DNA from: Minisyncoccota bacterium
Lineage (GTDB): Bacteria > Patescibacteriota > Minisyncoccia > Phycocordibacterales > UBA1550
DNA length: 64,000 nt
Reading direction: 5' to 3'
Assembly (NCBI GenBank): GCA_023229865.1
Contig: JALNYL010000002.1
Span: forward strand, 27,577-91,576
Shown: positions 1-64,000 of the stretch, one piece after another
Position numbering within the stretch: the stretch's first letter is position 1
Layout of the letters: each line of letters starts with the position of its first letter
Notes under the pieces: generated by a model
What the model was told of the DNA's origin: nothing
Database searches by the model: none
The model's input: the letters and a program-made list of their open reading frames with translations, nothing else
Program-made: the position numbers and the translations under genes

Positions 1-139
1 TGACACGTTTCTGTTTGGATTATCAGTTTTAGTGCTCGGCGACCCGAAGAAAACCCCGAATTTACAGACTTATATGCCCTGAGCGCGAGCTCTTGGGCAC
101 CCCCCCCTCCCAGCATTTCAAGGCTTTCCGAGTTAATTT

Positions 140-1672
140 ATGGACATTAATATTGCACTCACGCTTGGTGGCGTGATGGCAATTCTGGTCGGTGGAGCAC
201 TCGGTTACCTTTTGCGTTGGTTCATTTCGGTGAGCAAACGCGATTCAATCGAGATCGAAGTAAAGCAAGTTCTTCTTTCTGCAAAGGAAGAAGCGCAGAA
301 AATTATTGAGGAAGCCGACCGAAGGGCCGAAGTGTATGGTCGCGAACTTCACGAAGAAGACCGCGAACAAACCGAGCGCTTCAAAAAGATGGAGGAGCGC
401 CTCGTCAAAAAAGAAGAATTTCTTGATAGACGACAACTCGACATCGACAGCGAAGCAACACATATCAAAGAAAAAGCAGAGGAGCTCAAAGCTATTCGCG
501 AAAAAATAACCAAGGAAAAAGAATTGGCTCAAAGCGAGCTTGAGCGCATCGCGCACCTCGAGCGAGGGGAAGCAAAAGAGGAGCTCATCAAACGTGCAGA
601 GAAAACATACGAGGAAGACCTTCTTGCCCGCATGAAGAAGATTGAAGCTGACGGAGAAGAACGTCTTGCACGCACTGCGCGCGAGATTCTTGCAACATCG
701 ATTCAACGCCTCGCCACATCAACAGCAGCAGAAATGATGGCGACATCAGTCCCTATTGCGTCTGATGAAATCAAAGGAAAGATTATTGGAAAAGAAGGCC
801 GCAACATTCGCGCATTTGAACGCGTTGCGGGAGTTGAAGTTATTGTGGACGACACACCTGGCTCAATTCTCATTTCATCATTCGACCCAATCCGTCGTCA
901 AATTGCGCGCGTTGCCCTTGAGGCACTTATTGAAGACGGGCGCATCCAACCTGCAAAGATCGAGGAAGCGGTAGAAAAGGCACGTGAGGATATCGCAAAG
1001 ATTACCAAAGAGAAAGGCGAGCAAGCAGCGTATGAATGTGGTGTCTTCAATCTCGACCCACGCATCATCGCTATCCTTGGACGTCTTCATTTCCGCACAA
1101 GTTATGGGCAAAACGTCCTCCAACACTCGATAGAGATGGCTCACATTGCGGGGATGATTGCTGAAGAAATCGGCGCAAATGTTCCCGTCGCAAAGGCAGG
1201 TGCCCTCCTTCATGACCTCGGAAAGGCAGTCGATCACGAAGTTCAGGGAACTCACGTCGAGATCGGCCGCAAGATTCTTCAGAAGTTCGACACTGATCCA
1301 CGCATTATTCAAGCAATGCAGTCACATCACGAGGAATATCCTTATGAGACGCTCGAATCAATCATCGTACAGACTGCGGACGCAATTTCTGGTGGCCGCC
1401 CTGGGGCACGTCGCGACTCAGCCGAGAACTACATCAAGCGCCTCGAGGATCTCGAGAATATCGCAAAATCCTTCCCTGCCGTCGAAAAAACCTATGCAAT
1501 TCAAGCCGGAAGAGAACTTCGTGTGTTTGTGAAGCCAGAAGAAATCACAGACATTGAAGCAAAGACTCTCGCCCGAGAAATCGCACTCCGTGTAGAAAAA
1601 GAATTGAAATATCCAGGAGAAATCAGAGTGGCAGTAATCCGCGAATCTCGCGCAATCGAATACGCACGATAG
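140..1672 (+). CDS. rny: Ribonuclease Y (N-terminal TM helix, coiled coil, KH domain, HD domain)
   Basis: 510-aa ORF. KH motif GKEGRNIRAFERVAGVEVIVDD. HD region LLHDLGKAVDHEVQGTHVEIG. N-terminal hydrophobic helix followed by a long E/K-rich coiled coil, the standard RNase Y architecture. Confidence 0.9.
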   Translation: MDINIALTLGGVMAILVGGALGYLLRWFISVSKRDSIEIEVKQVLLSAKEEAQKIIEEADRRAEVYGRELHEEDREQTERFKKMEERLVKKEEFLDRRQLDIDSEATHIKEKAEELKAIREKITKEKELAQSELERIAHLERGEAKEELIKRAEKTYEEDLLARMKKIEADGEERLARTAREILATSIQRLATSTAAEMMATSVPIASDEIKGKIIGKEGRNIRAFERVAGVEVIVDDTPGSILISSFDPIRRQIARVALEALIEDGRIQPAKIEEAVEKAREDIAKITKEKGEQAAYECGVFNLDPRIIAILGRLHFRTSYGQNVLQHSIEMAHIAGMIAEEIGANVPVAKAGALLHDLGKAVDHEVQGTHVEIGRKILQKFDTDPRIIQAMQSHHEEYPYETLESIIVQTADAISGGRPGARRDSAENYIKRLEDLENIAKSFPAVEKTYAIQAGRELRVFVKPEEITDIEAKTLAREIALRVEKELKYPGEIRVAVIRESRAIEYAR

Positions 1673-1853
1673 TTCCGCGCCACACAATTAGACCGAGCAC
1701 AAGGGGATTCAGTGGGCAACCACCGAATCCCCTTGTATCTATTGCATAAAAAAACTCTGGGGAGTATACTTATTTGCAAGGGGGCTCGGGTGAGTCGCTC
1801 TCACCGCAGAACTCGCGTTTTAGTATTAAAAGTTAACGTTAACAAAAATAATT

Positions 1854-2129
1854 ATGAACAAAGCAGCTATCGCAGAAATCATCCACGAGAAAATGGGTGG
1901 AACAAAAGTATCAGCAGAGCAGACAGTTGAGGCTATCCTCGATGGAATGATTGCAACTCTTAAGAAGGGTGGCGAAGTTTCAATCGCAGGCCTCGGTATC
2001 TTCTCAGTAAAGCCACGCGCAGCACGTACAGCTCGCAACCCAAAGACTGGTGAGACCATTCAGGTAAAGGCGACAAAGGTTCCAAAGTTCCGCGCCGCAA
2101 AGGCCCTCAAGGACGCTGTAGCAAAGTAA
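1854..2129 (+). CDS. hup: DNA-binding protein HU
   Basis: 91-aa ORF. HU/IHF signature GLGIFSVKPRAARTARNPKTGETIQV, with the arm region and a C-terminal KFRAAKALKDAV tail. Confidence 0.9.
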   Translation: MNKAAIAEIIHEKMGGTKVSAEQTVEAILDGMIATLKKGGEVSIAGLGIFSVKPRAARTARNPKTGETIQVKATKVPKFRAAKALKDAVAK

Positions 2130-2147
2130 TAATTTACTTACTCTAAA

Positions 2148-2181
2148 TAAAAAACGCGCTCGGTACCGAGCGCGTTTTTTA
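2148..2181 (+). terminator. Rho-independent terminator after hup
   Basis: Hairpin aacgcgctcggtaccgagcgcgtt followed by a T-tract. Confidence 0.7.
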
Positions 2182-2186
2182 TTGCT

Positions 2187-2738
2187 TTGCAAACGACTCG
2201 CGCAAATGATATTCTCTCCTTAGACAGACCCAAGGAGATTATTGTGGAAAAATATCTCGTACCAAAAAGACTAACTCTTGCGAGTGTAACAAAATGTTTG
2301 AAGACCTATGAGGTTGATCACCTATTTATTCGACTCATGGGATCGAAGGGCGGCACGGTCAAAGCTGATGAGCGTCTCCAGGGGAAAAAACTTGTAGTGC
2401 TTCACAACAAATCAACAATTCGTTTCATTGTTAACAAAAAAGAAGTGTGCAGACTTCCTCTCAAAGAATTTCTTGAAGACATCGAGGACAGGCAGGGCCT
2501 TCAAGTTGCATACGAAAGATTTGACCGCAACAATAATATGGTTTTTCTCCCCACGGGAGTTGATCCTTACGACCCGAACCTTCTTGAACCTCGTCGTTCA
2601 ATATTGCGACTCGCCATTGATTGGCACTTGGTAGAAATTTATTTTAAAGGAAGAGTTCATCTTAAGTTTCACTCATGGTGGATCGAGCCTCACTTCGGCC
2701 TTTGGGCGATTATGGCTCCGGAAGAAATATCGAATTAG
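2187..2738 (+). CDS. Hypothetical protein
   Basis: 183-aa ORF with no recognisable motif. Followed by a hairpin terminator at 2744-2778 (cccctcgagaatattattctcgagggg + T-tract). Confidence 0.5.
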   Translation: MQTTRANDILSLDRPKEIIVEKYLVPKRLTLASVTKCLKTYEVDHLFIRLMGSKGGTVKADERLQGKKLVVLHNKSTIRFIVNKKEVCRLPLKEFLEDIEDRQGLQVAYERFDRNNNMVFLPTGVDPYDPNLLEPRRSILRLAIDWHLVEIYFKGRVHLKFHSWWIEPHFGLWAIMAPEEISN

Positions 2739-2792
2739 CATTTCCCCTCGAGAATATTATTCTCGAGGGGAGTTTTTATATGGGGCTCCAAA

Positions 2793-3395
2793 ATGTCTGC
2801 TCGTCTTGCTTTTTCACAGAAACAAAGTAGTATCAATCGTGGGTTCTTTACTTCACAAAACAAGGAGAGGAAAATGCTCAACACTCTGAAAGTCCTCTGG
2901 AATAAGTTATTTCCAGCAGATCCAGCTGACTTAACTGTCTTACAGAAATCACTTCCAAAAACAAAATCTCGCGTTCGGGGATTCACTATCGAAATACAAC
3001 GTGAGGATGGCTGCGCGTTGCGGTCTACTCAAGGAGACGCGCTTGTTGTTGATGGATATTTTAAGGTGATTGTTAAATATGACGGCTCAAACCCTCTTTA
3101 CCCCAACGAGAAACAAGATTCGAGGGTTGTTGCCTTGATGACAAATTCTCTGCATGACAAATGCGCGGGTTGGGCCAACGGGCTGTTCTACTCCCCTCGA
3201 GGAACAAAGTTTGCCTCAGTGGTGATTGAGGAAGAATACAGAGACGGAAGTGGGTTTGTTGATTGGCTTGGCAGTGGTCCGCCACCACGGATTACCCCTG
3301 GATACATGCTTTACGTGTGGGTCTACGACAAACACAAAGAGCGTCTATTCGGGTGTGGGATAGTGTCTCGTCCCGCAGAAAAGAAAAATATGTAA
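2793..3395 (+). CDS. Hypothetical protein (alternative start at 2871)
   Basis: 200-aa ORF with no recognised domain. Terminator hairpin at 3403-3433 (aaaagctccgcacgcggagctttt + T-tract). Confidence 0.45.
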   Translation: MSARLAFSQKQSSINRGFFTSQNKERKMLNTLKVLWNKLFPADPADLTVLQKSLPKTKSRVRGFTIEIQREDGCALRSTQGDALVVDGYFKVIVKYDGSNPLYPNEKQDSRVVALMTNSLHDKCAGWANGLFYSPRGTKFASVVIEEEYRDGSGFVDWLGSGPPPRITPGYMLYVWVYDKHKERLFGCGIVSRPAEKKNM

Positions 3396-3436
3396 TGTTT
3401 TTAAAAGCTCCGCACGCGGAGCTTTTTCTTTTTGGT

Positions 3437-3600
3437 GCGGGTACGGCTCTCGGTCACGAGTTACTAAGCGACTTCGTCGAGTACGACTCCCTCGCTAAGT
3501 ACTCTCGACCCCGGCTCGCTGACAAGCCCTCACTTCGTTCGTCTTGTGTACCAGCTCCGCCTTTCGATTCTCCGTACCCGCACAAAATGCAAAGCCGCCA
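3437..3600 (+). repeat. tRNA-Gly-associated repeat element, copy 1 (~165 bp; second copy at 9459-9670)
   Basis: Begins GGTGCGGGTACGGCTCTCGGTCACGAG and ends CCGTACCCGCAC, a terminal inverted repeat identical to the acceptor/T-stem of the adjacent tRNA-Gly. Shares a ~95-bp core with copy 2 at ~90% identity (ctcgctaag..ggctcgctgacaagc.ctcacttcgttcgtcttgt.taccagctccgcctttcgattctcc). Confidence 0.6.
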
Positions 3601-3628
3601 AAACAAAAGTTTTGGCGGCTGCATTTTG

Positions 3629-3699
3629 TGCGGGTACGGAGAATCGAACTCCGGTATACTGCTTGGAAGGCAGTCATTCTACCATTAAACTATACCCGC
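3629..3699 (-). tRNA. tRNA-Gly (anticodon UCC)
   Basis: Reverse complement reads GCGGGTATAGTTTAATGGTAGAATGACTGCCTTCCAAGCAGTATACCGGAGTTCGATTCTCCGTACCCGCA. The cloverleaf is intact with T-loop TTCGATT and anticodon loop CTTCCAA (anticodon TCC). CCA is not encoded. Confidence 0.85.
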
Positions 3700-3884
3700 A
3701 AGCGAGTGACAAAATGAAAAAGTTTACTTGTTCATTTTTCGCGAGCGCCGCGGGTATAAGTACTCTTATACCCGCAAACCTCACTCATATACCCGCGGCA
3801 CCTATTCAATACCTGCCTTTCAGCAAGTAACGACACAATAGCAGAAATCGTCCAATTTCGCAATTCCCAAAAGGCACTAATCCC

Positions 3885-4349
3885 CTAGATCAGCGAACGC
3901 ACCTTTGCCACGATTTCATCAAGCGTAAAATTTGCCTTGATCATAAAATCCGTTGCCCCAAGAGACTTTGCCTTCTCAAGGTCTTCTGCTTGTCCAAGAT
4001 TACTCAAGATAACAACGGGGATATCTGCCGTTTTTGGGTTCGACTTAATACGATGCAAAATCTCAAAGCCATCAACCCCAGGGAGAATAAGGTCACAGAG
4101 AATAATATTTGGCTTGCGATCCTCAAGAACAATAAAAGCCGACTGCGCATCCACGGCATTTTGCACATCAAAACCCTCTTTTGCAATCTTTTTAACAAGA
4201 AGTTCTTTCAAAAACTTGTCATCTTCAATAACAAGTACGAACGGCTTATTTTCTGGAGTTGCCGCTGTTTCTGGGGCAGGAGAAGCAACCGGAGCAGGAT
4301 TTGCTACAGGATTTACTGGTTCTGGGGTTGTTGTTGCTGTTTCTTCCAT
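3885..4349 (-). CDS. Stand-alone response-regulator receiver (REC) protein with Pro/Ala-rich N-terminus
   Basis: 154 aa. FVLVIEDD..CDLILPGVDGFEIL..IPVVILSNLGQ..KAKSLGATDF is a CheY-like receiver with phospho-acceptor Asp context. No DNA-binding output domain. Confidence 0.8.
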   Translation of the reverse strand: MEETATTTPEPVNPVANPAPVASPAPETAATPENKPFVLVIEDDKFLKELLVKKIAKEGFDVQNAVDAQSAFIVLEDRKPNIILCDLILPGVDGFEILHRIKSNPKTADIPVVILSNLGQAEDLEKAKSLGATDFMIKANFTLDEIVAKVRSLI

Positions 4350-4385
4350 GAGTTTATTTATTCTAGTACAAAACGACCATCTCTC

Positions 4386-6284
4386 CTAGGCTGTGGGCAC
4401 TTGGGAAGCAGGAGCCTCTTCTTGCTTTGGAAGGAGCTCTGGATTTGTAGGAATTACCACCGCCATTGTCGTACCCTTCCCTTCTTCAGAATCAACCCAG
4501 AGCTGTCCACCGTGGCGCACAATGATATTCTTCACAATGAAGAGACCGAGCCCTGAACCATCTGTCTGCAAGTGAATCACGTTCGCCGCGCGGAAGAATT
4601 TCGAGAAGAGTTTTGGAATCTCTGCTTTAGGAATACCGACACCCGTGTCAGAAACTTTCACCTCCACATAATCCCCTTGCCTCTCGACAACAATAGTCAC
4701 CTTACCACTAGGGAGCGTATACTTGATCGCATTGTCCACAATATTTTGAAGTGCGATAAGGAGTTTATCTTTATCAAAAACGAAATCAGGGATTGTTCCT
4801 GCGCGATTTTCAAAACGCACTTCGATATTGCGCTCACGTGAAGGGAGCACGGTGTTCTCAACAAGCGTACTCAAGAGTTTCATAAAATCATTCGTCTCGA
4901 GCTTGTAACCATACTTGTCGTTTTCAATGCGTGACACATTAAGAAGGTCATCAACGAGTTGTGACATCTTCACCCCTGTCTCATACCCACGCGTGAGCAT
5001 CCCCTTCTGCTCTTCAGTCACCTCACCGAGGTCGCCATCAAGAAGGAGCTTGAGCACCCATTTGATTCCCGAGAGCGGAGTACGGAGTTGGTGCGCCGCC
5101 ACAGAAATAAAATCAGATTTCATTTTGTCGAGCTCACGCAAGTTTGCGACCATGGAGTTAAAGACTTCACCGAAGCGACCAATCTCATCGTTCGAATGAT
5201 GTTCAACTTTCTGATTCAAATCTCCATCAGCAATCTTGCGCGCAACGAGTGAGTAACGACGAATAGGCCCCACGACTTCACGCTCAAGGATAATAGCAAG
5301 CACAACAGCGAGCACTGCAGTAAACACAATCCCTACACCAAACATACGAAGACGAAGTTCTCCCACACGTGACTCGTACGCATCCTTTGCGATATGGATT
5401 TCGATAAGGCCAATATTTTTTACAACGCCAGTTTTTTCATCGCGTGAAGGAATAGGTACCACGCGCATAATGATAGTCTTGCCATTTTCTACGCGCTCGA
5501 TTTCTCCAAAAGGATTCTTCCCTGCAAGCACATCTTCACGAACCTTCTTGTATTCAATAGGGTCATTAACAAATTTCTCCTTCCCGTCTCCCGTGTTTGC
5601 GATAACCGAAAGCTGACTATCAAAAACAACAAAGGCGTCAAAGAAATAAAAATGGGTAACATTATCAGTGATTTTCTGAAGCGCGGCAAAATCTTCATTT
5701 CTTGTCACAATGATCGCGCGCGCACTCTGCTCAACACTTGCAACGATAACCTGCAAAAGTTTTTCTGCCTCAGCTATGTCTGCGGCACTCTTTGAGCGCG
5801 TAGTGACTTCCACCTCAATAATATTAATAAGTTTTGATTGCTGATCGTTTGCGTCGATAAAGATAGGAATGTAACGCTCGAGGTCATAGTAATTTCCCGC
5901 GTCATCTTTTTTTGTAAAAGACACGCGCTTCGTCTTAATCTCTTCAATAGAAGCGAGGTCAGTCTGACTTATCCCCTGCCCAATGAGTGAATGATTTGTC
6001 GCTGCAATATATTTATTATCAACATCACTTACCGTCACATACTCCACGCCAGGGATCCTTCCTATTTCATCGACGATGTCTTGCAAGTATGTACTCTGTG
6101 CCTGAATCTGCGTAAACATACGCTCGATGTCCAATCGCAAAATATCGGTCACCGCATCTGCGTCGTTGACCACCTGGCTTTTAAGGTTCCTCCCTTCAAT
6201 GCTTATGATAATCCAAAAGGCAATCGTGAGCGTAACAGCAATCACAGCCACAAGCACAAGATTTATCTTTGTACCGAGTTTCAT
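4386..6284 (-). CDS. Sensor histidine kinase (2 TM, periplasmic sensor, HAMP, HisKA, HATPase_c)
   Basis: 632 aa. H-box SVAAHQLRTPLSGI. N/G1/G2 boxes DNAIKYT, DTGVGIP, GSGLGLFIVKNII. Sits immediately upstream of the REC gene in the same orientation. Confidence 0.85.
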   Translation of the reverse strand: MKLGTKINLVLVAVIAVTLTIAFWIIISIEGRNLKSQVVNDADAVTDILRLDIERMFTQIQAQSTYLQDIVDEIGRIPGVEYVTVSDVDNKYIAATNHSLIGQGISQTDLASIEEIKTKRVSFTKKDDAGNYYDLERYIPIFIDANDQQSKLINIIEVEVTTRSKSAADIAEAEKLLQVIVASVEQSARAIIVTRNEDFAALQKITDNVTHFYFFDAFVVFDSQLSVIANTGDGKEKFVNDPIEYKKVREDVLAGKNPFGEIERVENGKTIIMRVVPIPSRDEKTGVVKNIGLIEIHIAKDAYESRVGELRLRMFGVGIVFTAVLAVVLAIILEREVVGPIRRYSLVARKIADGDLNQKVEHHSNDEIGRFGEVFNSMVANLRELDKMKSDFISVAAHQLRTPLSGIKWVLKLLLDGDLGEVTEEQKGMLTRGYETGVKMSQLVDDLLNVSRIENDKYGYKLETNDFMKLLSTLVENTVLPSRERNIEVRFENRAGTIPDFVFDKDKLLIALQNIVDNAIKYTLPSGKVTIVVERQGDYVEVKVSDTGVGIPKAEIPKLFSKFFRAANVIHLQTDGSGLGLFIVKNIIVRHGGQLWVDSEEGKGTTMAVVIPTNPELLPKQEEAPASQVPTA

Positions 6285-6342
6285 TTCCTCTTAATTATAC
6301 ACCATTTGCATCCGTAAGGAGAATTGAAAATGTGGAAAACAA

Positions 6343-6368
6343 AAGGGCGGTCGCTTTGCGACCGCCCT
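6343..6368 (-). terminator. Terminator (minus strand) downstream of ORF 6381-6728
   Basis: Hairpin gggcggtcgc-tttg-cgaccgccc. On the minus strand it is followed by a T-tract. Confidence 0.55.
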
Positions 6369-6380
6369 AACTTCCAAACT

Positions 6381-6728
6381 TCAGAAATCCAATAGTTTCA
6401 ACGCGAGCTCCTTTGCTCGGTATGCGATAGCTTGTTCGGAGAGCCCGAGGTCCAAAAGTCTTCGATGAGCCTCATCAACACTCGAGGCAATAGAACTTCT
6501 TTCCTCATCAGAATACAGTTTGCCAACCCCCGAGTATTCATCAGCAAGGAGTAAAGCCTTCCCGCGGACATACGCACGGAGCACCTCTTCCCTCTTCCCC
6601 TCTCGAGAAGCTGAGCGCTTCCGAGAACCACCATTGTGATAAGTCATACAAACCTCCCACGAGATATATTGAGAAGAATTTCCTGTTTCTTCTTCAAAAC
6701 TAACTCTATTCTCTCCGAAAGTCAACAA
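6381..6728 (-). CDS. Hypothetical small protein
   Basis: 115-aa ORF. Has its own terminator and no recognisable motif. Confidence 0.35.
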   Translation of the reverse strand: MLTFGENRVSFEEETGNSSQYISWEVCMTYHNGGSRKRSASREGKREEVLRAYVRGKALLLADEYSGVGKLYSDEERSSIASSVDEAHRRLLDLGLSEQAIAYRAKELALKLLDF

Positions 6729-6805
6729 AATGTTACATGTGAAACACCGCCCAAAAGTACCAGTGTTCCTGAATTAGTAAATTCACGTCTTGGGCGCAGT
6801 GAAAC

Positions 6806-7852
6806 CTAGTTAATCTCAATATCTATATGGCGAACCGCAGGAATCTCCTGTTTAATGCGCTCTTCGAGCTCGTCAATACGTGTTCCGATCACGCGTGGCA
6901 CACGGTCAGTGTATTCAACACAAAAACGCACAAATTCCTGATAATCCTCTTTTACCGTTTCATAATCCTCTTTAAGCATCACGCCGTTTGAAACTTCCTT
7001 AAAAAGTGCCGTTCCATTGACCTCCACTTCACATTTTGCGCGATATTTCCCGAGTTCAACGGTCGCCGATTTAAAGTCATACACACGCTCAATCATGGGA
7101 TCTGCGACAAGAATCTCAATAATGCGCTCTTTAATTTCCTCCGGAATAGACTTTTCAACCAAAAAACGCTTATTTTTCACAATAAGAACCACAGCAACCC
7201 ACGCAAGGAGGGCACCAATAACGATAGAACCGACCGAGTCCCAGAGAGGATTTCCTGTCAAATACGAAAGTCCGACGGATACCGCAGCAAGAAAGACACC
7301 AAGAACAGCGACTCCATCTTCGTAAACCACCGCAAGTACCGTAGGATCCCCTTCTTCAAGCATCTCAAAAAACGTTTCATCCTCCCCTTTTTTACTCCAC
7401 AACTCACGAAAAGCAATAGAAAATGTGAAAAATTCAACAACAAACGATACGCCGAGGATCAAAAAGATAACCGGCTCAAAATCAAGATGATTTGGGTGTA
7501 AAAGCGTTGAAATACCATGATAGATGGTTACTCCCGCACCAACGAAGAACACGCCACAAGCTGAAATAAGGGCCCAAAAGAAGCGTTCTAGTCCATACCC
7601 ATAAGAAGATGCCTCGTCGGGAGCTCGTCGACTTTTTACAATACCAACAAGGAGGAGGGATTGATTTGCCGTGTCTGCAAGACTGTGAATCGCCTCAGAA
7701 AAGAGCGAGCTTGACCCAGAAACCATAAAACCGAAGGCTTTTAGGAGGGTTATAGTGAAATTACCAACGAGCGCCGCAATAACAGAAACAAAGCCGGGCT
7801 CTCTTTTGTAGCCAATTAGCTTAATTTCATTAGGTTTTTCGATGTTACTCAT
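6806..7852 (-). CDS. Cation diffusion facilitator (CDF) family metal efflux transporter
   Basis: TM helices with HSLADTANQ, followed by a cytoplasmic C-terminal domain. The start is trimmed to the internal ATG (MSNIEKP...) at 7850-7852 because the upstream ORF extension overlaps tRNA-Pro. Confidence 0.75.
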   Translation of the reverse strand: MSNIEKPNEIKLIGYKREPGFVSVIAALVGNFTITLLKAFGFMVSGSSSLFSEAIHSLADTANQSLLLVGIVKSRRAPDEASSYGYGLERFFWALISACGVFFVGAGVTIYHGISTLLHPNHLDFEPVIFLILGVSFVVEFFTFSIAFRELWSKKGEDETFFEMLEEGDPTVLAVVYEDGVAVLGVFLAAVSVGLSYLTGNPLWDSVGSIVIGALLAWVAVVLIVKNKRFLVEKSIPEEIKERIIEILVADPMIERVYDFKSATVELGKYRAKCEVEVNGTALFKEVSNGVMLKEDYETVKEDYQEFVRFCVEYTDRVPRVIGTRIDELEERIKQEIPAVRHIDIEIN

Positions 7853-7887
7853 GAAACGCCCATACGGGCAGTGGGTCAAAATCCTTG

Positions 7888-7960
7888 TCGGGGTGCCGAG
7901 AATCGAACTCGGCCTATCTGCTCCCAAAGCAGACGTACTACCGATATACTACACCCCGAC
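7888..7960 (-). tRNA. tRNA-Pro (anticodon UGG)
   Basis: Reverse complement reads GTCGGGGTGTAGTATATCGGTAGTACGTCTGCTTTGGGAGCAGATAGGCCGAGTTCGATTCTCGGCACCCCGACA. Anticodon loop TTTGGGA with G37. T-arm GCCGAG/TTCGATT/CTCGGC. Confidence 0.75.
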
Positions 7961-8065
7961 AAGAACTTCGACGCGTCCAAGACGTGAATTTGTTAATTCA
8001 GAAACTCAGGAGAATCATAGCACATATATCTTATTTTGCGAAGCCCAAACGAACAAAAGCGTATA

Positions 8066-8500
8066 TTAAAGCACAATATCCTCAATAAATTTAACTTTTG
8101 CTTGCTTGTTTTTAGTGTCAAGTCGCACCGTAATTGCGTCAAACTTCCATTCCGGCTCCCCTTTTGGGTATTTTTCAATTAAATATACCTGGATCGTCCG
8201 CGCTAACCTTTTCAACTTATATTCATGAATATTGTCCTCAGGGCGATAATTATCTGTTACATATGGAACACGTCCCTCCAAGCTATGAGAATCTAGCCCA
8301 ATTTCCAGCGATGTTTCATGTGTAACAGTTTTTACCTCAATAAAATGAAGGATTTTGCCTTTTTCGGCAATAATATCAATTTCCCCATATTTTTTACGAT
8401 AATTTAGGCATTTTATCGAAAAACCCTTATTTTCTAAGTATTTTTTGGCAATATCCTCACCAAGGCGCCCAATTTTCTGTTTTTGTGTGGGTTCTACCAT
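8066..8500 (-). CDS. YraN/UPF0102 family endonuclease-like protein
   Basis: 144 aa. GRLGEDIAKKYLENKGFSIKCLNYRKKYGEIDIIAE matches the YraN N-terminal core. Confidence 0.55.
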   Translation of the reverse strand: MVEPTQKQKIGRLGEDIAKKYLENKGFSIKCLNYRKKYGEIDIIAEKGKILHFIEVKTVTHETSLEIGLDSHSLEGRVPYVTDNYRPEDNIHEYKLKRLARTIQVYLIEKYPKGEPEWKFDAITVRLDTKNKQAKVKFIEDIVL

Positions 8501-8860
8501 TTTCAGCCCAATTATAGCAGGTTAGTCAGTATTTGTTTCATGAGTAACATAAATATGAGTCCAAAATTCTCTCACGTGAAACACTTTTGGCCTATTTTCT
8601 AGCGTTTTTCCCCACTTTTCCCAAAAAACCTATATTTATCAACGATAAAACACGAATCCAAGTCTTGTCTTTTATCGTTTTGGACATAAAATACGGACAA
8701 AATTGTGTCCTTTATCAACACTATCCACATAGTTATCCACAGTTTTTTGGAATTTTCCCCATATTTTGCCTATTTTCGCCGTTGACACCATGTGTCAAAA
8801 CAGTGCTTTGTGCTAAAAAATGTCCTTTACAAAAGAAATAGGTGTCCTTTATGTGACCCA
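8500..8860. promoter_or_regulatory. Intergenic regulatory region with two DnaA-box-like 9-mers and a triple TGTCCTTTA repeat
   Basis: cTATCCACA and TTATCCACA sit 4 bp apart at ~8726-8747. (T)GTCCTTTA(T/C) occurs three times (~8709, 8821, 8849). An inverted repeat aacgataaaa/ttttatcgtt and the palindrome ttgacaccatgtgtcaa are also present. Confidence 0.4.
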
Positions 8861-8892
8861 GAAAAGAAAAAGCCGAGGAGTCCTCGGCTTTT
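8860..8892 (-). terminator. Terminator after the Cys-rich ORF
   Basis: Hairpin aaaagccgaggagtcctcggctttt. The T-tract is on the minus strand. Confidence 0.6.
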
Positions 8893-8909
8893 AATGCTGT
8901 ATTGATTAC

Positions 8910-9320
8910 TTATTTTGTTGGAAAAACTTGCTTGGAAGGGAAACCTTCGTGATGATCCCAGACTGTAGCAAAAATTTCACTCTTGTTCACCCCTTCGTTA
9001 TCAATCATTTGGACGATCTGATCTCGCTGATTATGATTGTAGATGTATATCTCTTCACTACACATTGGACAAATCAAATGACAAACCCTTGTATCGTTCA
9101 TGCTGTGGTCGCCACCATCGCTACAGCCATGAGGCCTGTTGTATCGATGCTCTTGAACAAAACCCCAGTTCTTGAGCTGACACGCCGCATGGCACGAAGG
9201 ACAGCCAATAACTCTTTTTCTTATAACGGCAACTTTGCCTTCGTGGTTTTTTGCTTTAAACAACTCGAAGGCTCGAGTTTCGCGTTCGAGTTCGCGATTC
9301 AACTTCTGGAGCTTATTCAT
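8910..9320 (-). CDS. Cys/His-rich zinc-finger protein, possibly an HNH-type nuclease
   Basis: 136 aa. CPSCH..C at the N-terminal side and CHLICPMC at the C-terminal side bracket HRYNRPHGCSDGGDHSMND. The His/Asn/Asp spacing is reminiscent of HNH. The N-terminus is a coiled coil. Confidence 0.3.
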   Translation of the reverse strand: MNKLQKLNRELERETRAFELFKAKNHEGKVAVIRKRVIGCPSCHAACQLKNWGFVQEHRYNRPHGCSDGGDHSMNDTRVCHLICPMCSEEIYIYNHNQRDQIVQMIDNEGVNKSEIFATVWDHHEGFPSKQVFPTK

Positions 9321-9458
9321 TTCTGCCTCCTCTGAAATATTAATGGACGTGACCTAAGTCAAAATTACACCAAAGGGGAGGGGAAGTAAAGAGGGGGTGG
9401 ATGTCTAAGAGAAAACAGGGTAACAACATTGCTTTCACAATGTTGTTACCCTGTTCTA

Positions 9459-9670
9459 TGCGGGTAGGGCTCTCGGTCACGAGGGAAACACGAATCGTGC
9501 GCTACTCGCGCAAAGTTTACTTGTCGAGAAACAACAGGAGAATCGGGGTCAAGTTTCTAAGCTCGTAAACTCGCTAAGAACTTTCTCCCCGGGCTCGCTG
9601 ACAAGCACTCACTTCGTTCGTCTTGTATACCAGCTCCGCCTTTCGATTCTCCCTACCCGCTACAAAATGC
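9459..9670 (+). repeat. tRNA-Gly-associated repeat element, copy 2 (~212 bp)
   Basis: Begins ATGCGGGTAGGGCTCTCGGTCACGAG and ends CCCTACCCGC. These termini match the acceptor of the adjacent tRNA-Gly(GCC). Same conserved core as copy 1, with a longer internal insert. Confidence 0.6.
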
Positions 9671-9708
9671 AACAGCGCCGAAACATATGTTTCGGCGCTG
9701 GCGTTTTG

Positions 9709-9779
9709 TGCGGGTAGGGAGAATCGAACTCCCGTCTCGTCCTTGGCAAGGACGCATTCTACCACTAAACCATACCCGC
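9709..9779 (-). tRNA. tRNA-Gly (anticodon GCC)
   Basis: Reverse complement reads GCGGGTATGGTTTAGTGGTAGAATGCGTCCTTGCCAAGGACGAGACGGGAGTTCGATTCTCCCTACCCGCA. Anticodon loop TTGCCAA. Confidence 0.85.
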
Positions 9780-10124
9780 AAATTATCAATATCGTTTTAA
9801 AGTATAGGCTTTTCGCCAGCGCTTTATAACAATTCCTAGTATACAGATTTTTAAACTTTTTGGAAGAGGGGAGGGGGGTTTATGAGAAACACATGCGAAA
9901 TGTTTCATGAATAACATAGGGTTGCCAGGATTCGGCTCGCCTTACGGCCGAGACCATCCATTTTAATAGTCGTTGCACTCCTTTAAAATGGTGGGGTCAC
10001 GATAAATCTAGGACACTGCGATTTTAGCGGGTTGAGTACAACCCAAAAAAATCGGGAGCCTACGGTTCGAATCCTGGCGGGAGCACAAAAACGAAAAAAT
10101 CGCCATCGGGCGATTTCGTTTTTG

Positions 10125-10196
10125 TGCTCCCGCCAGGATTCGAACCTGGAATAACGGTTTCGAAGACCGTCGTGATATCCATTTCACTACAAGAGC
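10125..10196 (-). tRNA. tRNA-Arg (anticodon UCG)
   Basis: Reverse complement reads GCTCTTGTAGTGAAATGGATATCACGACGGTCTTCGAAACCGTTATTCCAGGTTCGAATCCTGGCGGGAGCA. Anticodon loop CTTCGAA. T-arm CCAGG/TTCGAAT/CCTGG. Confidence 0.75.
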
Positions 10197-10223
10197 AAGT
10201 GATATAGAGACTGTACCGTAAAA

Positions 10224-11744
10224 ATGGTCAAAAGGCAAAAAAAACGGTATGATTTCACATATAGCATTATGCACACTAAAATTTCATTTCAAATCCCTCC
10301 TGAGGTTTCACATGTAACAAGAACATTGCGGGCGACCGGGCACGAAGCGTATCTCGTGGGTGGTTGTGTGCGCGACATTCTACAGGGAATCAAGCCAAAG
10401 GATTGGGATATCACAACCAATGCAACACCGGAACAAATCCAGGCGCTTTTTGAAGATTCTTTTTATGAGAATGATTACGGCACTGTGGGGATCGTAAATG
10501 AAACAGACGATGAAACATTGAAAGTTGTTGAAGTAACTCCATACCGTACCGAAGGGACTTATACCGACAAACGCCGCCCCGACAGTGTTTCGTTTCACGC
10601 TTCACTTGAGGATGACTTGAAACGTCGCGATTTCACCATCAATGCTATTGCTTACGACGAATCTAAAGGACATCTAACGGACAATTTTGACGGTATAAAG
10701 GACATAAAGGACAAAGTTCTTCGCACCGTAGGTAATCCACAGGAGCGTTTTAATGAGGATGCTCTCCGCATCCTCCGCGCTGTCCGCCTTGCCACAGACC
10801 TTGGTTTCACAATTGAAGTCGAAACAATGAACGCAATCATTGAGAAAGCTGGCGATTTGAAGCACATCTCAATGGAGCGTATTCGTGACGAATTTACCAA
10901 AATGGTAATGACGAAGAATCCTATGATTGGCGTCGTAATGTGCCAGAAGTTTGGGCTTCTCAAATATATTGTTCCTGACCTCGAGAGGGGAATCGGCATT
11001 GAACAAAACGGTGACCATATTTATACTGTCTGGGAACACAATCTTCGCGCCCTTCAGCACTCAGCAGATCGTGAGTGGCCACTCCATGTGCGCCTCGGTG
11101 CTTTGTTTCACGATATTTCAAAACCAGAAACTCGTCGCTGGTCTGACGACAAAAACAACTGGACGTTCTACGGGCACGATGTTGTCGGCGGGCGTGTCGC
11201 AAAAAAGGCACTTGAGGATCTCAAGTATCCGAAAAAAATTGTTGATGTTGTTTCATCACTTGTGCGCTACCATTTGTTTTTCTCTGACATCGAAAAGATT
11301 ACACTCTCTGCTGTGCGTCGCATCGTAAGAAACGTCGGCCCCGACAATGTGTGGGACCTCATGAAAGTGCGTGCATGTGATCGTATCGGTATGGGTCGAC
11401 CAAAAGAAGCTCCTTATCGTCTCCGCAAGTATGAGTCAATGATTGAAGAAGCAATGCGTGCCCCTGTGTCAGTCGGCATGCTCAAAATTGATGGACAGAA
11501 GATCATGGAGGTTACTCGTGAAACACCAGGACCAAAACTTGGGTTCATTCTTCATGCGCTCCTCGAAGAAGTGCTCGACGATCCGGAACGCAACACAGAA
11601 GAGTTTCTCGTGAAACGCACACTCGAACTTGCGAAACTTCCGATTGATGAATTAAAAAAACTCGGCGAAGAAGGGAAAGAGAAAAAAGAAGAGGAAGAGG
11701 AAAAAGAACTCACCGAGATTCGCAAGAAGCACAACGTGAAGTAA
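10224..11744 (+). CDS. cca: CCA-adding enzyme / tRNA nucleotidyltransferase (PolyA_pol head + HD domain)
   Basis: GHEAYLVGGCVRDILQG..DWDITT nucleotidyltransferase head. HD motif LFHDISKP. K/E-rich C-terminal tail. An alternative start lies at 10269. Confidence 0.8.
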   Translation: MVKRQKKRYDFTYSIMHTKISFQIPPEVSHVTRTLRATGHEAYLVGGCVRDILQGIKPKDWDITTNATPEQIQALFEDSFYENDYGTVGIVNETDDETLKVVEVTPYRTEGTYTDKRRPDSVSFHASLEDDLKRRDFTINAIAYDESKGHLTDNFDGIKDIKDKVLRTVGNPQERFNEDALRILRAVRLATDLGFTIEVETMNAIIEKAGDLKHISMERIRDEFTKMVMTKNPMIGVVMCQKFGLLKYIVPDLERGIGIEQNGDHIYTVWEHNLRALQHSADREWPLHVRLGALFHDISKPETRRWSDDKNNWTFYGHDVVGGRVAKKALEDLKYPKKIVDVVSSLVRYHLFFSDIEKITLSAVRRIVRNVGPDNVWDLMKVRACDRIGMGRPKEAPYRLRKYESMIEEAMRAPVSVGMLKIDGQKIMEVTRETPGPKLGFILHALLEEVLDDPERNTEEFLVKRTLELAKLPIDELKKLGEEGKEKKEEEEEKELTEIRKKHNVK

Positions 11745-11746
11745 AT

Positions 11747-12169
11747 ATGAACGGAATCATTTTTGAATCTCAATATTGGAAAGTAGAACTTGCTGATGAA
11801 CAGCTCTATCTCGGAAGAGCGTATGTTGCGTGCAAGACAAAAAGGGAATCGCTTTCTGAACTCACAGATCTAGAATTTTCAGACTTGCACGAGGTAATAA
11901 AAAAGTATGAAACACTTCTCAAGAAAACGTTTGGTGCGACGTTATTCAATTGGTCGTGTCTCATGAACCATGCGTACCGCGAAAAACCTTATACACCTCA
12001 AGTACATTTTCATGTTCGGCCGCGATATGAAAATGATGTGATTGTTAACGGGGAAGTGTTTCACGATCCAAACTTCGGAGATCAAGCGCATCTCACTGCA
12101 ACGATGAGCAAGAAAGTTTCACCGGAAATGTTTACAGAGATTCTTGCGAAACTAAAATCTAATCTGTAA
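11747..12169 (+). CDS. HIT (histidine triad)-like family protein
   Basis: 140 aa. HxHxH-like motif VHFHVRPRY. Terminator hairpin at 12173-12206 (aaacgcctcggtgtgaaaccgaggcgttt). Confidence 0.55.
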   Translation: MNGIIFESQYWKVELADEQLYLGRAYVACKTKRESLSELTDLEFSDLHEVIKKYETLLKKTFGATLFNWSCLMNHAYREKPYTPQVHFHVRPRYENDVIVNGEVFHDPNFGDQAHLTATMSKKVSPEMFTEILAKLKSNL

Positions 12170-12275
12170 AAGAAAAACGCCTCGGTGTGAAACCGAGGCG
12201 TTTGATGTTATACATTACCAACAGTCAAAGAATTGTCGAGGGGTTATTAAGTGCGGAAGCCTGACGAAGACTAAA

Positions 12276-12767
12276 CTAGTCGCTATTTTTAACACGAGAC
12301 TGCTCACTCATCAGCGCAAAAGCACCCACTAATCCCTTTGCTGCCTTCATGGAGCGGTCGACTTCTACCTGCCGCAGTTCGGCTGAGGCAGCCTTCAATT
12401 GAGTATGAGCGCCGAGCACTGCGTGATGGTCAATCTGCGCAGCAGTCAACAAGTCGATCAGACTCTGCCCATGATAGTCCCTCAAGGGCATGCTGGGCCA
12501 GCGACCAGTCAAGGGCCCCAAGGACTTCCATTTGATTGCGAGCACATAGAGCTCCTTCATGCGCGCAAGGACGCTTTTTGCCCGTATTTGAGATATGTCA
12601 TCCAGGGAGCCCCAATGATAAATCGTCGGGCGGGTGACGAGAAAAACTCGTGCCGCATCGGCAACATTGAGAGCGAATGCATCCCTGACAGTGTTCAGCA
12701 TCTCGGCTGGAGTCAATACCCCCTGCGCGCCAGTCGTTTCATTGGGAACAGGAAAATTAACCTGCAT
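12276..12767 (-). CDS. Xre-like HTH / DUF2384 (Xre-MbcA-ParS C-terminal) antitoxin-like protein, orphan and GC-rich
   Basis: 163 aa. N-terminal ARVFLVTRPTIYHW HTH-like segment. C-terminal W..P...L.G.SLIDLL.T..G...V...L pattern typical of DUF2384. The ORF is visibly more GC-rich than its flanks. Confidence 0.45.
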   Translation of the reverse strand: MQVNFPVPNETTGAQGVLTPAEMLNTVRDAFALNVADAARVFLVTRPTIYHWGSLDDISQIRAKSVLARMKELYVLAIKWKSLGPLTGRWPSMPLRDYHGQSLIDLLTAAQIDHHAVLGAHTQLKAASAELRQVEVDRSMKAAKGLVGAFALMSEQSRVKNSD

Positions 12768-12996
12768 AGCAGTCTCCTTCTTTGTATAAAAAACAAACTC
12801 TGATTACCGAAAGGCAATCAGAGACCTAAAAACACACTACCTATAAAATAGTACCTTGTCAAGGTTACCACAAAATCACAACCTTCCGCGCGCCTCAGAT
12901 ACGAGGCGTAAACATATTGTTTTTTTGAGCCGTACTTTTGCTACGGTGAAACAAAACAATATGATTACAACAATGTAGATGAGGATGCGCGGAGGG

Positions 12997-13770
12997 TTAT
13001 TTCAACTCCAATACAATAGGGCAGTGGTCCGAACCATAAAAGTCCGTCATCATTGTGGCTTGTTTCACGCGAGGAAGCAGGTCAGATGTGATAAAGAAAT
13101 AATCAATGCGCCAGCCGACATTGCGATCGCGCGCACGAGTTTTCATATCCCAATAAGTATAGGCGTCTTTAGTATTGGGGTGGAGATGGCGGAAAATATC
13201 CACATAGCCATGATACACAAGCTCATCAATCCACGCACGCTCCTCGGGAAGGAAGCCTGTGTTTGTTTCATTGGCTTTTGGGCGCGCGAGGTCAATTTCC
13301 TCATGCGCTGTGTTTACGTCCCCACAAATAATTACTTTGTGGCCCTTTTTGCGAAGTTTCTCTGTGAAACCAAGGAATGCATCATAAAAATCGAGTTTAT
13401 ACTTGAGACGCTCTGGTCCACCTCCTCCGTTGGGGAAGTAGCAATTCAAAAGGACAAAGTCCTTGAAGTAAAGGACAAGAAGTCGCCCCTCCTGATCCAT
13501 GTCCTTTATGCCCATACCTTCTTCTACTTTCTCTGGCTCCTCTTTTGTGTACACAGCCACACCGCTATATCCTTTGCGCATTTTTGAATGCGAGAAATAT
13601 GCGTAATACCCTTTTGGAGAACGCACTTCTTCAGATAGCTGTTCGGCTTCAACTTTTGTTTCCTGCAAACACAAGATATCCGCATCCTTTTTCAAAATGT
13701 CAGCAAAGTTACCTTTCTTGTGGATAGCGCGAAGTCCGTTTACGTTCCATGAAACAATTCTCATATACAT
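12997..13770 (-). CDS. xth: Exodeoxyribonuclease III (AP endonuclease, EEP fold)
   Basis: 257 aa. MRIVSWNVNGLRA at the N-terminus. ILCLQETK and GDVNTAHEEID motifs. C-terminal SDHCPI. Confidence 0.85.
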   Translation of the reverse strand: MYMRIVSWNVNGLRAIHKKGNFADILKKDADILCLQETKVEAEQLSEEVRSPKGYYAYFSHSKMRKGYSGVAVYTKEEPEKVEEGMGIKDMDQEGRLLVLYFKDFVLLNCYFPNGGGGPERLKYKLDFYDAFLGFTEKLRKKGHKVIICGDVNTAHEEIDLARPKANETNTGFLPEERAWIDELVYHGYVDIFRHLHPNTKDAYTYWDMKTRARDRNVGWRIDYFFITSDLLPRVKQATMMTDFYGSDHCPIVLELK

Positions 13771-13862
13771 ATAGTATACAGCATGAAGGAGATTGCAAAA
13801 AAGGCGAAAAAGAGTAGTCTTGAAAAAGCATCATAGTTCAATCACAAGGAAAGGAGCTTGCT

Positions 13863-14129
13863 GTGTTTCCAACTAAACCAGGATGGTATTTGCGGTATCG
13901 AGTCTTCGGGAGAACCCTCCACGAGACCTTCAGTGAATCACTGAAGGCTACAACAGAAAAGGAAGCTGCAGAAGAAGCAACCCTTCTTTGGGAGCAAAAA
14001 GAAAAACGCTCAATGGGAGGCTACAATCTTCGCGGGGAGTGGGCGGAAGAAGTATTTCCCAACACCCCACAGCTTATATATTTCTCTGCAACCAAAATTG
14101 ACTGCGAGGTTCCAGATGAAGCCCATTAG
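13863..14129 (+). CDS. Hypothetical small ORF (possibly frame-disrupted with 14098-14328)
   Basis: 88-aa ORF. It overlaps a 76-aa ORF in another frame (14098-14328). Only the second ORF is followed by a hairpin terminator (14331-14361). Confidence 0.2.
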   Translation: MFPTKPGWYLRYRVFGRTLHETFSESLKATTEKEAAEEATLLWEQKEKRSMGGYNLRGEWAEEVFPNTPQLIYFSATKIDCEVPDEAH

Positions 14130-14362
14130 CATCTACGATCTTTCACGACGTCAGGAGGTTGAAGCCGTTGCGACGAAGCAAAAGTCCCAACAACTTCCTC
14201 TGCATCTTCAGATTGGAAGTGTGTACGACTTGAATCACACCAAAGCGGCCACTGAGCATTTCCAAACACAGCTTCGAGTACCACAACAAGAAGTTGCGAG
14301 CATCTACAATTGCTCGATCAAACATTAAAGCAAAGTGATACCGCAAGGTATCGCTTTTTTCT

Positions 14363-15349
14363 TTATTCCTCCCTGCTCTTCCCGTGAAACTTCTTGTGTA
14401 CGTTGCGAAGCTCACTATCCGTAACGTGTGTATATATCTGCGTCGTAGAAATATTTGAGTGGCCGAGCATCATTTGTACCGAGCGAATATCAGCGCCGTT
14501 ATAAAGAAGGTCGGTTGCAAACGAGTGACGCAAGATGTGGGGTGTCACCTTATCCATGATGCCAGCCTTTGCTGCATAGTGTTTCACCATACGTTCAATC
14601 GAGCGGGGAGTGAGACGAAGTGAGCCATCGTCTCGTGCCTTATCGCTCGCAAAAAGCGCATCGTCCATATCTTTTCTCTTTTTCAAATATGCTGCGATTG
14701 CAGTCTTTGCCTCATCAGAGAGAAACACCACGCGAACTTTCTCTCCCTTACCACGCACGGATATTTCATCGCGGGTAAGATCAATATCGCGCTGAAGCGC
14801 GCAAAGCTCTGAGAGACGAAGGCCGGTCGAGAAAAAGAGCTCGAGAATAGCCTTGTCGCGAAACTCTTTTACCGAGTCACCACTTGGTGCAGCGAGGAGG
14901 CGATGGAGGTCTTGAACACTCAGTAGGTCGATAGTGCGCTCTGCAACCTTCGCAAGTTCAATCTTTTCAGGCGAATACGACTCAACACCACGCTTGCGTA
15001 AATATTTGAGAAAGCTACGAATAGCAATCAAGTAATAGTTTTGAGTTTTCTTTTTGAGTGTTTCATGACGACCCTCGCGCACACCTGACTCTTGTCTGTT
15101 GAGCCAGAGACGGAAAGTACGAATGAGATCATCGGTAACATCGCTTGGCTCCTTCGCCCCACTCGCAGTGAGGAAGCGAGTGAGGTAGCGCTCGTAGTTC
15201 TCGATAGTCTTCAAGCTTCGCCCGCGCTCAATCTCCAAGTACTCAAGATACTGTCGTGCGTAGTTGCCGAGGGTGCTTTGAGGAATATTGTGCGACATAT
15301 ATATCATTATAGTACACTCACGCGCGCGAAGTAAGCAAACGTTTTGCAA
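14363..15349 (-). CDS. xerC: Tyrosine recombinase XerC/XerD family
   Basis: 328 aa. C-terminal catalytic region HILRHSFATDLLYNGADIRSVQMMLGHSNISTTQIYTHV carrying the R..H..R..Y residues. N-terminal SAM-like core-binding domain. Confidence 0.85.
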   Translation of the reverse strand: MQNVCLLRARECTIMIYMSHNIPQSTLGNYARQYLEYLEIERGRSLKTIENYERYLTRFLTASGAKEPSDVTDDLIRTFRLWLNRQESGVREGRHETLKKKTQNYYLIAIRSFLKYLRKRGVESYSPEKIELAKVAERTIDLLSVQDLHRLLAAPSGDSVKEFRDKAILELFFSTGLRLSELCALQRDIDLTRDEISVRGKGEKVRVVFLSDEAKTAIAAYLKKRKDMDDALFASDKARDDGSLRLTPRSIERMVKHYAAKAGIMDKVTPHILRHSFATDLLYNGADIRSVQMMLGHSNISTTQIYTHVTDSELRNVHKKFHGKSREE

Positions 15350-15377
15350 ATATTCTATAATGCGCTAAACTTCTCAT

Positions 15378-15629
15378 ATGACCTCACTAAATGACGACCT
15401 TCTTATGGATGAATCAGGAGAAATTGACGCAAGCTCATTTTCTACAGACGACGACTTCCGCAAAGAAGACGCAGACGCATCACTCCGCGCGCTCGAAGGA
15501 GAGGGGATTTCTATTGTTGAAGAAGAAACATTTTCTACGCTTTCAAGAGGAGAAGAGGGTTCACGCGACAGATTTTCTCAAGATCTCTTCAAAGAGGAGG
15601 GGATTGAGATTCTTTCAGACGAAGAGTAG
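15378..15629 (+). CDS. Hypothetical acidic protein
   Basis: 83-aa D/E-rich ORF. No homology recognised. Confidence 0.3.
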   Translation: MTSLNDDLLMDESGEIDASSFSTDDDFRKEDADASLRALEGEGISIVEEETFSTLSRGEEGSRDRFSQDLFKEEGIEILSDEE

Positions 15630-15808
15630 GGGATTCCCGGTGTTTAATGGGGCTTACTCCGTTAGAGATTGCGGTTGTTAAAGCAATATTCATTGCCAAC
15701 CAGTCAATGACTACTACGGTAATTTAGCAAATTAAGCATTTTTGGGGTGGAACCCCCTATCTCTAACGGGGCTTGCATTATTTGACAAGATATGCTAAAG
15801 TGCTAGCA
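15630..15808 (+). promoter_or_regulatory. Structured leader upstream of rpsO (candidate S15 autoregulatory element)
   Basis: Inverted repeats ggggcttactccgttagagat ... atctctaacggggcttgc lie directly upstream of the rpsO start. TTGACA is present at ~15783. Confidence 0.3.
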
Positions 15809-16072
15809 ATGATTACGACAAAGCAGAAGCAGACAATTATCAAGAAAGCGCAGATTCACGCGACCGACACTGGTTCTCCAGAGGCTCAGGTTGCTATTCT
15901 TTCGAAGAGTATTGATGAACTCGCTCTCCACTTGAAGAAAAACCACAAGGACAATCACTCACGTCGTGGTTTGCTCCAGATGGTTGCGGATCGCCGCACA
16001 CACTTGAATTACCTCAAGCGTAAGAGCAAGGATCGTTACGAGGCTCTCGTAAAGAAGATCGGCCTCAAGTAA
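15809..16072 (+). CDS. rpsO: 30S ribosomal protein S15
   Basis: MITTKQKQTIIKKAQIHATDTGSPEAQVAILS...HKDNHSRRGLLQMVADRR aligns along the full length with S15. The start is taken at the internal Met. Terminator at 16082-16117. Confidence 0.9.
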   Translation: MITTKQKQTIIKKAQIHATDTGSPEAQVAILSKSIDELALHLKKNHKDNHSRRGLLQMVADRRTHLNYLKRKSKDRYEALVKKIGLK

Positions 16073-16260
16073 AGCTTAAAAAGTCCCAAATCATAAAGAT
16101 TGGGGCTTTTTGTTTTTCGCTCGTCATGCGATACTTATTGAGGGCATACAAAACCTCTTTGTAATCATTTTTATAAATTAAGTAAACCAGTTAGGGACAT
16201 TGGAGCGGCCAGGGCTACCCCCTCGTCGCCAGTGGTCAATCCTTAACAACTTTTAATACA

Positions 16261-16863
16261 ATGGCAATTATCAAACAAAAAGAACAACGCGTTGCGATGT
16301 TCATTGATGCACAAAATCTTTATCACAGTGCACGCAATCTCTATGGAGCAAAAGTAAATTTCGGCGCAGTCCTTAAAGAGGCTATTGCAGGGAGACATCT
16401 CGTACGCGCAATCGCATACGTTATCACTACAGAAGGGGAGGAGGAGAAAAGTTTCTTTGACGCACTCAATAGTCTCGGTATTGAAACCAAAACAAAAGAC
16501 CTTCAAATATTCTTTGGCGGGGCAAAAAAGGCAGACTGGGACGTAGGTCTCGCAGTCGACGCTATTCGTCTCGGGTCAAAGGTGGATGCAGTAGTCCTCG
16601 CTTCGGGCGATGGCGATTTCGTTCCGCTCGTTGAGTACTTGAAGTTTATGGGCACACAAGTAGAAGTTATTACCTTTGGTCGCTCAGCTTCAGGGAAACT
16701 CCGCGAAGCAGCTGATGACTTTATCGACATGTGCGAGGATCAGCACAAATATCTTCTCGGCTCCCGCGGAGGAAGCGCGCGCGGAGGAGCCACACGACGT
16801 CCCGTACGCAAACAAACACAAAACCGCCGCAAGGTTGCACCGCCAAAACCCGAACAAGAATAA
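16261..16863 (+). CDS. NYN-domain (LabA-like, PIN-like) protein
   Basis: MFIDAQNLYHSARNLYG and VVLASGDGDF are hallmark NYN/LabA motifs. R/K-rich C-terminal tail. A bidirectional terminator follows at 16872-16908. Confidence 0.7.
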   Translation: MAIIKQKEQRVAMFIDAQNLYHSARNLYGAKVNFGAVLKEAIAGRHLVRAIAYVITTEGEEEKSFFDALNSLGIETKTKDLQIFFGGAKKADWDVGLAVDAIRLGSKVDAVVLASGDGDFVPLVEYLKFMGTQVEVITFGRSASGKLREAADDFIDMCEDQHKYLLGSRGGSARGGATRRPVRKQTQNRRKVAPPKPEQE

Positions 16864-16927
16864 AACATTCAATGAAAAAACCCGACGAATTTCGTCGGGT
16901 TTTTGTTTTGAAGCGATGAGGCTTGGG

Positions 16928-17170
16928 TCATGTGCGTGCGGCCATGATGACCCGCGCGGCGCGGTTAAGCCACTGAAGGGACTGTTGGTGCGCTTTTTTC
17001 TCGGTGTTCACAGGCTTGATCCGCTGATCTTCTGGAACCGTAGCGGTCGGGTGAGTTCCCAGGAACGAATCCTTGTTGTCATCCATTGCGCGCTGCTGCG
17101 CTAATCTGCGGCGGATTTCAAACGACGAATGGCCCCCCGTGGGACTATCTTTTCCTTTTCCTTGATCCAT
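16928..17170 (-). CDS. Hypothetical small protein, GC-rich
   Basis: 80 aa. SD-like AGAGG lies 9 nt upstream of the ATG. Followed by the bidirectional hairpin 16872-16908. GC content clearly exceeds that of the surrounding DNA. Confidence 0.35.
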   Translation of the reverse strand: MDQGKGKDSPTGGHSSFEIRRRLAQQRAMDDNKDSFLGTHPTATVPEDQRIKPVNTEKKAHQQSLQWLNRAARVIMAART

Positions 17171-17307
17171 CTTGCTTACCTCTTTCTTTTGTTGTTGTAC
17201 AAAAAACCAGCCCGTACACTAACACGACTCTGAAAAACTTGCAACCCCCCTTAAAAATATCTTTTTGAGGGGGGTGTATAAACAAATCCCCTATACGAAA
17301 CACGATA

Positions 17308-18336
17308 GTGAGGGTATACTATACTAATATTATGGAACCATCTCCTCTTTCAAAACTTGAACCTGGCGTCTATCAAGGAATCCCCGACAATCTCAAAGAG
17401 AAAAAGTCGGCGGCCCCACGCATTGTCCGCACTATGAAGAGTGACGTAGCAGAAGCAATCAGAGACCAGGAAGAAACAACGGTCAGTATTGCTGTGGCAG
17501 AACAAAAAAAGCGTGCGCGCCTTCAATCAGAAGCACAGCAGACCCAACAAGCATCTGGCGAACCAGCCCCCGCACCGAAGCGCATTGGCCGTTTTATTGT
17601 AATCATCATTGTTCTTATCCTCCTTGGGCTTCTCGGCGCTGCATACGTATTTGTGTTGCCCAAATTAAGCGCAATCAAACTCCCGAGCGTTTCTCTCCCT
17701 TCCTTCGGTAGTCCCGCGAATACAAATGTCGCAACAACAACAGCGCCGACGACCCCCGCACTCGCAAACTCTCTCATCCCCGCACAGAGCGAGAAGCGTT
17801 TCGACATTACGAAAGAAGCGCGCGGGCAAATTTCTAAAGACATCGCAAGTGAACTCACCACCGGCGACACAGCAGGAAATATTAAAAATCTTTTCTTTAT
17901 CGAAGAAAGCGCGGGGATTTTCAGTGAAATATCTGCAAATCGCCTCATTATGTTCTCAGGAGCAAGTGCGCCAGAGATTTTCACCCGATCTCTTGAAAAG
18001 GGATTCATGGTGGGACTTTTAGTAGAAAACGTTGGCGCTTCAACACCATTTATAGTTCTTAAGGTTTCCGAGCGAGAACTCGGCTTTGCAGGAATGCTCG
18101 AATGGGAAAAATCACTGCCAACATTTTTTGACAATATGTTTGGCACCAACATCGGCACAGGGATTCCCCCAGAAACACGCTTCCGTGATCTCGTTATCTC
18201 AGGGAAAGACGCTCGCATGATTGCCGATGGGATAGGTAGTGGTATCGCATATTCATTTGTAAACAACACAACAATCATAATTGCAGGAAGTCGCACTGCG
18301 CTTGAGACCCTCATCCCGCTTGCCTCTACAAAGTAA
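17308..18336 (+). CDS. Hypothetical membrane-anchored protein
   Basis: 342 aa. Single TM helix FIVIIIVLILLGLLGAAYVFVL after a ~90-aa cytoplasmic N-terminus. The antisense 263-aa ORF was rejected. Confidence 0.5.
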   Translation: MRVYYTNIMEPSPLSKLEPGVYQGIPDNLKEKKSAAPRIVRTMKSDVAEAIRDQEETTVSIAVAEQKKRARLQSEAQQTQQASGEPAPAPKRIGRFIVIIIVLILLGLLGAAYVFVLPKLSAIKLPSVSLPSFGSPANTNVATTTAPTTPALANSLIPAQSEKRFDITKEARGQISKDIASELTTGDTAGNIKNLFFIEESAGIFSEISANRLIMFSGASAPEIFTRSLEKGFMVGLLVENVGASTPFIVLKVSERELGFAGMLEWEKSLPTFFDNMFGTNIGTGIPPETRFRDLVISGKDARMIADGIGSGIAYSFVNNTTIIIAGSRTALETLIPLASTK

Positions 18337-18356
18337 ACAAGATAAACTACTTCTAT

Positions 18357-18719
18357 ATGACAACAAACAATTCTGAATTAAGAGGAATGCTTCTCGAGGA
18401 GAAGGCGCGTATCGAAGGACAGCTCGCAGGGGTAGGACACAAGAATCCCGACATCGCTGGCGACTGGGAGCCATCTGCTCCAGACCTGAACGACATCAAC
18501 GCTGATGTAAATGATGTTGCAACAGAGATTGAGGCCTTCGAAGGAAATGCGGCAATCGAAGTAGAGCTCGAAGCAAGACTCCTTGAAGTTGACGCCGCGC
18601 TCGCACGCATCGAAGTAGGAACCTATGGTATCTGTCGTGTATGTGGAAGCGCCATCGAAGACAATCGTCTTCATGCAAACCCCGCAGCACCAACCTGCAT
18701 CGCACACCGCGAGGGTTAG
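18357..18719 (+). CDS. DksA/TraR-family C4 zinc-finger protein
   Basis: 120 aa. Coiled-coil N-terminus. C-terminal CRVCGSAIEDNRLHANPAAPTCIAH (CxxC-17-C). Terminator at 18728-18768. Confidence 0.65.
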   Translation: MTTNNSELRGMLLEEKARIEGQLAGVGHKNPDIAGDWEPSAPDLNDINADVNDVATEIEAFEGNAAIEVELEARLLEVDAALARIEVGTYGICRVCGSAIEDNRLHANPAAPTCIAHREG

Positions 18720-18778
18720 AAAAAAGTGGAAAGACCAGTCTCATTGAGGGGCTGGTCTTTCTGTTTAAAATAGATCTT

Positions 18779-20317
18779 ATGCAATTTTCAAAATTATTTT
18801 CAGCACAAGTTGTCGGACTCGTCGCACATATTATCGACGTTGAAGTTGATCTTTCAAAAGGACTCAATGCCTTTGCCGTGGTAGGTCTCCCGAGTACCTC
18901 GGTCGACGAATCACGCGACCGCGTCAGTGCTGCAATAAAAAATTCAGGATTTGATTCTCCAAAACAGAAAAATCAAAAAGTGGTGATATCTCTCGCCCCC
19001 GCAGAACTCAAAAAAGAAGGTGCGCACTATGATCTCCCTATTGCTCTCGCATACCTCATCGCAGCAGGCGAAACTCGCTTTGATCCCGCGGGGAAACTTT
19101 TCCTTGGAGAACTCTCTCTTGATGGCGTCCTTCGTCCCGTGCGGGGGACACTCCTTCTTGCGAGCGCTGCGAAAAAGGCTGGCTTCACTGAAATCTTTTT
19201 GCCCATTGAGAATGCCGAGGAGGCTGCGCTTGTCGAAGGCATCATGGTGTACGGAGTGCGCAATCTCCGTGAAGCACTCGATCACCTCGATAAAAATAAT
19301 AAATTTTTGTTGACTCCCTGTCCCCGAGCAGAAGTTTGTGACGTGGGTGCTGTAAGCCGTCAAAACATCGTCGATCTTTCTCATATTAAAGGACAAGAAT
19401 TTGCAAAGCGCGCACTCGAGATCGCCGCAGCAGGGAACCACAACCTCGCAATGTGGGGACCACCAGGCACTGGAAAGACTATGCTCGCACAAGCGTTTCC
19501 ACACCTTCTCCCTGATTTACAAAACGATCACGCACTTGAAGTGACTGGTATTCACTCCGTCGCGGGCACGCTCCGCGAAAACATTATGACGCGACCACCA
19601 CTTCGGGCACCACACCACACTGCTTCATATCCAGCAGTGATCGGCGGAGGCTCCACACCAAAACCCGGCGAGATCACACTCGCACATCGTGGTGTACTTT
19701 TCTTAGATGAATTTCCTGAGTTTGATCGTCGCGTGATTGAGTCATTGCGCGAGCCACTCGAAGAAGGACACATCCGCATCACACGATCAAAAGGTCATGA
19801 CACTTTTCCCGCGCGATTCATCTTGCTCGCTGCGATGAATCCTTGCCCTTGTGGAAAGTACGGGAGCGAGGAGCGTTGTACTTGCATGCCAGGCACTCTC
19901 GCGTCATACACGCGCAAGCTCTCGGGTCCCATCGTTGATCGCATCGAACTCTGGGTAAAAGTTTCTCACATGAGTCACGACAAGCTCGCAGAAAAAAGTG
20001 TGAGTGAATCAACAGAAGAAGTTCGTAGCCGTATCGCAAACGCGCGCGCCATCCAACAAGCACGCTTCGCAAACCACGCACGCAAGATTACTACCAACAG
20101 CGAAATGCGCGCAGATGACATCGAAGCATTTATCGAGCTCACGCCGAAACTCCGCACGCTTTTCAATGCGGCAGCGGAACGTCTCAAGCTTTCTCCACGC
20201 GCGCATCACAAGACGATCAAGGTCGCTCGCACGATTGCCGACCTCGACGCATCAGACGAAATTGAGGAGAAACATTTACTCGAGGCACTCGCATATCGAC
20301 CGACGGAACTTAAGTAG
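18779..20317 (+). CDS. comM: YifB/ComM-family Mg-chelatase-like AAA+ ATPase
   Basis: The N-terminal Lon-like domain starts MQFSKLFSAQVVGLVAHIIDVEVDL. Walker A GPPGTGKT. Cys cluster CPCGKYGSEERCTC. The start is trimmed to the ATG at 18779, just after the preceding terminator. Confidence 0.85.
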   Translation: MQFSKLFSAQVVGLVAHIIDVEVDLSKGLNAFAVVGLPSTSVDESRDRVSAAIKNSGFDSPKQKNQKVVISLAPAELKKEGAHYDLPIALAYLIAAGETRFDPAGKLFLGELSLDGVLRPVRGTLLLASAAKKAGFTEIFLPIENAEEAALVEGIMVYGVRNLREALDHLDKNNKFLLTPCPRAEVCDVGAVSRQNIVDLSHIKGQEFAKRALEIAAAGNHNLAMWGPPGTGKTMLAQAFPHLLPDLQNDHALEVTGIHSVAGTLRENIMTRPPLRAPHHTASYPAVIGGGSTPKPGEITLAHRGVLFLDEFPEFDRRVIESLREPLEEGHIRITRSKGHDTFPARFILLAAMNPCPCGKYGSEERCTCMPGTLASYTRKLSGPIVDRIELWVKVSHMSHDKLAEKSVSESTEEVRSRIANARAIQQARFANHARKITTNSEMRADDIEAFIELTPKLRTLFNAAAERLKLSPRAHHKTIKVARTIADLDASDEIEEKHLLEALAYRPTELK

Positions 20318-20346
20318 TAAGTAGCCACTAGTTGTTAGCCAATAGA

Positions 20347-20383
20347 AATACAGAACGCGAGCCTACGGCTCGCGTTCTGTATT
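20347..20383. terminator. Bidirectional palindromic terminator between convergent comM and the M23 peptidase gene
   Basis: Perfect 18-bp-stem palindrome aaatacagaacgcgagcc-tac-ggctcgcgttctgtattt, flanked by further tagccactag/ctagtggcta repeats. Confidence 0.6.
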
Positions 20384-20419
20384 TACTAGACCCTAGTGGC
20401 TATTGGCTAATTACTGCCC

Positions 20420-21442
20420 CTAGAACGGATTCTTTGCTCCACGAACTTCGAAGTGAAGGTGTGGCCCTGTTGACTTACCAGTGTTACCAACTTCACCAAT
20501 CATCTGACCCTTATCAACACGCGCGCCCACAGGAGTAAACACTGAACTCAAGTGACCATATAATGTCTTTGTGCCGTTAGGGTGTTCGATAATGATGTAG
20601 TTACCATAACCACTAAACCATGGGTTCGACAATGTTCTGAAGTTACTTACGATCACAACACCAGAAGCTGCTGCATACACAGGAGTCCCGATTGGGGCAC
20701 CGTAGTCAACACCATTGTTTCCATGAACTCCTTGAGTTTTGTGCCCAGCAGGGACAGGGTGTGTATAGTAGCCTGAATAGACAGGGAGCTTTGAAGAAGA
20801 ACGAACGGGGCTCGTCAAAACAGGGGCTGAAGACGAAGATTCACGTGCGCCAGGAAGAATGAGGACATCCCCTACAGCAAGCTTCGCACCACTTGTAAGG
20901 TCGTTAATTTCGAGAATATCATCGAGCGCACCACCATGTCTCTTAATAATGCTCTGAATAGTGTCGCCCTTTTTCACAGTGTACTGGATACCGTCGACAG
21001 GGAGAATAATGAGCGTTTGGCCCTCACGCAAAGCCGCCTTTGGGGCGAGATCGTTTGCCCAAAGAATCGTGTTTACAGAAAGGTCAAACATTTTAGCCAC
21101 CTGAGCAATGGTGTCCCCCGCGCGAACTACGTAGAGACTTACGTTTGCCTGGCGGTTATTTGATTCAATGTCTACCATGGTTCCCGACGGACCAACCTCG
21201 GCAATAAGAGCCTTGTCGTCTACAACAGTGATGTCGCCACCACCCATCGCCTTCTTTGAGTCAAAATTGTTGGCTCCCTCCAAAAAAGAAATCGTCTGAG
21301 AATTTTGGGCCTCAGAACGAAAAGCAGTCTCTGTAGACTTGTCAGACTTGCCCCAGAAATAAGAAAAAACGCTCGCTTGTGCTGTGGCAAGAGGAGCGCC
21401 GACCCCAGAAGTAACAACAGCCAAAAGAAGCCCGTTGCTCAT
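20420..21442 (-). CDS. LysM-domain M23 family peptidoglycan metalloendopeptidase
   Basis: Signal/TM N-terminus. Two LysM-like segments (YTVKKGDTIQSI.., YVVRAGDTIAQVA..). C-terminal M23 motifs HNGVDYGAPIGTPVYAAASGVV and GPHLHFEV. The start is taken at the MSNGLLL Met. Confidence 0.8.
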   Translation of the reverse strand: MSNGLLLAVVTSGVGAPLATAQASVFSYFWGKSDKSTETAFRSEAQNSQTISFLEGANNFDSKKAMGGGDITVVDDKALIAEVGPSGTMVDIESNNRQANVSLYVVRAGDTIAQVAKMFDLSVNTILWANDLAPKAALREGQTLIILPVDGIQYTVKKGDTIQSIIKRHGGALDDILEINDLTSGAKLAVGDVLILPGARESSSSAPVLTSPVRSSSKLPVYSGYYTHPVPAGHKTQGVHGNNGVDYGAPIGTPVYAAASGVVIVSNFRTLSNPWFSGYGNYIIIEHPNGTKTLYGHLSSVFTPVGARVDKGQMIGEVGNTGKSTGPHLHFEVRGAKNPF

Positions 21443-21771
21443 GAGCTTTGTAAAATATGGGTATTTCGCCCAGCCTGTCTTCTCCCCGCGGCTGAGGTCC
21501 TGTAGTTTTGTAGAAATGTTTCTATGAGATAGGTATCGTGCTGGTCGTGCGGTCGTGACGGGAAAATATCTTCTGTTCGGCAAACCTGGGGCCAATCCCC
21601 GTGGTTATCTAAATGGTAGCACAAAGAGGTCCTTTCGGGTAGGGGGATGGGGAAATGCTGTGGATAACTCAAAACTGTTGACTTTTCGGTATAATTTTGG
21701 TGTAATATTTGTATCGAAGGAACTAATTCATTTGTGCGTAGACACAAAAGTGTGCGATAATTCAAAAAACA

Positions 21772-24700
21772 ATGGAACGTCCAGGAAATCCAAATTCTCA
21801 TCACGAAAACAGGGGTAACGTAGACTCCTCTCTTGGGGCACAACTCAAGGCAAAAGGCTATGTTATTGAAACCACCAAAATAGATCAAGACGAAAACCAG
21901 AAAGAAGAGCTAAAAAAGCTCCTTGAGGCAAAACTACGAGAAAAAACAAAGGGCGAGGATAGAAATCATGAAGGAAATGGCCGTCAGGCAGGACCTGAGC
22001 TTACCGCCGCCCTCAAAGAAGCGGGGGTTATTACCGCTGCGGAGCGCGCAAGCACTGTTGCTCAGTTCAATAAAGAAAGAAGTGTTCTTATTAACGAAAT
22101 CGCTGAGGCAAAAAACAACATAGTAGAAGCCTTAACAAAAAAGGAGGGGAGATTGGCCCACAACTGGGATATTCGCCTTAAAAAATCAAAGGATATTTTA
22201 CGTATTTACGAAGAAGCAGCTTCGCTTATTGACTCTGATGTGGGGAAACACGCCCTCGAAAGCGTGCGCGGATACGCAAAACTTCGATACAATCAAGCAG
22301 CAAAAGAGCTTGTGGCTGATAGTTTCGTGGAAACAGGGAAGTTTGTTGCGCAAAATCCTGCTTGGGTTCCAGCGGAAAAAATAAAGAAGGTTGAGAAGGA
22401 GCCCTCTTTTAAGGATGGCGTCCCTGTGCTCACAGGGTTTATTGATCCAAAAGAAATACGAACAGTCACAAAAGAACGAGGGGGTCGCGTTGAAACAAAA
22501 TACAAAGGCGACAATGAAATAACCCCGCCTGTTTTTGAAGAGGAAAAACTCACACCAAGTGAGCGTGTTTCACACCCTCAGGCTATCCCAACGGAAAGAG
22601 TTTCATACCCACGAGTCACACCAACAGAGAGGATTTCACACCCAGAAGAAACCCCATCAAAACTCACGCCGAGCGAAACAATTTCATCCCCAGAGAAAAA
22701 ACCAAGAGAAATTTCAAGAGTTGCTCCTGGTATCTATGACCTTGCCAAGAAAAACAAAGAGGAGGGCCAACGCGACATGGATGGGCTTTTCAAACTCACC
22801 CCAAGTGAAACCATCTCTTACCCAACAGAGGAAAAGCTGGCACCGAGCGAGAGTGTTTCATATCCACAAGAAGAATCTGTGGTAACATTAGTAGATAATC
22901 CTAGCGAAGAAACATCTATGAAAGAGAATTTTGAAGCACCAACAGGAGCAACTGCGGACAATTGGCAAGAGAGAGCTCTTGAGGCTTTTGAAAATGAGGG
23001 GGGTAAAATTGCTCACGAGAATATTCCTTCCGAGGAATCACCTATTATTAGTGCCTCAAACGAAGCCATCCTTAAGGAGGTTGAGGTTATTGCAAAAAGC
23101 GAGGCGGCGCCAGAGCTTAACATTCTTGAAGTTCCATTGTCTCCAGAGCAAGCAACTCTTCGTGAAAAACTTTTGAATAAAATTGGGGCAGCAAACGAAG
23201 CTGTAGACAAACGTGCAGAGAAACTCCCTTCATGGGCACTCGAAAAAGTTCGTTCACTTGGCGAAACCTGGAACAAAGTTCCTCTCCGTGAAAAACTTTT
23301 GATCTCTACGGGGATGATTATTTCGGGTTCAACGCTTGGACTCGGCGCCGCAGCAACTCCTGCGTTTATCGCCGCAAGCATCGCTCTTCGTAGCCTCGGC
23401 GGAGTGGGTATGTTTACAGCAATTGATCAGAAACTCAAAGAGCGATTTGAAACAAAGAACGGCACCGCGCGCTCACAAAAAGAGGAAGCAACTCATCTCG
23501 CCATTGCGGGAGGAATCGCAATTATTGTAGCAGGCGTTCTCCCTTCTATTGCGCGTGACTACGCACTCAATCATTGGTTCTCACCAGAGACTCCTGGGGC
23601 AGGGGCCACAACAACACCAGAAGGTGGCGCATCTGCTCCCACAAATCATATCGAGATTGCACAACCAGGCGACTCAGTATGGAAGATGGCAGAGCGCGGA
23701 CTCGCAGCAAGTCTTGGAGAAAAATTCACTGCGCTTTCAGCAGAACAGCAAACATATCTTATCGACGCGGTAAAAGATCAAGTAGTTGGGCACCCTGATC
23801 AGTTTGGACTCACTGATGCTAGTGCGCTTCAGGTTGGACAAGGTATCGACTTCGGAATTGTTTTAAACAATGGTGATTTCATAGAGGGAGCGCTCGCGGA
23901 AGCAAAAGGACTGAGCGCGGAAGATGTTGCAAACATCAAAGGGGGCGCAGCGGGAGCAGCTGAGACTGTCCCACAAGGAGCACACGCAGGAACACCTGAA
24001 GCGATTATTTCACCATCACACCCAACAGCAGAAGCTGCGGGACTCAAAGTAACATTCTCATACAACCCAGATGGAAGCATCAAGGGGTACTCAGCGAGCG
24101 AGGTTTCAAACTTTGTACAACACGCAGAAGCGGAGAAGCTTCTCAACGACAACTGGCGTGAGGTTGTACGCAATCACTCGCAAGCAGGGATGATGGGGCT
24201 TGATATTAGTTCCGTAAACACAACCGCAAATACTTTGTTCCAATATGATCAAGTATTGAATGCGCTCGAGCAAAAGGGTGCGGGCAATAGTCCTGAAGCA
24301 AACTTCCTCCGTGAACAACTTGAGAGACTCGTAGTTGATACAGAAAAAGAATATGGTGATGTGTTTAAGGACACCACAGAACTTTTCAAACCAGAGGCAG
24401 TATCTCCCACACTAGAGACACCACCCGTCGCAGCAGCGACCCCAGTACAAGAAGTTCTCTCTACTGATCCTAAAGTTCTCGAAGTTGCGGATAAGCAATT
24501 CCATAATCATGTCGACAATGTATTCGGCTCAAAAGGTTTCTTCGGGTTCGGCGCAGTAGACGGCACGACAACTCCAAACTGGAAAGACCCTGAAGTTGGT
24601 TTTGCAAACAAGACGATTGAAGAAATAATGGGGGCAAAACCAATCGTTCTCCCCGGAGAGGAGGTAGAGCATTTCGGCATCGAAGACCGCGCGGCGACAG

Positions 24701-24822
24701 AGAAAATGCAAGACTACCTTATGCGCACGTTCAATGAGACGGGGATCAAGGTGGAAAATGGAGAGACAGCAGAAAAGTATCTCAAGCGTGTATCAATGTT
24801 AAGTGTTATGCATAAAGGATAA
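21772..24822 (+). CDS. Large hypothetical repeat-containing membrane protein (1016 aa)
   Basis: Tandem degenerate ~13-aa repeats (TPSERVSHPQAIP / TERVSYPRVTP / TERISHPEETP / LTPSETISSPEKKP / LTPSETISYPTEEK / LAPSESVSYPQEE). Two central hydrophobic helices. Long C-terminal globular region. Confidence 0.6.
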   Translation: MERPGNPNSHHENRGNVDSSLGAQLKAKGYVIETTKIDQDENQKEELKKLLEAKLREKTKGEDRNHEGNGRQAGPELTAALKEAGVITAAERASTVAQFNKERSVLINEIAEAKNNIVEALTKKEGRLAHNWDIRLKKSKDILRIYEEAASLIDSDVGKHALESVRGYAKLRYNQAAKELVADSFVETGKFVAQNPAWVPAEKIKKVEKEPSFKDGVPVLTGFIDPKEIRTVTKERGGRVETKYKGDNEITPPVFEEEKLTPSERVSHPQAIPTERVSYPRVTPTERISHPEETPSKLTPSETISSPEKKPREISRVAPGIYDLAKKNKEEGQRDMDGLFKLTPSETISYPTEEKLAPSESVSYPQEESVVTLVDNPSEETSMKENFEAPTGATADNWQERALEAFENEGGKIAHENIPSEESPIISASNEAILKEVEVIAKSEAAPELNILEVPLSPEQATLREKLLNKIGAANEAVDKRAEKLPSWALEKVRSLGETWNKVPLREKLLISTGMIISGSTLGLGAAATPAFIAASIALRSLGGVGMFTAIDQKLKERFETKNGTARSQKEEATHLAIAGGIAIIVAGVLPSIARDYALNHWFSPETPGAGATTTPEGGASAPTNHIEIAQPGDSVWKMAERGLAASLGEKFTALSAEQQTYLIDAVKDQVVGHPDQFGLTDASALQVGQGIDFGIVLNNGDFIEGALAEAKGLSAEDVANIKGGAAGAAETVPQGAHAGTPEAIISPSHPTAEAAGLKVTFSYNPDGSIKGYSASEVSNFVQHAEAEKLLNDNWREVVRNHSQAGMMGLDISSVNTTANTLFQYDQVLNALEQKGAGNSPEANFLREQLERLVVDTEKEYGDVFKDTTELFKPEAVSPTLETPPVAAATPVQEVLSTDPKVLEVADKQFHNHVDNVFGSKGFFGFGAVDGTTTPNWKDPEVGFANKTIEEIMGAKPIVLPGEEVEHFGIEDRAATEKMQDYLMRTFNETGIKVENGETAEKYLKRVSMLSVMHKG

Positions 24823-24834
24823 ATTAAAATAATT

Positions 24835-25128
24835 ATGGAAAATCAAGAACTTCGCGAAATAATAATAAAAGAACTTGGCATTGAAATTTTGCCCGAGGCT
24901 GCACAAAATGAAATCATCGGGAAACTCGGGGAGGTCATTTTGAAATCTGTCACCATTGCCATCTTTGAAAAACTTTCAGAGGAAGGGCGCGCGGAGTTTG
25001 AGCGCATAAGCAAAGAGGACGAACCAGAACTCATTCAGCGCTTCCTTGAAGAGCAGGTCCCTGACATGCAGACACTCATGGAGGAAGAGGTAAAGAGAAC
25101 ACTCAAGAGTCTTGCGGAAAAGGAGTAG
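24835..25128 (+). CDS. Hypothetical small acidic helical protein
   Basis: 97 aa. Tightly coupled 12 nt after the giant ORF. Followed by a 28-bp-stem palindromic terminator at 25138-25198. Confidence 0.45.
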   Translation: MENQELREIIIKELGIEILPEAAQNEIIGKLGEVILKSVTIAIFEKLSEEGRAEFERISKEDEPELIQRFLEEQVPDMQTLMEEEVKRTLKSLAEKE

Positions 25129-25321
25129 GGGGTAGTCAAAAAATCACGGAAAAATGCGCGCGGGCACTAGTGCCCGCGCGCATTTTTCCGTGATTTTTTA
25201 ATCTATGGTAAAGTACAAACATAAATGATTAAATTCTCCTTACTCGTCATTGCGAGCGAAGCGAAGCAATCCTGGGCCCTGACTTTACAAACTTTCAACT
25301 TTTAAGCTTTACAAACTCATT

Positions 25322-27265
25322 ATGACCCACCTCGACCATCTGAACGACAAGCAAAAAGAAGCAGCCACTCACAAGGACGGTCCTATCCTCATCATCGCCG
25401 GCGCAGGTACGGGCAAGACCAGCACGCTCACGCATCGCATTCTCAACCTCGTAAAAGAAGGTGTGTCCCCGAGTGAAATCCTTGCGATCACCTTTACCAA
25501 CAAAGCAGCAAAAGAAATGCAGGAACGCGTGAATCATCTCCTTGAGAAGCATGGGTTTGACGCAGGAATGCGTTACGGCGATGCGCGACCATTCGTCGGG
25601 ACGTTTCACTCACTCGGTGTGTATATTCTCCGTGCACACGCGCAGGCTTTTGGTCTAAATAAACATTTCACGATTGTTGATAAAAATAGCGCGAGCTCTC
25701 TCATTAAAGAAGCAGTGAAGGAACAAGGGATTGATTCAAAACAATTTTCTCCTGACCGTATCGCCGGGGTCATCTCTCGTCAGAAAGGCGCGCTTGTCAC
25801 ACTCGCACAATACAAAGCAGACGTGGGCAACGCATACTTCCCGATGATTGTCGCCGCTGTGTGGGAACGCTACGAACGTTTACTCGCACGCGAAAGTGCG
25901 CTCGATTTCGACGACCTCATTTTGAAAACAGTACTCCTTCTTCGTGACCACCCAGAGATTCGACGCGAGTATCAAAATCGTTGGAAGTATATTCACATCG
26001 ACGAATACCAGGATACCAACGGCGTACAGTACGAAATGGCGCGCTTGCTTGCAGGCGAGACAATGAACATCTGTGCGGTGGGCGATGGTGATCAAAACAT
26101 TTACAGCTGGCGCGGCGCAAACCTCCAAAACATTTTAAATTTTGAAAAGGACTACAAGGGCGCACAAACGATTCTCCTCGAAGAAAACTATCGCTCAACG
26201 CAAACGATTCTCGCCGCAGCAAACGACGTCATAAAAAAGAACACCGTCCGCAAAGAGAAAAATCTTTTTACGCGTAATGGGGAAGGCGATAAAATATCTC
26301 TTATCGAAAGTTACGACGAGGGTGGGGAAGCACGCGCTATTGGAGAAAAAATAAAATCACTCATCGACAGTGGCACTGACCCCGAAGACATCGCGGTACT
26401 TTATCGTGCCAACTTCCAATCGCGCGCACTCGAAGAGGCATTTCTCATTATGGAGATTCCCTATCAGGTCCTCGGTGTACGATTCTTCGAGCGCAAAGAA
26501 GTGAAAGATATTCTTTCTTTTATACGTGCTGGGCTCAACCCCGAGAGTCTCTCTGATATCAAGCGCATCATCGACTCTCCTCCACGCGGCATCGGCAAGG
26601 CGACTCTCATGAAGATGTTTGCAAAAGAAGAAGACAGCCTAGCCCCAGCAGCACGAAAACGTGTTGCTGACTTCTGGGCACTCCTCGCATCAATCAAAGA
26701 GTATGCCCTCACGGAGAAAACTTCAAAGCTCATCCAGTTTGTTTCTGAAAAATCTGGCATTGAAAACTCGCTCAAGACAGGCAATGACGACGACAGCGAA
26801 CGCCTCGAAAACATTCACGAGCTCGTAACCCTCGCAACCAAGTACGATTTCCTTCCACCCGAAGAAGCGGTGGAGAAGCTCCTCGGTGACGCAGCGCTCG
26901 CAAGCGATCAAGACTCAATGATGAAGAGCGCGAGCGCAGTAAAGATGATGACCGTGCACGCAGCAAAAGGACTCGAGTTCCCCTATGTTTTTGTTACCGG
27001 TCTCGAGCAAGATCTTTTCCCTCACAAGAGAATGGGAGCAGGTCCTCAATCAAAAGAGGATAGTGAGGAAGAACGTCGTCTTTTCTACGTGGCTATCACG
27101 CGTGCAAAGAAGAAGCTTTTTCTTTCCTACGCATCTGTACGCACCATCTTTGGTCAGCGCCAAGTCAACCTGCCATCAGAATTCCTAAATGACATCGACG
27201 ATTCACTCACGGAGCACGAGACCGGAGACACCTCAAGCGAGCCTATCATCCGCCTCGACTGGTAA
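25322..27265 (+). CDS. pcrA: ATP-dependent DNA helicase, UvrD/PcrA/Rep family (SF1)
   Basis: Walker A AGAGTGKTSTLTHR. Motifs II HIDEYQDTN, VGDGDQNIYSWRGA, and a C-terminal YVAITRAKKKLFLSY. Confidence 0.9.
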   Translation: MTHLDHLNDKQKEAATHKDGPILIIAGAGTGKTSTLTHRILNLVKEGVSPSEILAITFTNKAAKEMQERVNHLLEKHGFDAGMRYGDARPFVGTFHSLGVYILRAHAQAFGLNKHFTIVDKNSASSLIKEAVKEQGIDSKQFSPDRIAGVISRQKGALVTLAQYKADVGNAYFPMIVAAVWERYERLLARESALDFDDLILKTVLLLRDHPEIRREYQNRWKYIHIDEYQDTNGVQYEMARLLAGETMNICAVGDGDQNIYSWRGANLQNILNFEKDYKGAQTILLEENYRSTQTILAAANDVIKKNTVRKEKNLFTRNGEGDKISLIESYDEGGEARAIGEKIKSLIDSGTDPEDIAVLYRANFQSRALEEAFLIMEIPYQVLGVRFFERKEVKDILSFIRAGLNPESLSDIKRIIDSPPRGIGKATLMKMFAKEEDSLAPAARKRVADFWALLASIKEYALTEKTSKLIQFVSEKSGIENSLKTGNDDDSERLENIHELVTLATKYDFLPPEEAVEKLLGDAALASDQDSMMKSASAVKMMTVHAAKGLEFPYVFVTGLEQDLFPHKRMGAGPQSKEDSEEERRLFYVAITRAKKKLFLSYASVRTIFGQRQVNLPSEFLNDIDDSLTEHETGDTSSEPIIRLDW

Positions 27266-27302
27266 ATTATTGTCCGGCAGTTCTATTTGCTATACTGTCA
27301 CT

Positions 27303-28916
27303 ATGTTAAAAAACCTAGTGAGCAAAATTCTTAAAGGCGATATCCCCAGCCCGAGTATCCCACAGTGGATTGCAGGGTTCACGGTTATTGTAATAATCCG
27401 CGCATTTCTTGAGATAAACGCAAACCCCCAAAATGCAGTTATTGGGATTGAAAACAGCAGCCGTGTTCATTTTGTTATTTTCTTTGCGCTCATTACTCTT
27501 TTATTTGCTCTTACTGTATCTATTTTTGCAAAACAACGAGGGAACACCGTTATCAACCTCGCCCTCTATGGGCTTCCGATTATCTTCATTGCCCCCATCG
27601 CGGACATTATGATTAGTGGGGGAAAAGGAGCTCATATGAGTTTTATTTTTGACACTGGATCAAAGCTTTTTAATGATTTTCTTCTTTTTGGAGGGGTAGG
27701 AAATGGGGCAAGCACAGGGATGCAGATTGAGGTGCTCCTGATTTTATCTGCCATTGGGTGGTATGTGTGGGCAAAAACAAAAAAGATTATGCTTGCGATT
27801 GGAGCAGTGCTTTCGTCATACACACTTCTTTTTATCGTTGCCGCTCTCCCAAGTGTTCTTTATATGATATCAGCATTAGGACAAGACGGGGCACTTGCGA
27901 CATACTCATATGATTTTATAGAAAAATCTGTAGTCGCATCAAATATCCCTACAAATATTCTCAATGAGGCACTCTCTTACCCGTCTCCAGCAAGACTTAT
28001 TACCCTCGGGACAACCGCTCTTTTTTCTCAAACACTTTTTATTCTTCTCTTTGTAGTTGGACTCGCTTGGTTTTGGTATGCACACTCAAGAATAGCAAAA
28101 GTTATTTTCAAGAATATCCGCACGTCGCGAATATTACTTGGGCTTGGACTTATCGCCCTCGGGGCATTTACCGCACACAGCGTGTTCTCTGTTGTGTTCA
28201 CGTGGGTTGATTGGGTTAGTCTCGCTGTTTTGGAAATCTCGTGGTTTGGCGCTTGTATGTATGCAATACACGTAAACGATATTGCCGACATAGAAATCGA
28301 CAAAATATCAAGCCCCGAAAGACCACTTCCAAAAGGAGATATCTCGATCAAGGAGATGCACGATATCGGTCTTGTGTGGCTTATCCTCTCTCTTGTTGGG
28401 GCATATCTTGTGGGATACCACGCATTCTTTATGAGCACTATTTTTACCAGTGCTTACTATCTCTACTCAGCACAGCCTCTTCGTCTCAAGCGCATACCAG
28501 TACTTTCTTCATTCCTTATTTCCATTGCGGTCCTCGTAACATTCCTTGCGGGATTCTTCTTTGCGTCTCCCGACAAATCAATCACAGAATTTCCCCTTCT
28601 TTACGCCCTTGGGATTATTATTGTTTTCACTCTTGGGGTTAACATCCGTGATATCAAAGACGTCGAGGGTGATCGCGCTGCAGGAATACAGACGCTCCCG
28701 GTAATTTTTGGGAAGCATGGGAGGCACATCGTTGGCGCACTTCTTGCTCTTAGTTTTATTTTGGCACCGCTCTTTCTTCCATTTTTCACTTCATACGCAG
28801 TGGCTATCCCTACAGCAATTGTCGGCTATTGGTTGTGTATAAAAAATCCATACGAAGAACATTATATTTTTATTCTCTTTTTCGTTTTCTGTGTTGCATC
28901 AATTCTTTTCCGTTAA
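27303..28916 (+). CDS. Polytopic membrane protein with C-terminal UbiA-family prenyltransferase domain
   Basis: ~14 predicted TM helices. NDIADIEIDKISSPERPLPKG is the UbiA Asp-rich NDxxDxxxD motif in the C-terminal half. The N-terminal half has no recognised domain. Start is at the ATG at 27303. Confidence 0.55.
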   Translation: MLKNLVSKILKGDIPSPSIPQWIAGFTVIVIIRAFLEINANPQNAVIGIENSSRVHFVIFFALITLLFALTVSIFAKQRGNTVINLALYGLPIIFIAPIADIMISGGKGAHMSFIFDTGSKLFNDFLLFGGVGNGASTGMQIEVLLILSAIGWYVWAKTKKIMLAIGAVLSSYTLLFIVAALPSVLYMISALGQDGALATYSYDFIEKSVVASNIPTNILNEALSYPSPARLITLGTTALFSQTLFILLFVVGLAWFWYAHSRIAKVIFKNIRTSRILLGLGLIALGAFTAHSVFSVVFTWVDWVSLAVLEISWFGACMYAIHVNDIADIEIDKISSPERPLPKGDISIKEMHDIGLVWLILSLVGAYLVGYHAFFMSTIFTSAYYLYSAQPLRLKRIPVLSSFLISIAVLVTFLAGFFFASPDKSITEFPLLYALGIIIVFTLGVNIRDIKDVEGDRAAGIQTLPVIFGKHGRHIVGALLALSFILAPLFLPFFTSYAVAIPTAIVGYWLCIKNPYEEHYIFILFFVFCVASILFR

Positions 28917-28922
28917 CCCTCT

Positions 28923-29705
28923 ATGATTCAAGCAAAAAAATCTCTCGGGCAAAACTTCCTCAACTCTAAAACAGTTGCGCGTGATATCGTGCGCGCAGCA
29001 TACCTCTCATCGTCTGACACCGTGCTTGAGATTGGTCCAGGGAAGGGGTTCCTCACATCAGAGCTTCTCGCATCGGGAGCGCATGTCATCGCTGTTGAAA
29101 AAGATGATCGCATGATTCCGCTTCTCTCGGAAAAATTTGCGGAGGAAATTGTGCAAAAAAAGTTTACTCTCATTCATGGGGATGTTCTCGAGGAGCTTGA
29201 GAAAAAAACTATTTCGCTTCCTGCTCAGTACAAACTTGTTGCAAATATTCCTTACTACCTTACCGGGCAAATCATTCGTACATTTCTTGAAGCAAAAAAC
29301 AAACCAATACAAATGGTTCTTATGGTTCAAAAAGAAGTAGCGACCCGCATCGTCGCACGCGACAAAAAAGAAAGCATTCTCTCAATCGCCGTAAAAGCCT
29401 TTGGCGACCCAAAGCTCATCAAAAAAGTTCCTGCGCGTTATTTCACCCCTGCACCAAAAGTAGACTCTGCAGTACTCTCTATTGAAAACATATCTGGGAA
29501 AAACTTCCCCACAAAAAAATCAGAGGAAAGATTTTTTGAAATCGTCCGCACTGGATTCGCACACAAAAGAAAAGTTCTCTCAGGAAACCTGAAAGAACTT
29601 TTTAGCGATGAAACTATCGAGATTCTTGCTTCTGCAAACATTAAAGACAAGACCCGCGCAGAAAATCTTGTTCTCAAGGACTGGCTCACGCTTTCAAAAA
29701 GCTAA
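28923..29705 (+). CDS. rsmA: 16S rRNA (adenine1518/1519-N6)-dimethyltransferase RsmA/KsgA
   Basis: LGQNFLNS..VLEIGPGKGFLT SAM-binding motif. NIPYY catalytic motif. Confidence 0.85.
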   Translation: MIQAKKSLGQNFLNSKTVARDIVRAAYLSSSDTVLEIGPGKGFLTSELLASGAHVIAVEKDDRMIPLLSEKFAEEIVQKKFTLIHGDVLEELEKKTISLPAQYKLVANIPYYLTGQIIRTFLEAKNKPIQMVLMVQKEVATRIVARDKKESILSIAVKAFGDPKLIKKVPARYFTPAPKVDSAVLSIENISGKNFPTKKSEERFFEIVRTGFAHKRKVLSGNLKELFSDETIEILASANIKDKTRAENLVLKDWLTLSKS

Positions 29706-30157
29706 ATATTTGTGGTAGCAGCCCCAAGAGATGTGCCGTATTGGAGAATGGTACCCATTGCTGGTGGCATTGAATAACAAGGCTCTCCAAGCATCATACA
29801 TCCAGCGCCAACTCCTGTAGAGTATGAACCCACCAACCATGGACCCGACGGTGTATTTACCCATGTATCTCCCTCAAAAGAGCCATTTGTCCCCCAAATA
29901 TCATAGTATTGAAAAGGCTCACTCAAAGCTTCCGTAAGAAGAAACTCTCCACCAGTCGGAGGCCCAAGAGAAACATAATAAGTTGGAAGCGTGGAACAAG
30001 TGCAGACAGTAACCGAAGCAACGTAACCACCAAAACCAAGCATTCCGAGAGCCTCACTCTTTTTCGCCTGAAATACGAGGGTCCCCACAGTCGCAGCGAC
30101 GAGGAAAATTGCGATAAGCAAGATTTTATATTTTTTAACAAAACTAAGTGCTTTCAT
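29702..30157 (-). CDS. Hypothetical secreted/membrane-anchored Cys-containing protein
   Basis: 151 aa. N-terminal TM/signal ILLIAIFLVAATVGTLVF. G/S/T-rich. Confidence 0.4.
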   Translation of the reverse strand: MKALSFVKKYKILLIAIFLVAATVGTLVFQAKKSEALGMLGFGGYVASVTVCTCSTLPTYYVSLGPPTGGEFLLTEALSEPFQYYDIWGTNGSFEGDTWVNTPSGPWLVGSYSTGVGAGCMMLGEPCYSMPPAMGTILQYGTSLGAATTNI

Positions 30158-30207
30158 TTCTTTAATTATTTCACACTATAGCACCATTAACAACCATTTT
30201 CTCAAAA

Positions 30208-31158
30208 CTACAGTGCGAGATTGAGTTTCCCCATATTACTTACTCCGTTTTCGTTAAGGACACGTATTGATATTGAAAATGACTGCTTCGTTGCTTTTGG
30301 AGAAAATTTTACCGGAAAAGCATTTTGGGGGACAACAAACGAAACTGATGTCCCGTCCGCGGATGATACATTTTCAAAAAGCCCAATACCACTTACCATT
30401 ATCGTGTTATTGTTTTTAAGGAAACCAGAACCATGGATCACTACAGTATCTCCACGAGAAACAGTACCTAGTTCAGTCTTCTCTATTTTGGGCTCTGGAG
30501 AAACACCGTCTGTCACGATAAACCATTGTTCTTTATTGCTCTCTCCTCGAGCGTTTTTAACCGAAAGATTATAGAGACCTTTTGGGATTTCGGGGATCTT
30601 GAATGTAATTGATTGCCCGCTCTGCGAAGACGCTTTTATCACTGCGTGCTTGGTCCCAAAATATATAGTATTGTCATTCGTCGTAAAGCCGGCCCCCAAA
30701 ACAGTAATCATCGTTCCCGCCTTCCCTGAGTACTGAGAGGGGAACATTAGATACACTTTTCCTTGTTCTGTCGTAATTTGCGGAATCTCTTTTAGCGCTG
30801 TTGCGTCCGTCTTTTGAGAAGAAGTCAGCAATGCGCTTATTTTCTCTCGTGTTTTTGGGCCAAAAACTCCCGTACCTGATGTCAGCCCCACTGGGATAAG
30901 CACCTCATTGCGATATTTTTCTTGGAATTTTATAAGTGCGCGCTTTGTGGCTGATCCAAAATAATCAGTTTCGTTCCCCAAGGAGCCTGCCCCTGTCTCG
31001 GCAACCCGTGTTTGTGCATCAGAATTCAAAAATTTTTGAAGCGCGCGCACATCTTCTCCGTGCGTCCCCACAAAAAGCGTGCGCGTAAAATCATTAGTTG
31101 CGCCCAGGGCAGCAAAAGGGAAACACAAAATCGCAAGAAAAACTACATATCGTTTCAT
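30208..31158 (-). CDS. Secreted protein with peptidoglycan-binding (PG_binding_1-like) domain and Ig-like repeats
   Basis: Signal peptide MKRYVVFLAILCFPFAALG. GEDVRALQKFLN..GSATKRALIKFQEKY is the PG-binding helical repeat. Followed by IPT/Ig-like beta-rich repeats. Confidence 0.55.
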   Translation of the reverse strand: MKRYVVFLAILCFPFAALGATNDFTRTLFVGTHGEDVRALQKFLNSDAQTRVAETGAGSLGNETDYFGSATKRALIKFQEKYRNEVLIPVGLTSGTGVFGPKTREKISALLTSSQKTDATALKEIPQITTEQGKVYLMFPSQYSGKAGTMITVLGAGFTTNDNTIYFGTKHAVIKASSQSGQSITFKIPEIPKGLYNLSVKNARGESNKEQWFIVTDGVSPEPKIEKTELGTVSRGDTVVIHGSGFLKNNNTIMVSGIGLFENVSSADGTSVSFVVPQNAFPVKFSPKATKQSFSISIRVLNENGVSNMGKLNLAL

Positions 31159-31238
31159 TCTTAAAGAATACCACAGGAAGATAATTTTGTACTTGTGCAA
31201 AACTTCACTAGGCAAAAAGTTGGCAGGGGAGTATACTT

Positions 31239-33284
31239 TTGGGTATGGACTTACAAAATTTTTTACAAGATGAAAGAAAGAAGAAGATTTTAATTATTAG
31301 CGGAATTGTATTGTTTGTTGTTTTAGGTTCAATTTTTATTTTTAGTCGAAATAATCCTGCCCCCGTGGACACGACAGGAGATGGACAAACTCAGCTTTTG
31401 GACGACCTCGCAGGGATTGCACCAAGAGATGGGGTTGCTCAGGACCAAAATCGTCTCGTCGCACCACTTGTTAAGGTTTCAGCGGATGTCCCCGTCGTTG
31501 CCCCAGGACAGCCTTCTGTGATTTCTTGGAATGCAACCAACGCGACAAGCTGTGTCGACGGCAGTGGTAATGCTATCCGCACAAGTGGTAGTCTCTCTAT
31601 CACTCCTACAGAAAACTACACCATGGATGTGGTTTGCACCAACCCAAAGGGTACAACCATTGAGTCTATTACGGTTGCTGTTACAACGACACCCATCATT
31701 ACCCTCAGCGCATCTCCCGAATCAGTTCTTGCAGGAGAGCAATCTTTCATCTCGTGGAACACCGTCAACACCACTCGCTGCACCGACAGTGCAGGAAAAA
31801 CACTTCGTTTGAGCGGCGGTATGCCCGTTGTGATTTCAAAGCCTTACACCTTTGAAATTAACTGTTCTGGCCCAAATGGCACCGACAAGAAATCGATAAC
31901 GGTGGGAATTTCTACGGTAAAGACCACTGAAAGCGAGCTTAAATATGTCTGGGTATTTAAATCAAAAGCAACGGCGACAAGCGCCTCAAAAACGTCCACG
32001 TTCCAGACAAGCGCTGGCTGCCAATCTGCATATGAAAATTCGACCGCATACTCAAAAACAGCTTGTACAAAGGTTCCCGTTGGCACAGCTGGGTCGACCA
32101 CAGTAAACGATAGCAACTCCGGAGGAACAGTAGGAGGAGAAGAGATTCTTGTCTGTATCACCCTCAACCAAACCCTTGAGCTAAACTCAACGGACGCCAA
32201 CGCAAACGGCGAAGTAACGGTTCTCCAGAAATTCCTTAATCGCAAAGGGTTCTTGAGTGCCGCACCATCAGGAAATTTTGGAAGTCTCACCGAAGACGCG
32301 GTTAAGCAATTCCAGATTTCTGAGGGGATCCCTGCAACTGGCAAAGTTGACGCAGAAACAAAAGTTAAAATCAAAAGCGTAAGCTGTGCAGACGCCGAAG
32401 CCGCGGCAAAAAAACTCGCGGACGAAATTAACGCAGGGAAAAAAGAAAATGAAACTACAACCGTAGGAGAAGGAACTCTTGGCCCAAAAATTAAACTCAC
32501 AATGTCTCCTGACACCATTGGTTTTGGACAGACAGCAGTGCTCACCTGGGAAATTGCTGACGCAGTGAGCTGTATTGTAAAACCGCTAGGAGGCAGCGCA
32601 ATTGCTGTTGTCGCCGGGAAAACGAGAGTTCTCGAAGAAGGGAAAGCATTTGCGATTCCTGACGACACAGGATTTTCTGGATCATATAGCCTGAAATTGA
32701 ACGGGGCAGATCTTAGTGTTAAGTTTGAATTTAAATGTAGTGGAGCTGGAATCACCGCAACCAACCAGAAAACTCTTTATTGGGATACGGCATCTGCTTC
32801 TTTTACAGAAGCAGCAACAATAGACGATCTTGAAGCAAGTCCTACAGCCATCGCAGAAGCTGCAATAGGAGCAGAATCCGAAGTAAGTTGGACCGCCTAC
32901 AACGCAACGAGTTGTAAAGTTAGTGGCGATGCTTACACAAGAATCCTCACCGATAGTGGCGAGTGGAAATCTCTTAAGGGCCTTGCTTCAGCAGCACCAA
33001 CAACAGGAGTAGTGCGTATTAAGCCAGGATTTGAAGGTTCTCAGGTGCCATACCACTCAGAGCAGGTCACTACAACATGTCCACCATATAGTGGTGACGG
33101 AGGAGATTACTGTATTCCAACAACAAGCACCGTGACATCAGGTGACGGCGCGCGTAAGGGCAACGAGACAGCAGTGGTTACGGTCTCATGTACGGGACCT
33201 ATTAAACCAGATCCAAAACCAAAGTCTGTGGCGATAACCATTACTCCAACCCCTCCTCCTTCTGGCGGTGGTGGAGGTTGGTAA
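31239..33284 (+). CDS. Large cell-surface protein with repeated Ig-like domains and a central peptidoglycan-binding domain
   Basis: TM anchor near the N-terminus. At least three repeats of SxISWNxxNATxC..G. PG-binding-like GEVTVLQKFLNRKGF..EDAVKQFQISEGIPATGKVD. C-terminal PPPSGGGGGW. Terminator at 33298-33338. Confidence 0.55.
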   Translation: MGMDLQNFLQDERKKKILIISGIVLFVVLGSIFIFSRNNPAPVDTTGDGQTQLLDDLAGIAPRDGVAQDQNRLVAPLVKVSADVPVVAPGQPSVISWNATNATSCVDGSGNAIRTSGSLSITPTENYTMDVVCTNPKGTTIESITVAVTTTPIITLSASPESVLAGEQSFISWNTVNTTRCTDSAGKTLRLSGGMPVVISKPYTFEINCSGPNGTDKKSITVGISTVKTTESELKYVWVFKSKATATSASKTSTFQTSAGCQSAYENSTAYSKTACTKVPVGTAGSTTVNDSNSGGTVGGEEILVCITLNQTLELNSTDANANGEVTVLQKFLNRKGFLSAAPSGNFGSLTEDAVKQFQISEGIPATGKVDAETKVKIKSVSCADAEAAAKKLADEINAGKKENETTTVGEGTLGPKIKLTMSPDTIGFGQTAVLTWEIADAVSCIVKPLGGSAIAVVAGKTRVLEEGKAFAIPDDTGFSGSYSLKLNGADLSVKFEFKCSGAGITATNQKTLYWDTASASFTEAATIDDLEASPTAIAEAAIGAESEVSWTAYNATSCKVSGDAYTRILTDSGEWKSLKGLASAAPTTGVVRIKPGFEGSQVPYHSEQVTTTCPPYSGDGGDYCIPTTSTVTSGDGARKGNETAVVTVSCTGPIKPDPKPKSVAITITPTPPPSGGGGGW

Positions 33285-33368
33285 AATATTAGTTTCCTAA
33301 AGGTCCCCTCGGTATATACCGAGGGGACCTTTATTTTCACTCATAACAATGTGGTAAACTGAAACAAT

Positions 33369-34391
33369 ATGAAGAGAAAAATTCTATTCATGAGTTTCAT
33401 GATTTTTGCACTGCTCGTAATCGCAAGCACTCTCTTCGTGTTGCCATCTCGCAACAAAATTAATGTTGTCGAACAAGGAATAAATTATATCGACAGACAC
33501 CAACTAGAAAACGGGCTTATTCCTTACACTTTTTGTTTTGATAAAAAACTCAATGAAAATTGTAAGCAAGGGAGAAATTATTATATAACCGCGTCCACTG
33601 TTTATTCTTTGGATAAAATTAGAAAAAATTATTCAAACGACAAACTAGACGACATCGTTGCAAAAAGTATAGGGTTACTAGGGGTTAATATGCCTCAAAA
33701 TGGTCTCTGGAAGTATGTTCCCATTGATGAGGATGCTGATATTTCAAAAATAGATCCCGACATAGACGACACCGTCTTGATTTCTTTTGTCTTAAACAAA
33801 CACGGATACACAACCAATAATCGTGCCGCCATCAGAAACAATAGGGATGGCAATGGATTATTTTACGAGTGGATCAGAGCCAGCAAAATTAACAATGAAG
33901 TAGACCCCATCGTTAACACAAATGCGGCATTGTACCTAAACGACAAAGAAATAAATCGGGTGATTTGTTCCGCCCTCTCAGGTGCCATAAAGAAAAATGA
34001 GGAATTATCAACTCAATCATATTCTGACAATAATTATGCTTTATATTATGCAATTTCAAGAGCTTACACAGAGGGGATTGACTGTTTTGGTACCGAAAAA
34101 GATTTAATTATCAAAAAAATAACCGCTGATCAACAAAAAACGGGACAGATTGGAGAAAACGAATTTACCACAGCCTTGGCCCTCAACACCCTTCTTCGCT
34201 TTGGACATGGCGACAAAGATTTCTACAACAAATCTTTTAACTACCTATTTAAAGGACAGCAGGAAGACGGAGGATGGGAACTGTATCCCTTTTATTGCGA
34301 AACAAGAGCGATGGTGTGGTGCTCGGGAAGTCGCTCTTACGCAACTGCCGTCGCCCTCGAAGCAATCACTCATTATTATTTCAAAAAATAG
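33369..34391 (+). CDS. Secreted protein with prenyltransferase/terpene-cyclase-like (alpha/alpha toroid, QxxDGGW) repeats; AT-rich
   Basis: Signal/TM FMIFALLVIASTLFVLP. QQEDGGWELYPFY and NRDGNGLFYEW match the Q-x2-DGGW repeat class of PFTB/squalene-cyclase domains. Codon usage is visibly AT-richer than the neighbours. Confidence 0.4.
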   Translation: MKRKILFMSFMIFALLVIASTLFVLPSRNKINVVEQGINYIDRHQLENGLIPYTFCFDKKLNENCKQGRNYYITASTVYSLDKIRKNYSNDKLDDIVAKSIGLLGVNMPQNGLWKYVPIDEDADISKIDPDIDDTVLISFVLNKHGYTTNNRAAIRNNRDGNGLFYEWIRASKINNEVDPIVNTNAALYLNDKEINRVICSALSGAIKKNEELSTQSYSDNNYALYYAISRAYTEGIDCFGTEKDLIIKKITADQQKTGQIGENEFTTALALNTLLRFGHGDKDFYNKSFNYLFKGQQEDGGWELYPFYCETRAMVWCSGSRSYATAVALEAITHYYFKK

Positions 34392-34472
34392 TAATGCCCT
34401 GTGCAAAAAAGCCCTCTATTTACTGTATTTTAAATATATTCTCTGGTACAATAAATACGAGGACTGCATATT

Positions 34473-35252
34473 ATGAACCCACTAGCCTGGCAATTTAAAA
34501 AAATTTTTTCTGTTCTGTTTGCAATCCTCGTTGGGCTAGGCATTATTTTCTTTGCGTGGAAAAGCACCGTTGCTCTCCCTGCAGAAAACACCCCAGAAAG
34601 TGAGGGGGGTGAGTGGAGAGATTCTCTAAGTGTCGTCCCTCAGGCGAGCTCAACAAAAACACTCGGGGCAGCAACACGGGGGGCTGAAGCAACGACGACA
34701 ACAGGGATCATCGCCCGCGAGCTCATGACAAACTATCTCGTCGCTCAAGACGGCACACCGTCCACAATGAGCGACGAGGATGCAGAACTTTTTGCACAAA
34801 AAGTTCTGGATAAAGGCACGCCAAGTTCTTCAATAAAAGAGTATACTCAAAAAGATTTTGTAGTCGTAGGGGCAAGCACCTCGACAGTTTCGCTTTATCA
34901 AAAAGAAATATCTCAAGCGATGAACACTCTTATGAAAGAGAATTCATTCAATGAGCTCCTCGTTGTTTCTAAGGCTATCGAAACAGGGGACCCCTCGGGG
35001 CTCAAGTCTTTAGACGGGGCAATCTCTAGCTATCAAAAACTCCTCAGGTCGCTTCTTTCTATAAAAGTTCCTCAAACATCGATTGCGCTTCATGTATACG
35101 TCACTCAGAGTTATGCGACGATTCTTTCTGGGGTTATTGATATGCAGAAAATTATTTCTGACCCCGTTATTGGGCTGCAGGGAATCGCAAAATACAACAA
35201 AGGAGTAGATATGCTTTCCCAAAGCAAAACACCATCTTCAACTATTAAATAA
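34473..35252 (+). CDS. Hypothetical membrane-anchored protein
   Basis: 259 aa. N-terminal TM helix then a soluble domain. Directly abuts the next ORF (stop at 35252, ATG at 35253). Confidence 0.45.
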   Translation: MNPLAWQFKKIFSVLFAILVGLGIIFFAWKSTVALPAENTPESEGGEWRDSLSVVPQASSTKTLGAATRGAEATTTTGIIARELMTNYLVAQDGTPSTMSDEDAELFAQKVLDKGTPSSSIKEYTQKDFVVVGASTSTVSLYQKEISQAMNTLMKENSFNELLVVSKAIETGDPSGLKSLDGAISSYQKLLRSLLSIKVPQTSIALHVYVTQSYATILSGVIDMQKIISDPVIGLQGIAKYNKGVDMLSQSKTPSSTIK

Positions 35253-36350
35253 TTGACTTGTATGAACTATCACAAAAAAAACAAAGCGCTCGCATTTCTC
35301 CTCCTTTTTTCACTTTTAAGTAGCTCTCTTTTTGTTCCTCAAGGTACCCGCGCAGCGACAACCTCTGGTTCTGCTTCGATTGACTGTGCAGAAGTAACAA
35401 CACTTGGGACAGAGATTCAAACAGTCGTCCAGGAGTGGGTAGCAGCAGCAGCGACAGAGATGGGAGCAAACGTAACATCTGTTCCTGTCCAAAACCCAGG
35501 GGCTGATACTTCAACAGCAGAAACCGCAGGGCAGACGACAGGCGAAACGACATGGCAGACGACAATAAAGGGCTTTTTAGATTGTGTTGTTTATAAAGCT
35601 GGGCAAATTGCTCTCGACAAACTCACCGATCAAACTATTACTTGGATCAAGGGGGGGATGAACGGGTCTCCTTATTACGCAATCGACCCTGCCCAATTTG
35701 AGCAAGACCTTATTGGTGCAGTTGCAGGCAATCTCTCTGCTCAAATCCGAGGACTTGAGCTTTGCGAATTCGACACAATGTTCAAAAACGACCTTGCCAA
35801 CTGGCTCGTCGTAGGGTCAACGGGGAACGCTGATTTAAAGTTTCAAAAAACCGTTGCCTGCCCATTTAAACAAATTAATGCTTCAGAGTTTTATAGTGGA
35901 GCGCAGGCCTTTACTTGGCAATACTTCGAGACGGCTCTCAATGATAGTGGTAATCCATTTGGAGTTTCCGTAGTTGCACAAAATGAATACACCAAGCAAC
36001 AAGCAGCGGAAGCAGCAAGGGCAAAACAACAACTTGATTGGGGCCAGGGATTCTTGAGTGTTGTAGACACAAGCGACTGTCAGTGGCCAGACGACATGAC
36101 AGAACAAGCGGTGGTGAATGGCGCCTCGTACAACGACGAGGGGGCAACACTTTCTGAGACAGAAATCGCCGCATATCAGCGAGCGTACTGCAAAAAAGTC
36201 ACCCCCGCACAACTCATCCAGAGCCAACTCACCAAATCAACAGAGAGTGAGTGGGATCGCCTTGGTTTTGCTGACAACCTCAACAAGATCATTAGTGCCT
36301 TTGTTACAAAAGTTTCTAATGACGCCGTAAAAGGTATTTTCAAAAAGTAA
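35253..36350 (+). CDS. Hypothetical secreted protein (T4SS-like cluster)
   Basis: 365 aa. Signal peptide ALAFLLLFSLLSSSLFVPQGTRA. Cys-containing soluble protein. 8-nt gap to the VirB6-like gene. Confidence 0.45.
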   Translation: MTCMNYHKKNKALAFLLLFSLLSSSLFVPQGTRAATTSGSASIDCAEVTTLGTEIQTVVQEWVAAAATEMGANVTSVPVQNPGADTSTAETAGQTTGETTWQTTIKGFLDCVVYKAGQIALDKLTDQTITWIKGGMNGSPYYAIDPAQFEQDLIGAVAGNLSAQIRGLELCEFDTMFKNDLANWLVVGSTGNADLKFQKTVACPFKQINASEFYSGAQAFTWQYFETALNDSGNPFGVSVVAQNEYTKQQAAEAARAKQQLDWGQGFLSVVDTSDCQWPDDMTEQAVVNGASYNDEGATLSETEIAAYQRAYCKKVTPAQLIQSQLTKSTESEWDRLGFADNLNKIISAFVTKVSNDAVKGIFKK

Positions 36351-36358
36351 TCACATAA

Positions 36359-38548
36359 ATGCATAATCTCTTCCCAAAACTTACAGCAATTCTCTTCGGG
36401 GCTGTTTTCTTGCTGGGAGGGGCGTCGATGGCGGGAGCTCAAGAGGCTTCCGTTATCTACTTTTATAAATTCAAAACAAACTCCGCAGAGAGCACTCCTT
36501 TCCAGTTTAAAGATTTTTCCACAGCAGCAGATTGTAATACCTCTCGAAGCACTGCCCCAACCTACGGACTATCCCCTTGTGTAGGGACCACAGTCGCGGG
36601 ACTTAACGCATTAAAACAAGCCGAGCAACAAAGAATGTCGTCTCTTGAAGCACGCGCTCGAAGTGCTGAAGAGAACGCTCTTTTTAAGAAGCTCAATTGT
36701 AACCCTGTTGGATCAATCATTGGGGGAGTTTTTGGTGGCGAAGGAACTCTTGCTGAGTGTGTCCCTGTTGTTACTTATTATGTAATCTACAAACCTGCCT
36801 CATGGCTCCTTATAGGTTCTGGTTTTATTTTTGACGCGATGCTTACATTGAGTATCGATAGCTCGTTTGTTAATCAAGAGTTTGTAGTAAGCACATGGAG
36901 TGTGGTGCGTGATTTCTCAAACATGCTCTTCATCTTCATCCTCCTTTATACAGGAGTGCAAACAGTCCTGGGAATAGGGAATTGGAGAAAGACAGTGCTT
37001 ATGGTCATCGTGATGGCACTCCTTATCAACTTCAGCCTCTTCTTTACTAAGGTTGTTATCGATGCGGGTAATGTGCTTGCGGTGGGAATATACAACAGCA
37101 TGGGAACTGAAAAGCCAACTGAGTTTCAGAGCTTTCAGAGCCCAGGGAAGGTCCACGAGCGTGACATTTCAGGTAGCCTTGCGGGGGCATTCCACCCAGA
37201 AAAATTCTTAAAGGTCTCAGGTGATGTCGATGCTCTTGATGCCACTATCGTATTCCTCATCGCAGCAATCGTCAGCGGTTACGCAGGATACATCTTTTTT
37301 AAAGCAGCACTCCTTTTTATTGGGCGTCTCGTAGCCTTTTGGTTCTTAATGATTGTCTCTCCGTTTGCATTTATTTCTATTGCCCTCCCCGCGGGAGCAA
37401 ACAAGTTCCAATCATGGCTTGACGAGCTGATTAGCCAAGCATTTATGGCGCCCGTATTCCTCTTCCTTATTTACCTCATTATGAAAGTCATTAGTGCGGG
37501 AGACGGCATCCTTGGGGCTCTTGTAAAACAGTCTGGCTCGAGCGTGGGAGCGTTTACTTTTGACAAAGTTCTTGCGCCCGTGATTATCGCCGCGATTCTT
37601 ATGTTCGCCCTTGAGCAAGCTTTTGGGTTTGCTAAAAAAATGTCAGGTGCCTTTGGTGAGTTTGGCTCAAGTCTCGGCGGGGCAGTAATGGGAATTGCAG
37701 GAGCAGGTCTTGTAGGGGGAGCAGCACGAGCTGGTCGCGTAGCTATTGGGGGGACAGCGCAGAGAATTTTGGATAGTGATAGACTTCAGGGCTTAGCGGC
37801 AAGTAAAAACACTTGGGCGCGCGCAACAGGAATCACCACCCTCGCACAAGGAGGAGTTCTTGCTGCAAACAAAGCAAAAGATGCTACTTACGATGTTCGC
37901 AATATCGGCGGAGCTATTGGAAAGGGAATCGGGACACTTGGAATGGGTAAGGGCGGGAAACTAAACTACGAAAAAGAAGAGGAGGCTTTTGTAAAAGAGC
38001 AGAAAAAACGCGCCGCAATGTTTGAGGTTGGTTCAGGGGCTGCACAAAAGGTCACCGTAGAAAAAACAAAAGAAACAGTCAAAGAAACTAAAGAGACTGT
38101 TAAAGAGCTCAAGGAGGTGAGAACGAAGGCGTCCGAAGAACTCAAGAAGGCAACCACAAAAGACACTGAGATGCGTAGCTCGGGGACATTTGACGAGGGG
38201 GTAAAGAGGGTTCTCGACGAGGCGAAGAGAAAGGACAAAGAAGCACAAGAGAGGCTTGAAGAGGCAGAGAAGAAAGCAGTTGAGGCAGAGCTTGCCGAAA
38301 AAGAAGCTTCCAAGGTTCTCAACACTGAGGATGAGCGCCGTCGAGGAGTACAGGGGAAGCAGGCTGCATTCTTCCATAAGCCATTCTCATCAGAAGAGAG
38401 AAAGAAGATTCGCGCAAAGATTCGCGAAGGAAAAACTTCAAAAGAAAAGGATGATGAAGACATAGCAAAAACACTCAAAAAGCTTGCGGAAAAGCTTCCA
38501 AAGGACGAAAAGGAGAAGGAAGAAAAGAAGGAAACTAGCGGACACTAA
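36359..38548 (+). CDS. VirB6/TrbL-like polytopic membrane protein with long charged coiled-coil C-terminus
   Basis: 729 aa. Signal peptide, ~130-aa periplasmic region, then 5-6 TM helices with large hydrophobic blocks (MLFIFILLYTGVQTVLGIG.., IVFLIAAIVSGYAGYIFFKAALLFIG..). C-terminal ~200 aa is K/E-rich coiled coil. Confidence 0.45.
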   Translation: MHNLFPKLTAILFGAVFLLGGASMAGAQEASVIYFYKFKTNSAESTPFQFKDFSTAADCNTSRSTAPTYGLSPCVGTTVAGLNALKQAEQQRMSSLEARARSAEENALFKKLNCNPVGSIIGGVFGGEGTLAECVPVVTYYVIYKPASWLLIGSGFIFDAMLTLSIDSSFVNQEFVVSTWSVVRDFSNMLFIFILLYTGVQTVLGIGNWRKTVLMVIVMALLINFSLFFTKVVIDAGNVLAVGIYNSMGTEKPTEFQSFQSPGKVHERDISGSLAGAFHPEKFLKVSGDVDALDATIVFLIAAIVSGYAGYIFFKAALLFIGRLVAFWFLMIVSPFAFISIALPAGANKFQSWLDELISQAFMAPVFLFLIYLIMKVISAGDGILGALVKQSGSSVGAFTFDKVLAPVIIAAILMFALEQAFGFAKKMSGAFGEFGSSLGGAVMGIAGAGLVGGAARAGRVAIGGTAQRILDSDRLQGLAASKNTWARATGITTLAQGGVLAANKAKDATYDVRNIGGAIGKGIGTLGMGKGGKLNYEKEEEAFVKEQKKRAAMFEVGSGAAQKVTVEKTKETVKETKETVKELKEVRTKASEELKKATTKDTEMRSSGTFDEGVKRVLDEAKRKDKEAQERLEEAEKKAVEAELAEKEASKVLNTEDERRRGVQGKQAAFFHKPFSSEERKKIRAKIREGKTSKEKDDEDIAKTLKKLAEKLPKDEKEKEEKKETSGH

Positions 38549-38555
38549 TTAAAAA

Positions 38556-39386
38556 ATGAACGAAGAAATTCAAAAAATCATTGAGGAACAACTCCCGAAA
38601 CTCCCAAAAGAAGTTGTGACTTTTTTGTCGTCAGCAAGTTGGGACGAGCACATACTGGAGATCAGCACGCTTTATAATCTCCCTGAAGATGAAGTAGCGA
38701 GTCTTAAAAATGAAGTAATTTTTGTTCTTATTGGACTAACGCCCCCTGATGAATTCAAAGAGATTCTTAGTGAGGAGACAGCTCTTCGAGGCTCTGTCCT
38801 TGATGCAGTCGTTTCTGCGGTGGAGAATAAAATCTTTGCTCCCGTTCGCCCCGCTCTTGCTGTGTTTTTTGAACAAGAAGCAGCACTTGCTACTGAATTC
38901 CCAGAAGAAGTATCTTTGGGGGTCGCAAAGGAGGCGACAGGAGAGGAGCCCCTTGCGGCACAAGGAGAGATAGTAGAAACACCGCAGGAAGCAGGGACTC
39001 TTCAGCTCGCGCCAACAACGGAGGAGATTATTCCTGCTCCATCAGTAGAAAAATTTACTTCACCCTTCTCCGCCATTATCCAACCAACACAAGTAAGAAC
39101 ATGGGAGAAAACCCCTGAGGTCGTCCCTGACAATCTTCCTACTGAGGACGCCGCGGAATCATTCTTGCCAAACCTTACCCCAAAAACTGTTGCGCAAACA
39201 GAAACTACTACAACCGCAGAACCAGAAGGGCACCCCTTTGAAGAAAAGATGAAGAAAGTATTTACCGCAGGACAGCAGTCGATGGGAGAGCTCGCTATTG
39301 AGCAAACAGTGCCGGCCACAAGCACCCCAGAGCGAAATGCTCCCCCCATTTATCACACAGACCCCTACCGCGAACCAATCGAATAG
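38556..39386 (+). CDS. Hypothetical acidic protein (T4SS-like cluster)
   Basis: 276 aa. E/P/T-rich, low complexity in the C-terminal half. Confidence 0.4.
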   Translation: MNEEIQKIIEEQLPKLPKEVVTFLSSASWDEHILEISTLYNLPEDEVASLKNEVIFVLIGLTPPDEFKEILSEETALRGSVLDAVVSAVENKIFAPVRPALAVFFEQEAALATEFPEEVSLGVAKEATGEEPLAAQGEIVETPQEAGTLQLAPTTEEIIPAPSVEKFTSPFSAIIQPTQVRTWEKTPEVVPDNLPTEDAAESFLPNLTPKTVAQTETTTTAEPEGHPFEEKMKKVFTAGQQSMGELAIEQTVPATSTPERNAPPIYHTDPYREPIE

Positions 39387-39444
39387 AACATTAAAAAGAA
39401 AAGGCCCTCATCACTGAGGGCCTTTGAGTTGTGTTTCGTTTCGA

Positions 39445-40197
39445 TTACTTCGCCGGAGATACAGCCGGAACGCCAGAAGCGGCGGCTGCATTCAGCTTGT
39501 CCATTGCGGGCACGAGCTTATTGAAGCCATCGGCGAACTCGGTTGCAATCACTTGCATGGAGATGTTTTTGCTGATCTCCCCCGACAAAACGTCAGGGGT
39601 ATCCACCGCCATGAGTGCAACGCCGAGATTGGTGTCGTCGCTCTTGGCCTGTCCGAGGACAGAAGCAATGGACTCGCCGGTCTCCATATCAACAACAGAC
39701 AGCGTAACCATAGCCTCAGTGAAACGCAGGTCATGCATCCCCCTCGACATTTCTTTTTGGGCGAGGAGTCCACCGAAAAGTGGGATTCGGCGGACGGCGC
39801 CAGCGGTTACAGCATTGTAGCTGTTCCCGATGACGGGTTGTGCCATTTCCATTTTCAGCTTGAATTTAACGCCGGCAGTGCCCGGTTCAACGAGAGTAAA
39901 GCAACCAGCCTGTTTTACCGCGTGACGGACAGTCACATCCACCATCGGGAAAGGGAGGCCGACACGGTTGAACATGAACGACAGCGATTTCGAAGAATTG
40001 TCCTCGAGAACCGCGCGGCCGTAGTTCTTGGCGCACTTGGAGAGCGCCGAAGCTGCTGGCTTCGCTGCTTCGGGAGCGGATGCCGCCGAAGGTGTTGCCG
40101 AGGTGCTGTTCACCAGATCGGTGATGTCAGCAGATGCGGAACCAACGAACAGAACGAACAGAAACAGGATCGAAACGAGATTTTGAATGAACTTCAT
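39445..40197 (-). CDS. Secreted protein (CsgG/LpoB-like fold suspected); GC-rich, opposite strand inside the T4SS-like cluster
   Basis: 250 aa. Clear signal peptide MKFIQNLVSILFLFVLFVGSASA. By eye the gene looks substantially more GC-rich than the window average. The overlapping plus-strand 269-aa ORF is an R/C-rich antisense artefact. Confidence 0.5.
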   Translation of the reverse strand: MKFIQNLVSILFLFVLFVGSASADITDLVNSTSATPSAASAPEAAKPAASALSKCAKNYGRAVLEDNSSKSLSFMFNRVGLPFPMVDVTVRHAVKQAGCFTLVEPGTAGVKFKLKMEMAQPVIGNSYNAVTAGAVRRIPLFGGLLAQKEMSRGMHDLRFTEAMVTLSVVDMETGESIASVLGQAKSDDTNLGVALMAVDTPDVLSGEISKNISMQVIATEFADGFNKLVPAMDKLNAAAASGVPAVSPAK

Positions 40198-40367
40198 GAT
40201 TGCTCTCCTTGTCTACGGTTGAGTTTCAAATGAGAAGAATAATGCTTTTCCCAAGTAACAGCATAGCAGATATTAAAATTTTGTCAACCCCCTAAATTAG
40301 TTCAATATTTTAAACAATAGAGTATAATACTCATACAGAAGGACGTATTTCCCAATATTCTACCCTC

Positions 40368-40829
40368 ATGCAATTTCACATCCCCCAGTACATCGATATC
40401 GAGGACAAGCTCTTTGGTCCACTTACTCTTAAGCAGGCGATTTATTTAGCTGGTGGCGCAGGTGGTATTTATTTGTTCTACCGCATTATCCCCTATATGT
40501 TTATCAAAGCGCCAATTATTTTGGCGATTGCGGTCCTCACGTGGGCACTCGCATTTTTCCCAAAAGAAAAACTAGGGAAACCATTTATCGATGTTCTTGA
40601 AGCAGCCTTTGCTTATATGCTCAAGGACAAGCTCTACACGTGGAAAAAAACAACGAAAGAGGCTGGTGCAAAAAAAGAAGAAGACTTTTTACCTTCTGTT
40701 CCAATAGCGACCCCTTCGGTCTCTGTGGGGAAACTCTCTAGCGCTTCGTTTGATCTCGACGTTCGCGGAGCCCAAAAAGGAGTGGAGGAACAAGACAAAA
40801 CGGGGAAAGATAGTGATATACTAAAGTAA
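40368..40829 (+). CDS. PrgI/VirB3-like small membrane protein
   Basis: 153 aa. DKLFGPLTLKQAIYLAGGAGGIYLFY resembles the PrgI-family fGpLTxrQ signature, followed by two TM helices. Confidence 0.45.
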   Translation: MQFHIPQYIDIEDKLFGPLTLKQAIYLAGGAGGIYLFYRIIPYMFIKAPIILAIAVLTWALAFFPKEKLGKPFIDVLEAAFAYMLKDKLYTWKKTTKEAGAKKEEDFLPSVPIATPSVSVGKLSSASFDLDVRGAQKGVEEQDKTGKDSDILK

Positions 40830-40833
40830 TACC

Positions 40834-41487
40834 ATGGCAGTTAAATCAAAAGCAGCACAAGATTTTGTTCCCATTAAAGAAATCCGCGACGGTGTCGTGA
40901 TTTTAAAAGACGGAACCATCCGTATGCTTCTTATGGCATCTTCGGTCAACCTCGCCCTCAAGTCTTCAGATGAGCAACAGGCGGTTTTGATGCAGTTCCA
41001 AAGTTTTTTGAACTCCCTAGAATTTTCAACTCAGGTATTTATCCAATCACGCCGTCTCGACATTCGCCCCTACCTTATTCTTCTTGAAGAGCGCCTCCAT
41101 GAGGAAGTCAACGATCTTCTTAAAATTCAGATTCGCGAATATATGGGCTTCGTAAAAACCATTGCTCAGTCCACCAATATTATGAGCAAGCTCTTTATTA
41201 TTGTTGTTCCTTACGCGCCACCAAAATCAGTTACGAGCTCTTCGTCATCAAGTGGGGGATTTAGCCTCTTTGGAGGGAAGAAGGACACAAGCAGCACTCC
41301 ATCGCAAAGCGCCGTCGAGGCTTTTGAGGAGGCACGCACACAGCTCGAGCAGCGCGCAGGTATTATCAGTCAAGGGCTCGCGCGCACGGGGGTTCGCGTG
41401 GTTCCCCTTGGTACTGAGGAGCTCACCGAGCTTTACTATCGCCTATTCAACCCAGGAGAGGTAGAGAAGAAGGTCGACGTAAGATAA
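40834..41487 (+). CDS. VirB4/TrbE-family ATPase, N-terminal domain fragment (separate ORF)
   Basis: 217 aa. AQDFVPIKEIRDGVVILKDGTIRMLLMASSVNL is the characteristic N-terminus of Gram-positive-type VirB4/TcpF/PrgJ ATPases. It ends 14 nt before, and in a different frame from, the ATPase ORF. Confidence 0.6.
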   Translation: MAVKSKAAQDFVPIKEIRDGVVILKDGTIRMLLMASSVNLALKSSDEQQAVLMQFQSFLNSLEFSTQVFIQSRRLDIRPYLILLEERLHEEVNDLLKIQIREYMGFVKTIAQSTNIMSKLFIIVVPYAPPKSVTSSSSSSGGFSLFGGKKDTSSTPSQSAVEAFEEARTQLEQRAGIISQGLARTGVRVVPLGTEELTELYYRLFNPGEVEKKVDVR

Positions 41488-41500
41488 CAAAACTATTTTT

Positions 41501-43342
41501 ATGATTAATTTTTTTGGAAACAAACAACCAACAACTACAGAGGCAGAAAAAAATTCTGTCCCCGTACTCCCTCAAGACCTTTACGCTGATACAGGCCTCA
41601 ACCTCGCTGATGTTATTGCTCCTTCTGCCGTAAAAATAGAATCCAAAGAACTCATCCTGGGAGAAAAGGTTGTGCGCTCATTTTTCATCACCTCATATCC
41701 AAGCGTTGTCACCGACAACTGGCTTTCTCCGCTCATCAACCTCGACAAAGTTTTTGATATTGCGATTTATATCCACCCTGTCGACACAGCAGACATAATG
41801 AAGAAGTTTGAAAAGAAGGTTGCTGAGGTTCAAAGCCAGATCAATGTCCGCGAAAGTAAGGGTTTTGTCCGTGACCCAATGCTCGAGTCAGCATATCGCG
41901 ATCTCGAAGAGCTTCGTGATCGTCTCCAGCAAGCGCAGGAAAAAATGTTTGACGTAGGACTTTATATAACCCTTTACGCTGACAGTGAGGAGGAGCTCAA
42001 TCATGCCGAAGCAGAGATCAAGTCAATGCTCGAGTCACGTCTTATCTACATTCGCCCAGCACTCTTTCAACAAGAAGAAGCTTTTCAAAGTATTATTCCG
42101 GTCAACAGTGACAAGATCGCGGTCACAAAAAAGATTAACTCGGAGCCACTCTCGAGCTTCTTCCCGTTTGTGTCATTCGACCTCACATCAGACAAAGGGA
42201 TTCTCTATGGTATCAACCGTCACAACTCTTCGCTTGTTCTCTTCGACCGCTTCTCTCTCGAGAACTACAATTCGGTTACTTTTGCGAAGTCTGGTTCTGG
42301 TAAATCATTTGCAACAAAGCTCGAAATTTTGCGTAGTTTGATGTTTGATATCGATGTCATCGTTATCGACCCAGAGCGTGAATATGAGTCAATGGCCGAA
42401 GCAGTGGGTGGCCGTTATTTCAATATTTCTCTCAACTCCGAACACCACATCAACCCATTTGACCTTCCTGTTCCTCGCGAAGATGAATCTCCTGCGGATG
42501 TTCTTCGTGCAAACATCATTTCTCTTGTTGGACTCTTCCGTATCATGCTTTCAGGACTCAGCCCGGAGGAGGATGCTATCGTCGACCGCGCGATCTCAGA
42601 AACATACGCACTTAAAGACATTACTCCTGACTCAGACTTCTCTGCGATAGAGCCACCACTTCTCTCTGACTTTGAAATGGTGCTTTCAGGAATGGAGGGA
42701 GCAGAAGGTATTCTTACTAAGCTCACCAAATACACCCGCGGATCATGGGCAGGATTCATCAATAATCCTTCAAACGTCGACATCAACCGTAAATTCATCG
42801 TCTTCTCAGTGCGCGACATGGAAGACGACTTGAAGCCTGTGGCAATGTACCTCGTGACACACTTTATTTGGAACGCAGTGCGTCGCACACTCAGAAAGCG
42901 TCTCCTTGTGGTGGATGAGGCTTGGTGGATGATGAAGTCCGAAGACACGGCCGCCTTCCTCTATGCGCTCGCAAAACGTGGCCGTAAATACTACCTCGGA
43001 ATCGCGACGATCACCCAGGACGTAAACGACTTCTTGAAATCCCCATACGGCTTGCCAATTATGACCAACTCGTCAATTCAGATTCTTCTTAAGCAGTCGC
43101 CGACATCAATCGATGCCGTCCAAAAAGCTTTCAACCTTACTGACGAGGAGAAATTCTTGCTTCTTGAGTCAGGAGTAGGGGAGGGCATCTTCTTTGCCGG
43201 AATGAAGCACGTGGCTATCCGTTCTATTGCTTCCTACACCGAGGAACAAATCATCACCTCAGACCCAGGGCAGATCCTCGCTATCAAAAAAGCAAAGCGC
43301 GAACTCGCGGAAGCAGAAGCATCAGGAGGGGGAAGTATCTAA
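41501..43342 (+). CDS. VirB4/TrbE/CagE-family type IV secretion ATPase (ATPase domain)
   Basis: 613 aa. Walker A FAKSGSGKSF. Walker B LLVVDEAWWM. C-terminal GIATITQDV..TNSSIQILLKQS motif block typical of VirB4. Confidence 0.8.
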   Translation: MINFFGNKQPTTTEAEKNSVPVLPQDLYADTGLNLADVIAPSAVKIESKELILGEKVVRSFFITSYPSVVTDNWLSPLINLDKVFDIAIYIHPVDTADIMKKFEKKVAEVQSQINVRESKGFVRDPMLESAYRDLEELRDRLQQAQEKMFDVGLYITLYADSEEELNHAEAEIKSMLESRLIYIRPALFQQEEAFQSIIPVNSDKIAVTKKINSEPLSSFFPFVSFDLTSDKGILYGINRHNSSLVLFDRFSLENYNSVTFAKSGSGKSFATKLEILRSLMFDIDVIVIDPEREYESMAEAVGGRYFNISLNSEHHINPFDLPVPREDESPADVLRANIISLVGLFRIMLSGLSPEEDAIVDRAISETYALKDITPDSDFSAIEPPLLSDFEMVLSGMEGAEGILTKLTKYTRGSWAGFINNPSNVDINRKFIVFSVRDMEDDLKPVAMYLVTHFIWNAVRRTLRKRLLVVDEAWWMMKSEDTAAFLYALAKRGRKYYLGIATITQDVNDFLKSPYGLPIMTNSSIQILLKQSPTSIDAVQKAFNLTDEEKFLLLESGVGEGIFFAGMKHVAIRSIASYTEEQIITSDPGQILAIKKAKRELAEAEASGGGSI

Positions 43343-43412
43343 AAACAAAAGTCCACAAAAAGATCCTTCTTTTTGTGGACTTTTGCTGAATATTCGCGGT
43401 ATAATAAAATAT

Positions 43413-44534
43413 ATGTATCAAAGGCAGACACTACTCCTTGGTGCTCTTGTAAGCATTTTTTGTGTGCCTCTTTTTGTTTTTGCACAGACATCAACGACAA
43501 CAGCGGAACAACCAAACGCAAGTGATGCATTTCAACAAAAAATCAACGAGCTTATTCAGCGACAACTCGACGCTGCTCCAACAGCAGAAGAAATTCTCAT
43601 AAAAGCAGTTGCCGACAACCTTGAAGTAAAAACGGTTCCATCAAAACCAAGCCCCAACGAATCTGTAAAAGTGTCTATCCAAAGCTATCTCATTGATCTC
43701 AATAAAGCATCAATTGTGTGGACCCTCAATGGGAAAGTGGCACTAAGTGGTGTCGGAGAAAAAGTATTTACATTCACCACGGGGAACAGTGGAGAAACAA
43801 CGACACTTCTTGTTTCCATGACGGCGAACACAGGGGAGGTAATAACTAAAGAATTTTCTTGGACCCCTGTTGGGGTTACTCTCTTTTGGGAAGCGGACAC
43901 ATACACCCCTCCTTTTTATAAAGGGAAGCCACTTCTTTCCTACGAGGCAAAAGTAACGGTTATAGCAACCCCCGACAACACAGACTCAAAAAATGCACTC
44001 AGTGCAGGAAATCTTGTTTACACTTGGAAGAAAAAAGGGATGACAGACGCCAGTGTTTCTGGGTATGGGAAAAATTCATTTTCTTTTACAGGACCAAGAC
44101 CATTCAGCACAACCAATGCTAGTGTCTTGGTATCCTCTGTTGATGATGCAATTAATTCTGAAGCAAAGGTTAATCTTTCTCTTTCAACCCCCTTTATTCT
44201 TTTTTACGAAAATCATCCACTCTTAGGGACTCTTTACAATAAACCATTTGGAAAAGGAATGAGTCTCTCAAGTAAGGAGCTTTCGATAAGCGCTGCTCCT
44301 TACTTCTTCTCAAAAGAGCCGGCAACAACACAAACAATGCAATATAACTGGACAACAAACGGAAGACCTGTTCAGAACGAAGGAAAAAACATTACGCTTC
44401 GTAACGAAAAAGGAGAGGTTGGGTCTGCCGAAGTTTCTCTGTCAGTAAGGGGTCTCCGCCAAACTTTCCAAACAGCTAGTCAAAACCTTCGCATTGATTT
44501 TACAGAAGACACGTCAAATAAGCCTTTATTTTAA
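43413..44534 (+). CDS. Hypothetical secreted protein (T4SS-like cluster)
   Basis: Signal peptide MYQRQTLLLGALVSIFCVPLFVFAQ. Beta-rich S/T-rich body. The start is taken at the ATG at 43413. Confidence 0.45.
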   Translation: MYQRQTLLLGALVSIFCVPLFVFAQTSTTTAEQPNASDAFQQKINELIQRQLDAAPTAEEILIKAVADNLEVKTVPSKPSPNESVKVSIQSYLIDLNKASIVWTLNGKVALSGVGEKVFTFTTGNSGETTTLLVSMTANTGEVITKEFSWTPVGVTLFWEADTYTPPFYKGKPLLSYEAKVTVIATPDNTDSKNALSAGNLVYTWKKKGMTDASVSGYGKNSFSFTGPRPFSTTNASVLVSSVDDAINSEAKVNLSLSTPFILFYENHPLLGTLYNKPFGKGMSLSSKELSISAAPYFFSKEPATTQTMQYNWTTNGRPVQNEGKNITLRNEKGEVGSAEVSLSVRGLRQTFQTASQNLRIDFTEDTSNKPLF

Positions 44535-44537
44535 ATT

Positions 44538-45557
44538 ATGAAAAAATACTTTTTACCAGCGGTCGTCTCTTTCTTTCTCCTCTTTTCAGTAGGGGTGCTC
44601 TCTGCGTACGCTCAAGTAGAGGCAAACTACACCCCCCTCGCCCCCCTGCCAGGAACAACAATTCAGAGTGGTGACGGAGCTGGCACAACAAACATCTCAA
44701 CGTACGTTGCAGGAATGATCAAGCTCCTTGTTGCTCTCGGAGCGGCGCTTGCCGTCCTCTTTGCGATTATTGGTGGGACGCAGTATGTCGCCGCAAGTAT
44801 CAACCCCGCAGCAAAGGCTGGAGCACTTGAGCGCATCCAAAACTCTCTTGTTGGCTTGGCAATTATTCTCTCTTCGTATCTTGTTTTAAACTCTATCAAC
44901 CCAGACTTAGTAAACTTTAAACTTGAACTTCCCCCTGTTACGGTACGACATGAGGTAAATGTTACCGCAGGAGGTTCAACAATAGATGATGCTGGGTGCC
45001 CCACCATCACCACCCCTTCTGTTCTTTTAAATTCGACAGAGTCTCAACAACTAGAATCTGGAGCAACGGTTGTTTTCACGGCAAGCGATGCAACTGCAGA
45101 CGTACAGGCCAACCTACAAACACTGCAAGGGGAATCAAATAAACTAATCCTTGCCCTCCCACAACTTAACTCTGGGATAAAGGCCACCGTTACCTCTGCA
45201 TACCGCCCATATGTATATCAAAAACATTTGTATGAAATATATGACACATGGGTCAAAAAAGATCTAAAAAACAACACCAACCCGGCCTGCGCCGCAAACA
45301 AAACCTTCGTTGGGGCCGAATCAACAAAACACTTTGGCCCTAATGGTCCCGGACTCGTTGCGAACCCAGACGGACAAATCGCTCCTCACACAAAAGGCAC
45401 AGGGATCGATATTAAATTAGAGGGGATTGAGTATGGGAATTTTACGGCTTATGGGTACGCTGATATTAACGATTTTATGGTCCACAACGGTATTTATCTC
45501 AGCTGGCAAGGTCTCCAGAATGACAAGGTTCACTTTAACTTGAGAAGTAGGCCATAA
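44538..45557 (+). CDS. Putative VirB2/TrbC-like pilin-domain protein with C-terminal extension
   Basis: Signal peptide then two hydrophobic helices separated by a short loop (MIKLLVALGAALAVLFAIIGGTQYV / LVGLAIILSSYLVLNSINP), as in T4SS pilins. Followed by a ~200-aa soluble domain. Confidence 0.3.
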   Translation: MKKYFLPAVVSFFLLFSVGVLSAYAQVEANYTPLAPLPGTTIQSGDGAGTTNISTYVAGMIKLLVALGAALAVLFAIIGGTQYVAASINPAAKAGALERIQNSLVGLAIILSSYLVLNSINPDLVNFKLELPPVTVRHEVNVTAGGSTIDDAGCPTITTPSVLLNSTESQQLESGATVVFTASDATADVQANLQTLQGESNKLILALPQLNSGIKATVTSAYRPYVYQKHLYEIYDTWVKKDLKNNTNPACAANKTFVGAESTKHFGPNGPGLVANPDGQIAPHTKGTGIDIKLEGIEYGNFTAYGYADINDFMVHNGIYLSWQGLQNDKVHFNLRSRP

Positions 45558-45566
45558 CCAAAAACA

Positions 45567-46943
45567 ATGAGCAAACGAAATTTAATAATTATCACAGTTG
45601 TCATTCTCTCTCTTCTTGGAGGAGGAGCTTACTGGTACTACTCTCAAAAAGGCGCTCTTCCTGGAGGTGATATATTATTTCCAGGAGGAAGTGGTACCCG
45701 AACGGATGGGGGAGGTACGACCACAGAGCAGCCAACAGACGAAGATACCTTTACTCCAGGAGTAGACACGAGACTTCCTCGCCTCTACCAGCTCCACATC
45801 ACTCCCACTTCTGGTGTTGGCTTTTTTGAAGCAAAAGACAAAAAGGGTGTCGTAACCAACAGAACCGTGCGCTATGTCGAACGTGGACTTGGACACATTT
45901 TTGAAACACAGCTTTCTACTTATGTTGAATCACGTATTGTAAACGAAACTCGCCCTCGCATTTCAGAAGCACTCTGGGGAAACAGTGGAAACAGTGTGGT
46001 TTTTCGATTCCTTGATACAACGGAAGGGGCGACAATAAAGACACGCATCATAAACCTTTCGTCTCCTTTTGCAACTTCTTCGTCAGAATTTTTAACAACG
46101 GAAGAGCTTTACCTTCCTGACTCGATTCCTTTTATGGCGACAGCAGAGGATGGAACCAACGGATTGTTCTACCTCGCTGAAAAAGACGGGACTTTCACAA
46201 CGTTCCAAAACCTTAACGCCTCAAAAATATTTAACTCTGTATTTACTGAGTGGCTCCCCCAGTTCCCAAGCCAAAAACTTGTAACGCTCACTTCACGACC
46301 ATCTGAAAAAGTTCCTGGGCACATGTTCTTCCTTGACCCAAAAACAAAAGCGGTGACAAAGATTCTTGGCAACATTAACGGCCTCACCACGCTCACAAGC
46401 CACGATGGAAAATTTGTTCTTGCTTCCGAATCAAGAAATGGGGCACCAGAACTTTCAGTGTACGACGTTACCAAGAAAACAATGCTTCCTATTTATTTGC
46501 GCGGTCTCCCTGAGAAGTGCGTATGGGGGACAAAGAACCCAACATTAGTGTACTGCGGGGTCCCCGAGGCGCTTACAAACGCTAGTTACCCAGATCAGTG
46601 GTACCAAGGGGTTGTCTCTTTTTCTGACTCACTCTGGGAGATCAACGCGGAAACTCTTGCTGTTCGCAAAGTTTTCACTCCAAAAGATTTCAAAGCCCCT
46701 GCTCTTGATATGACCAATCTCTCCCTTTCTTCGGATGATGCGTATCTTGTGTTTATCAACAAACTAACGAGCACGCCATGGGTGTACAGTATCGTTGAAC
46801 CACTTCCACCACCTACTCCTATCACTGTTCCCGTGGCGGGAACAAGCACTCCAGTAGGGAGCACCTCGACATTGACAGGAACAACCACAAGGGCTGCAGT
46901 TCCTCCTTCAGTAGTAACCTCCGACATGCAGAAGCTCAAGTAG
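45567..46943 (+). CDS. Hypothetical membrane-anchored secreted protein (beta-propeller-like?)
   Basis: 458 aa. N-terminal TM IIITVVILSLLGGGAYWYY. G/T-rich linker. C-terminal T/P/S-rich tail. Confidence 0.4.
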   Translation: MSKRNLIIITVVILSLLGGGAYWYYSQKGALPGGDILFPGGSGTRTDGGGTTTEQPTDEDTFTPGVDTRLPRLYQLHITPTSGVGFFEAKDKKGVVTNRTVRYVERGLGHIFETQLSTYVESRIVNETRPRISEALWGNSGNSVVFRFLDTTEGATIKTRIINLSSPFATSSSEFLTTEELYLPDSIPFMATAEDGTNGLFYLAEKDGTFTTFQNLNASKIFNSVFTEWLPQFPSQKLVTLTSRPSEKVPGHMFFLDPKTKAVTKILGNINGLTTLTSHDGKFVLASESRNGAPELSVYDVTKKTMLPIYLRGLPEKCVWGTKNPTLVYCGVPEALTNASYPDQWYQGVVSFSDSLWEINAETLAVRKVFTPKDFKAPALDMTNLSLSSDDAYLVFINKLTSTPWVYSIVEPLPPPTPITVPVAGTSTPVGSTSTLTGTTTRAAVPPSVVTSDMQKLK

Positions 46944-47004
46944 CCACATTATAAAAACCGCCGAGCACCTGTCTGGTGCTCGGCGGTTTTTATAATGTGG
47001 CTAC
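46940..47004. terminator. Stop-to-stop perfect palindrome / bidirectional terminator between convergent ORF 45567-46943 and yidC
   Basis: gTAGccacattataaaaaccgccgagcacc-tgtc-tggtgctcggcggtttttataatgtggCTAc. A perfect ~30-bp arm palindrome that includes both genes' stop codons. Confidence 0.65.
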
Positions 47005-47729
47005 TTAATAGCCTCTTTCGCCATCTTCTTTACATAGAGCTCATGAGCAATCGAGAACATGTTGCTTGTTGCCCAATAAAGCGCGATTGCCGCTGAAATA
47101 GAGTACGAGATACCAAACACGATCACGGGAAGCACGTAGCGCATCTGAACATTCATGCTGCGCGCAAAGTCATCCTTGAATGATGGTTTCGCATCCTTGT
47201 CGGCCGGAGCCATTGGAGGAATAGAGAGTTTGATTTGATAATACTGCGTAACGGCTGCGAGAAGAGCAAGGACGCCACTCTTTGCCGAAAGCAAAACCCC
47301 CAAGAACATCATGCTTATTGCCTCAGGAAGGTGAATGAATGAGTAAAGATGTTCCGCGTTAAGATTGGGGAGTCCTTTAAAGAACACAAAGTAGAGCGCA
47401 AAGATAATAGGGAGCTGTACCACGATGAGAAGACAGCCGGAAAGGGGATTAACTCCATGTTCCTTGTAAAACTCCATCATCTTGCGCGCCTGTTCTTGCT
47501 TGTCGTCCTTGTGCTTTTCCTTGATCTTCTCAAGGTGTGGCGCGAGTTCGCGCATCTTTGCCTGAGAAACAACTTGCTTGTGTGAAAGAGGGAGGAGTGC
47601 TCCGCGGACTACAATTGTTAATAAAATAATCGCAACACCAACGTTTGCTCCCGGGACGGTCGAGATAATAAAAACGAGGGTGTTATAAAGTGGCTGATAT
47701 AAAAATGTTGAAAAAATTCCTGGTTCCAT
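47001..47729 (-). CDS. yidC: Membrane protein insertase YidC (short Oxa1-type)
   Basis: 242 aa, 5 TM helices. Conserved order yidC-yidD-rnpA-rpmH. Confidence 0.8.
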   Translation of the reverse strand: MEPGIFSTFLYQPLYNTLVFIISTVPGANVGVAIILLTIVVRGALLPLSHKQVVSQAKMRELAPHLEKIKEKHKDDKQEQARKMMEFYKEHGVNPLSGCLLIVVQLPIIFALYFVFFKGLPNLNAEHLYSFIHLPEAISMMFLGVLLSAKSGVLALLAAVTQYYQIKLSIPPMAPADKDAKPSFKDDFARSMNVQMRYVLPVIVFGISYSISAAIALYWATSNMFSIAHELYVKKMAKEAIK

Positions 47730-47761
47730 TCGAGTATCTTACCGCGAATAACCCCTCTTTG

Positions 47762-47992
47762 CTAGGGGAGTGGATCTATGTGATTCTTTTGCCAAGGGTG
47801 ACAGCGGAGGATACGACGCGCCCCCAGGAAAACGCCCTTAAAAACACCGTATTTCAAAACCGCCTGCTTGGTATACTCAGAGCACGTAGGATAAAAAACG
47901 CAGGTCGTTCCTTTTTTAAGAGAAAACATCCCCGTATCGAGGGATAGATATTTTTGGTAGAAATTAATGAGAAAAACGACAAAATTACGCAT
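47762..47992 (-). CDS. yidD: Membrane protein insertion efficiency factor YidD
   Basis: 76 aa. CVFYPTCSEYTKQAVLKYG and RILRCHPW are YidD hallmarks. Confidence 0.85.
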   Translation of the reverse strand: MRNFVVFLINFYQKYLSLDTGMFSLKKGTTCVFYPTCSEYTKQAVLKYGVFKGVFLGARRILRCHPWQKNHIDPLP

Positions 47993-48002
47993 AAAATGAG
48001 GT

Positions 48003-48374
48003 CTATTTGAGCAGATTGGCTGTTTTAAACGCTTTTTCCATCTCTGCTTTAAGGTTTTGGAAGGTTTCTTTCTTTGCTTCTATTTTTGGATAGATAACAA
48101 CAGTTGTGGAACCTTCAATTTGCTTTAAAATAGGGGCTACGAGGTCATAAAAGCGCCTGCGGAGAGTATTTCTGTCTACTGCTGTCTTGGCTGTCTTTTT
48201 TGAAACAACAACAGAAACACGGCTTATTTCTGACTCTTTTCCTCCCTTTTTATAGAAAACAGCGGTAAAAAGCTTTTTGTCTACGTCCGAAACGCGCTTC
48301 TGGGAAAGCGGAAATCCCTTCACGTTCTGTGAAGGGAATTCTTTTCTAGATATACGGTTCTTACGGGGAAGCAT
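48003..48374 (-). CDS. rnpA: Ribonuclease P protein component
   Basis: 123 aa. Basic protein with KNRISRKEF and RNTLRRRFYD RnpA motifs. Confidence 0.85.
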   Translation of the reverse strand: MLPRKNRISRKEFPSQNVKGFPLSQKRVSDVDKKLFTAVFYKKGGKESEISRVSVVVSKKTAKTAVDRNTLRRRFYDLVAPILKQIEGSTTVVIYPKIEAKKETFQNLKAEMEKAFKTANLLK

Positions 48375-48394
48375 AGTGTTACCCCAAAAAGGGA

Positions 48395-48532
48395 CTAAAC
48401 TGTTGTGAGACGCTTGCGACCCTTTTGGCGGCGAGCTTTCAAAACATCACGTCCACTTTTGGTTTCTGAACGAACGAGAAAACCATGCGTTGTTGCGCGC
48501 TTTTTCTTCTTTGGCTGATATGTTTGAGACAT
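48395..48532 (-). CDS. rpmH: 50S ribosomal protein L34
   Basis: Not in the ORF track because it is 45 aa. Reverse-complement translation [45 protein letters not shown] matches the L34 consensus. Confidence 0.85.
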
Positions 48533-48784
48533 AGTAGAGATACCATACACCATATCTCAAAAAAAATCCAGCCCACCATTCAAAAACACCAAATTATCAA
48601 GAATTTCTTAAACTGGAGCCTTTGTCGTATAATGCGCTAACTGAGGAGCGTAAATTCTCTGTAAACATTGAGGGGAAACGCTGTCCACAAGTTATCCACA
48701 CCCTATTAACCAACTCATCCACCTCAACCCTTTCTGTATTTCTTTAACTCAGAATATAATGGAGGAACGAATTTAAATAACCGT

Positions 48785-50143
48785 ATGCAAAACAACGCAC
48801 AACTCTGGGAAAAAGCTCTTTTTGCACTCGAAGGTGAGCTTTCTCGCGCAAACTTCAGCACGTGGTTCAAAAACACCGCCATCATCAAGCAAGATGATGG
48901 GACGATCGTTATTGGTGTTCCTAATGAGTTTGTAAAGGACTGGCTCCAGAACAAATTTCACAAAACAATTCTTCATTCTCTTCGCAATCTTTCGGAGAAC
49001 GTGCGTGCGGTTGAATATTCTGTGTGCAAAATAGAGGAACCAAAAACAGAAAAGAAGTCTGTTGAAGCTCCAAAGTCCGCTCCTGTAGCAGAGCTTCCTC
49101 TTTCAAATCTTTATGTAAACAGAGAGGACGGATTAAATCCTCGCTATACTTTTGATGATTTTATTATTGGTGCGTTTAACGAACTCGCCTACGCAGCATC
49201 TCAGGCTATTCTTAAAAAAGTGGGGACCAACGTTTACAACCCTCTCTTTATCTATGGAAATACCGGGCTCGGCAAAACACACCTCATTCAAGCAATCGGT
49301 AATGAGGTAAAGAAACACTATCCTAATAAACGCGTGTTTTACACGACGTCTGAAAAATTTTCTGTTGACTACATCAACTCAGTAGGGCAGGGGTCAAAAG
49401 CTATGGCGGCATTTAAAAACAAGTACCGCGTGTATGATCTTTTGATTATGGATGACATTCAATTTTTGTCGAACAAAGAAAAAACTCAGGAAGAGCTTTT
49501 CCATATTTTTAATGAGCTCTATCACAACAATAAGCAGATTATTTTCTCATCTGATAAACACCCTAATTACATCCCAGCTCTTGAGTCACGTCTCAAGTCT
49601 CGTTTTAGTGCGGGAATGATTGTTGATGTTCAGGAACCAGAATATGAATCACGCCTCGCTATTCTTCGTGCGAAAGCAGAGACACAAAAGTTTTTCCCTC
49701 CTCAAGAAATTATTGAGTATCTCGCTTCTTCCGTTCAGGGAAACATTCGTGAACTCGAAGGACTTTTGAATGGCATCGTTTGTCAGTCAGAACTTAAAAA
49801 CAGAAATCTCACCCTTAATGAGATAAAACCTTTTATCAAAAATACCTCAAAGCCTAAAAAACTCTTGTCAGTAAAGGAGATTGTAAAGGTTATTTCTGAT
49901 TTCTATAACATTGAAGAATCTTTCGTCTATGATAAAACGAGACGAAAGGAGGTTTTGAAGCCTCGACAAATTGCGATGTTTATTCTTCGCGAAGACTTCA
50001 ATATCTCATACCCAACAATAGGACAGAAGCTCGGTGGGCGAGATCATACCACCGTGATGCACTCCTGTGAGAAAGTGAAAGAGGATATTAAAAATGATCT
50101 CTCTCTTATGCAGGAAGTGGATCAGATACGCGCAATGTTTTAA
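48785..50143 (+). CDS. dnaA: Chromosomal replication initiator protein DnaA
   Basis: 452 aa. AAA+ Walker A GNTGLGKTHLIQAIGN. Sensor/box motifs. C-terminal DNA-binding domain GQKLGGRDHTTVMHSCEKV. Confidence 0.95.
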   Translation: MQNNAQLWEKALFALEGELSRANFSTWFKNTAIIKQDDGTIVIGVPNEFVKDWLQNKFHKTILHSLRNLSENVRAVEYSVCKIEEPKTEKKSVEAPKSAPVAELPLSNLYVNREDGLNPRYTFDDFIIGAFNELAYAASQAILKKVGTNVYNPLFIYGNTGLGKTHLIQAIGNEVKKHYPNKRVFYTTSEKFSVDYINSVGQGSKAMAAFKNKYRVYDLLIMDDIQFLSNKEKTQEELFHIFNELYHNNKQIIFSSDKHPNYIPALESRLKSRFSAGMIVDVQEPEYESRLAILRAKAETQKFFPPQEIIEYLASSVQGNIRELEGLLNGIVCQSELKNRNLTLNEIKPFIKNTSKPKKLLSVKEIVKVISDFYNIEESFVYDKTRRKEVLKPRQIAMFILREDFNISYPTIGQKLGGRDHTTVMHSCEKVKEDIKNDLSLMQEVDQIRAMF

Positions 50144-50399
50144 TTTATTATTTTAAACCCTGTGTACTACTTGTGGATAAATTTAAAAACGAGTGTGAAT
50201 AAATCCTCATAACATTTATAAAAAACATTATGAAAAAAGTTTATAAACAATTCCAAAAAAGTTATCCACAGAAATTGATAATGGATGTAGTTAAAATAAG
50301 TAGTAAACAAAAGGAAATTAAAGAGTTATCCACTTATCCACATCTATAGTATTAAAAATAAGTATTTATATAAATAATAATAAACACCTTTAAAAGAAT
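50144..50399. promoter_or_regulatory. Putative oriC (dnaA-dnaN intergenic): DnaA-box cluster plus AT-rich unwinding element
   Basis: TGTGGATAA at 50173 (reverse-complement TTATCCACA). GTTATCCACA at 50263. Tandem GTTATCCACTTATCCACA at ~50328. Followed by a highly AT-rich stretch atagtattaaaaataagtatttatataaataataataaacacc. Additional boxes lie upstream of dnaA (TGTCCACAAGTTATCCACA at ~48683). Confidence 0.65.
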
Positions 50400-51500
50400 A
50401 TGAACTTCACTTGTAATAGAGAAACTCTTCAAAAATATATAACCAACGCCGAGAGGGTTACAGGGAAGAATTCATCACTTCCTATTCTCAGTTCTGTTTT
50501 GATTGCTACAAATGGGAAGTCTTTAGTTATTCGTTCAACCAATCTCGAAGTAGGAGTTGAGTTTCAAATTCCTGCTGAAATAAAAGAAGAAGGAAGTGTT
50601 GCTGTTTCAGGATCTCTTTTTTCAAATATTCTTATGAGTATTCCTGATGAAGAATCAGTTACCGTTTCTGTAAAAGATAGTGTTTGTAAAATAATAACCA
50701 AAACAAAAAATATCACGGTCAAAGGACTTCTTCCTGATGATTTTCCTACTATCCCGGTGATTAATGAAGGAGAAAGTTTTACGATTCAATCACAGGTTTT
50801 TATTCAAGGAGTTAAATCAGTTCTTATGAGTGCTGCTATTTCTGATATTAAACCAGAGATTTCAAGCGTATATGTGTATCAAAAAGAGAAGAGCTTGGTA
50901 TTTGTCGCTACGGACTCTTTCCGTCTCGCTGAGAAGAAAATAGACTACAACGGAGAGGAACTTTCTCAAGGAGTTATTATTCCTGTAAAAAATATTATGG
51001 AAATAGTAAAACTTTTTGATGGAGTTATGGAAAACATACTCTTTAAAATAACAAAAACACAGATTTCTTGTGTTAGTAAATCGGTATATGTAACATCACG
51101 CGTTATTCAAGGGGTTTATCCAGACTATGAACAGATTCTTCCTAAAAATAACACTACGGAAATAGTGATGTTAAAACAAGATCTTATTAATACTCTTAAA
51201 CTCTCAACTCTTTTTTCGGATAAATTTAATAAAATTCAGTTTATTGTTGAACCATCTCAGAAAAAATGTTTAGTTTTTACAAAAAATTCTGATATTGGAG
51301 AAACAGAGTCAAATCTTACAGTGACGATGTCGGGAGAACCAATAGAAATATCATTAAATGGGAAACATCTCTTTGATTGTCTCAGTGTTATCGCGGAAGA
51401 TAGTATTGTAATGCAGTGTAATGGTTCAAATAAACCAGCAGTGATTCGTGGTCTTGGAGATAACTCATTTGTGTATCTCACTATGCCACTTACTAAATAA
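50400..51500 (+). CDS. dnaN: DNA polymerase III beta subunit (sliding clamp)
   Basis: 366 aa. Three-domain beta-clamp pattern. Sits immediately downstream of dnaA/oriC. Confidence 0.9.
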   Translation: MNFTCNRETLQKYITNAERVTGKNSSLPILSSVLIATNGKSLVIRSTNLEVGVEFQIPAEIKEEGSVAVSGSLFSNILMSIPDEESVTVSVKDSVCKIITKTKNITVKGLLPDDFPTIPVINEGESFTIQSQVFIQGVKSVLMSAAISDIKPEISSVYVYQKEKSLVFVATDSFRLAEKKIDYNGEELSQGVIIPVKNIMEIVKLFDGVMENILFKITKTQISCVSKSVYVTSRVIQGVYPDYEQILPKNNTTEIVMLKQDLINTLKLSTLFSDKFNKIQFIVEPSQKKCLVFTKNSDIGETESNLTVTMSGEPIEISLNGKHLFDCLSVIAEDSIVMQCNGSNKPAVIRGLGDNSFVYLTMPLTK

Positions 51501-51505
51501 ACATT

Positions 51506-51760
51506 ATGATTCCTTTAAACCAACTTCTTAATCGGTTTAAAAACCTCACTAATAGCGAAAAGGTTAAAAAACAACTTGTGGTAGAAATTTTAACAAACAA
51601 AAAAATTCCTATTACGATTGATCAAATTTCTATTTCAAAAACCACCGTTTTTACAAAAGTTCCTCCTATTATAAAAACAGAACTTCTTTTCCAGAAAGAA
51701 GAAATATTAAAAGAAATACAAAAAATTTCCGGACTTACTACGATATCAAATATTCAGTAA
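51506..51760 (+). CDS. Hypothetical small protein downstream of dnaN (possibly DUF721/DciA-like)
   Basis: 84 aa. The assignment rests on its position after dnaN and on its basic/hydrophobic pattern. No firm motif. Confidence 0.3.
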   Translation: MIPLNQLLNRFKNLTNSEKVKKQLVVEILTNKKIPITIDQISISKTTVFTKVPPIIKTELLFQKEEILKEIQKISGLTTISNIQ

Positions 51761-51813
51761 TCCATTAAAAAAGCGCGCGGCACAAAGTGCCGCGCGCTTT
51801 TTTAATGGATTAC
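51757..51813. terminator. Stop-to-stop perfect palindrome / bidirectional terminator
   Basis: gTAAtccattaaaaaagcgcgcggcac-aaa-gtgccgcgcgcttttttaatggaTTAc. Includes the stop codons of both convergent genes. Confidence 0.65.
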
Positions 51814-54341
51814 TCTTCAGAGATAAGAAGTTGTGCAGACCCGGTCCCCTTATTAAGAATAGAATCATACACCACCGCAGTAAGAGAATTGTACGTAGTA
51901 AGAGAACCAAAATCTTGCGGTGTAAAAGAGAAAACAAAAGGTTCTGCAGTTTTTTTGCCGACAAGCTCGCCATTCAAAAATAATTCAACACGAGAAACAG
52001 GGTAGCGACTCATTGTTGATACGGAAAGCGTTATAACCTCGTCAGGTTTATGAGAAAGGGTAATATCTGTGCCGCTTAAGGTAACAGAAGAGACTGCATC
52101 ACTACTGTGATTGTTGTCATACTCCGTCGGAATGCCACTACGGTCGCCCTCAGCGATATTTTTTGAGGCAACCCAAGCGCGGACAGGAATTTCCCAAAGA
52201 GAGTACTGAGAGTCATTCTGAGGGTTTATAGGAGGGGTCCCTCGTGGTTCAGTTTTGTTTACCCAATGGAGAATAGTATGAACCTCAGGAACAACAATCG
52301 TTCCTTTCATTTCAGCTGGAGTCAGCGCCGTTGCGAGCTTCCCCGAAGAACGATCTATTACATATCTATCACCTCCTTGCCAAATCCCCTGAAGAGGAGC
52401 AGGAAGAATGGTTAAATCTTCTTTTTCTGGAGCAATAAATTTTTCATTTGGGGAAACCTTCATTGCTTCAGCCATAAATGCGTGCCAAATCGGCGTAATA
52501 ATAAATCCCGCAATATTTTTTTGGAGAGGAGTGTTGTCGTTGTTTCCTGCCCACATACCAACAGCGATGTTTGGAGTGTATCCTACTGTCCATACATCAC
52601 GGAAGTCGTTGGTGGTACCTGTTTTAACCGCGACGTCTTTGCCGGGGAAATACAGTGCTGAGTTTGCACCGAACTCTGGAGTACGCGCGACGTTGTCGGC
52701 GAGAATATTAGTAACCTTGCGCGCAATTTCAGAAGGGAAGACTTGCTCACTTGTTTGTTTAAATTCTTCTACAACAGTTCCATCTTTCGCTTCTATGCGA
52801 AGAATGGCGGTGTTGGGATTTCTTGTACCGTCGTTTGCAAAAACACCATAGGCCCCCGTGAGATCAAGGAGAGAAACTTCGCCGCCTCCAAGCACAAGGG
52901 TAAGTCCATACTGATTTGCACTACCAAGACTTTCTATCCCCATACGGCGCGCGGTTGTGAGAGAATCGTTGATCCCTGCAAGATACAATGTTTTTACTGC
53001 GGGGATGTTGAGAGATTGTGCGAGTGCATCACGCATCGAAATAGGGCCACGATATTTCCCATCGTAGTTTTCTGGCATATAACAATCCTCGGGTTTAATT
53101 TTTGGAGAGTAGGGAACACCCTGTGCATCACAGTTGGTACTGAAATTTGTCTTGAGGTCAAAGAGTACTGTCTCGGGTGTATATCCCTTCATAAACGCCG
53201 TCCCGTAAACGAACGGCTTAAAAGTAGAACCTGGCTGACGATGCGCGAGCGCAACGTTGAAGTTACCTTCTTTTTTAACATCAAAATAATCACGCGACCC
53301 CACCATCGAGAGAACCTGGCCATTTGTAGGATCTACGGCAACGAGCGCCATGTTTGAAGCGTTGAAGTTTTTCTCGAGGTCAGGAGCGGCGTTTGTAATG
53401 ATTTCCTCAGCTTTCTTTTGAAGGTCGTAATTCAATGTCGTGATGACGCGGTAACCATTTTCTTGTACCGCAAGTTCTCCATATTTATTGGCGAGATATT
53501 CTTTTACCCACTCAACAAAGTGAGGGGCTTTGATTCCCGTCGGCTCCTTAGGAAGAAACTCAATTTTTTCTGCGCGCGCAGCCACGAGCTCCTCGCTCGT
53601 AATATAGCCGAGCTCGTTCATGCGACGAAGTACGAGATTTTTGCGTTCGTCGAGTTTATCGCGATGATTGCCGTACGGAGAGTAGTATGTGGGAGCGTTG
53701 GGGATAGCGGCGAGATATGCAGACTCTGCGAGGGTAAGATCCTTCGCCTCTTTTCCAAAAAATGTTTTGGTTGCCTCCCCGATGCCGTAGATGCTGCCAC
53801 CGTAAGGAATCTCATTTAAATAAAGAGCAAGAATCTCGTCTTTTTCAAAAGCCCCCTCAAGGCGGAAGGAAAGAAGAATCTCTTTTAGTTTGCGTGTGAT
53901 GAGCTTTTCATCGGTGAGCATGGTCTTCTTGATCACCTGCTGAGTAATTGTTGAGCCACCACCACGTGTTCCTCCGTAAATAATCGCGCGAGCGACCCCA
54001 CGGAAACTAACTCCGTGATGTTCGTAAAAAGCCGAGTCCTCAATAGAGATAACCGCCTTTTTTACCCAAGGAGAAATATCAGCAAAGGGAACAATCGTGC
54101 GCTTTACATTTTGGTGCACATCATAGAGAAGGATTTTCCCCGTGCGGTCGTAGATTTTTGTGGATTGCGCAACCTTGCGGTCGTGGAATTCAGTAAAATC
54201 AGGAAGCTTCATAAAAGAAGTCCAAAGAATGAGCACTCCCGCAAAAAGAAAAGCACCACCGACAAAGAAAAGAGCCACCGCTTTCCAGTGGTTTAAAATG
54301 TAACGCAATTTTGATTTGTGTGAGCGGGCGCGTCGCACCAT
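51810..54341 (-). CDS. Class A penicillin-binding protein (PBP1A-type glycosyltransferase + transpeptidase) with C-terminal extension
   Basis: 843 aa. N-terminal TM. GT51 motifs ISIEDSAFYEHHGV and GGSTITQQVIK. Transpeptidase SxxK-context STFKPFVY, SLN and KTGTT. Confidence 0.9.
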   Translation of the reverse strand: MVRRARSHKSKLRYILNHWKAVALFFVGGAFLFAGVLILWTSFMKLPDFTEFHDRKVAQSTKIYDRTGKILLYDVHQNVKRTIVPFADISPWVKKAVISIEDSAFYEHHGVSFRGVARAIIYGGTRGGGSTITQQVIKKTMLTDEKLITRKLKEILLSFRLEGAFEKDEILALYLNEIPYGGSIYGIGEATKTFFGKEAKDLTLAESAYLAAIPNAPTYYSPYGNHRDKLDERKNLVLRRMNELGYITSEELVAARAEKIEFLPKEPTGIKAPHFVEWVKEYLANKYGELAVQENGYRVITTLNYDLQKKAEEIITNAAPDLEKNFNASNMALVAVDPTNGQVLSMVGSRDYFDVKKEGNFNVALAHRQPGSTFKPFVYGTAFMKGYTPETVLFDLKTNFSTNCDAQGVPYSPKIKPEDCYMPENYDGKYRGPISMRDALAQSLNIPAVKTLYLAGINDSLTTARRMGIESLGSANQYGLTLVLGGGEVSLLDLTGAYGVFANDGTRNPNTAILRIEAKDGTVVEEFKQTSEQVFPSEIARKVTNILADNVARTPEFGANSALYFPGKDVAVKTGTTNDFRDVWTVGYTPNIAVGMWAGNNDNTPLQKNIAGFIITPIWHAFMAEAMKVSPNEKFIAPEKEDLTILPAPLQGIWQGGDRYVIDRSSGKLATALTPAEMKGTIVVPEVHTILHWVNKTEPRGTPPINPQNDSQYSLWEIPVRAWVASKNIAEGDRSGIPTEYDNNHSSDAVSSVTLSGTDITLSHKPDEVITLSVSTMSRYPVSRVELFLNGELVGKKTAEPFVFSFTPQDFGSLTTYNSLTAVVYDSILNKGTGSAQLLISEE

Positions 54342-54412
54342 AGAGTACTTATATCATACAATAAAAAGAGTGGGTAGGCGAGCGCGGTGTCCTGTGATAA
54401 AATAGTTTTAAT

Positions 54413-55597
54413 ATGACAAACGAAGAGAAAATCGATGAAATATTGACGCGTGGTGTTGCAGAAGTTATCCACAAGGATGACCTGCGCGCAAAACTCCTCA
54501 AAGGGGAACCCCTTCGTATTAAATTTGGGACTGATCCTACAAGCCCCAATATTCACCTCGGTCGCGCAACGTCGATTTGGAAACTCCGCGAACTCCAAGA
54601 CCTCGGACACACCATTGTTTTTATTATTGGCGATTTTACGGGGGTTATCGGTGATACTTCCGACAAAGACAGCGAGCGCCCAATGCTTTCTCGTGAGGCA
54701 GTAGAAAAGAACCTCGAAACTTACTTTGAGCAGGTTGGGAAAATCCTCGATATGAGTAAGGTGGAAAAACACCGAAATACCGAGTGGCTCGAAAAACTTA
54801 ATTACCGAGAAATCACCGAACACGCAGACGTTTTTTCTCTTTCTGATTTTATTTCTCGCGAAAACATCAAAAAGCGCCTCGATGAAGGAAAGCGCGTTTC
54901 GCTTCGCGAACTTTTGTACCCACTTATGCAGGGGTATGACAGTGTTGCTATTGATGCAGATCTCGAAATCGGCGGGACCGATCAAAAGTTTAATCTCCTT
55001 GCCGGACGTAAACTTCAGGAGCGTTTCAATAAGGAGCCACAGAACATCATGATGCTTAATATCATCGAAGGCCTCGATGGTCGCAAGATGAGTTCAAGTT
55101 GGGGAAACACTATTAATCTCACTGACACCGCAAACGATATATTTGGAAAGGTGATGAGTTTGCGCGATGAGCTCATCGTGAAATATTTTGAACACGCAAC
55201 ACGTGTGCCGATGGAGCGCGTACAAGAAGCAGAAGCAGCGCTCGGTCGCGGAGAGAATCCTCGCGATGTGAAACTCGACCTCGCAGAAGAAATCGTCGCA
55301 ATGTATTACGGACGTGACGAAGCGCTTCGCGCACGTGAATCATTTCTCGCGACGTTTCAGAAAAAAGAAATTCCTGACGACATCGAAGAAATAAAAGGAG
55401 AAGGAAAACTCGGAGAACTTTTAAAAGCAAAAGAAATTGTTTCGTCGATGACTGACTGGCGTCGTCTTGTGGGAGAAGGTGCGGTAAAGATTCTTAAAGA
55501 AGGTGGTGTTGAAGAAAAAATCACCGACGATACCGTTCTCGCAACTCCTGGTGTATACAAAATAGGGAAGCGAAGATTTGTGAAGATTGTTGAGTAA
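54413..55597 (+). CDS. tyrS: Tyrosyl-tRNA synthetase (archaeal/eukaryal-like type)
   Basis: 394 aa. Class-I HIGH-like NIHLGRA. KMSSS motif (KMSSSWGN), as in archaeal-type TyrRS. C-terminal extension. Confidence 0.65.
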   Translation: MTNEEKIDEILTRGVAEVIHKDDLRAKLLKGEPLRIKFGTDPTSPNIHLGRATSIWKLRELQDLGHTIVFIIGDFTGVIGDTSDKDSERPMLSREAVEKNLETYFEQVGKILDMSKVEKHRNTEWLEKLNYREITEHADVFSLSDFISRENIKKRLDEGKRVSLRELLYPLMQGYDSVAIDADLEIGGTDQKFNLLAGRKLQERFNKEPQNIMMLNIIEGLDGRKMSSSWGNTINLTDTANDIFGKVMSLRDELIVKYFEHATRVPMERVQEAEAALGRGENPRDVKLDLAEEIVAMYYGRDEALRARESFLATFQKKEIPDDIEEIKGEGKLGELLKAKEIVSSMTDWRRLVGEGAVKILKEGGVEEKITDDTVLATPGVYKIGKRRFVKIVE

Positions 55598-55653
55598 TTA
55601 AAAAGAAAAAGCGCGCGACCAAAATTGGTCGCGCGCTTTTTCTTTTTAATTAC
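55596..55653. terminator. Stop-to-stop perfect palindrome / bidirectional terminator
   Basis: TAAttaaaaagaaaaagcgcgcgacc-aaaatt-ggtcgcgcgctttttctttttaaTTA. Overlaps the tyrS stop and the stop of the acidic minus-strand ORF. Confidence 0.65.
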
Positions 55654-55814
55654 TCAATCTCGCTTGAAGCAAATTCTTCCCCCATACCCATTTCCTCGTC
55701 TTCAACCAAAAGGTCGTCATCAAGGTCAAGATCGAGAGCATCATCGCCGAAATCGAGATCATCGTCACCGAGATCGATCATTGCATCATCAAGTACTTCT
55801 TCTTCGTCGGACAT
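55650..55814 (-). CDS. Small highly acidic protein (54 aa)
   Basis: Not in the ORF track. Reverse-complement translation MSDEEEVLDDAMIDLGDDDLDFGDDALDLDLDDDLLVEDEEMGMGEEFASSEIE. Starts at 55812-55814 and ends at the palindromic terminator. Confidence 0.4.
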   Translation of the reverse strand: MSDEEEVLDDAMIDLGDDDLDFGDDALDLDLDDDLLVEDEEMGMGEEFASSEIE

Positions 55815-55996
55815 AGTTTGTATTTAAATTAAGAGCCCGAGCCCTCTTAAATCCAGGAACGGGTACCCATAGTTGTAACAAAAAGTTTTTTTCTGTGCAA
55901 CCCTATTTTTTTGAATATGTGGATAACTTGTGGAAAGAGAAAAACTCCCAAAATACCATTGCAAAACATAGACATTTTCAGTCTCTTTGTTTGGAG

Positions 55997-56482
55997 CTAG
56001 TGAGTATTTGTTGGGCGTGAGTACGCAAAGTGGGTTAGTCCAATAGCAATCGCGTCCATTTCGTCGTCTTGTTTGATGTTTTCAGCCCCCATAACGAGTT
56101 TTTTGACCATTGTCATTACCTGAATCTTTGTTGCTTTACCATACCCCGTTGTGGCCACTTTGATTTGGAGGGGGGTATATTCATAAATTTCAAGACCAGA
56201 CTTTTTTGCTTGATAGAGAATCGCTCCGCGCGCCTCCGCAACGCGCATCGCTGTCTTTTGATTGGTTTCAATAAAAAGATTTTCAATAGCAAGAGCCTTT
56301 GGCTCGTACTCATTAATGACACGCTCAACCTCGCCGCCTAAAAGTAGAAGACGCTCAAAAAAAGAAAGAGATGCTTTTGTTTTAAAACATTCAGAAAAAA
56401 GTAAAATTTCTTTACCGTTTATTTTTTCGAGAACAGCGATACCAATACGCTCGTATCCTGGGTCAATAGAAATGATTCTCAT
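55997..56482 (-). CDS. ruvC: Crossover junction endodeoxyribonuclease RuvC
   Basis: 161 aa. MRIISIDPGYERIGIAVLE (catalytic Asp7/Glu). LLGGEVERVINEYEP. Confidence 0.85.
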   Translation of the reverse strand: MRIISIDPGYERIGIAVLEKINGKEILLFSECFKTKASLSFFERLLLLGGEVERVINEYEPKALAIENLFIETNQKTAMRVAEARGAILYQAKKSGLEIYEYTPLQIKVATTGYGKATKIQVMTMVKKLVMGAENIKQDDEMDAIAIGLTHFAYSRPTNTH

Positions 56483-56539
56483 GGTTTAATTTTAACATAA
56501 AACAAAAAATCCGAGCGTGTCTCGGATTTTTTATATTAC

Positions 56540-57070
56540 TTAGTCTGCGTTTGTGTACACCTCTTGGATGTCATCATGATCGTCAAGTTCCTCAAGGAGG
56601 CTGCCGAGAGATTCACCGTCTTCGTCAGAGAGAGGAGTGATTGTGTTTGGCTCATACCCTTCAGCTGTTTTGGTAAATGCCCACACCGCAGCCCCTTGTC
56701 CTGCGAGGGCGAGTCCGCGTTTTGAGAAAATGTGTTTCACTTCAGCGACGGTGCGATTTTTGTTGTCAGTGAGACCTTCCATTACGATTGCGCATCCACC
56801 GGGACCATATGCTTCAAAAAGTACTGGCTCCATGTTTCCCGCATCACCACCCGCTCCTTTTTTAACAGCGCGCTCAATGAGCTCTTTTTGCATGTTTTCT
56901 TTCTTTGCACGCTCAATGACCGCGGCAAGCCCAGGAGAACTAAGGTTCCCCTCAGCCTTCTTTGACTCGAGTGCAATAAGTTTTGAGTACTTTCCAAAGA
57001 TTTTACTGCGCTTTCCGTCGGTTACCGCCTTTTTATTCTTGATCTGTGACCACTTATTATGTCCTGACAT
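56540..57070 (-). CDS. YebC/PmpR-family protein, short form (lacks central domain)
   Basis: MSGHNKWSQIKNKKAVTDGKRSKIF and C-terminal DDIQEVYTNAD match the YebC termini. 176 aa versus ~240 typical. Confidence 0.6.
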   Translation of the reverse strand: MSGHNKWSQIKNKKAVTDGKRSKIFGKYSKLIALESKKAEGNLSSPGLAAVIERAKKENMQKELIERAVKKGAGGDAGNMEPVLFEAYGPGGCAIVMEGLTDNKNRTVAEVKHIFSKRGLALAGQGAAVWAFTKTAEGYEPNTITPLSDEDGESLGSLLEELDDHDDIQEVYTNAD

Positions 57071-57192
57071 GTTATTTTTCGAATTATTCCCCTAGCATAC
57101 CCGAAACTAAAAAAAATAAAACCCCTGCATTATACACACCGTTATGTCACAAGACTCTTGCAGGGGGAGGTAATCAAAGGTAAACTAATCTT

Positions 57193-57534
57193 GTGGAACC
57201 AGAACAAACAAGTAAGAAGTTTTTAGTAATTCCCCTTGGCGTGGTCGTGCTCATTGTTGCAGCATTGGTGGTTCTTTGGACCAACAGCGCAGATGCTCCT
57301 CTTAATACAGAAACCAAGGAAGAAGTAGTCATTCCTAAAGTAGAAAGAATCTACACCGAAGCAGAAAAGCTACAAATCCTCGCCGACATCGCATCTTCAT
57401 CACAAAAAGACACAACCACCACAGCACAAGACCTCAAAACACTTCAAAATCTTTCAAAAACAGCCCCTCCTGACAAAACGTCAACCGAGGAAAAGCTCCG
57501 CATCCTCGAGTCCCTTAGTTCTGGTTCAAACTAA
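57193..57534 (+). CDS. Hypothetical single-TM protein
   Basis: 113 aa. TM FLVIPLGVVVLIVAALVVLW. Immediately upstream of the tail-collar protein. Confidence 0.4.
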   Translation: MEPEQTSKKFLVIPLGVVVLIVAALVVLWTNSADAPLNTETKEEVVIPKVERIYTEAEKLQILADIASSSQKDTTTTAQDLKTLQNLSKTAPPDKTSTEEKLRILESLSSGSN

Positions 57535-57552
57535 TTAATTAATTCAACAATC

Positions 57553-58677
57553 ATGAAACATCAAATTGCCACCGTCCTCAAAATCTCATCACTTGCGCTC
57601 GTTCTTTCCCTTGGTCTTTCCTACGCTCTCGCCTGGACTCCACCTACTTCAAACCCACCAAGTGGCAACGTTGCTGCCCCTATCAACGCAAGTGCAACCG
57701 CACAAGAAAAGCTTGGTGACCTTACCCTCAGCAGACTCTTCACAACCGCTTCTTCAAGTATTGGTACTACGGCACAGACACAGACACTCACGGTTGCAGG
57801 AACCATTGGTGCGACAGGAGATATTTGTACGGCGGTGGGCGGAGGATCGTGTTTGAGTACGGCGGGAGGAGGGCTTATTGACCCAACACCAATCGGCTCC
57901 GTGGCTTCATTCGCAGGCTCAGTTGCTCCAAGTGGCTACCTCATCTGTGATGGTACTGCAGTATCTCGTACTACCTACGCGTCACTCTTTGCGGTGATTG
58001 GTACAACATATGGTGCAGGCAACGGCTCAACCACTTTCAACCTCCCTGATCTTCGAGGAGAGTTTATTCGTGGGCTTGATAAAGGTCGTGGAATTGATGC
58101 GGGGCGTGCGCTCGGTAGCTGGCAGGCTGATTTACTCAAGAGTCATACCCATACCGCATACGTTATTGCGCCAGGAGGTGGTTATGGTCCGTATTCTAAC
58201 ATTATGGGGCCTCAAACAATCACCACTTCTGCTACGGGGGGAGCTGAAACTCGCCCTCGCAACGTTGCGATGAACTATGTGATTAAGGCCCTCAACAACA
58301 GTGAGATGGTGCTCATGGCTACATCAACGGTCGCTTCACTTATTCCTGCAGGTGCGGTTATGCATTTCGACCTTGCAACGTGTCCTACTGGGTGGTTGCC
58401 CGCAAACGGAACAGGAGGAACGGTAGATCTCCGTGGAGAGTTCATCCGCGGTCTCGATAGTGGGCGTGGGGTGGATGCTGGGCGTACCCTTGCGAGTGCA
58501 CAAGGACAAGCTATTCAGAGTCACACCCACACATTTACAGCACAGATTTCTGGTATCTATACATACTCAAATGTTGGAGGAACGCAGGGGACCCAACAAG
58601 GAGGCACGACTGCGGCTACTGGCGGCACGGAAACTCGCCCTCGCAACGTTGCACTCCTTGCGTGTGTGAAGTCGTAG
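57553..58677 (+). CDS. Secreted protein with two phage tail-collar (MdpB-like) domains
   Basis: Signal peptide. Repeat 1: GYLICDGTAVSRTTYASLFAVIGTTYGAGNGSTTFNLPDLRGEFIRGLDKGRG. Repeat 2: GWLPANGTGGTVDLRGEFIRGLDSGRGVDAGRTLASAQGQAIQSHTH. Both are the classic Phage_tail_collar pattern. Confidence 0.75.
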   Translation: MKHQIATVLKISSLALVLSLGLSYALAWTPPTSNPPSGNVAAPINASATAQEKLGDLTLSRLFTTASSSIGTTAQTQTLTVAGTIGATGDICTAVGGGSCLSTAGGGLIDPTPIGSVASFAGSVAPSGYLICDGTAVSRTTYASLFAVIGTTYGAGNGSTTFNLPDLRGEFIRGLDKGRGIDAGRALGSWQADLLKSHTHTAYVIAPGGGYGPYSNIMGPQTITTSATGGAETRPRNVAMNYVIKALNNSEMVLMATSTVASLIPAGAVMHFDLATCPTGWLPANGTGGTVDLRGEFIRGLDSGRGVDAGRTLASAQGQAIQSHTHTFTAQISGIYTYSNVGGTQGTQQGGTTAATGGTETRPRNVALLACVKS

Positions 58678-58683
58678 TTAAAA

Positions 58684-58750
58684 TCTAAGTAAATACAAAA
58701 AGAGGGGGCGGTCGCATAGCGACCGCCCCCTCTTTTTGTATTTACTTAGA
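58684..58750. terminator. Palindromic bidirectional terminator (33-bp arms)
   Basis: tctaagtaaatacaaaaagagggggcggtcgc-ata-gcgaccgccccctctttttgtatttacttaga. Confidence 0.65.
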
Positions 58751-58952
58751 TTACCTGAATCTTTGTGTGCTTTCCTACCTTCATGCACTTGGTGCAGATC
58801 TTGATACGTGAGCCATCAGCGAGAGGTGCCCACTGAAGATTAGGGTACTTACGCTTGTTTCCCGTAGGATTGAATTTTGTTGCGCGGACGCGATTTGAGT
58901 AGTGACCTACAATGATCGTACCCTTTCCGCAAGTTGGACAGACTTTTGCCAT
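58746..58952 (-). CDS. rpmB: 50S ribosomal protein L28
   Basis: 68 aa, basic. MAKVCPTCGKG..NRVRATKFNP..CTKCMK pattern of zinc-ribbon L28. Confidence 0.7.
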   Translation of the reverse strand: MAKVCPTCGKGTIIVGHYSNRVRATKFNPTGNKRKYPNLQWAPLADGSRIKICTKCMKVGKHTKIQVI

Positions 58953-59000
58953 AAATGTATTTATTAACTAGTCGGCTTATGCTATCATATATTTTACATT

Positions 59001-59627
59001 ATGCAAGTCGAAACACTCTTTTTTCTCATAATCCTCATATTTTCTATTATTATCCACGAGATTGCTCACGGATATATGGCCGAATGGTTTGGGGATCCGA
59101 CGGCTCGTCTTGCGGGACGCCTCACGCTCAACCCAGTTCCCCACATTGATCCTTTAGGCTCGATAATCCTCCCAGCCCTCATGCTTCTTGGCTCGGGTGG
59201 CTCTTTTGCCTTTGGTTGGGCGAAACCAGTGCCCTACAACCCTTATAACTTAAGGAATTTTAAGTGGGGGACGATTTTTGTGGGAGTTGCGGGGGTTCTT
59301 GCGAATCTCCTCCTTGCCCTCATTTTTGGCTTGATGCTCCGCTACAACGTTGAGCTCGGAATCGAAGTGGGGCCATTTACGCAAATGCTTGGCACTATTG
59401 TGTATCTCAATATTGTCCTCGCGGTCTTTAATATGATTCCATTCCCGCCACTCGACGGAGCGAAGGTGCTTTTTACCCTTCTTCCTTATCGTTTTCAGAA
59501 AATCCACGATTACTTGGAAGCAAATTGGCTCATTTTCATTGTTTTTGTAGTATTTTTTGCCTCAACGATAATTTCCCCCATCTCAAGTCTACTTTTTAGA
59601 GTGATTACGGGAGTGGGTTTGTTCTAG
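59001..59627 (+). CDS. M50-family (site-2 protease-like) membrane metallopeptidase
   Basis: 208 aa. HExxH HEIAHGYMAEWFGD followed by LNPVPHIDPLG. Multiple TM helices. Confidence 0.75.
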   Translation: MQVETLFFLIILIFSIIIHEIAHGYMAEWFGDPTARLAGRLTLNPVPHIDPLGSIILPALMLLGSGGSFAFGWAKPVPYNPYNLRNFKWGTIFVGVAGVLANLLLALIFGLMLRYNVELGIEVGPFTQMLGTIVYLNIVLAVFNMIPFPPLDGAKVLFTLLPYRFQKIHDYLEANWLIFIVFVVFFASTIISPISSLLFRVITGVGLF

Positions 59628-59717
59628 AGTTTTTGCTTTTGACTTGCAATTTTTCCAGCGCCATAGTAGAGTAGTCAGCACATGAGCCGTCTGATAGGCG
59701 GTTCCTTAATTTAACAT

Positions 59718-60149
59718 ATGCCAACAGTAAATCAGCTCGTAAAGAACCCTCGCAAGACACTTCGCAAGAAGAGTCGTTCTATTGCGCTTGGAAAAAGCTT
59801 CAACAGCATTTTGAACAAGCCAGTTTTCCACAACTCACCATTTAAGCGTGGTGTTTGCACAAAGGTAACAACCACAACCCCAAAGAAGCCTAACTCAGCG
59901 CTTCGTAAGATTGCCCGCGTTCGCCTTACCAACGGTATGGAAGTAACCGCGTACATTCCAGGTATGGGTCACAAGCTCCAGGAACACTCAGTGGTTATGA
60001 TCCGTGGAGGTCGCGTAAAGGACCTTGGTGGAGTTCGTTACCACATCGTTCGTGGTGTCCTCGACGCAACACCAGTTGAAAAGCGTATGAAGGGACGCAG
60101 CCAGTACGGTGCAAAGCGCCCAAAGGCAGGAGCAGCAGCAAAGAAGTAA
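59718..60149 (+). CDS. rpsL: 30S ribosomal protein S12 (with C-terminal basic extension)
   Basis: [38 protein letters not shown]. Followed by the terminator hairpin at 60158-60200. Confidence 0.95.
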
Positions 60150-60407
60150 ATCTCAGGTAAAAGTAAAGAGCGGCCGCAAGGCCGCTCTTTACTTTTTGGG
60201 GCTTCTGAGGTAGTATCTCCTTACTCTTTAGTTTAGAGTATGCAGGCACTTACTGGAATAAACATTTTGTGGAGTACCCTTGCTTGCGGGAATAGCACAC
60301 AAAAGTAGTCACTAGAAGTTAGGTCTTAGTAAATAGAGAAAATTCGTTAAGCGGATTTTTCGGTATTAACTATTTGCTATCTACTATTGGCTAATAACTA
60401 ATTAAAC

Positions 60408-60878
60408 ATGCGAAGAAAAGTAAAAAATCGAAATATTCCTGGCGAGGACCTCGTGTACAAGTCAGAGAAAGTTTCAAAGCTCATCAACTATGTGATGGAG
60501 CGTGGAAAGAAGAACACCGCACGTACTATTGTGTACAGTGCTTTTGATATCCTTAAGGCAAAGAAGCCAGAGCTCGAACCACTTGAGGTTTTTGAACTCG
60601 CGCTCAAGAACACAGGTCCTCTTATGGAGATTCGTTCACGCCGTGTGGGTGGAGCAAACTATCAGGTGCCTCACGAGGTTCGCCCAGAGCGCCGCTTCGC
60701 ACTCTCAATGCGATGGGTTCTTGCTGCTGCAAAGGCAAAGAAGGGTCGCCCAATGCACGAGAAGCTCGCAGATGAGATTCTCGCAGCAAGTAACAACGAA
60801 GGCGAGGCAGTGAAGAAGAAGGACAACGTGCACAAGATGGCAGAGGCTAACAAGGCCTTCGCTCACTTCGCTTGGTAG
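60408..60878 (+). CDS. rpsG: 30S ribosomal protein S7
   Basis: 156 aa. VMERGKKNTARTIVYSA..GGANYQVPHEVRPERR. Confidence 0.95.
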   Translation: MRRKVKNRNIPGEDLVYKSEKVSKLINYVMERGKKNTARTIVYSAFDILKAKKPELEPLEVFELALKNTGPLMEIRSRRVGGANYQVPHEVRPERRFALSMRWVLAAAKAKKGRPMHEKLADEILAASNNEGEAVKKKDNVHKMAEANKAFAHFAW

Positions 60879-61073
60879 TCAGCTTTTAATTTTGACGCAT
60901 TGCTTTGTTGCCTGCGCATGCGAACTCACTCGTAGTACTGATGTACAACTCGCGAGTATCACACGCTAGGCGCCTCGCACTGTATTCAAAATAAAAAGCT
61001 TTGAATTTTTGTGTCGACAATTAATATTTGTCATTCAAACTTAAAAATTAATTAAAAGATAATACCTATTATT

Positions 61074-63218
<2,145 letters not shown>

Positions 63219-63353
63219 TCTCAATTTACACAAAAAAACCGCCATCGAAAGATGGCGGTTTTTTTTGTTGGTTATCCACAGGAGTTTTGCTTCCTCGCTT
63301 TATTTTTTACCCACTGTGCTACAATAAGATTATTATATAATCAAAATACCGAT

Positions 63354-63728
63354 ATGACTGAACTAAACAAAAAATTGCTGATTGTTGAAGATGACGAGCA
63401 TGTAGCAAAGGTCTACGATGTAAAATTCTCTAAAGAAGGATATCAGACAGTTTTTGCTACCAACGGCGAAGACGCAATCGCAAAAATAACTACCGAAAAG
63501 CCCGACCTCATTATTCTCGACCTTATGATGCCCCTAAAGGATGGTTTTGGCGTTCTTGAAGAAATCAAGAAAAACCCAGACCTTGCAAGGATTCCTGTCA
63601 TTGTTCTCTCAAATCTTGGACAGCCGTCTGATCAAGAGCGAGCTCTCGCACTAGGAGCGAATGAATATTTGGTAAAAGTAAATTATTCAATGCAGGAAGT
63701 GGTAGACAAGGTAAAAAGTTATTTATAG
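63354..63728 (+). CDS. Stand-alone response-regulator receiver (REC) protein
   Basis: KKLLIVEDD..DLIILDLMMPLKDGFGV..IPVIVLSNLGQ. Paralogous to the REC at 3885-4349. A DnaA-box-like GGTTATCCACAGG lies ~80 nt upstream. Start is at the ATG at 63354. Confidence 0.8.
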   Translation: MTELNKKLLIVEDDEHVAKVYDVKFSKEGYQTVFATNGEDAIAKITTEKPDLIILDLMMPLKDGFGVLEEIKKNPDLARIPVIVLSNLGQPSDQERALALGANEYLVKVNYSMQEVVDKVKSYL

Positions 63729-63751
63729 AGATATTATTAACAACAACGAAT

Positions 63752-64000
63752 ATGAAAATATTGGCATCAACTATTGAAAAATTATTCACACCGTACGTGC
63801 TTATTGCGCTTAACGTTGCAATAATTCTCCTTGCTGAATTTGCTGGTGGAGGCACATTTTTTGCGGCGACAGGACTCGCATATCTTATCGCCGTTCTTTT
63901 TGTTGGGCTCATTATTGTTCGTATTTTTTCGGACTACGCCTTTAGTGACTATATTCTTAAGGGGTTTTTAAAGATTCAGCTCACATTCCTCCTCTTTTTA
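63752..64000 (+). CDS. Hypothetical membrane protein, 5' part (runs off the window)
   Basis: MKILASTIEKLFTPYVLIALNVAIILLAEF... is hydrophobic and continues in frame to the window end. Confidence 0.35.
   Translation, partial: MKILASTIEKLFTPYVLIALNVAIILLAEFAGGGTFFAATGLAYLIAVLFVGLIIVRIFSDYAFSDYILKGFLKIQLTFLLFL

Follow-up and report, generated by a model that had tools for sequence, protein, structure and literature searches.

The tRNA-Gly(UCC) locus and its neighbours

The window, i.e. the whole 64-kb stretch of DNA that was analysed, carries on its minus strand an intact tRNA-Gly(UCC) gene, recognized both by ARAGORN and by Rfam as the first-pass annotation of this DNA had proposed (Table 1). 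The flanking genes encode RNase Y, a two-component system, a cation-efflux protein, a UPF0102 protein and a CCA-adding enzyme. Relatives of this last enzyme assign the window to Paceibacteria (Candidatus Yonathbacteria-like CPR bacteria). Read in the sense of the tRNA, the locus (locus A) is composed of the tRNA with its 3′ segment X, a trailer with a terminator, an antisense segment alpha, a conserved core, and a segment beta followed by CCA and the native terminator. Promoter scans returned nothing usable.

Table 1. Positions of the tRNA genes, of the inserts and of their parts in the window.
Feature	Position	Strand	Basis or remark
Locus A
tRNA-Gly(UCC), intact, CCA unencoded	3628/3629-3699	minus	ARAGORN; Rfam RF00005, 72.5 bits
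X, tRNA 3′ segment C56-A73 (CGAUUCUCCGUACCCGCA)	3629-3646	minus	sequence, direct-repeat analysis
12-bp bidirectional intrinsic-terminator hairpin, forming the end of the X:alpha arm	3593-3620
alpha, antisense of the tRNA 3′ segment and trailer	3563-3591	minus	29 nt, 100% complementary to 3620-3648
Conserved core, three-way junction	3442-3577	minus	covariance model R1, 64.1 bits, E=2e-19; alignment, covariation
Core arm H2	~3513-3561	minus
Core arm H1	~3452-3511	minus
beta, putative displaced native tRNA 3′ end (CGAGAGCCGUACCCGCA, partly decayed), then CCA at 3433-3435	3433-3452	minus
Native terminator hairpin after beta	3403-3426		common to convergent ORF 2793-3395
Copies of tRNA 5′ end nt 1-9 (GCGGGUAUA), three	3750-3796	minus	sense 3788-3796 and 3767-3775; inverted 3750-3758
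Locus B
tRNA-Gly(GCC), partner of the second copy	9709-9779	minus
Second copy	9535-9700	minus	model R1, 59 bits
Terminator	9673-9700	minus
alpha	9642-9660	minus
Core	9535-9656	minus
Truncated beta1 (CGAUUCUCC)	9537-9545	minus
Remnant of an older copy, pushed outward	9459-9536	minus	3′ half of the H1 arm, GUGAC, beta2 (CGAGAGCCCUACCCGCA, 9459-9475)
tRNA-Arg(UCG) locus
tRNA-Arg(UCG)	10124/10125-10196	minus
Unrelated structured insert	9924-10117	minus	layout as in the Gly copies
Terminator	10096-10117	minus
alpha-like arm	10064-10096	minus
Private core	9935-10063	minus
beta-like segment (GCCAGGATTCG)	9924-9934	minus

Two 29-nt arms, 3563-3591 and 3620-3648, form a perfect palindrome around the inner terminator hairpin. 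This palindrome had been described earlier at 3558-3627 and as lying wholly 3′ of the tRNA; it is real, but those coordinates are wrong, and its right arm is the 3′ end of tRNA-Gly(UCC) itself, inside the gene. The ~165-bp element of the same description does start with GCGGGTACGG (3437-3446) and contains CCGTACCCGC (3572-3581). The motif GCGGGTAYR occurs seven times in the 360 bp from 3437 to 3796, in both orientations, where ~0.53 occurrences are expected per whole window, and eight copies were reached in none of 100 shuffles; the suspicion that such a series of 9-10-mers exceeds chance is borne out. Seen in isolation, the locus might be nothing more than a terminator of elaborate form that works in both directions, or else a palindrome or an inverted duplicate of a tRNA end that arose by chance, and the centre of the palindrome is indeed a good bidirectional terminator. 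However, the palindrome includes 20 nt of the tRNA body, the motif is far more frequent than chance would allow, no terminator encompasses the conserved core and, as described below, the family recurs with covariation. We give this explanation next to no credence.

The putative unit 3453-3646 folds into three consecutive arms, each almost fully paired, with z scores of -13.6 (DNA parameters) and -11.5 (RNA parameters). If circularised, it would close into a three-way junction.

A second copy of the ~165-bp element, also anticipated by the first-pass annotation, is present at 9460-9663 beside tRNA-Gly(GCC) and is 84% identical over 212 nt. Its terminal 10-mers, GCGGGTAGGG and CCCTACCCGC, differ from those of locus A by a compensating C/G change that tracks the adjoining tRNA. 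The newer copy at locus B spans 9535-9726, and beyond it lies what is left of an older copy, a 3′ piece with its beta. This remnant, at 9459-9536, matches positions 9160-9230 of a related locus (L003) and indicates nested or successive insertion. Behind tRNA-Arg(UCG) the same layout encloses a different core. The alpha-like arm of this insert is a 33-nt perfect inverted copy from tRNA-Arg, and its core folds strongly (z = -5.0, 11-bp closing helix) and had no other occurrence among the loci compared. The tRNA-Pro gene of the window has no inverted copy. In two other loci (L008:4680-4850 and L009:2780-2930) a further core type, termed 'family 2', lies behind tRNA-Gly(UCC) and is likewise flanked by two copies of the tRNA 3′ end, one antisense and one direct. 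A tyrosine recombinase is encoded at 14363-15349 (minus strand) and scores 251.7 against the NCBIfam XerA/integron-integrase model (cut-off 220). It is the sole recombinase noticed in the window; its gene is ~4.6 kb away from locus B, and no repeat pair encloses it.

The 5′ side of tRNA-Gly(UCC) is also marked by copies of its own sequence. The three upstream copies reported earlier, at 3750-3758 (plus) and at 3767-3775 and 3788-3796 (both minus), are present and form a 9-12 bp hairpin ~50 nt upstream of the gene. Hairpins of the same type, likewise ~50 nt upstream, precede tRNA-Gly(GCC) in L013 (hairpin at ~9465-9490) and tRNA-Ala(CGC) in L064 (gene at 728-799). The first 9 nt recur within 150 nt upstream of their own gene in 18 of 302 tRNAs, compared to 0 in control windows, a pattern indicative of separate 5′-side insertions or duplications. 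The tRNA-Pro(UGG) gene is preceded by its own displaced 5′ fragments (nt 1 to ~32) in four loci (L013:7440-7640, L033:1650-1840, L137:2820-3006, L108:1836-1950), and in one of these fragments the D-loop is interrupted by an insert of ~75 nt. These fragments suggest a second, 5′-side kind of insertion. Upstream of a tRNA-Pro(GGG) gene, tandem 74-nt repeats (L058:540-730) each contain the first 9 nt of the tRNA.

A folded core behind tRNA and tmRNA genes

Related copies were collected by a two-block pattern scan of metagenome contigs, which gave at least 120 stretches, and with a covariance model (R1) built from 107 sequences. The pattern scan and the model together bring the family to at least ~160 copies in Paceibacteria genomes and metagenomes. 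An element occurring only at the two Gly loci had been regarded in advance as just an elaborate terminator; this description is contradicted by the motif count, by the covariation of the core and by the recurrence of the family, with at least ~160 copies elsewhere. In the window itself, R1 finds the two Gly copies only (64 and 59 bits). Applied to 726 kb of related genomes it detects 31 copies, and for 29 of these a tRNA on the same strand ends 2-146 nt before the copy. The metagenome loci (549 kb) contribute 127 copies, with two to four in many a locus. Nearly all matches are full length (model positions 1-112) and no series of 5′-truncated copies was seen; target-primed reverse transcription was discarded for this absence. 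R1 had no match in Moranbacteria and Firmicutes loci. Searches for the element among 2.9 million viral contigs and in collections of phages and plasmids were likewise negative.

A tRNA gene is directly adjacent, and always co-oriented, in 98 of the 128 pattern instances. The targets among these instances cover 31 anticodons and 16 amino acids, to which the genome loci add tRNA-Lys. The instances without a called tRNA lie mostly behind tmRNA genes or behind tRNAs with group I introns. At L100:6016-6247, L107:986-1221 and L118:1727-1967 a group I intron is found in a tRNA gene that has the element downstream as well, so that two kinds of structured insertion meet in one tRNA gene. In L067, L074 and L076 the element follows, after ~200 nt, a conserved stretch (…ACCRCGCRC…GCGUGCGA…). 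It is not a tRNA, corresponds to no Rfam family and may be another stable RNA serving as target.

The element measures ~110-200 nt (~190 nt at locus A) and contains no ORF. No integrase, reverse transcriptase or transposase is found inside it, and none recurs among the neighbouring ORFs. Clustering of the neighbour genes gave housekeeping genes and five HTH/LAGLIDADG-like ORFs only. The latter (in L054, L056, L120, L107 and L050) encode related proteins of ~156-233 aa with an N-terminal HTH, the only part recognised by Pfam, and a LAGLIDADG-like motif (e.g. LALYWAEGYK). Four of the five ORFs lie just upstream of an element-bearing tRNA, and that of L050 is ~1.4 kb off on the opposite strand.

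Pieces homologous to the element of the window adjoin tRNA-Gly and tRNA-Arg genes in Paceibacteria relatives. Comparison of the relatives reveals two end segments that always copy the adjoining tRNA, and strings conserved independently of the tRNA (GTCAC, CGACCCCGNCTCG and CTCCGNCTTTCGA in the plus-strand reading). A tRNA-derived, SINE-like origin, as once considered, does not fit, since only these two end segments copy the tRNA and the core is an unrelated three-way junction.

The core is structured on one strand. In 91 of 91 copies the tRNA-sense strand gives the better fold, by 10.7 kcal/mol on average, and G-U pairs number 191 on this strand compared to 31 on the opposite one. The plus-strand element of the first-pass annotation is therefore an antisense view, the plus strand is not the functional one, and a plus-strand transcript is not expected. 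A tRNA-like gene on the plus strand (tmRNA-like, Y-RNA-like, intron-bearing or permuted) was rejected, as it has no T-stem, ARAGORN and Rfam return nothing and the other strand is the structured one. An argument from replication strands, with the tRNA-sense strand as lagging-strand template, was dropped, since the window shows too little GC skew and its genes are not oriented as a simple dnaA origin would require. The genes yidC, dnaA and dnaN lie beside an AT-rich stretch (GC 0.36), which probably places the chromosomal replication origin at 47001-51500.

In the tRNA sense, the order common to the family is the tRNA with X (C56-N73), a trailer that sometimes holds a terminator, an optional alpha1, an optional hairpin H3, alpha2, GAAA, helix Pa (GNC), an internal loop GGA/GA, helix Pb, arm H2, GG, arm H1 (GGUCGM...GUGACC) and beta. 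Alpha1 is antisense to the 3′ strand of the acceptor, alpha2 is antisense to the 3′ strand of the T-stem and to the T-loop, and beta is a second tRNA copy that starts at C56. At locus A the invariant core strings read UCGAAAG-N-CGGAG, CGAG-N-YGGGGUCG and GUGACCGA on the tRNA strand. Across the family, ~35 invariant nucleotides surround the three-way junction, which also has a conserved G-U pair and a tandem G-A motif. RNAalifold finds compensatory changes in 12 of 18 pairs; one core pair is AU in 40 sequences, CG in 36, GC in 24 and UA in 4. With the 28-pair structure imposed on 107 sequences, 90.7% of the cells are paired compared to 69% in shuffles. The covariation score of 0.559 compares with 0.172 for shuffled alignments, none of 500 reaching the observed value, and it falls to 0.07-0.12 when the partners are slid. 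The pairs of a single strand are thus kept through compensatory changes.

Boundaries of the inserted unit and signs of mobility

X and beta form a direct repeat with a sharp start at C56. The repeat measures 18-23 nt in most of 86 loci (range 18 to more than 40 nt) and usually runs to N73 and one to a few bases beyond. In the window it comprises X at 3629-3646 and beta at 3436-3452. At ten or more loci, the window included, CCA follows beta but not the tRNA copy, which continues with CAA or similar. In element-free relatives the encoded tRNA-CCA is directly followed by the terminator (L005). Comparison of an empty site (L006) with a filled one (L013) shows that beta retains the native trailer and the terminator common to a convergent tRNA-Arg, and that the tRNA-proximal trailer and terminator are new in the filled site. 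Moreover, X and beta can be told apart at 34 loci, and the better partner of alpha2 is X at 25 of them and beta at 3; in the window, 10 of 10 positions pair with X compared to 4 of 10 with beta. The start of the repeat at C56, the CCA after beta, the L006/L013 comparison and the match of alpha2 to X together indicate that the inserted unit consists of C56-N73, trailer, alpha and core, and that it lies between U55 and C56. Beta is then the displaced native end, in the course of decay, and X would be the regenerated end, supplied by the element. A retroviral-type primer-binding site, which the complement of ...ACCCGCACCA at 3433-3446 could evoke, was set aside, this stretch being more simply the displaced, CCA-encoding native 3′ end.

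At locus A, the unit 3453-3646 would consist of a replacement 3′ end (C56-N73), a trailer with terminator, alpha and a core with two hairpin arms. Its entry between U55 and C56 would displace the original 3′ end, beta, by ~190 nt downstream. Because the unit sits at this position and brings a replacement 3′ end, the tRNA stays intact.

Occupancy is patchy. Ten relatives, with CCA-adding enzymes 81-90% identical to that of the window where the full enzyme could be compared, differ in the presence of the element at orthologous Gly(UCC), Gly(GCC) and Arg(UCG) genes, and most tRNAs within a genome do not carry it. Differences at orthologous tRNAs are seen even between species whose CCA-adding enzymes are 85-90% identical. 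Tandem arrays occur in seven loci or more. The sub-types of the H1 and H2 arms combine freely with different tRNA types. In L013, alpha and the terminator are nearly identical to those of the window, yet the acceptor stem of the tRNA is different. The annotators' view of a repeated small non-coding insertion tied to a tRNA 3′ end and bearing the hallmarks of integration, namely a direct repeat and patchy presence in relatives, agrees with these results.

In our reading, to which we assign a probability of roughly 0.6, locus A is one copy of a family of gene-less integrative elements of ~110-200 nt. Their target in Paceibacteria (CPR) would be the T-loop of genes for tRNA and tmRNA. The element would move as a single-stranded, three-armed molecule whose X:alpha hairpin mimics the duplex end of the tRNA gene, and a site-specific recombinase would act on it in trans. 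By analogy, the XerA/integron-integrase-like protein encoded at 14363-15349 is a candidate for this role. Several results weaken the reading of a mobile island. No mobilising enzyme is linked to the element, neither an excised form nor a precise empty/filled pair within one species was seen, and there is no match in viral, phage or plasmid sequences. Nor is it easy to reconcile ordinary integrase specificity with one core family serving more than 30 tRNA types. The ~35 invariant nucleotides, the conserved G-U pair and the tandem G-A motif make the core resemble a functional RNA more than a recombination site. Finally, a strict terminator separates the tRNA from alpha in only 23 of 86 copies, so that most copies may be co-transcribed with the tRNA. 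The G-U pair, the G-A motif and this low terminator count speak for an RNA form, and the strong terminator of the window, the decay of beta and the match of alpha to X for a unit that acts at the DNA level.

The same data could be taken to describe a cis-acting RNA module of benefit to the host, co-transcribed with the tRNA or tmRNA and serving 3′-end processing, quality control or the regulation of maturation, with alpha as a guide that pairs with the 3′ half of the tRNA. The element always has one orientation and a constant distance with respect to the tRNA before it, conservation of the core is very strong, and alpha is complementary to the 3′ segment of its own tRNA at 9.3 of 10 positions. 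The earlier proposal of an RNA pairing with the tRNA 3′ end is literally true of alpha in this respect, but alpha is most simply an arm of the element's own hairpin. A precedent exists in the theta (HDV-like) ribozymes, which are located downstream of tRNAs in phages (PMC10879173). Like the element, these are conserved structured RNAs located just 3′ of tRNA genes. In contrast to them, the element has no HDV-like match, lies 30-80 nt from the tRNA, often behind a terminator, and is flanked by a duplicated tRNA end. However, the tRNA would lose its fold if alpha paired with its 3′ half, and in the window a strong terminator stands between the two. The patchy distribution among close relatives and among the tRNAs of one genome, the tandem and nested copies and the decaying beta also argue against a module maintained for the host, which we judge quite unlikely.

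Relation to known elements and structured RNAs

The family is previously undescribed; literature searches found no description of the element. In a search of Rfam 15, which includes ribozymes, introns, riboswitches and tRNA-like RNAs, the core had no match even at E <= 10, and the matches obtained (tRNA, tmRNA and group I intron models) fell in the partner genes only. The junction was also compared by eye with hammerhead, hairpin and HDV layouts; none fits, and Rfam is negative.

The published signature of tDNA islands comprises a regenerated target with a displaced fragment, T-stem sites, tmRNA targets and tandem arrays (PMC4383910), and the attB of mycobacteriophage Ms6 lies in a T-loop (PMC1762012). 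As in islands of tyrosine integrases, the target gene is split and then restored by sequence carried on the element, the far end is recognizable by a 3′ fragment that was displaced and kept its direct orientation, the crossover falls in the T-stem/T-loop, tmRNA genes are targeted too and tandem arrays are formed. An intact tRNA or tmRNA gene and a displaced direct fragment bound the insert, and presence or absence at the same tDNA varies between related genomes. However, no integrase gene or other ORF lies inside. With 0.11-0.2 kb the element is 10-100 times smaller than these islands, which measure kilobases. It also differs from them by a covarying three-way-junction core, by an antisense copy of the target and by one core family present at more than 30 tRNA types.

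The likeness to islands raises the possibility that the copies are decayed scars of integrase-carrying islands or prophages, in which attL, attR and arm sequences remained after internal deletion. The regenerated target with its displaced 3′ fragment would be as in islands (PMC4383910), and the different cores in a like layout at the Arg locus of the window and in L008 and L009 would also suit such an origin. However, random deletion remnants would vary in length and lose structure, whereas at least ~160 copies share one full-length core with compensatory changes. Furthermore, viral contigs, phages and plasmids yielded no full-length relative with an integrase. An origin by decay is very unlikely.

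Miniature inverted-repeat elements (MITEs) are, like the present element, small, non-coding, multi-copy, patchy and presumably mobilised in trans. Their fixed inverted repeats are replaced here by ends that copy the targeted tRNA, and a short fixed-length duplication by a repeat of 18-23 nt of the tRNA 3′ end. Terminal inverted repeats common to the family and a target duplication of fixed length were both absent. Because its ends, the supposed inverted repeats, change with each target tRNA, the element is not a MITE, and this part of the earlier proposal falls. On the whole, the initial observation at the locus is confirmed and its first interpretation partly supported.

Group I introns occur in Patescibacteria tRNA genes and in tmRNA T-loops, most of them without a homing endonuclease gene (PMC13011429). 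They are, like the element, structured RNA-type insertions in T-arm genes of the common phylum, and the insertion follows a U. In contrast, the element has no group I core according to Rfam and ends in C, and it brings a duplicate 3′ exon, so that the tRNA gene is contiguous. Every partner tRNA is contiguous, and a chimera scan revealed no split tRNA gene from which the element would have to be removed. A group I intron was rejected for want of a matching model, for the contiguity of the gene and for the lack of split genes.

These likenesses bear on a mobility exerted by RNA. The element might be a small ribozyme or resemble an intron, enter tRNA or tmRNA transcripts at U55|C56 by reverse splicing or in another way, and reach the genome through reverse transcription, or a circle might be excised with joining of tRNA nt 1-55 to beta. 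The invariant nucleotides concentrated at the junction, the G-U pair, the tandem G-A motif, the site after U as with group I introns, and the majority of copies that have no strict upstream terminator would be in keeping with this. However, no ribozyme or intron family of Rfam matches even at the most permissive threshold used, the terminal C differs from the terminal G of group I introns, and the contiguous gene, with no split genes found, makes splicing unneeded. In addition, group II introns were not detected in Patescibacteria (PMC13011429). We consider such a route unlikely.

Integron attC sites and the attP(+) hairpin of CTX phage (IMEX elements) are folded single-stranded substrates of tyrosine recombinases. 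In our judgement they are the nearest mechanistic analogues of the element. Common to them are a strand-specific conserved secondary structure with variable stem sequences, tandem copies, and an inverted copy of the target site that forms, beside the regenerated site, a hairpin mimicking the duplex target. A tyrosine recombinase acting in trans would be a further common trait, proposed in the case of the element. The targets differ, the element using the T-loop of tRNA and tmRNA genes instead of attI or dif. For the element, both the recombinase and the single-stranded DNA form are proposals.

The integrative-element reading can be carried further, to a new class of mobile element: a protein-free folded single strand of ~200 nt, either ssDNA or catalytic RNA, that bears a hairpin replica of the target tRNA-gene end. 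Practically every gene for a tRNA or tmRNA would be open to it at U55|C56 and would be repaired as it enters, by means of a host Xer/integron-type recombinase or of the element's own three-way-junction core. This extension is possible, and we advance it as a tentative proposal. If the reading is correct, a gene-less island of very high abundance, defined only by a conserved folded core and a hairpin copy of its target, colonises the tRNA and tmRNA genes of CPR bacteria. The concept of islands, integrons and IMEX elements would then extend to a minimal and possibly self-sufficient nucleic-acid parasite. The element would also explain the tRNA-fragment 'pseudogenes' and the long palindromes that confuse the annotation of Patescibacteria. 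Should the core prove to be a cis-acting RNA of tRNA maturation, that would be new as well. With its ~110 conserved nt, the motif is a strong candidate for a ribozyme, or else a recombinase substrate, of a new kind.

Follow-up and report, generated by a model that had tools for sequence, protein, structure and literature searches.

Why is the 3' end of a tRNA gene in this Minisyncoccota genome repeated, in inverted orientation, immediately behind the gene, and is the resulting palindrome a feature of the tRNA itself or the visible edge of something larger? The stretch analysed, here called the window, is 64 kb long, and four tRNA genes were found in it by ARAGORN and Rfam, all on the minus strand. 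One of these, tRNA-Arg(TCG), is located at 10125-10196 (or from 10124), matches Rfam RF00005 with 66 bits and has no encoded CCA. A repeat search places a palindrome of 83 nt at its 3' end (10064-10146), with arms of 33 nt each that are 100% complementary. The right arm (10114-10146, minus strand) consists of tRNA nt 52-73 (22 nt) and an 11-nt, A-rich trailer, while the left arm (10064-10096, minus strand) consists of the trailer complement and an inverted copy of tRNA nt 52-73, termed antiS on the tRNA strand. At the palindrome centre lies the inner hairpin hp1 (10097-10116, both strands), a bidirectional, intrinsic-terminator-like stem-loop recognized by terminator scan and folding, which has an 8-9-bp GC stem, U-runs on each strand and a terminator score in both directions. 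The palindrome as a whole is graded near-perfect because a 3-nt AAA bulge splits the outer from the inner stem. The earlier note on this DNA was right that a palindrome exists behind tRNA-Arg(UCG) and that its right arm is the tRNA end plus trailer; the span that it gave (10059-10145) was about 5 nt off, the bulge is at odds with its description as perfect, and its arm of 24 + 10 nt is corrected here to 22 + 11 nt. Its suggestion of a terminator role agrees with the terminator scan, by which the palindrome centre is terminator-like on both strands.

The same layout was found by repeat search at three of the four tRNA genes of the window and not at tRNA-Pro, exactly as had been claimed. The gene for tRNA-Gly(GCC) (9709-9779, minus strand; from 9708 by ARAGORN and Rfam) has a palindrome at 9642-9728, in which 19-nt arms (9642-9660 and 9710-9728) surround a 14-bp perfect hairpin (9673-9700). 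That for tRNA-Gly(TCC) (3629-3699, minus strand; from 3628 by ARAGORN and Rfam) has a palindrome at 3563-3648 with 29-nt arms (3563-3591 and 3620-3648) and an inner terminator hairpin (3593-3620). All three inner hairpins (10097-10116, 9673-9700 and 3593-3620) possess a GC stem and a U-run and are terminator-like on both strands. At the Gly(GCC) locus, neither the inverted copy nor the inner stem has a mismatch and the trailer that separates them has three differences, a pattern that looks like selection rather than recency. Behind tRNA-Pro(TGG) (7887-7958, minus strand; ARAGORN, Rfam) no palindrome was found by the repeat search, and a co-directional gene follows within ~35 nt.

Long perfect palindromes are a property of the clade to which the window belongs, and those at tRNA genes differ from the others only in that one arm is the tRNA end. 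In the window, 15 palindromes are perfect over arms of 14-34 nt; 12 are away from tRNAs, and five of these have arms of 28-34 nt and are found at ordinary gene ends. Chance is no explanation, because 20 shuffles of the window yielded no perfect palindrome with arms of at least 14 nt, compared with the 15 observed. Close relatives also have long perfect palindromes; the loci of other Patescibacteria are mostly without them. The idea that the layout is a property of tRNA loci is borne out insofar as it recurs at about one third of the bystander tRNAs described below, but such palindromes are not specific to tRNA loci in this genome, where 12 of the window's 15 lie elsewhere. Some of the non-tRNA palindromes directly abut the stop codons of flanking genes or take them in. 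What causes such long and perfect intergenic palindromes in this clade is a separate question that these observations raise.

At the tRNA genes, the palindrome is the tRNA-proximal end of a non-coding cassette of 130-260 nt. Beyond the outer arm of both Gly palindromes the sequence is conserved, including an invariant CTCACTTCGTTCGTCTTGT, and terminates in a short stretch that duplicates the tRNA 3' end in tRNA orientation. On the tRNA strand, the order of elements is tRNA (nt 1-73), A-rich trailer, hp1, trailer complement, antisense copy of nt ~73-54, core and direct copy of nt 56-73. A short trailer comes after the direct copy, in most cases together with another hairpin that has the look of the tRNA's original terminator. 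Core and direct copy always meet between nt 55 and 56, just past the TCG of the T-loop. The tRNA gene is left intact by the unit, which is bounded by the direct repeat of the tRNA 3' segment. The palindrome is not the self-contained tRNA feature that had been assumed: it joins the end of the tRNA, through a bidirectional terminator hairpin, to the inverted tRNA-end copy of a conserved cassette, to which its outer arm belongs and which continues for ~140-200 nt before ending in the direct tRNA-end copy.

The commonest core, referred to as A-type, contains two hairpins, P2 and P3. RNAalifold predicts 21 pairs from 26 sequences, 11 of them with double compensatory changes. A covariance model built for the A-type core, R1, has 60 matches in the collected loci, of which 50 are distinct. 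In the R1 alignment, 15 of the 21 pairs covary with changes on both sides, 96.4% of the cells are paired (80.3% in column shuffles and 28-49% when the partners are slid by 1-3 columns) and the covariation score is 0.391 vs. 0.139; this alignment was fitted to the model and so leans to structure, and the independent MAFFT/RNAalifold result agrees with it. R1 also matches variants in which P2 is kept and P3 is replaced, at tRNA-Pro, tRNA-Asp and tRNA-Arg genes and, in relatives, at Gly(TCC). Another module, B-type, consists of the stem ACCTTTTG../..CAAAAGGT and, behind it, a hairpin whose loop is GTAA/GTA when read on the tRNA strand, and occurs either alone or stacked with A-type units.

Judged by P2, P3 and the conserved 19-mer loop, both tRNA-Gly units of the window are A-type and the tRNA-Arg unit is not. 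The A-type core at Gly(GCC) (9526-9673, minus strand; R1 match of 135 bits) has its invariant 19-mer at 9608-9626, includes the inverted copy and contains a short direct copy of tRNA nt 56-64 at 9536-9545. This full unit adjoins the tRNA, and distal to it is the remnant of an older cassette (9460-9535, minus strand), with a direct acceptor-end copy at 9460-9469, which is common to the relatives L044 and L045. The A-type core at Gly(TCC) (3433-3594, minus strand; R1 match of 130 bits; 19-mer at 3529-3547) has at its end a direct tRNA-end copy (3435-3446), after which CCA and the ancestral trailer follow on the tRNA strand. From P3 to the inverted copy, the two Gly loci of the window are near-identical, with 3-4 differences in 72 nt. 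The core of the tRNA-Arg cassette (9935-10063, minus strand) is composite, starting with a remnant that resembles the 3' strand of an A-type P2 (..cgtgacccc) and continuing with a B-like module, in which a 10-bp stem, CCATTTTAAA/TTTAAAATGG, precedes the hairpin GGTCTCGGCC-GTAA-GGCGAGC. The fold of this core has a z-score of -3.1. Next to it is L', a direct copy of 11 nt (tRNA-Arg nt 56-66; 9924-9934, minus strand), which reads CGAATCCTGGC on the tRNA strand and is found at the same place in relative L044; the junction, GGATTCG followed by G, matches that of the other units. R1 does not match the tRNA-Arg unit of the window, and blastn, nhmmer and MAFFT alignment with the B-type modules revealed no significant relative of its core among the collected loci. 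The tRNA-Arg unit has its architecture in common with the B-type modules, and since it lacks a significant sequence relative, it is placed in the cassette family by architecture only.

A scan for the 19-mer in one genome per species (GTDB), and with a slightly degenerate pattern in metagenomes, located the core at 18 genome loci and 25 metagenome loci (more than 40), nearly all named Patescibacteria. The genome loci are from Nomura-, Parcu- and Paceibacterota, Saccharibacteria and Vogelbacteria. The window's own organism is, by homologues of its CCA enzyme, a Paceibacterota bacterium related closely to Yonath- and Nomurabacteria. In most of the loci from the scan, the 19-mer faces a convergent tRNA gene with its 3' end at +97 to +103 nt, or at +66 in the tRNA-Trp group. 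The tRNAs ahead of the core include those for His, Trp, Gly(GCC, TCC), Leu, Ser, Glu, Gln, Val and Lys, while variants or stacked units follow the tRNA genes for Ala, Asp and Pro; a single core type accompanies at least 11 kinds of tRNA. Among the 60 tRNAs of the collected loci, the window being one of them, a near-perfect direct copy is the rule (scores of 19-22 of 22 at most loci), whereas the inverted copy is usually imperfect, or is shortened to 4-9 nt, in most lineages. The three loci of the window reverse this pattern, their inverted copy being better than the direct one, and it is in the window's clade that the inverted copy is perfect. Of the bystander tRNAs, which were not the basis for picking a locus, ~8 have a unit and ~17 do not, in what is a small and biased sample rather than a genome survey.

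The units contain no ORF, and among 117 ORFs within 2.5 kb of the units of 35 loci there is no recurrent integrase, transposase or reverse transcriptase (RT), nor is any other protein gene recurrent beside them; a Xer-like gene ~4 kb away is syntenic housekeeping. Rfam 15 contains no family for the units, even at E<=10, with only the four tRNAs reaching the gathering threshold, and its E-value mode returned only hairpin-like miRNA noise for them. No description of the cassette was found in Rfam or in the full-text literature, the 19-mer string included; coverage of the literature is incomplete, and an earlier description is possible. One related paper, about group I introns that interrupt the anticodon loop of tRNAs in Patescibacteria, is silent on the cassette.

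Several known identities were considered and rejected. For a tmRNA or other convergent tRNA-like gene, ARAGORN reports none, Rfam gives only a sub-threshold tmRNA_permuted match of 16.5 bits and the 5' strand of the T-stem is absent; a tRNA of the opposite strand, whether split, permuted or intron-containing, would need more than the tRNA-derived parts seen there, which are limited to nt 54-73 and the complement of nt 56-73. A small protein gene does not fit the indels between the two Gly copies, which are not multiples of three, and there is no consistent ORF. Known ribozymes, riboswitches, retron ncRNAs and OMEGA/bridge RNAs have no Rfam match and no adjacent RT, TnpB or IS110 gene; the junction strands do not fit a hammerhead. 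A group I intron is rejected by the lack of any RF00028 match, even at E<=10, and by the location of the unit after nt 73. The TTAC that could be taken for an IS200/IS605-like target is the hairpin loop of the B-type modules as read on one strand, GTAA/GTA (GNRA/GNA) on the tRNA strand, and not an element boundary. The units may nevertheless be related to IS200/IS605-type PATE or REP elements, for which the neighbouring ORFs were inspected and include no HUH transposase (TnpA or RAYT). A MITE would have terminal inverted repeats and a target duplication of fixed short length, which the units lack, their ends being trailer/hairpin and tRNA copy. As for a phage origin, two scans of viral contigs gave one match, in a different context and compatible with chance.

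Among close relatives, units vary between presence and absence and occur in tandem, nested and mosaic arrangements. The loci L038 and L043 are almost identical over ~700 nt and differ by one 181-nt unit; the extra unit of L043 is behind tRNA-Leu(TAA), where it is flanked by a perfect 19-nt repeat of tRNA nt 56-74, and L038 has the empty site. Identical tandem units, two or more each, are found in L036 (period of 183 nt) and L042 (181 nt), and A-type and B-type units are stacked behind one tRNA in L019, L024 and L035. Relatives with 89-95% identity in the CCA enzyme were compared at syntenic loci; behind the orthologous Gly(TCC), Gly(GCC) and Arg genes they differ in hp1, inverted copy and core, while distal remnants are shared. 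At Gly(TCC), the relatives have P2 and the distal tRNA copy as in the window and a different P3, hp1 and trailer. At Gly(GCC), L044 and L045 have neither the inverted tRNA copy nor the 19-mer core, and L050 has no recognizable unit. Every examined tRNA-Arg(TCG) ortholog of the window's type has some unit (L044, L047-L050 and the window); those of L044 and L047-L050 are differing A-family variants with inverted copies of 4 to ~20 nt, and L045 has a different tRNA-Arg gene and no unit. The displaced Gly(TCC) end of the window, CCGTACCCGCACCAAAAAGAAAAA, recurs without any difference in L044, where it is the functional tRNA end with CCA and trailer, whereas the functional Gly(TCC) tRNA of the window has no CCA and a new trailer. 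The window's lineage has therefore had its native 3' flank shifted ~190 nt downstream. The contigs of four relatives end inside units, which is what repeats would be expected to cause. With such turnover and presence/absence differences, the site is recombination-prone, in line with the earlier suggestion of a recombination hotspot. The cassettes are thus a family that is widespread in Patescibacteria, structured, without a linked protein gene and polymorphic.

The effect of the units on the transcript was assessed by folding. The tRNA alone, or extended through hp1, folds as a cloverleaf plus terminator. When the inverted copy is included, the hairpin wins over the cloverleaf, as the earlier note had thought it might: the minimum free energy (MFE) structure is a ~40-bp duplex that takes the T arm and the 3' strand of the acceptor (-80.8, -89.0 and -78.3 kcal/mol). 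For a transcript that reads through as far as the direct copy, the MFE prediction pairs this distal copy with the 5' strand of the tRNA. These read-through folds are equilibrium predictions that co-transcriptional folding and termination at hp1 would normally prevent. The proposed role in 3'-end processing or decay is thus only partly borne out, since the hairpin would prevail on read-through but the inner terminator should halt most tRNA transcripts before the inverted copy is reached.

Which strand of the core is structured was judged from several features. The tRNA-sense strand comes out ahead by single-sequence MFE in 29 of 29 cases, by z-score in 18 of 26 and by the energy of the RNAalifold consensus (-19.7 vs. 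-16.7 kcal/mol). On the tRNA strand, the loops read as GNRA/GNA (GTAA, C-GAA-G, C-GTA-G and T-GAA-A) and the internal loops are purine-rich, and in one variant the apical pair changes from AC-GAA-GU to GC-GAA-GC (tRNA-sense). On the other strand, scanning revealed no promoter-like site, nor is there room for one between the distal hairpin and the unit. Evidence against the tRNA strand includes the efficient-looking terminator hp1 between tRNA and unit and several lineages with a G.U on the opposite strand at one P2 pair; strand counts of G.U vs. A.C are biased by the strand of the model. On balance, the structured strand is more likely to be tRNA-sense, as RNA or as single-stranded DNA. Pairing between the inverted and direct copies includes 16 G.U-type vs. 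14 A.C-type and 24 other mismatches, and is nearly absent in L049 and L001; as there is no wobble bias, this "closing stem" suggests common origin rather than selection.

Based on these results, we propose that the palindrome is the junction of a tRNA gene with a small, non-coding and non-autonomous insertion cassette that is specific to the tRNA 3' ends of Patescibacteria, a reading to which we give an even chance. The units would spread and be exchanged by recombination through the tRNA-derived segments that they carry and through the conserved junction sequences; the process could be of Campbell type or consist of homologous recombination and gene conversion, perhaps following the uptake of DNA, and would require no enzyme encoded by the element. 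The newest unit would be the one adjoining the tRNA, and the perfect inverted copy seen here would probably reflect recent insertion together with the tendency of this clade to perfect palindromes. Exchange by recombination fits the mosaic Gly(TCC) units, with P2 in common and P3 different, and also the near-identical module from P3 to the inverted copy at the two Gly loci of the window. Several points count against the proposal. No enzyme or intermediate of movement was found; presence/absence differences can also arise by repeat-mediated deletion; units at every Arg ortholog of this type, together with the covariation, also fit a selected host RNA; and insertion leaves unaccounted for how one core type comes to have inverted and direct copies matched to more than 10 tRNAs. 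The selection-like pattern at Gly(GCC), the mixed strand features and the want of a significant sequence relative of the tRNA-Arg core among the collected loci also weigh against it. The core may perform a service for the host, e.g., as an RNA-processing or protein-binding platform, or serve only its own spread. A bolder version, which we consider clearly unlikely, is that the cassette is a protein-independent, self-targeting element, whose antisense segment would guide the core to the T-loop and 3' end of any tRNA gene, either in RNA form or as folded single-stranded DNA imported by these competent bacteria, and whose product would be a new class of RNA with a tRNA-minihelix cap, matured by RNase P and the CCA-adding enzyme.

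The rival that comes closest to the insertion cassette is a tRNA-linked structured RNA that benefits the host, a 3' external-spacer or "minihelix-capped" RNA that would be inherited mainly vertically and reshuffled by gene conversion, with a closing stem that mimics the acceptor/T helix and could be processed by RNase P, RNase Z and the CCA-adding enzyme. It would account for the strong covariation and for a loop that is invariant across the phylum, for the unit at every tRNA-Arg(TCG) ortholog of this type, for the purine-rich internal loops, GNRA/GNA loops and apical-pair change on the tRNA-sense strand and for the predicted pairing of the tRNA 5' end with the distal copy. The decay of the inverted/direct pairing without wobble bias, down to near absence in L049 and L001, does not agree with it, nor do the terminator between tRNA and unit and the lack of a promoter-like site on the other side, and turnover, tandem units and presence/absence among near-identical genomes are at variance with simple vertical inheritance; we regard it as unlikely. 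The palindrome, in another reading, may be nothing but an over-extended terminator, in which genome-wide hairpin template switching (quasipalindrome correction) copied the constrained tRNA side onto the free side. This would suit the 15 perfect palindromes of the window, 12 of them away from tRNAs and some abutting or including stop codons, their occurrence in relatives and an inverted copy that is perfect in this clade and imperfect in most other lineages, but it explains neither the covarying core, the direct tRNA-end copy and the T-loop junction nor the imperfect inverted copy beside the core in distant classes. As a complete account it is improbable, and template switching is best seen as contributing to the perfection of the arms, not to their origin.

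That the inverted copy is a cis-acting RNA regulator, in which the ~40-bp duplex formed on read-through sequesters the T arm and acceptor 3' strand and leads to decay by RNase III or to blocked 3' processing, is in keeping with the predicted loss of the cloverleaf to the long hairpin and with an inverted copy at Gly(GCC) that stays perfect though the trailer has diverged. It is quite improbable, given that the inner hairpin and U-run should terminate transcription before the inverted copy, that this copy is imperfect or only 4-9 nt long in most lineages and that the core and direct repeat are left unaccounted for. Tyrosine integrases that target the T-loop generate a direct repeat from the T-loop to the tRNA 3' end and restore the tRNA, which is the arrangement seen here, and the units might accordingly be taken for scars, i.e., fused att sites, left where larger phages or islands had integrated, by way of an integrase, and been excised. 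The ssrA islands of Dehalococcoides are a known case of tandem repeats beside a tRNA-like gene (PMC3146451). We find this origin very improbable for units of 130-260 nt whose covarying core is kept across the phylum, next to which no integrase is enriched and for which viral contigs gave only a single chance-level match.

If the insertion-cassette reading is true, the tRNA genes of a minimal-genome superphylum have been colonized by small structured cassettes that are apparently undescribed and that rewrite the 3' flank of the tRNA, with a new terminator and sometimes the loss of the encoded CCA, while turning over faster than the surrounding genes. They would constitute a new class of conserved RNA or single-stranded DNA motif, for which the covariance model R1 is available, and a tractable case of non-coding DNA that spreads by a conserved target sequence only. 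They would also provide a practical account of assembly breaks at tRNA loci in metagenome-assembled genomes (MAGs) of Patescibacteria and a marker for strain-level variation.

Compared with known systems, the centre of the palindrome resembles bidirectional Rho-independent terminators in having a GC stem, an A-tract and a U-tract and in scoring on both strands, but termination would need 20-30 nt less of complementarity than there is, the excess reaching into the acceptor and T arm. Template switching after the Ripley model would likewise account for perfect arms that reach into constrained sequence genome-wide; it is a mutational process rather than an element and yields neither core nor direct repeat. 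The inverted and direct copies can form a helix of which one strand is the tRNA acceptor/T stack, a likeness to the tRNA-like domain of tmRNA, to viral tRNA-like structures (TLS) and to mascRNA, and the 3'ETS-leuZ spacer RNA shares the location of the unit in a tRNA 3' external spacer. Unlike such tRNA-like ends and minihelices, the units have no T arm by ARAGORN or Rfam, and their putative helix is degenerate in many copies. The group I introns of Patescibacteria tRNAs share with the units the phylum, the host genes and a structured, mostly ORF-less and selfish-looking nature, but they reside in the anticodon loop, are true ribozymes and have Rfam matches, whereas the units are behind the tRNA, are much smaller and have no Rfam model.

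Like integrative elements at the att sites of phages, ICEs and islands, among them the tandem ssrA islands of Dehalococcoides (PMC3146451), the cassettes are inserted at the 3' part of the tRNA with a T-loop junction, flanking tRNA direct repeats, a restored tRNA and tandem stacking at one site. The comparison of L043 with L038 exhibits the flanks of tRNA repeat that define integrative elements, but no linked recombinase accompanies them: the cassette is only 130-260 nt long, is without an integrase or any ORF, has a covarying core and an extra inverted copy and occurs with one core behind more than 10 tRNAs. MITEs, REP/BIME, Correia and RPE elements are, like the units, short, non-coding, multi-copy, structured, non-autonomous and intergenic, and the units share the presence/absence polymorphism that is expected of MITEs. 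They differ from all of these in that their target is strictly the tRNA segment from nt 55/56 to the 3' end, that their flanking repeat is 18-20 nt of that target and that their internal loops are conserved across the phylum.

No tRNA gene of the window (0 of 4) encodes its CCA end, and the gene for the CCA-adding enzyme (10224/10269-11744, plus strand) directly adjoins tRNA-Arg in divergent orientation. In tRNA-Gly(TCC), the encoded CCA is absent from the window gene, whereas it is present in relatives that are 93-95% identical (window 3435-3446 and flank, compared with 3230-3303 of the syntenic locus L044). Both the CCA and the ancestral trailer are retained on the displaced copy of the tRNA-Gly(TCC) 3' end in the window (3435-3446 and flank). 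A near-identical relative of the unit, i.e., the non-coding cassette, behind this tRNA is found at 1596-1782 of L037, where about 25 nt are added at the base of the core hairpin P3, and because of these extra nucleotides its score with R1, the covariance model of the A-type core, falls to 84 bits.

In four relatives (L046, L047, L048 and L049), the metagenome contigs terminate within the tail units of tRNA-Arg or tRNA-Gly, just upstream of the cca gene, which is consistent with assemblies breaking where the DNA is repeated or palindromic. The tRNA-Pro of another relative, L050 (666-737), is followed about 15 nt downstream by a partial direct copy of its T arm (GCCGAGTTCGATTCT); this copy may be what is left of a unit, which the tRNA-Pro of the window lacks. 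In the interval that separates tRNA-Gly(GCC) from the tRNA-Arg unit, a 10-codon ORF (MRNTCEMFHE) is preceded by a run rich in G that resembles a Shine-Dalgarno sequence (GGAGGGGGG; together 9866-9915, plus strand), and part of this stretch is kept in L044 (gttattcatgaaaca).

The 19-mer, the invariant sequence of the A-type core, is additionally found in hairpin loops outside its usual context: in a tandem repeat beside tRNA-Ser on a contig labelled Bacteroidota (L010, about 4265-4407), on one viral contig, possibly by chance (L051, 4326-4344), and in L008 (4773-4800), where the palindrome of tRNA-Val itself has it as its loop.

Long palindromes also occur away from the tRNAs. The window contains 15 perfect palindromes with arms of at least 14 nt, compared with none in shuffled sequences; ten are shorter, and the five long ones, with arms of 28-34 nt, lie at ordinary gene ends (25138-25199, 46938-47006, 51756-51814, 55590-55657 and 58682-58752). 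The stop codons of flanking genes fall inside some of the very long palindromes. This trait is common to the window and its relatives L044, L045 and L034, and is mostly absent from the loci of other Patescibacteria.

Follow-up and report, generated by a model that had tools for sequence, protein, structure and literature searches.

The 1016-aa protein analysed here, designated BIG, is a member of a large, unnamed and widespread family of membrane-spanning proteins which, judged from the sequences, is restricted to Patescibacteria as far as its members are named. Genes for its relatives are nearly always found beside a gene for a small DUF5663 protein. In many lineages, a small protein, X, and a coupling protein of the VirD4-like type (T4CP) are encoded in one block with this pair, and it is from this block that a wall-tethered platform of BIG and DUF5663 is proposed. 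BIG would be a membrane scaffold that is tethered to peptidoglycan and acts together with DUF5663, and it may be an accessory of T4CP; we consider the chances of this reading evenly balanced. The features of the locus in the window, which is the whole 64-kb stretch of DNA analysed, are as follows.

20420-21595, minus strand: LysM-M23 peptidase gene, divergent, 176 bp upstream of BIG
21772-24822, plus strand: BIG gene, 1016 aa, ATG start, from the ORF list
21934-22401, plus strand: N1, subfamily-conserved N-terminal region, aa ~55-210, predicted cytoplasmic, E/K/A-rich
22549-22875, plus strand: six (K)(L/A)TP(S/T)E-x-(V/I)-S-(H/Y/S)-P motifs, aa 260-368, lineage-specific, predicted cytoplasmic
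23233-23589, plus strand: membrane module M1, aa 488-606, from hydropathy, a 73-sequence family alignment and AF2 helices
23641-23940, plus strand: M2, divergent LysM-like ectodomain, aa 624-723, with GDSVWK ... QQTYxIDAxKD ... VGQGIDFG
23992-24393, plus strand: M4, optional helical module between M2 and M3, aa 741-874, from phmmer and a family HMM
24442-24813, plus strand: M3, C-terminal domain, aa 891-1014, motif FGSKGFFGFGxxDG..W.D..GFANKTVEEIM
24835-25128, plus strand: gene for the 97-aa acidic partner, Pfam DUF5663 (PF18908), starting 12 nt after the BIG stop
25145-25192, unstranded: bidirectional intrinsic terminator, 20-bp stem with 13 GC pairs, T-runs on both strands

BIG is 100% identical to P0001, the NCBI hypothetical protein M0P64_01100 from a Candidatus Pacebacteria MAG. 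Its ATG start is kept across homologues (alignment A1). A spurious ORF was rejected because the family is conserved, and an element of phage, plasmid or defence type was ruled out for lack of matches. Pfam, NCBIfam, PHROGs and PADLOC assign the 1016-aa protein to no family. Sequence searches of PDB with the single BIG sequence and with profiles gave nothing significant, tblastn with the C-terminal half gave no match on plasmids, and Foldseek against PDB returned nothing below E=1. The original prediction that the 1016-aa protein has no annotation handle agrees with these searches; its 97-aa partner does have one, Pfam DUF5663.

Word-indexed homologue searches returned 5 and 8 relatives. As such searches severely under-represent the family, an exhaustive HMMER profile search was needed; it detected 568 cluster representatives with E<=1e-3, of which 77 reach E<=1e-30. 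Every representative carrying a name is from Patescibacteria, the named sources being Pacebacteria, Paceibacterota, Yonathbacteria, Parcubacteria and Patescibacteria. The architectures observed are M1-M2-M3, M1-M2-M4-M3 and M1-M2. Conservation within the family is highest in the ectodomains, and the cytoplasmic half is variable.

M1 opens with a GETWNKxPxRxK box. TM1 and TM2 then form a hairpin (aa 509-551), and a basic loop (aa 552-575) leads on to TM3 (aa 576-595). Arg540, in helix 2 of the hairpin, is conserved in 72 of the 73 family members. The description of BIG as a membrane protein is borne out by three helices predicted from hydropathy and by AF2 helices. Two hydrophobic helices had been placed ahead of the C-terminal domain; three helices give the better reading of this region. 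There is no signal peptide in BIG. Over the 73 sequences, K+R is 4.5 in the flank N-terminal to TM1, 6.1 in the loop joining TM2 and TM3, and 0.5 beyond TM3. From hydropathy and this charge bias, the N-terminal half is predicted to be cytoplasmic, and M2, M4 and M3 are predicted to be outside the membrane.

The C-terminal half, said earlier to lack any recognisable motif, holds three family-conserved modules, M2, M4 and M3. M2 resembles LysM with 87% probability in hhalign over the first strand and helix, and shows weak profile matches to the LysM regions of SafA and LytE. The likeness appears to lie in the fold, together with sequence in the first half, to which the sequence alignment is limited. 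LysM (PF01476) has no Pfam match in the 1016-aa protein even at E<=1, the gathering score not being reached, and Pfam finds LysM in only 3 of 58 family members. A purpose-built LysM HMM gave one weak match, to P0069 (E 0.007), outside M2. LysM is a domain of ~45 aa. M2 has ~100 aa, and it contains a long helical insert that is conserved (QKTYxIDAxKD) as well as two additional helices at its C-terminal end. M2 probably holds peptidoglycan. A match of the C-terminal domain to a well-known family had been named as evidence against the original prediction; M2 only touches this point weakly, as it is LysM-like yet below the Pfam threshold, and M3 has no known relative.

M4 is missing in the closest homologues, P0002-P0004, and is found in at least 13 other cluster representatives (phmmer with aa 721-888). 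This region is therefore a shared module, and its reading as a query-specific insert was ruled out. The pLDDT of the AF2 model of M4 is low to moderate. M3 is an autonomous module, which is sometimes duplicated or found alone in other proteins. Foldseek against PDB found no solved structural relative of M3, and the domain shows no evident catalytic set of conserved Cys, His or acidic residues.

In the N-terminal half, a phmmer search with aa 1-259 gave matches in some 15 further cluster representatives, and these cover aa ~55-210, corresponding to N1 (alignment A1). The repeats follow. The pattern [ST]E.[VI]S.P occurs six times, at aa 263, 274, 285, 301, 345 and 359, against a mean of 0.008 and a maximum of 2 in 20,000 shuffles. 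A statistic independent of the motif, the most recurrent 7-mer in aa 1-485 with at most 2 mismatches allowed, gave 6 against a shuffle mean of 2.0 and a maximum of 3 (300 shuffles). The repeats are statistically real by both measures, and the motif excess over composition makes BIG a tandem short-motif repeat protein. The period of ~13 aa stated originally does not fit. The first three units are spaced at 11 aa, and the remaining ones are scattered, following gaps of 16, 44 and 14 aa. Tandem Repeats Finder (TRF) detected no tandem repeat at the DNA level in the gene. Different codons are used at 45 of the 87 identical residues common to the repeat units, which indicates that the units are old and retained at the peptide level. 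The motif is also kept, with variable copy number, in P0002-P0004; together with the codon differences, this suggests peptide-level selection on the repeats.

The repeats, rich in Ser/Thr/Pro/Tyr, were likened to linker modules for phosphorylation or glycosylation, and on this reading such modules would define the function of the protein. Their peptide sequence is indeed conserved, P+S+T make up 36% of the region, and a copy number varying among close homologues is typical of linker or short-motif arrays. However, among the 153 cluster representatives examined, the motif is present only in P0001-P0004, plus one copy in P0007. Being confined to the closest relatives of BIG, the repeats cannot explain the family. 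The BIG gene has no conserved neighbour encoding a kinase, FHA or glycosyltransferase partner, and a motif defined precisely over 9 residues resembles a recognition peptide more than a generic linker. Glycosylation of the envelope type is disfavoured, because the absence of a signal peptide and the positive-inside pattern place the repeats in the cytoplasm; phosphorylation is possible, and so is a role of the peptide as a docking motif. As an account of what the protein does, the linker is unlikely. To call the protein built on its repeats is too strong, given that the array makes up ~11% of BIG and occurs only in its closest relatives. By sequence comparison, the family is defined by the membrane anchor and the C-terminal ectodomains, and the repeats are a local embellishment.

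The second gene of the locus encodes a 97-aa protein with a pI of 4.5 (25 D+E versus 13 K+R) and with neither a hydrophobic helix nor a signal peptide. It scores 26.6 bits against DUF5663 (cut-off 23.7) over model positions 1-79 of 84. DUF5663 is a Pfam family without described function, and the 97-aa protein covers nearly the whole model. The tight coupling noted earlier is well founded: the gap is 12 nt, the protein is acidic, and the adjacency is kept in relatives. A strong terminator directly after the DUF5663 gene closes the two-gene unit. In the window's pair, M1 and M2 are recognized by the family HMMs, and the DUF5663 gene lies adjacent on the same strand. DUF5663 directly neighbours a BIG homologue, in the same orientation, in 56 of 61 loci, representing 35 of 39 clusters at 60% identity. 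It is downstream of BIG in 42 loci and upstream in 14, in unrelated gene neighbourhoods, and the partners at distant loci score 28-37 bits against the Pfam model. Full-text search found neither DUF5663 nor any BIG module in published papers, and searchable sources hold no record of the near-obligate pairing. BIG and DUF5663 most likely work as a complex.

X and T4CP abut BIG-DUF5663 in 12 of the 27 clusters with at least 3 kb of flank, which favours a link to the T4CP. Against it, the T4CP-linked relatives of BIG have only M1-M2, and the M3/M4-bearing subfamily was never next to a T4CP within the sampled loci. The 64-kb window contains no T4CP or X homologue, so neither gene adjoins the pair there. 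A VirB4 type IV secretion cluster lies in the window ~17 CDS downstream of BIG-DUF5663, beside dnaA. T4CPs of Patescibacteria are reported to be encoded away from virB4 in nearly every case, and exaptation is considered possible (PMC12102498). A 2025 survey counted 5,713 VirD4-type coupling proteins in Patescibacteria genomes and left their role unsettled (PMC12102498). The locus L024 shows the synteny of the window with a T4CP inserted (ComM-M23(-)-T4CP-BIG-DUF5663-UvrD), and in L090 a copy of DUF5663 adjoins a T4CP without BIG. It weighs against the proposed scaffold that part of the conserved gene order, the ComM...UvrD block in 6 clusters, reflects simple shared ancestry.

From the T4CP side, six loci were sampled from the fused DUF8128 clade closest to L024, and all six have a SecY-Adk-Map-...-NDK context. 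DUF5663 is present in one of the six, and no BIG homologue was found in the three loci scanned with family HMMs. The large proteins upstream of T4CPs in the Map-NDK locus were considered as divergent BIG and ruled out, having no TM helix and no HMM match. The idea that BIG is the membrane anchor of a soluble T4CP does not hold in general, as an N-terminal hydrophobic helix is already present in the T4CPs associated with X.

The neighbourhood in the window also allows BIG to be read as a cell-wall remodelling or division scaffold for the LysM-M23 peptidase, which it would place or control across the membrane, like FtsEX or EnvC regulators and unrelated to type IV secretion. The M23/LysM gene lies 176 bp upstream on the opposite strand, the arrangement is kept in Paceibacterota and Yonathbacteria relatives, and BIG itself has a LysM-like ectodomain and a large cytoplasmic helical region. 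However, adjacency to M23 is limited to one synteny block, of 5-6 clusters that also share ComM and UvrD, and is absent from all other lineages examined. In L024, a T4CP separates M23 from BIG. The near-universal partner of BIG is DUF5663 (35 of 39 clusters), not M23, and such a scaffold is improbable. It is very unlikely that BIG is a surface adhesin or host-contact protein whose M2, M4 and M3 bind the host while its tail in the cytoplasm passes a signal inward: an extracellular position is predicted for the C-terminal domains, M3 is mobile and Patescibacteria are largely host-dependent (PMC12102498), but the conservation of the ectodomains over the cytoplasmic half is the opposite of usual adhesins, the ectodomain is small, and DUF5663 is a cytoplasmic protein.

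In the proposed peptidoglycan-tethered scaffold, the two-gene operon would produce BIG and the small acidic cytoplasmic DUF5663, which would form a complex. The variable N-terminal half of BIG would lie in the cytoplasm, with its conserved helical region followed by the six TPSE-x-(V/I)-S-x-P motifs, and the three-helix anchor, with the near-invariant Arg buried in helix 2, would hold the protein in the membrane. Outside, the LysM-like M2 would grip peptidoglycan, followed by the optional M4 and by M3. The platform may recruit or position T4CP, T4CP substrates, or both at the envelope, and the repeated motifs may be multivalent docking sites or phospho-sites in the lineage of the window. A role with T4CP in the genome of the window would be by extension from relatives.

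Proteins of the VirB1 type in monoderm T4SS (PrgK, TrsG, CwlT type) are similar to BIG in being membrane-anchored with peptidoglycan-directed ectodomains and in having genes near T4SS genes. Some Patescibacteria VirB1 homologues carry LysM and M23 domains (PMC12102498). BIG differs in that no hydrolase domain (SLT, CHAP, M23 or lysozyme) was found in it by Pfam, NCBIfam or structural match, and in its ~500-aa cytoplasmic half, which VirB1-like proteins do not have.

BIG-DUF5663-X-T4CP can be compared with the accessory and adaptor sets of type IV coupling proteins, such as the DotL of Legionella with DotM/DotN and the small acidic IcmS/IcmW adaptors. The likeness is that a VirD4-family ATPase is encoded with a membrane protein whose cytoplasmic part is large and with small acidic helical proteins, one or two in number; BIG, DUF5663 and X stand beside T4CP in this way in 12 of 27 lineages. 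DotM, IcmS and IcmW have no known sequence or fold relationship to BIG, DUF5663 and X. Unlike the Legionella set, BIG has an extracellular wall-binding-like part and occurs in monoderm organisms, and in the lineage of the window the T4CP is not adjacent. A more specific version, that BIG, DUF5663 and X are the missing T4CP partners in a peptidoglycan-anchored complex for coupling or translocation, apart from or upstream of VirB4, is possible but doubtful. There, the M3/M4 form of the window would be derived and would still serve the T4CP or the nearby oriC-proximal T4SS in trans, with the TPSE motifs as phospho-switch or multivalent docking sites.

Patescibacteria account for a large share of uncultured bacterial diversity. 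In the single tractable Patescibacteria model, T4SS genes are essential for epibiotic growth (summarised in PMC12857230). The gain for the window itself is smaller and consists in assigning a hypothetical protein to a defined multi-module family and to a specific partner. DUF5663 gains its first genomic context. BIG acquires a testable architecture in which an Arg-bearing anchor in the membrane joins a tail in the cytoplasm to an ectodomain of wall-binding-like character. The near-obligate pairing of the BIG family with DUF5663, often in one block with X and T4CP, makes BIG, DUF5663 and X concrete candidate partners for the T4CP of Patescibacteria.

The pair under study and its closing terminator are located as follows.

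21772..24822, +: ORF of the large protein (BIG), 1016 aa, ATG start at a position shared by homologues (alignment A1)
24835..25128, +: gene of the acidic partner (DUF5663), 97 aa, starting 12 nt past the BIG stop codon
25145-25192: bidirectional terminator with a 20-bp stem, closing the BIG-DUF5663 pair

BIG and DUF5663 form a two-gene unit. The predicted tight coupling to an acidic gene was borne out by the 12-nt spacing, the pI of 4.5 and the shared terminator. The 97-aa protein belongs to Pfam DUF5663 (26.6 bits vs the cut-off of 23.7), a family not mentioned in the literature covered by a full-text search. As originally predicted, BIG has no annotation handle: it matched no family in Pfam, NCBIfam, PHROGs or PADLOC. 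It also showed no relative among PDB sequences and no match among plasmids. BIG is identical to "hypothetical protein M0P64_01100" of a Candidatus Pacebacteria MAG.

A word-indexed search returned just five relatives of BIG. Exhaustive HMMER search with the alignment of these five as the query yielded 568 cluster representatives at E<=1e-3, of which 346 reach E<=1e-10 and 77 reach E<=1e-30. Where named, their sources are Pacebacteria, Paceibacterota, Yonathbacteria, Parcubacteria and Patescibacteria, with the exceptions of one bin carrying a Gammaproteobacteria label and two bins whose taxon is not named. Judged by sequence similarity, BIG is a member of a large, undescribed family of Patescibacteria. 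One locus, L011 (CAZXZY010000001.1), is "uncultured Gammaproteobacteria" by its record and has a BIG-DUF5663 pair typical of Patescibacteria; it is possibly from a mis-binned or mis-classified MAG.

The conserved part of BIG was divided into modules by local HMMs.

aa 488-606: M1, membrane module
aa 624-723: M2, with the motifs GDSVWK ... QQTYxIDAxKD ... VGQGIDFG
aa 741-874: M4, optional helical module
aa 891-1014: M3, with the motif FGSKGFFGFGxxDG..W.D..GFANKTVEEIM

The C-terminal half, described earlier as lacking any recognisable motif, is thus occupied by M2, M4 and M3, and conserved motifs are present in M2 and M3. The architecture is modular: M1-M2-M3, M1-M2-M4-M3 and M1-M2 are found among the representatives. 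M2 or M3 also appear isolated or duplicated, indicating that they are autonomous domains. M4 is missing from the closest homologues of BIG, yet at least 13 other cluster representatives carry it, and it is therefore not a query-specific insert.

In the nearest relatives, the gene order around BIG is conserved throughout: NYN, a 337-aa protein, DksA-like, ComM, M23/LysM (-), BIG, DUF5663, UvrD, (UbiA) and KsgA. Because such synteny could reflect shared ancestry alone, distant BIG loci were fetched, 9 from genomes and 73 from metagenomes, and 88 loci in all were annotated with local HMMs. Among the 61 loci with at least 500 bp on either side of the BIG homologue, DUF5663 immediately adjoins it on the same strand in 56 (42 downstream and 14 upstream). 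After collapsing at 60% identity, the association is seen in 35 of 39 clusters. The DUF5663 assignments at distant loci were confirmed by Pfam. The pairing of BIG with DUF5663 is near-universal, and in an all-against-all neighbour comparison no other gene equals DUF5663 as the most widely conserved neighbour. This bears on three rival explanations, in which the repeats of BIG are a modification linker, or BIG is an M23-directed wall-remodelling scaffold or a host adhesin; none of them can point to a partner with the breadth of conservation seen for DUF5663.

At distant loci, a VirD4/TraG-type coupling protein (T4CP) of type IV secretion (T4SS) often lies at the side of the BIG-DUF5663 pair and scores above threshold for Pfam T4SS-DNA_transf, TrwB_AAD_bind and TraG-D_C. 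A fourth conserved gene, X, lies either between DUF5663 and T4CP or just upstream of T4CP, giving the two orders BIG-DUF5663-X-T4CP and X-T4CP-BIG-DUF5663. X always adjoins a VirD4-type T4CP at the following loci.

L043, 8110-8598: X
L083, 7273-7734: X
L012, 5617-6081: X
20 other loci: X

X is ~135-160 aa long and belongs to no Pfam family. It has a disordered N-terminus and a helical C-terminal ...LDEFHD... motif, more fully Q[IL]K.L[VI]DLA...AV.VA+.L.D.Y.LDEFHD.L. Frequently the four genes are joined in one block: X and T4CP adjoin BIG-DUF5663 in 12 of the 27 clusters for which 3 kb or more of flank is available. Locus L024 (ComM, M23 (-), T4CP, BIG, DUF5663, UvrD) bridges both contexts. In T4CPs of ~918 aa, an X-like segment is fused N-terminally, and the precomputed Pfam domain is DUF8128.

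This gene arrangement is absent from the window, which contains neither T4CP nor X in its 64 kb. The T4CP-linked relatives of BIG are M1-M2 only, and the sample held no T4CP-adjacent case of the M3/M4 subfamily to which the window's BIG belongs. From the T4CP side, six T4CPs of the fused clade nearest that of L024 were sampled. All six lie in a SecY-Adk-Map-...-T4CP-NDK context; no BIG homologue was found in the three loci scanned with HMMs, and DUF5663 was nearby in one of the six (L090, precomputed Pfam). Taken together, these results indicate that the T4CP link is lineage-dependent, and for the window's genome it is inferred by homology.

In the SecY-Adk-Map-...-T4CP-NDK context, a different pair, a large protein and a ~94-122-aa protein, precedes T4CP.

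L090, 2516-5864: pair preceding T4CP
L092, 3270-5939: pair preceding T4CP
L093, 3434-4915: pair preceding T4CP
L094, 3534-4987: pair preceding T4CP

The large protein (391-1019 aa) has no Pfam match, and no TM helices in L090 and L092. These two pairs, when scanned, did not match the BIG or DUF5663 HMMs. Such pairs may be analogous T4CP partners.

The window itself contains a monoderm-type T4SS cluster (33369-46943, +), directly upstream of YidC, dnaA and dnaN, with BIG ~17 CDS upstream of virB4.

36359-38548, +: 729-aa ORF, one of several in the cluster without a Pfam match
40368-40829, +: PrgI/VirB3-like
41501-43342, +: VirB4-like ATPase
44538-45557, +: T4SS pilin, VirB2-type
47001-47729, -: YidC
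48785-50143: dnaA
50400-51500: dnaN

The cluster fits the oriC-proximal, KsgA-associated T4SS arrangement reported for Paceibacteria (PMC12102498). The same paper reports that Patescibacteria T4CPs lie close to virB4 only very rarely, and assigns them no role. The presence of this cluster in the window, with BIG on the same stretch, counts in favour of the T4CP link for this genome. YidC, dnaA and dnaN (47001-51500) mark the replication origin region, with which a GC dip at 50001-52000 (0.32 vs ~0.45 elsewhere) coincides. Other features of the window were recorded as well.

17308-18336, +: 342-aa protein without a Pfam family, having a single hydrophobic helix in its centre; conserved at the same position, ahead of DksA-like and ComM, in every close relative
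30208-31215 (-) and 31239-33284 (+): two divergently transcribed genes for PG_binding_1 proteins, one of which has a TIG/IPT domain as well; they are located between KsgA and the T4SS cluster, a position kept in relatives
57553-58677, +: protein of 374 aa that carries a phage tail collar domain (PF07484, 98.7 bits); the region around it is otherwise housekeeping

The repeats of BIG are real. The motif [ST]E.[VI]S.P occurs in 6 copies (aa 263, 274, 285, 301, 345 and 359), vs a mean of 0.008 and a maximum of 2 in 20,000 composition-preserving shuffles. Since this motif had been read off BIG itself, a statistic free of any preset motif was added, namely how often the most recurrent 7-mer in aa 1-485 occurs when up to 2 mismatches are allowed; it gave 6 occurrences, whereas 300 shuffles averaged 2.0 and never exceeded 3. 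Tandem Repeats Finder reported no repeat in the gene DNA. The units use different codons at 45 of the 87 residues identical between them, which rules out a recent DNA duplication and indicates that they are old and kept as a peptide motif. The ~13-aa period of the original prediction does not hold, as units 1-3 are spaced by 11 aa and the remainder are dispersed. Nor is BIG built on these repeats: the TPSE motif is a local embellishment, found only in the representatives P0001 (the window's own) to P0004, with 3-6 copies each, and as a single copy in P0007. A few further members have their own, different short repeats within the same variable region. A conserved N-terminal stretch, aa ~55-210, is shared with ~15 other representatives. 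A motif S-S-[IL]-G-A-[QKH]-L at aa ~19-26 (window 21772-21860, aa 1-30) has been kept in 13 of the 153 cluster representatives, including members with an otherwise different N-terminal region.

BIG has no signal peptide. Its prediction as a membrane protein stands, with three hydrophobic helices in M1 instead of two; the AF2 model also has three. Averaged over 73 aligned M1 modules, the 15 residues preceding TM1 contain 4.5 K+R (net +3.2), the TM2-TM3 loop 6.1 K+R, and the 15 residues following TM3 0.5 K+R (net -1.9). Under the positive-inside rule, such a pattern suggests an inner N-terminus, a TM1-TM2 hairpin, an inner loop, TM3 and an outer C-terminus. The repeat array would thus be cytoplasmic and M2, M4 and M3 extracellular. 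Arg540, which lies within TM2, is kept in 72 of the 73 sequences.

The ectodomain of P0002, a close homologue with M3 directly after M2, was modelled with pLDDT 87.6 (255 aa, 68-sequence alignment). When 111 M2 domains were compared, profile to profile, with the LysM domains of neighbouring M23 peptidases, the probability was 87%, covering the first strand and helix only. Among PDB sequences, a profile search gave weak matches to the LysM domains of SafA and LytE over this same segment. M2 probably represents a LysM-like domain that is both divergent and enlarged, although it falls outside LysM by Pfam's sequence criterion.

The closest known relations of BIG are the LysM-like ectodomain, the DUF5663 partner and the T4CP-associated gene block. 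BIG would cross the membrane and hold peptidoglycan via M2, while its long cytoplasmic tail and DUF5663 would recruit or position partners, plausibly T4CP or T4CP substrates. The six copies of TPSE-x-(V/I)-S-x-P could, in the window's lineage, serve as multivalent docking sites or phospho-sites. The finding would gain in interest if the T4CP partnership were demonstrated.

Follow-up and report, generated by a model that had tools for sequence, protein, structure and literature searches.

A probable Paceibacteria version of the Patescibacteria type IV secretion system, with a pilin-like module fused to a predicted cell-wall peptidase

Type IV secretion systems (T4SSs) specific to Patescibacteria were described between 2023 and 2025. 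A survey of 3,035 genomes reported TrsD, PrgI, VirB6 and VirB2, no relaxase, and proximity to dnaA, ksgA and rnpA (Quinonero-Coronel et al. 2025, PMC12102498). Epibiotic growth of the Saccharibacterium Southlakia epibionticum requires the cluster SEML1_0006-0019, homologous to the one analyzed here (Wang et al. 2023, PMC10633639). The role of the T4SS in Patescibacteria has also been termed completely unknown (PMC11665869). An earlier note on the DNA studied here held such systems to be only proposed and uncharacterised, which is out of date after the two former reports; the locus is a further example of a class already described.

Several other known systems share features with it. Conjugative T4SSs of the MPF-FATA type (pCF10 Prg/Pcf, pGO1 Trs and CTn2 CD1110-CD1115, with C. 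botulinum pCDC3875 as the example compared here) have a CD1110-family VirB4 and the order VirB6, PrgI, VirB4 and then a cell-wall hydrolase, and their pGO1 subclass has a separate TrsD-type N-domain. The Mycoplasma ICE T4SS (Mbov_0395 pilin-like, Mbov_0397 VirB4), from a wall-less/monoderm background, places a small VirB2-like pilin next to VirB4. VirB1-type hydrolases such as PrgK, TraG of pIP501 and CwlT of ICEBs1 are extracytoplasmic peptidoglycan-active enzymes encoded just after virB4. H. pylori ComB and archaeal Ced are T4SS-derived, act in import and lack a relaxase and a coupling protein.

The window, i.e., the whole 64-kb stretch of DNA that was analyzed, comes from an ultrasmall Paceibacteria/CPR bacterium and carries the locus at 35253-46943. 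Synteny was counted over 42 related species whose loci had complete flanks, within a comparison of ~80 species overall. The features are as follows:

34473-35252, plus strand: protein with an N-terminal membrane anchor, 259 aa, abutting the ORF at 35253 (0-nt gap); no Pfam match
35253-36350, plus strand: secreted acidic protein of the A family, with a signal peptide; pI 4.6
36359-38548, plus strand: extended VirB6/TrbL-like polytopic membrane protein with a signal peptide, a small beta domain and ~6-7 transmembrane helices, followed by a long helical tail rich in K/E
38556-39386, plus strand: acidic cytoplasmic protein, pI 4.3, without a signal peptide or transmembrane segment
39400-39425, no strand assigned: bidirectional terminator-like hairpin, a consensus match only that scored on both strands; 11-bp stem, 6 G-C pairs
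39445-40197, minus strand: lineage-specific secreted protein, 250 aa, with a signal peptide; no family match
40368-40829, plus strand: PrgI/VirB3-like small membrane protein; PF12666, E 3e-9, 37.7 bits (cutoff 27)
40834-41487, plus strand: TrsD/TraC-like protein, 217 aa; NCBIfam TrsD 1.2e-6, also matching the CD1110 VirB4 model over its positions 2-118
41501-43342, plus strand: VirB4 ATPase, middle and C-terminal P-loop domains; NCBIfam CD1110 VirB4, 3.1e-111, 372.9 bits (cutoff 325)
43413-44534, plus strand: secreted protein of the S family, with a signal peptide; directly after virB4 in 41 of 42 loci
44538-45557, plus strand: VirB2-like T4SS pilin module with a predicted VanY/LAS-type zinc peptidase domain; PF18895 24.1 bits (cutoff 26.6), NCBIfam Mbov_0395 pilin-like 5e-4
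45567-46943, plus strand: extracytoplasmic protein of the P family, anchored by one N-terminal transmembrane segment; present in 41 of 42 loci

All cluster ORFs are intact. The earlier note had counted eleven of them, ten co-directional, with gaps of 0-15 nt throughout. The ORF positions stand, but ten ORFs lie inside 35253-46943, nine on the plus strand, and an eleventh is reached only by adding 34473-35252. The intergenic gaps are 8, 7, 58, 170, 4, 13, 70, 3 and 9 nt, so three of them measure 58-170 nt. Overall, the scans for promoters and terminators did no better than chance; the one strong hairpin singled out, at 39400-39425, lies between the convergent genes for the acidic cytoplasmic protein and the minus-strand protein. 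Because this hairpin and the opposite-strand gene interrupt it, the cluster comprises at least two transcription units. A plus-strand ORF at 39424-40233, Cys/Arg/His-rich and without homologues, was rejected as spurious; the minus-strand ORF was favoured over it for its signal peptide and for a homologue in the closest relative (49% identity, position and strand alike). That homologue is the only one found, and the minus-strand protein probably stands outside the core set.

The flanks are housekeeping genes, as the earlier note had it, with ksgA upstream, yidC, rnpA, dnaA and dnaN downstream, and oriC in the dnaA-dnaN spacer. Elsewhere in the window, comM lies 20 kb upstream of the cluster, genes for PG-binding proteins lie just upstream of it, and the sole recombinase gene, XerC/D-like (14363-15349), is 20 kb away. 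Among the 42 species the same order and strand were kept for yidC, dnaA and dnaN in 39 each and for ksgA in 32. The chromosomal position is fixed, and most core genes recur in the same order and strand in 39-42 of the 42, an arrangement beyond chance; an identical layout was found in the complete 808-kb genome CP064958.1. Median identity across the loci was 73% for VirB4, 60% for DnaA, 51% for KsgA and 47% for YidC, the VirB4 value being inflated relative to its neighbours since the loci were selected by VirB4 similarity.

These data bear on whether the cluster might be a conjugative element, either an ICE or an integrated plasmid, or the remnant of one in decay. Every recognisable part descends from conjugation machinery, and the nearest non-CPR relatives are plasmid-borne CD1110-family VirB4s. 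Against this, the chromosomal position, order and strand are alike in ~40 species including the closed genome, the ORFs are intact, VirB4 is more conserved than DnaA, and no match was found in the viral contigs searched or in mobile contigs. Family searches revealed no relaxase, VirD4, VirB11 or integrase in or beside the cluster, and no relaxase or T4CP within the 64-kb window; VirD4 or a relaxase could be encoded elsewhere in the genome. No tRNA near the cluster, no adjoining att-like direct repeats and no GC anomaly or compositional break over it were found. The locus thus lacks the set that marks a conjugative element, namely a relaxase, a VirD4/TcpA coupling protein and integrase/att, and we regard an element of this kind, whole or decaying, as highly improbable. 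The earlier note had reported the absence of these genes and concluded that this was no conventional conjugative element; both statements hold. It had also named confinement of the cluster to mobile elements as grounds against its reading, and what was found instead is a fixed site across relatives. The apparatus is very likely non-conjugative.

The motor forms the best-supported part of the locus. VirB4 carries the Walker A motif AKSGSGKS and the Walker B motif LLVVDE, matches the Pfam families P-loop_TraG (1.1e-25) and CagE_TrbE_VirB, and aligns to residues 210-757 of the full-length VirB4 of pCDC3875 (E 6e-87; identity ~31%). A look-up of its exact sequence gave no entry, but the homologue search shows it to be 100% identical to a protein of a 'Candidatus Pacebacteria' MAG (homologue P0001). 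The best 120 homologues listed are 74-100% identical and mostly ~610 aa long, and those among them with a named source are almost all from Patescibacteria; plasmid VirB4s reach at most 37% identity, the closest ones coming from monoderm plasmids. The Mycoplasma NCBIfam models score the window proteins below their curated cutoffs (VirB4_plasma 8.5e-81; pilin-like 5e-4), and the Mycoplasma systems, unlike this locus, are mobile ICEs with conjugation functions.

The TrsD-like ORF aligns to residues 24-197 of the same pCDC3875 protein (blastp, E 3e-8), its homologues are recorded as PF26593 TraC-like, and it adjoins virB4 in all 42 related loci. Judged by these alignments, it is a detached, TrsD-like N-terminal domain of VirB4 and no independent protein of a new type; the locus thus offers direct evidence of a split VirB4. 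PrgI lies directly upstream of the TrsD-VirB4 pair in 42/42 loci and is presumed to be the membrane tether of VirB4. The earlier VirB4 and PrgI/VirB3 calls both clear their curated cutoffs.

VirB4 also bears on the proposal of a DNA or nucleotide import machine, in the style of Helicobacter ComB or archaeal Ced, feeding a nucleotide-auxotrophic bacterium. The lack of a relaxase and of a coupling protein would be accounted for by such a machine, comM is found 20 kb upstream, and uptake has been suggested as a role in a perspective article (PMC11665869). VirB4 weakly matches the DNA-import ATPase models CedB and CedD, but at 41.7 bits (cutoff 700) and 14.4 bits (cutoff 600), whereas the conjugative-type CD1110 model passes. 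Family searches of the locus found no ComB- or Ced-specific partner families, and only the ATPase fold is common to ComB/Ced and this locus. S. epibionticum needs comEC for transformation but can do without that gene (as summarised in review PMC12857230), whereas its T4SS is essential. Import therefore seems a doubtful main function.

The VirB6-like protein, with a helical tail of ~280 aa, is present in the same order and strand in 41 of 42 related loci. The window protein has no HMM family match of its own; the assignment is supported by its homologues, through transitive TrbL matches, and by the predicted structure. Foldseek of the structural model against the PDB gave no match at E<=1e-3 (matches at E>0.1), the PDB profile search returned coiled-coil noise or non-significant matches only, and hhalign of the VirB6-like profiles against one bona fide VirB6, a CD1112 sequence, gave weak scores only (E 0.7 and 0.013). 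The VirB6 call of the earlier note is kept tentatively at the level of the family, while the window protein itself is below any cutoff.

The pilin-like protein is the most unusual component. It is 339 aa long and comprises a signal peptide, a two-helix hairpin at residues ~50-121 and an extracytoplasmic peptidase domain at ~155-339. PF18895 is matched by 60 of 75 syntenic pilin homologues (best 2.4e-10) and TrbC by six; in database records most homologues are annotated with PF18895, and the closest of them with PF02557 VanY. The pilin call is thus confirmed for the family, the window protein itself remaining at 24.1 against 26.6 bits. The earlier note had staked its reading on HMM matches for VirB6, PrgI and the pilin: PrgI passes its cutoff, the pilin is matched at family level, and VirB6 is tentatively assigned at that level.

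The AF2 model of the fusion (pLDDT 82.6) places the two-helix hairpin after the signal peptide, and its Foldseek matches include VanYB (5zhf, probability 1.00, E 4.6e-3), VanX, VanXY and Shh. The domain carries the motifs SAYRP (220-224; S220-x-x-R223), H284-x6-D291 and D329-x-x-H332, in line with the H-x6-D...H metal-ligand motif and LAS fold of the VanY/VanX zinc peptidases; its Pfam VanY score is below the cutoff (14.9 vs 25 bits). On the model and the motifs, the C-terminal domain is a predicted enzyme of the LAS/peptidase M15 (VanY-VanX) type. The statement that VirB4 is the only recognisable enzyme was wrong, because the pilin ORF bears this VanY/LAS-type zinc peptidase domain. Canonical VirB2/TraA pilins are small (~70-120 aa) processed subunits that build a pilus, whereas here a ~185-aa enzyme domain follows the hairpin, and the fusion may be a mere membrane anchor that never polymerises.

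The pilin gene occupies the same order and strand in 30 of 42 related loci. Counting the window, the loci have 76 pilin-domain ORFs, of which 64 carry extensions of at least 80 aa, and the 89 extension segments of this slot fall into 46 unrelated clusters. The enzymes found there across relatives include VanY, NlpC/P60, YkuD, amidases and SLT, and the hydrolase type is swapped even between relatives with 86-96% identical VirB4. A pilin-hydrolase fusion exchanged among close relatives appears to be previously unreported. The hydrolase differs from the VirB1-type enzymes in being anchored by the pilin module and in its D,D- or L,D-peptidase type, without SLT and CHAP, its activity being predicted; in MPF-FATA systems it is a large separate SLT/CHAP protein. 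An HMM built from these pilins gave no match among the proteins of the pCDC3875 T4SS region.

The A-family protein (likely start the ATG at 35262) has homologues in 19/42 loci at ~24% identity and with variable length; no relative was found in Pfam, NCBIfam or the PDB. A homologue of the 34473-35252 protein stands immediately upstream of the A-family gene in 15/42 loci; in this lineage the locus may begin with the 34473-35252 gene. The acidic cytoplasmic protein has a conserved ~100-aa N-domain (homologues in 16/42 loci), a middle part rich in P/E/T and, at the C-terminus, a conserved DPYRE motif, of which DPYR is almost invariant in the alignment (A9); it has no Pfam or PDB relative. Weak Ig/PKD/BiPBP_C matches, from homologues and the PDB, suggest that the S family probably consists of tandem Ig-like beta-sandwich domains, and a weak TolB match (PDB profile, E 0.011) with PD40 repeats in 4 of 39 homologues hints that the P family is possibly a TolB-like beta-propeller. 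Otherwise, PDB profile searches for the S, P, A and acidic families returned coiled-coil noise or non-significant matches, PHROGs and NCBIfam held nothing for the accessory proteins, and no VirB8-like (NTF2) protein was recognised at the locus. The accessory proteins had been described as lacking homologues; they have many, all within Paceibacteria. In the closest relative (L003) the surface components share 48-62% identity compared with a genome average of 87-96%; they evolve several-fold faster than the VirB4 motor.

A housekeeping envelope machine that serves the bacterium's own surface, for example by exporting or assembling surface proteins or a pilus through its own wall, with a hydrolase remodelling self peptidoglycan and no host target, was considered in this light. 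The core-gene-like fixed site beside oriC and the very high VirB4 conservation are what such a machine would show; PG-binding proteins are encoded just upstream, and a VirB1-type hydrolase is what T4SSs of Gram-positives require to pass the wall of their own cell, pCDC3875 having an SLT-domain protein after virB4. The exchange of hydrolase types behind a nearly constant VirB4 and the spread of the extensions over unrelated clusters speak against it, as does the divergence of the surface components far beyond the genome average. By inference only, exchange and fast divergence fit a variable external target better than a conserved own wall, and we consider a purely self-directed machine unlikely, if somewhat less so than import.

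Taken together, the locus can be assigned with high confidence to the Patescibacteria-specific T4SS as its Paceibacteria version. It has a CD1110-type, split ~610-aa VirB4, a TrsD-like protein, PrgI and a VirB2-like pilin of the PF18895 type, in the VirB6-like ... PrgI, TrsD-like, VirB4 order, with no relaxase or coupling protein nearby and chromosomally adjoining dnaA, dnaN, rnpA and ksgA, as in the described systems (PMC12102498; PMC10633639). In contrast to them it has a single pilin gene, fused to a VanY-like domain, where they have an array of 2-11, no recognised NTF2/VirB8-like protein, and its own S, P, A and acidic families. From the MPF-FATA conjugative T4SS it differs by the missing VirD4 and relaxase, the chromosomal, vertically inherited state and the tailed VirB6-like protein. 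The cluster is very likely a vertically inherited, origin-proximal descendant of a monoderm MPF-FATA conjugation apparatus that no longer serves DNA conjugation. The central claim of the earlier note, that a CPR bacterium carries a T4SS-like envelope apparatus on its chromosome beside the origin, is supported by family searches, by structure prediction and by synteny.

The best explanation overall, to which we give a probability of about 0.6, is a Patescibacteria T4SS released from conjugation and used for host contact or as a conduit. The host-interface role taken alone, an envelope-spanning contact or conduit needed for the epibiotic lifestyle, has roughly even odds; it is argued by analogy from the essential homologous cluster of S. 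epibionticum, a member of another class (Saccharimonadia), and from established T4SS biology. Essentiality itself was demonstrated in the Saccharibacterium. In such an apparatus VirB4, as a hexamer that TrsD completes and PrgI holds at the membrane, would drive the assembly of a VirB6-based translocon in a single membrane and would also pull pilin subunits out of the membrane. The pilin-borne peptidase would cleave peptidoglycan peptide stems wherever the structure crosses a wall, and the Ig-like and propeller-like proteins would form the surface-exposed part touching the host cell.

Much of bacterial diversity belongs to the Patescibacteria, whose ways of drawing resources from their hosts are still debated, and the T4SS is among the few machines shown to be essential to their epibiotic growth. 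The locus yields a clean gene map of the Paceibacteria version, backed by a closed genome, and leaves the overall picture unchanged. The swappable peptidoglycan enzymes and the fast surface proteins offer handles on the contacts of the machine, through enzyme specificity and the correlation of cargo with host. More speculatively, and as a long shot, the Paceibacteria T4SS 'pilin' might be a modular delivery arm, with a conserved VirB2-like hairpin handled by the ultra-conserved VirB4 motor and an interchangeable cell-wall enzyme matched to host peptidoglycan. If so, exchanging the cargo domain would direct the epibiont to new hosts and open a feeding conduit, and the host range of uncultured CPR bacteria could be read from the pilin gene as its determinant.

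[quoted passage not shown]

35253, + strand: secreted acidic protein (A)
36359, + strand: VirB6-like protein, 729 aa
38556-39386, + strand: acidic cytoplasmic protein
39445-40197, - strand: lineage-specific secreted protein
40368, + strand: PrgI/VirB3 protein
40834, + strand: TrsD-like protein, 217 aa
41501, + strand: VirB4 ATPase
43413, + strand: secreted protein (S)
44538, + strand: pilin-like protein, 339 aa
45567, + strand: membrane-anchored protein (P)

The gaps between them are 8, 7, 58, 170, 4, 13, 70, 3, and 9 nt; most fall within the claimed 0-15 nt, those of 58, 170, and 70 nt do not. The ORF at 34473-35252 directly abuts the cluster (gap zero). A strong bidirectional terminator-like hairpin (39400-39425) separates convergent genes, so the cluster comprises at least two transcription units. 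The lone minus-strand gene lies between the acidic-protein gene and prgI, with a 170-nt spacer before the latter; its product has a signal peptide and, among the related loci compared, a homologue only in the closest relative (L003), at the equivalent site. An overlapping forward-strand ORF (39424-40233), rich in Cys/Arg/His, appears spurious and was discarded. The GC content of the cluster equals that of its flanks.

ORF 40368 belongs to the PrgI/VirB3 family according to PF12666 (37.7 bits, cutoff 27). ORF 41501 is a VirB4 ATPase of the NCBIfam CD1110 family (3.1e-111, 372.9 bits, cutoff 325; model positions 180-733), with a Pfam match to P-loop_TraG (1.1e-25) and the motifs Walker A AKSGSGKS and Walker B LLVVDE. 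ORF 40834 matches CD1110 positions 2-118 and the TrsD subfamily. When both were compared by blastp with the full-length VirB4 of the C. botulinum plasmid pCDC3875, ORF 40834 aligned with residues 24-197 and ORF 41501 with residues 210-757. Judged from these alignments, ORF 40834 is the N-terminal domain missing from ORF 41501. The split is a natural one, since the VirB4 homologues listed (74-100% identical) are mostly ~610 aa long and a separate TrsD-like ORF precedes virB4 in 42/42 loci. One 'Candidatus Pacebacteria' MAG encodes a protein 100% identical to this VirB4, and many proteins from Yonathbacteria share 90-96% identity with it.

Pfam and NCBIfam searches gave no direct family match for ORF 36359, and its 328 homologues all lack precomputed Pfam domains. 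Its AF2 model (pLDDT 78.7) combines a signal peptide and small beta domain with a bundle of ~6-7 transmembrane helices and a long tail, helical and K/E-rich; Foldseek matched it to several TrwI chains with probability 0.72-0.91, though at E>0.1. Pfam TrbL was matched by 6/53 close and 13/61 more distant homologues (best E among the latter 5.9e-7), being the sole family to match more than one of these 61. At E<=1e-3, the transmembrane-core family is very large, taking in 16,476 cluster representatives. The protein is probably, but not provenly, an 'extended VirB6'. In the alignment of VirB6-like homologues (A2), Pfam TrbC/VirB2 pilin was also matched by 6/53 members (best E 0.0011); these matches may reflect either a pilin-like hairpin in some of them or transmembrane-helix noise.

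Weak signals were obtained for S (Ig-like) and P (TolB/PD40 beta-propeller), whereas Pfam, NCBIfam, and PDB profile searches detected no relatives beyond the lineage for A or the acidic cytoplasmic protein. The latter has a conserved N-terminal domain of ~100 aa, a variable P/E/T-rich stretch, and an almost invariant C-terminal D-P-Y-R motif, an arrangement that looks like a docking-peptide layout.

VirB4 had been taken for the only recognisable enzyme, which no longer holds because ORF 44538 carries a predicted LAS/VanY-type zinc peptidase domain. Behind a signal peptide, its two-helix hairpin scores 24.1 bits against PF18895 (T4SS_pilin), slightly below the cutoff of 26.6; PF18895 is matched by 60/75 syntenic homologues. 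In the model, a low-confidence linker leads to a well-modelled domain (pLDDT ~90-96) with VanYB, VanX, VanXY, and Sonic hedgehog as best Foldseek matches (probability 1.00, E 4.6e-3), proteins that have the LAS zinc-peptidase fold in common. PF02557 annotations exist for several of its nearest homologues. By what is known of VanX/VanY, the arginine that binds substrate, the metal ligands, and the general base of LAS enzymes presumably have their counterparts in the motifs S220-A-Y-R223, H284-x6-D291, and D329-x-x-H332. The modelled architecture is that of a pilin-peptidase whose C-terminus, according to the hairpin topology, is predicted to face outward.

The gene slot flanked by S and P was surveyed in 84 loci (83 fetched plus the window). 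A pilin-domain ORF occupies it in 72, exactly one in 68 of these; the ORFs are 124-615 aa long, and 64/76 have at least 80 extra residues. The extra domains recognised by Pfam are mostly peptidoglycan enzymes: NlpC/P60 (10 members), VanY (6), YkuD (4), Amidase_5 (3), SLT_2 (2), and SLT, Amidase_2, Peptidase_M15_4, and Extensin-like_C (1 each). The 89 extension segments fell into 46 clusters mutually without BLAST similarity. Even near relatives with 86-96% identical VirB4 differ in extension type: the window and L003 (VirB4 identity 96%) share the VanY-like one, L004 (94%) and L008 (86%) have a distinct 'HWH' type, and L006 (90%) has yet another. Pilin-hydrolase fusions are not mentioned in PMC12102498 or in the literature searched, which covered part of the journals, and a swappable wall hydrolase borne on a pilin seems not to have been described previously.

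The position of the cluster between housekeeping genes was borne out, with ksgA (28923) upstream and yidC(-), rnpA(-), dnaA, and dnaN downstream. Between ksgA and the cluster lie lineage-specific genes, among them:

30208-31215, - strand: PG_binding_1 protein with TIG
31239-33284: PG_binding_1 protein
33369-34391: ORF weakly similar, below the Pfam cutoff, to squalene-hopene cyclase C
34473-35252: ORF of the same block

The block 29702-35252 is absent from most relatives and places ksgA further from virB4 here (12.6 kb) than the median of 9.3 kb in relatives. A synteny scan in which each GTDB species was represented by a single genome yielded at least 590 relatives, and 80 loci were fetched. 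In the 42 with full 10-kb flanks, order and strand were both kept for PrgI and TrsD in 42/42, VirB6-like, S, and P in 41/42, yidC, dnaA, and dnaN in 39/42, ksgA in 32/42, and the pilin in 30/42. The closed 808-kb genome CP064958.1 has an identical layout. Median identity was 73% for VirB4 versus 60% for DnaA, 51% for KsgA, and 47% for YidC, values somewhat biased by the choice of loci by VirB4 similarity. Between L003 and the window, VirB4, TrsD, DnaA, YidC, and DnaN are 87-96% and PrgI 82% identical, whereas identity is just 48-62% for A, the VirB6-like and acidic proteins, S, the pilin, and P. The surface parts evolve far faster than the genome average.

The dnaA-dnaN spacer has 20% GC and five DnaA-box-like 9-mers (50172-50342), so oriC is likely located there, ~3.2 kb from the cluster end. 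The entire dnaN and the region downstream (50400-51800) are AT-rich (29-36% GC vs. ~45% elsewhere). DnaA-box-like 9-mers (TTATCCACA, <=1 mismatch) number 37 in the whole window against 12.4 +/- 3.8 in shuffles, 0/100 of which reach 37; a small group lies at 8712-8741. The remainder of the window consists of housekeeping genes. Amid yebC, ruvC, and rpsL lies a gene (57553-58677) for a 374-aa protein containing a phage tail collar domain (PF07484, 1.7e-28), and four genes are grouped at 17308-24822:

17308-18336: 342-aa ORF, zero Pfam matches
18641-20317: comM
20420-21595, - strand: M23/LysM peptidase
21772-24822: 1016-aa ORF, zero Pfam matches

That the cluster is a mobile-element remnant is highly improbable, and we rejected this reading because the 64-kb window holds no VirD4, relaxase, or VirB11, as the earlier note had stated, and its sole recombinase, a tyrosine recombinase of XerC/D type with a SAM-like N-domain (14363-15349, - strand), lies 20 kb from the T4SS with no adjoining tRNA, in keeping with the claimed lack of an integrase in the cluster. 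Moreover, the nearest tRNA is 25 kb distant, no att-like repeats were found around the cluster nor relatives of it on viral contigs, and plasmid VirB4s, from monoderm hosts, are at most 37% identical to that of the window. The monoderm conjugative prototype pCDC3875 (VirD4, hypothetical ORF, VirB6, PrgI, hypothetical ORF, VirB4, hypothetical ORF, SLT hydrolase) has a backbone in common with the cluster but possesses the coupling protein absent here.

The proposal of a chromosomal CPR-style T4SS-like apparatus was essentially right, given the family matches, the split VirB4, and the fixed position in related species; the observation is real, but the cluster belongs to an already described T4SS class. 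VirB4 occurs in 2,417/3,035 Patescibacteria genomes, mostly as a monophyletic clade nested in MPF-FATA, with TrsD as the commonest partner, PrgI/VirB3, VirB6, and VirB2-like pilins nearby, and a relaxase almost never present; the Paceibacteria loci neighbour dnaA, dnaN, rnpA, ksgA, and rpmH (Quinonero-Coronel et al. 2025, PMC12102498). Within this class, the locus in the window is typical of Paceibacteria. For its epibiotic growth, Southlakia epibionticum requires an unusual T4SS that is Gram-positive-like, includes pilins, and lacks a relaxase and coupling protein (Wang et al. 2023, PMC10633639). Its order in the supplementary annotation (VirB6-like, NTF2-like, ~1,000-aa protein, PrgI, 293-aa ORF, 612-aa VirB4; PMC10633639) agrees with the window locus in core order and VirB4 split.

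The role of the Patescibacteria T4SS has been termed 'completely unknown' (PMC11665869), and effector delivery or uptake has been suggested (PMC11665869, PMC12857230); import of DNA or nucleotides we consider unlikely here. By analogy with other T4SSs, VirB4, complemented by TrsD and held at the membrane by PrgI/VirB3, would energise a VirB6-based translocon and also pull the pilin out of the membrane, the pilin-fused peptidase would open the peptidoglycan locally, and S and P would form the exposed part. The Saccharibacterium data and the rapid turnover of the surface parts suggest that the machine acts at the host interface, where it may export, import, or simply anchor. An envelope machine directed purely at the cell itself is also unlikely, though somewhat less so than import. 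The leads worth following are the swappable wall hydrolase borne on the pilin and the pairing of a highly conserved motor with a fast-evolving surface.
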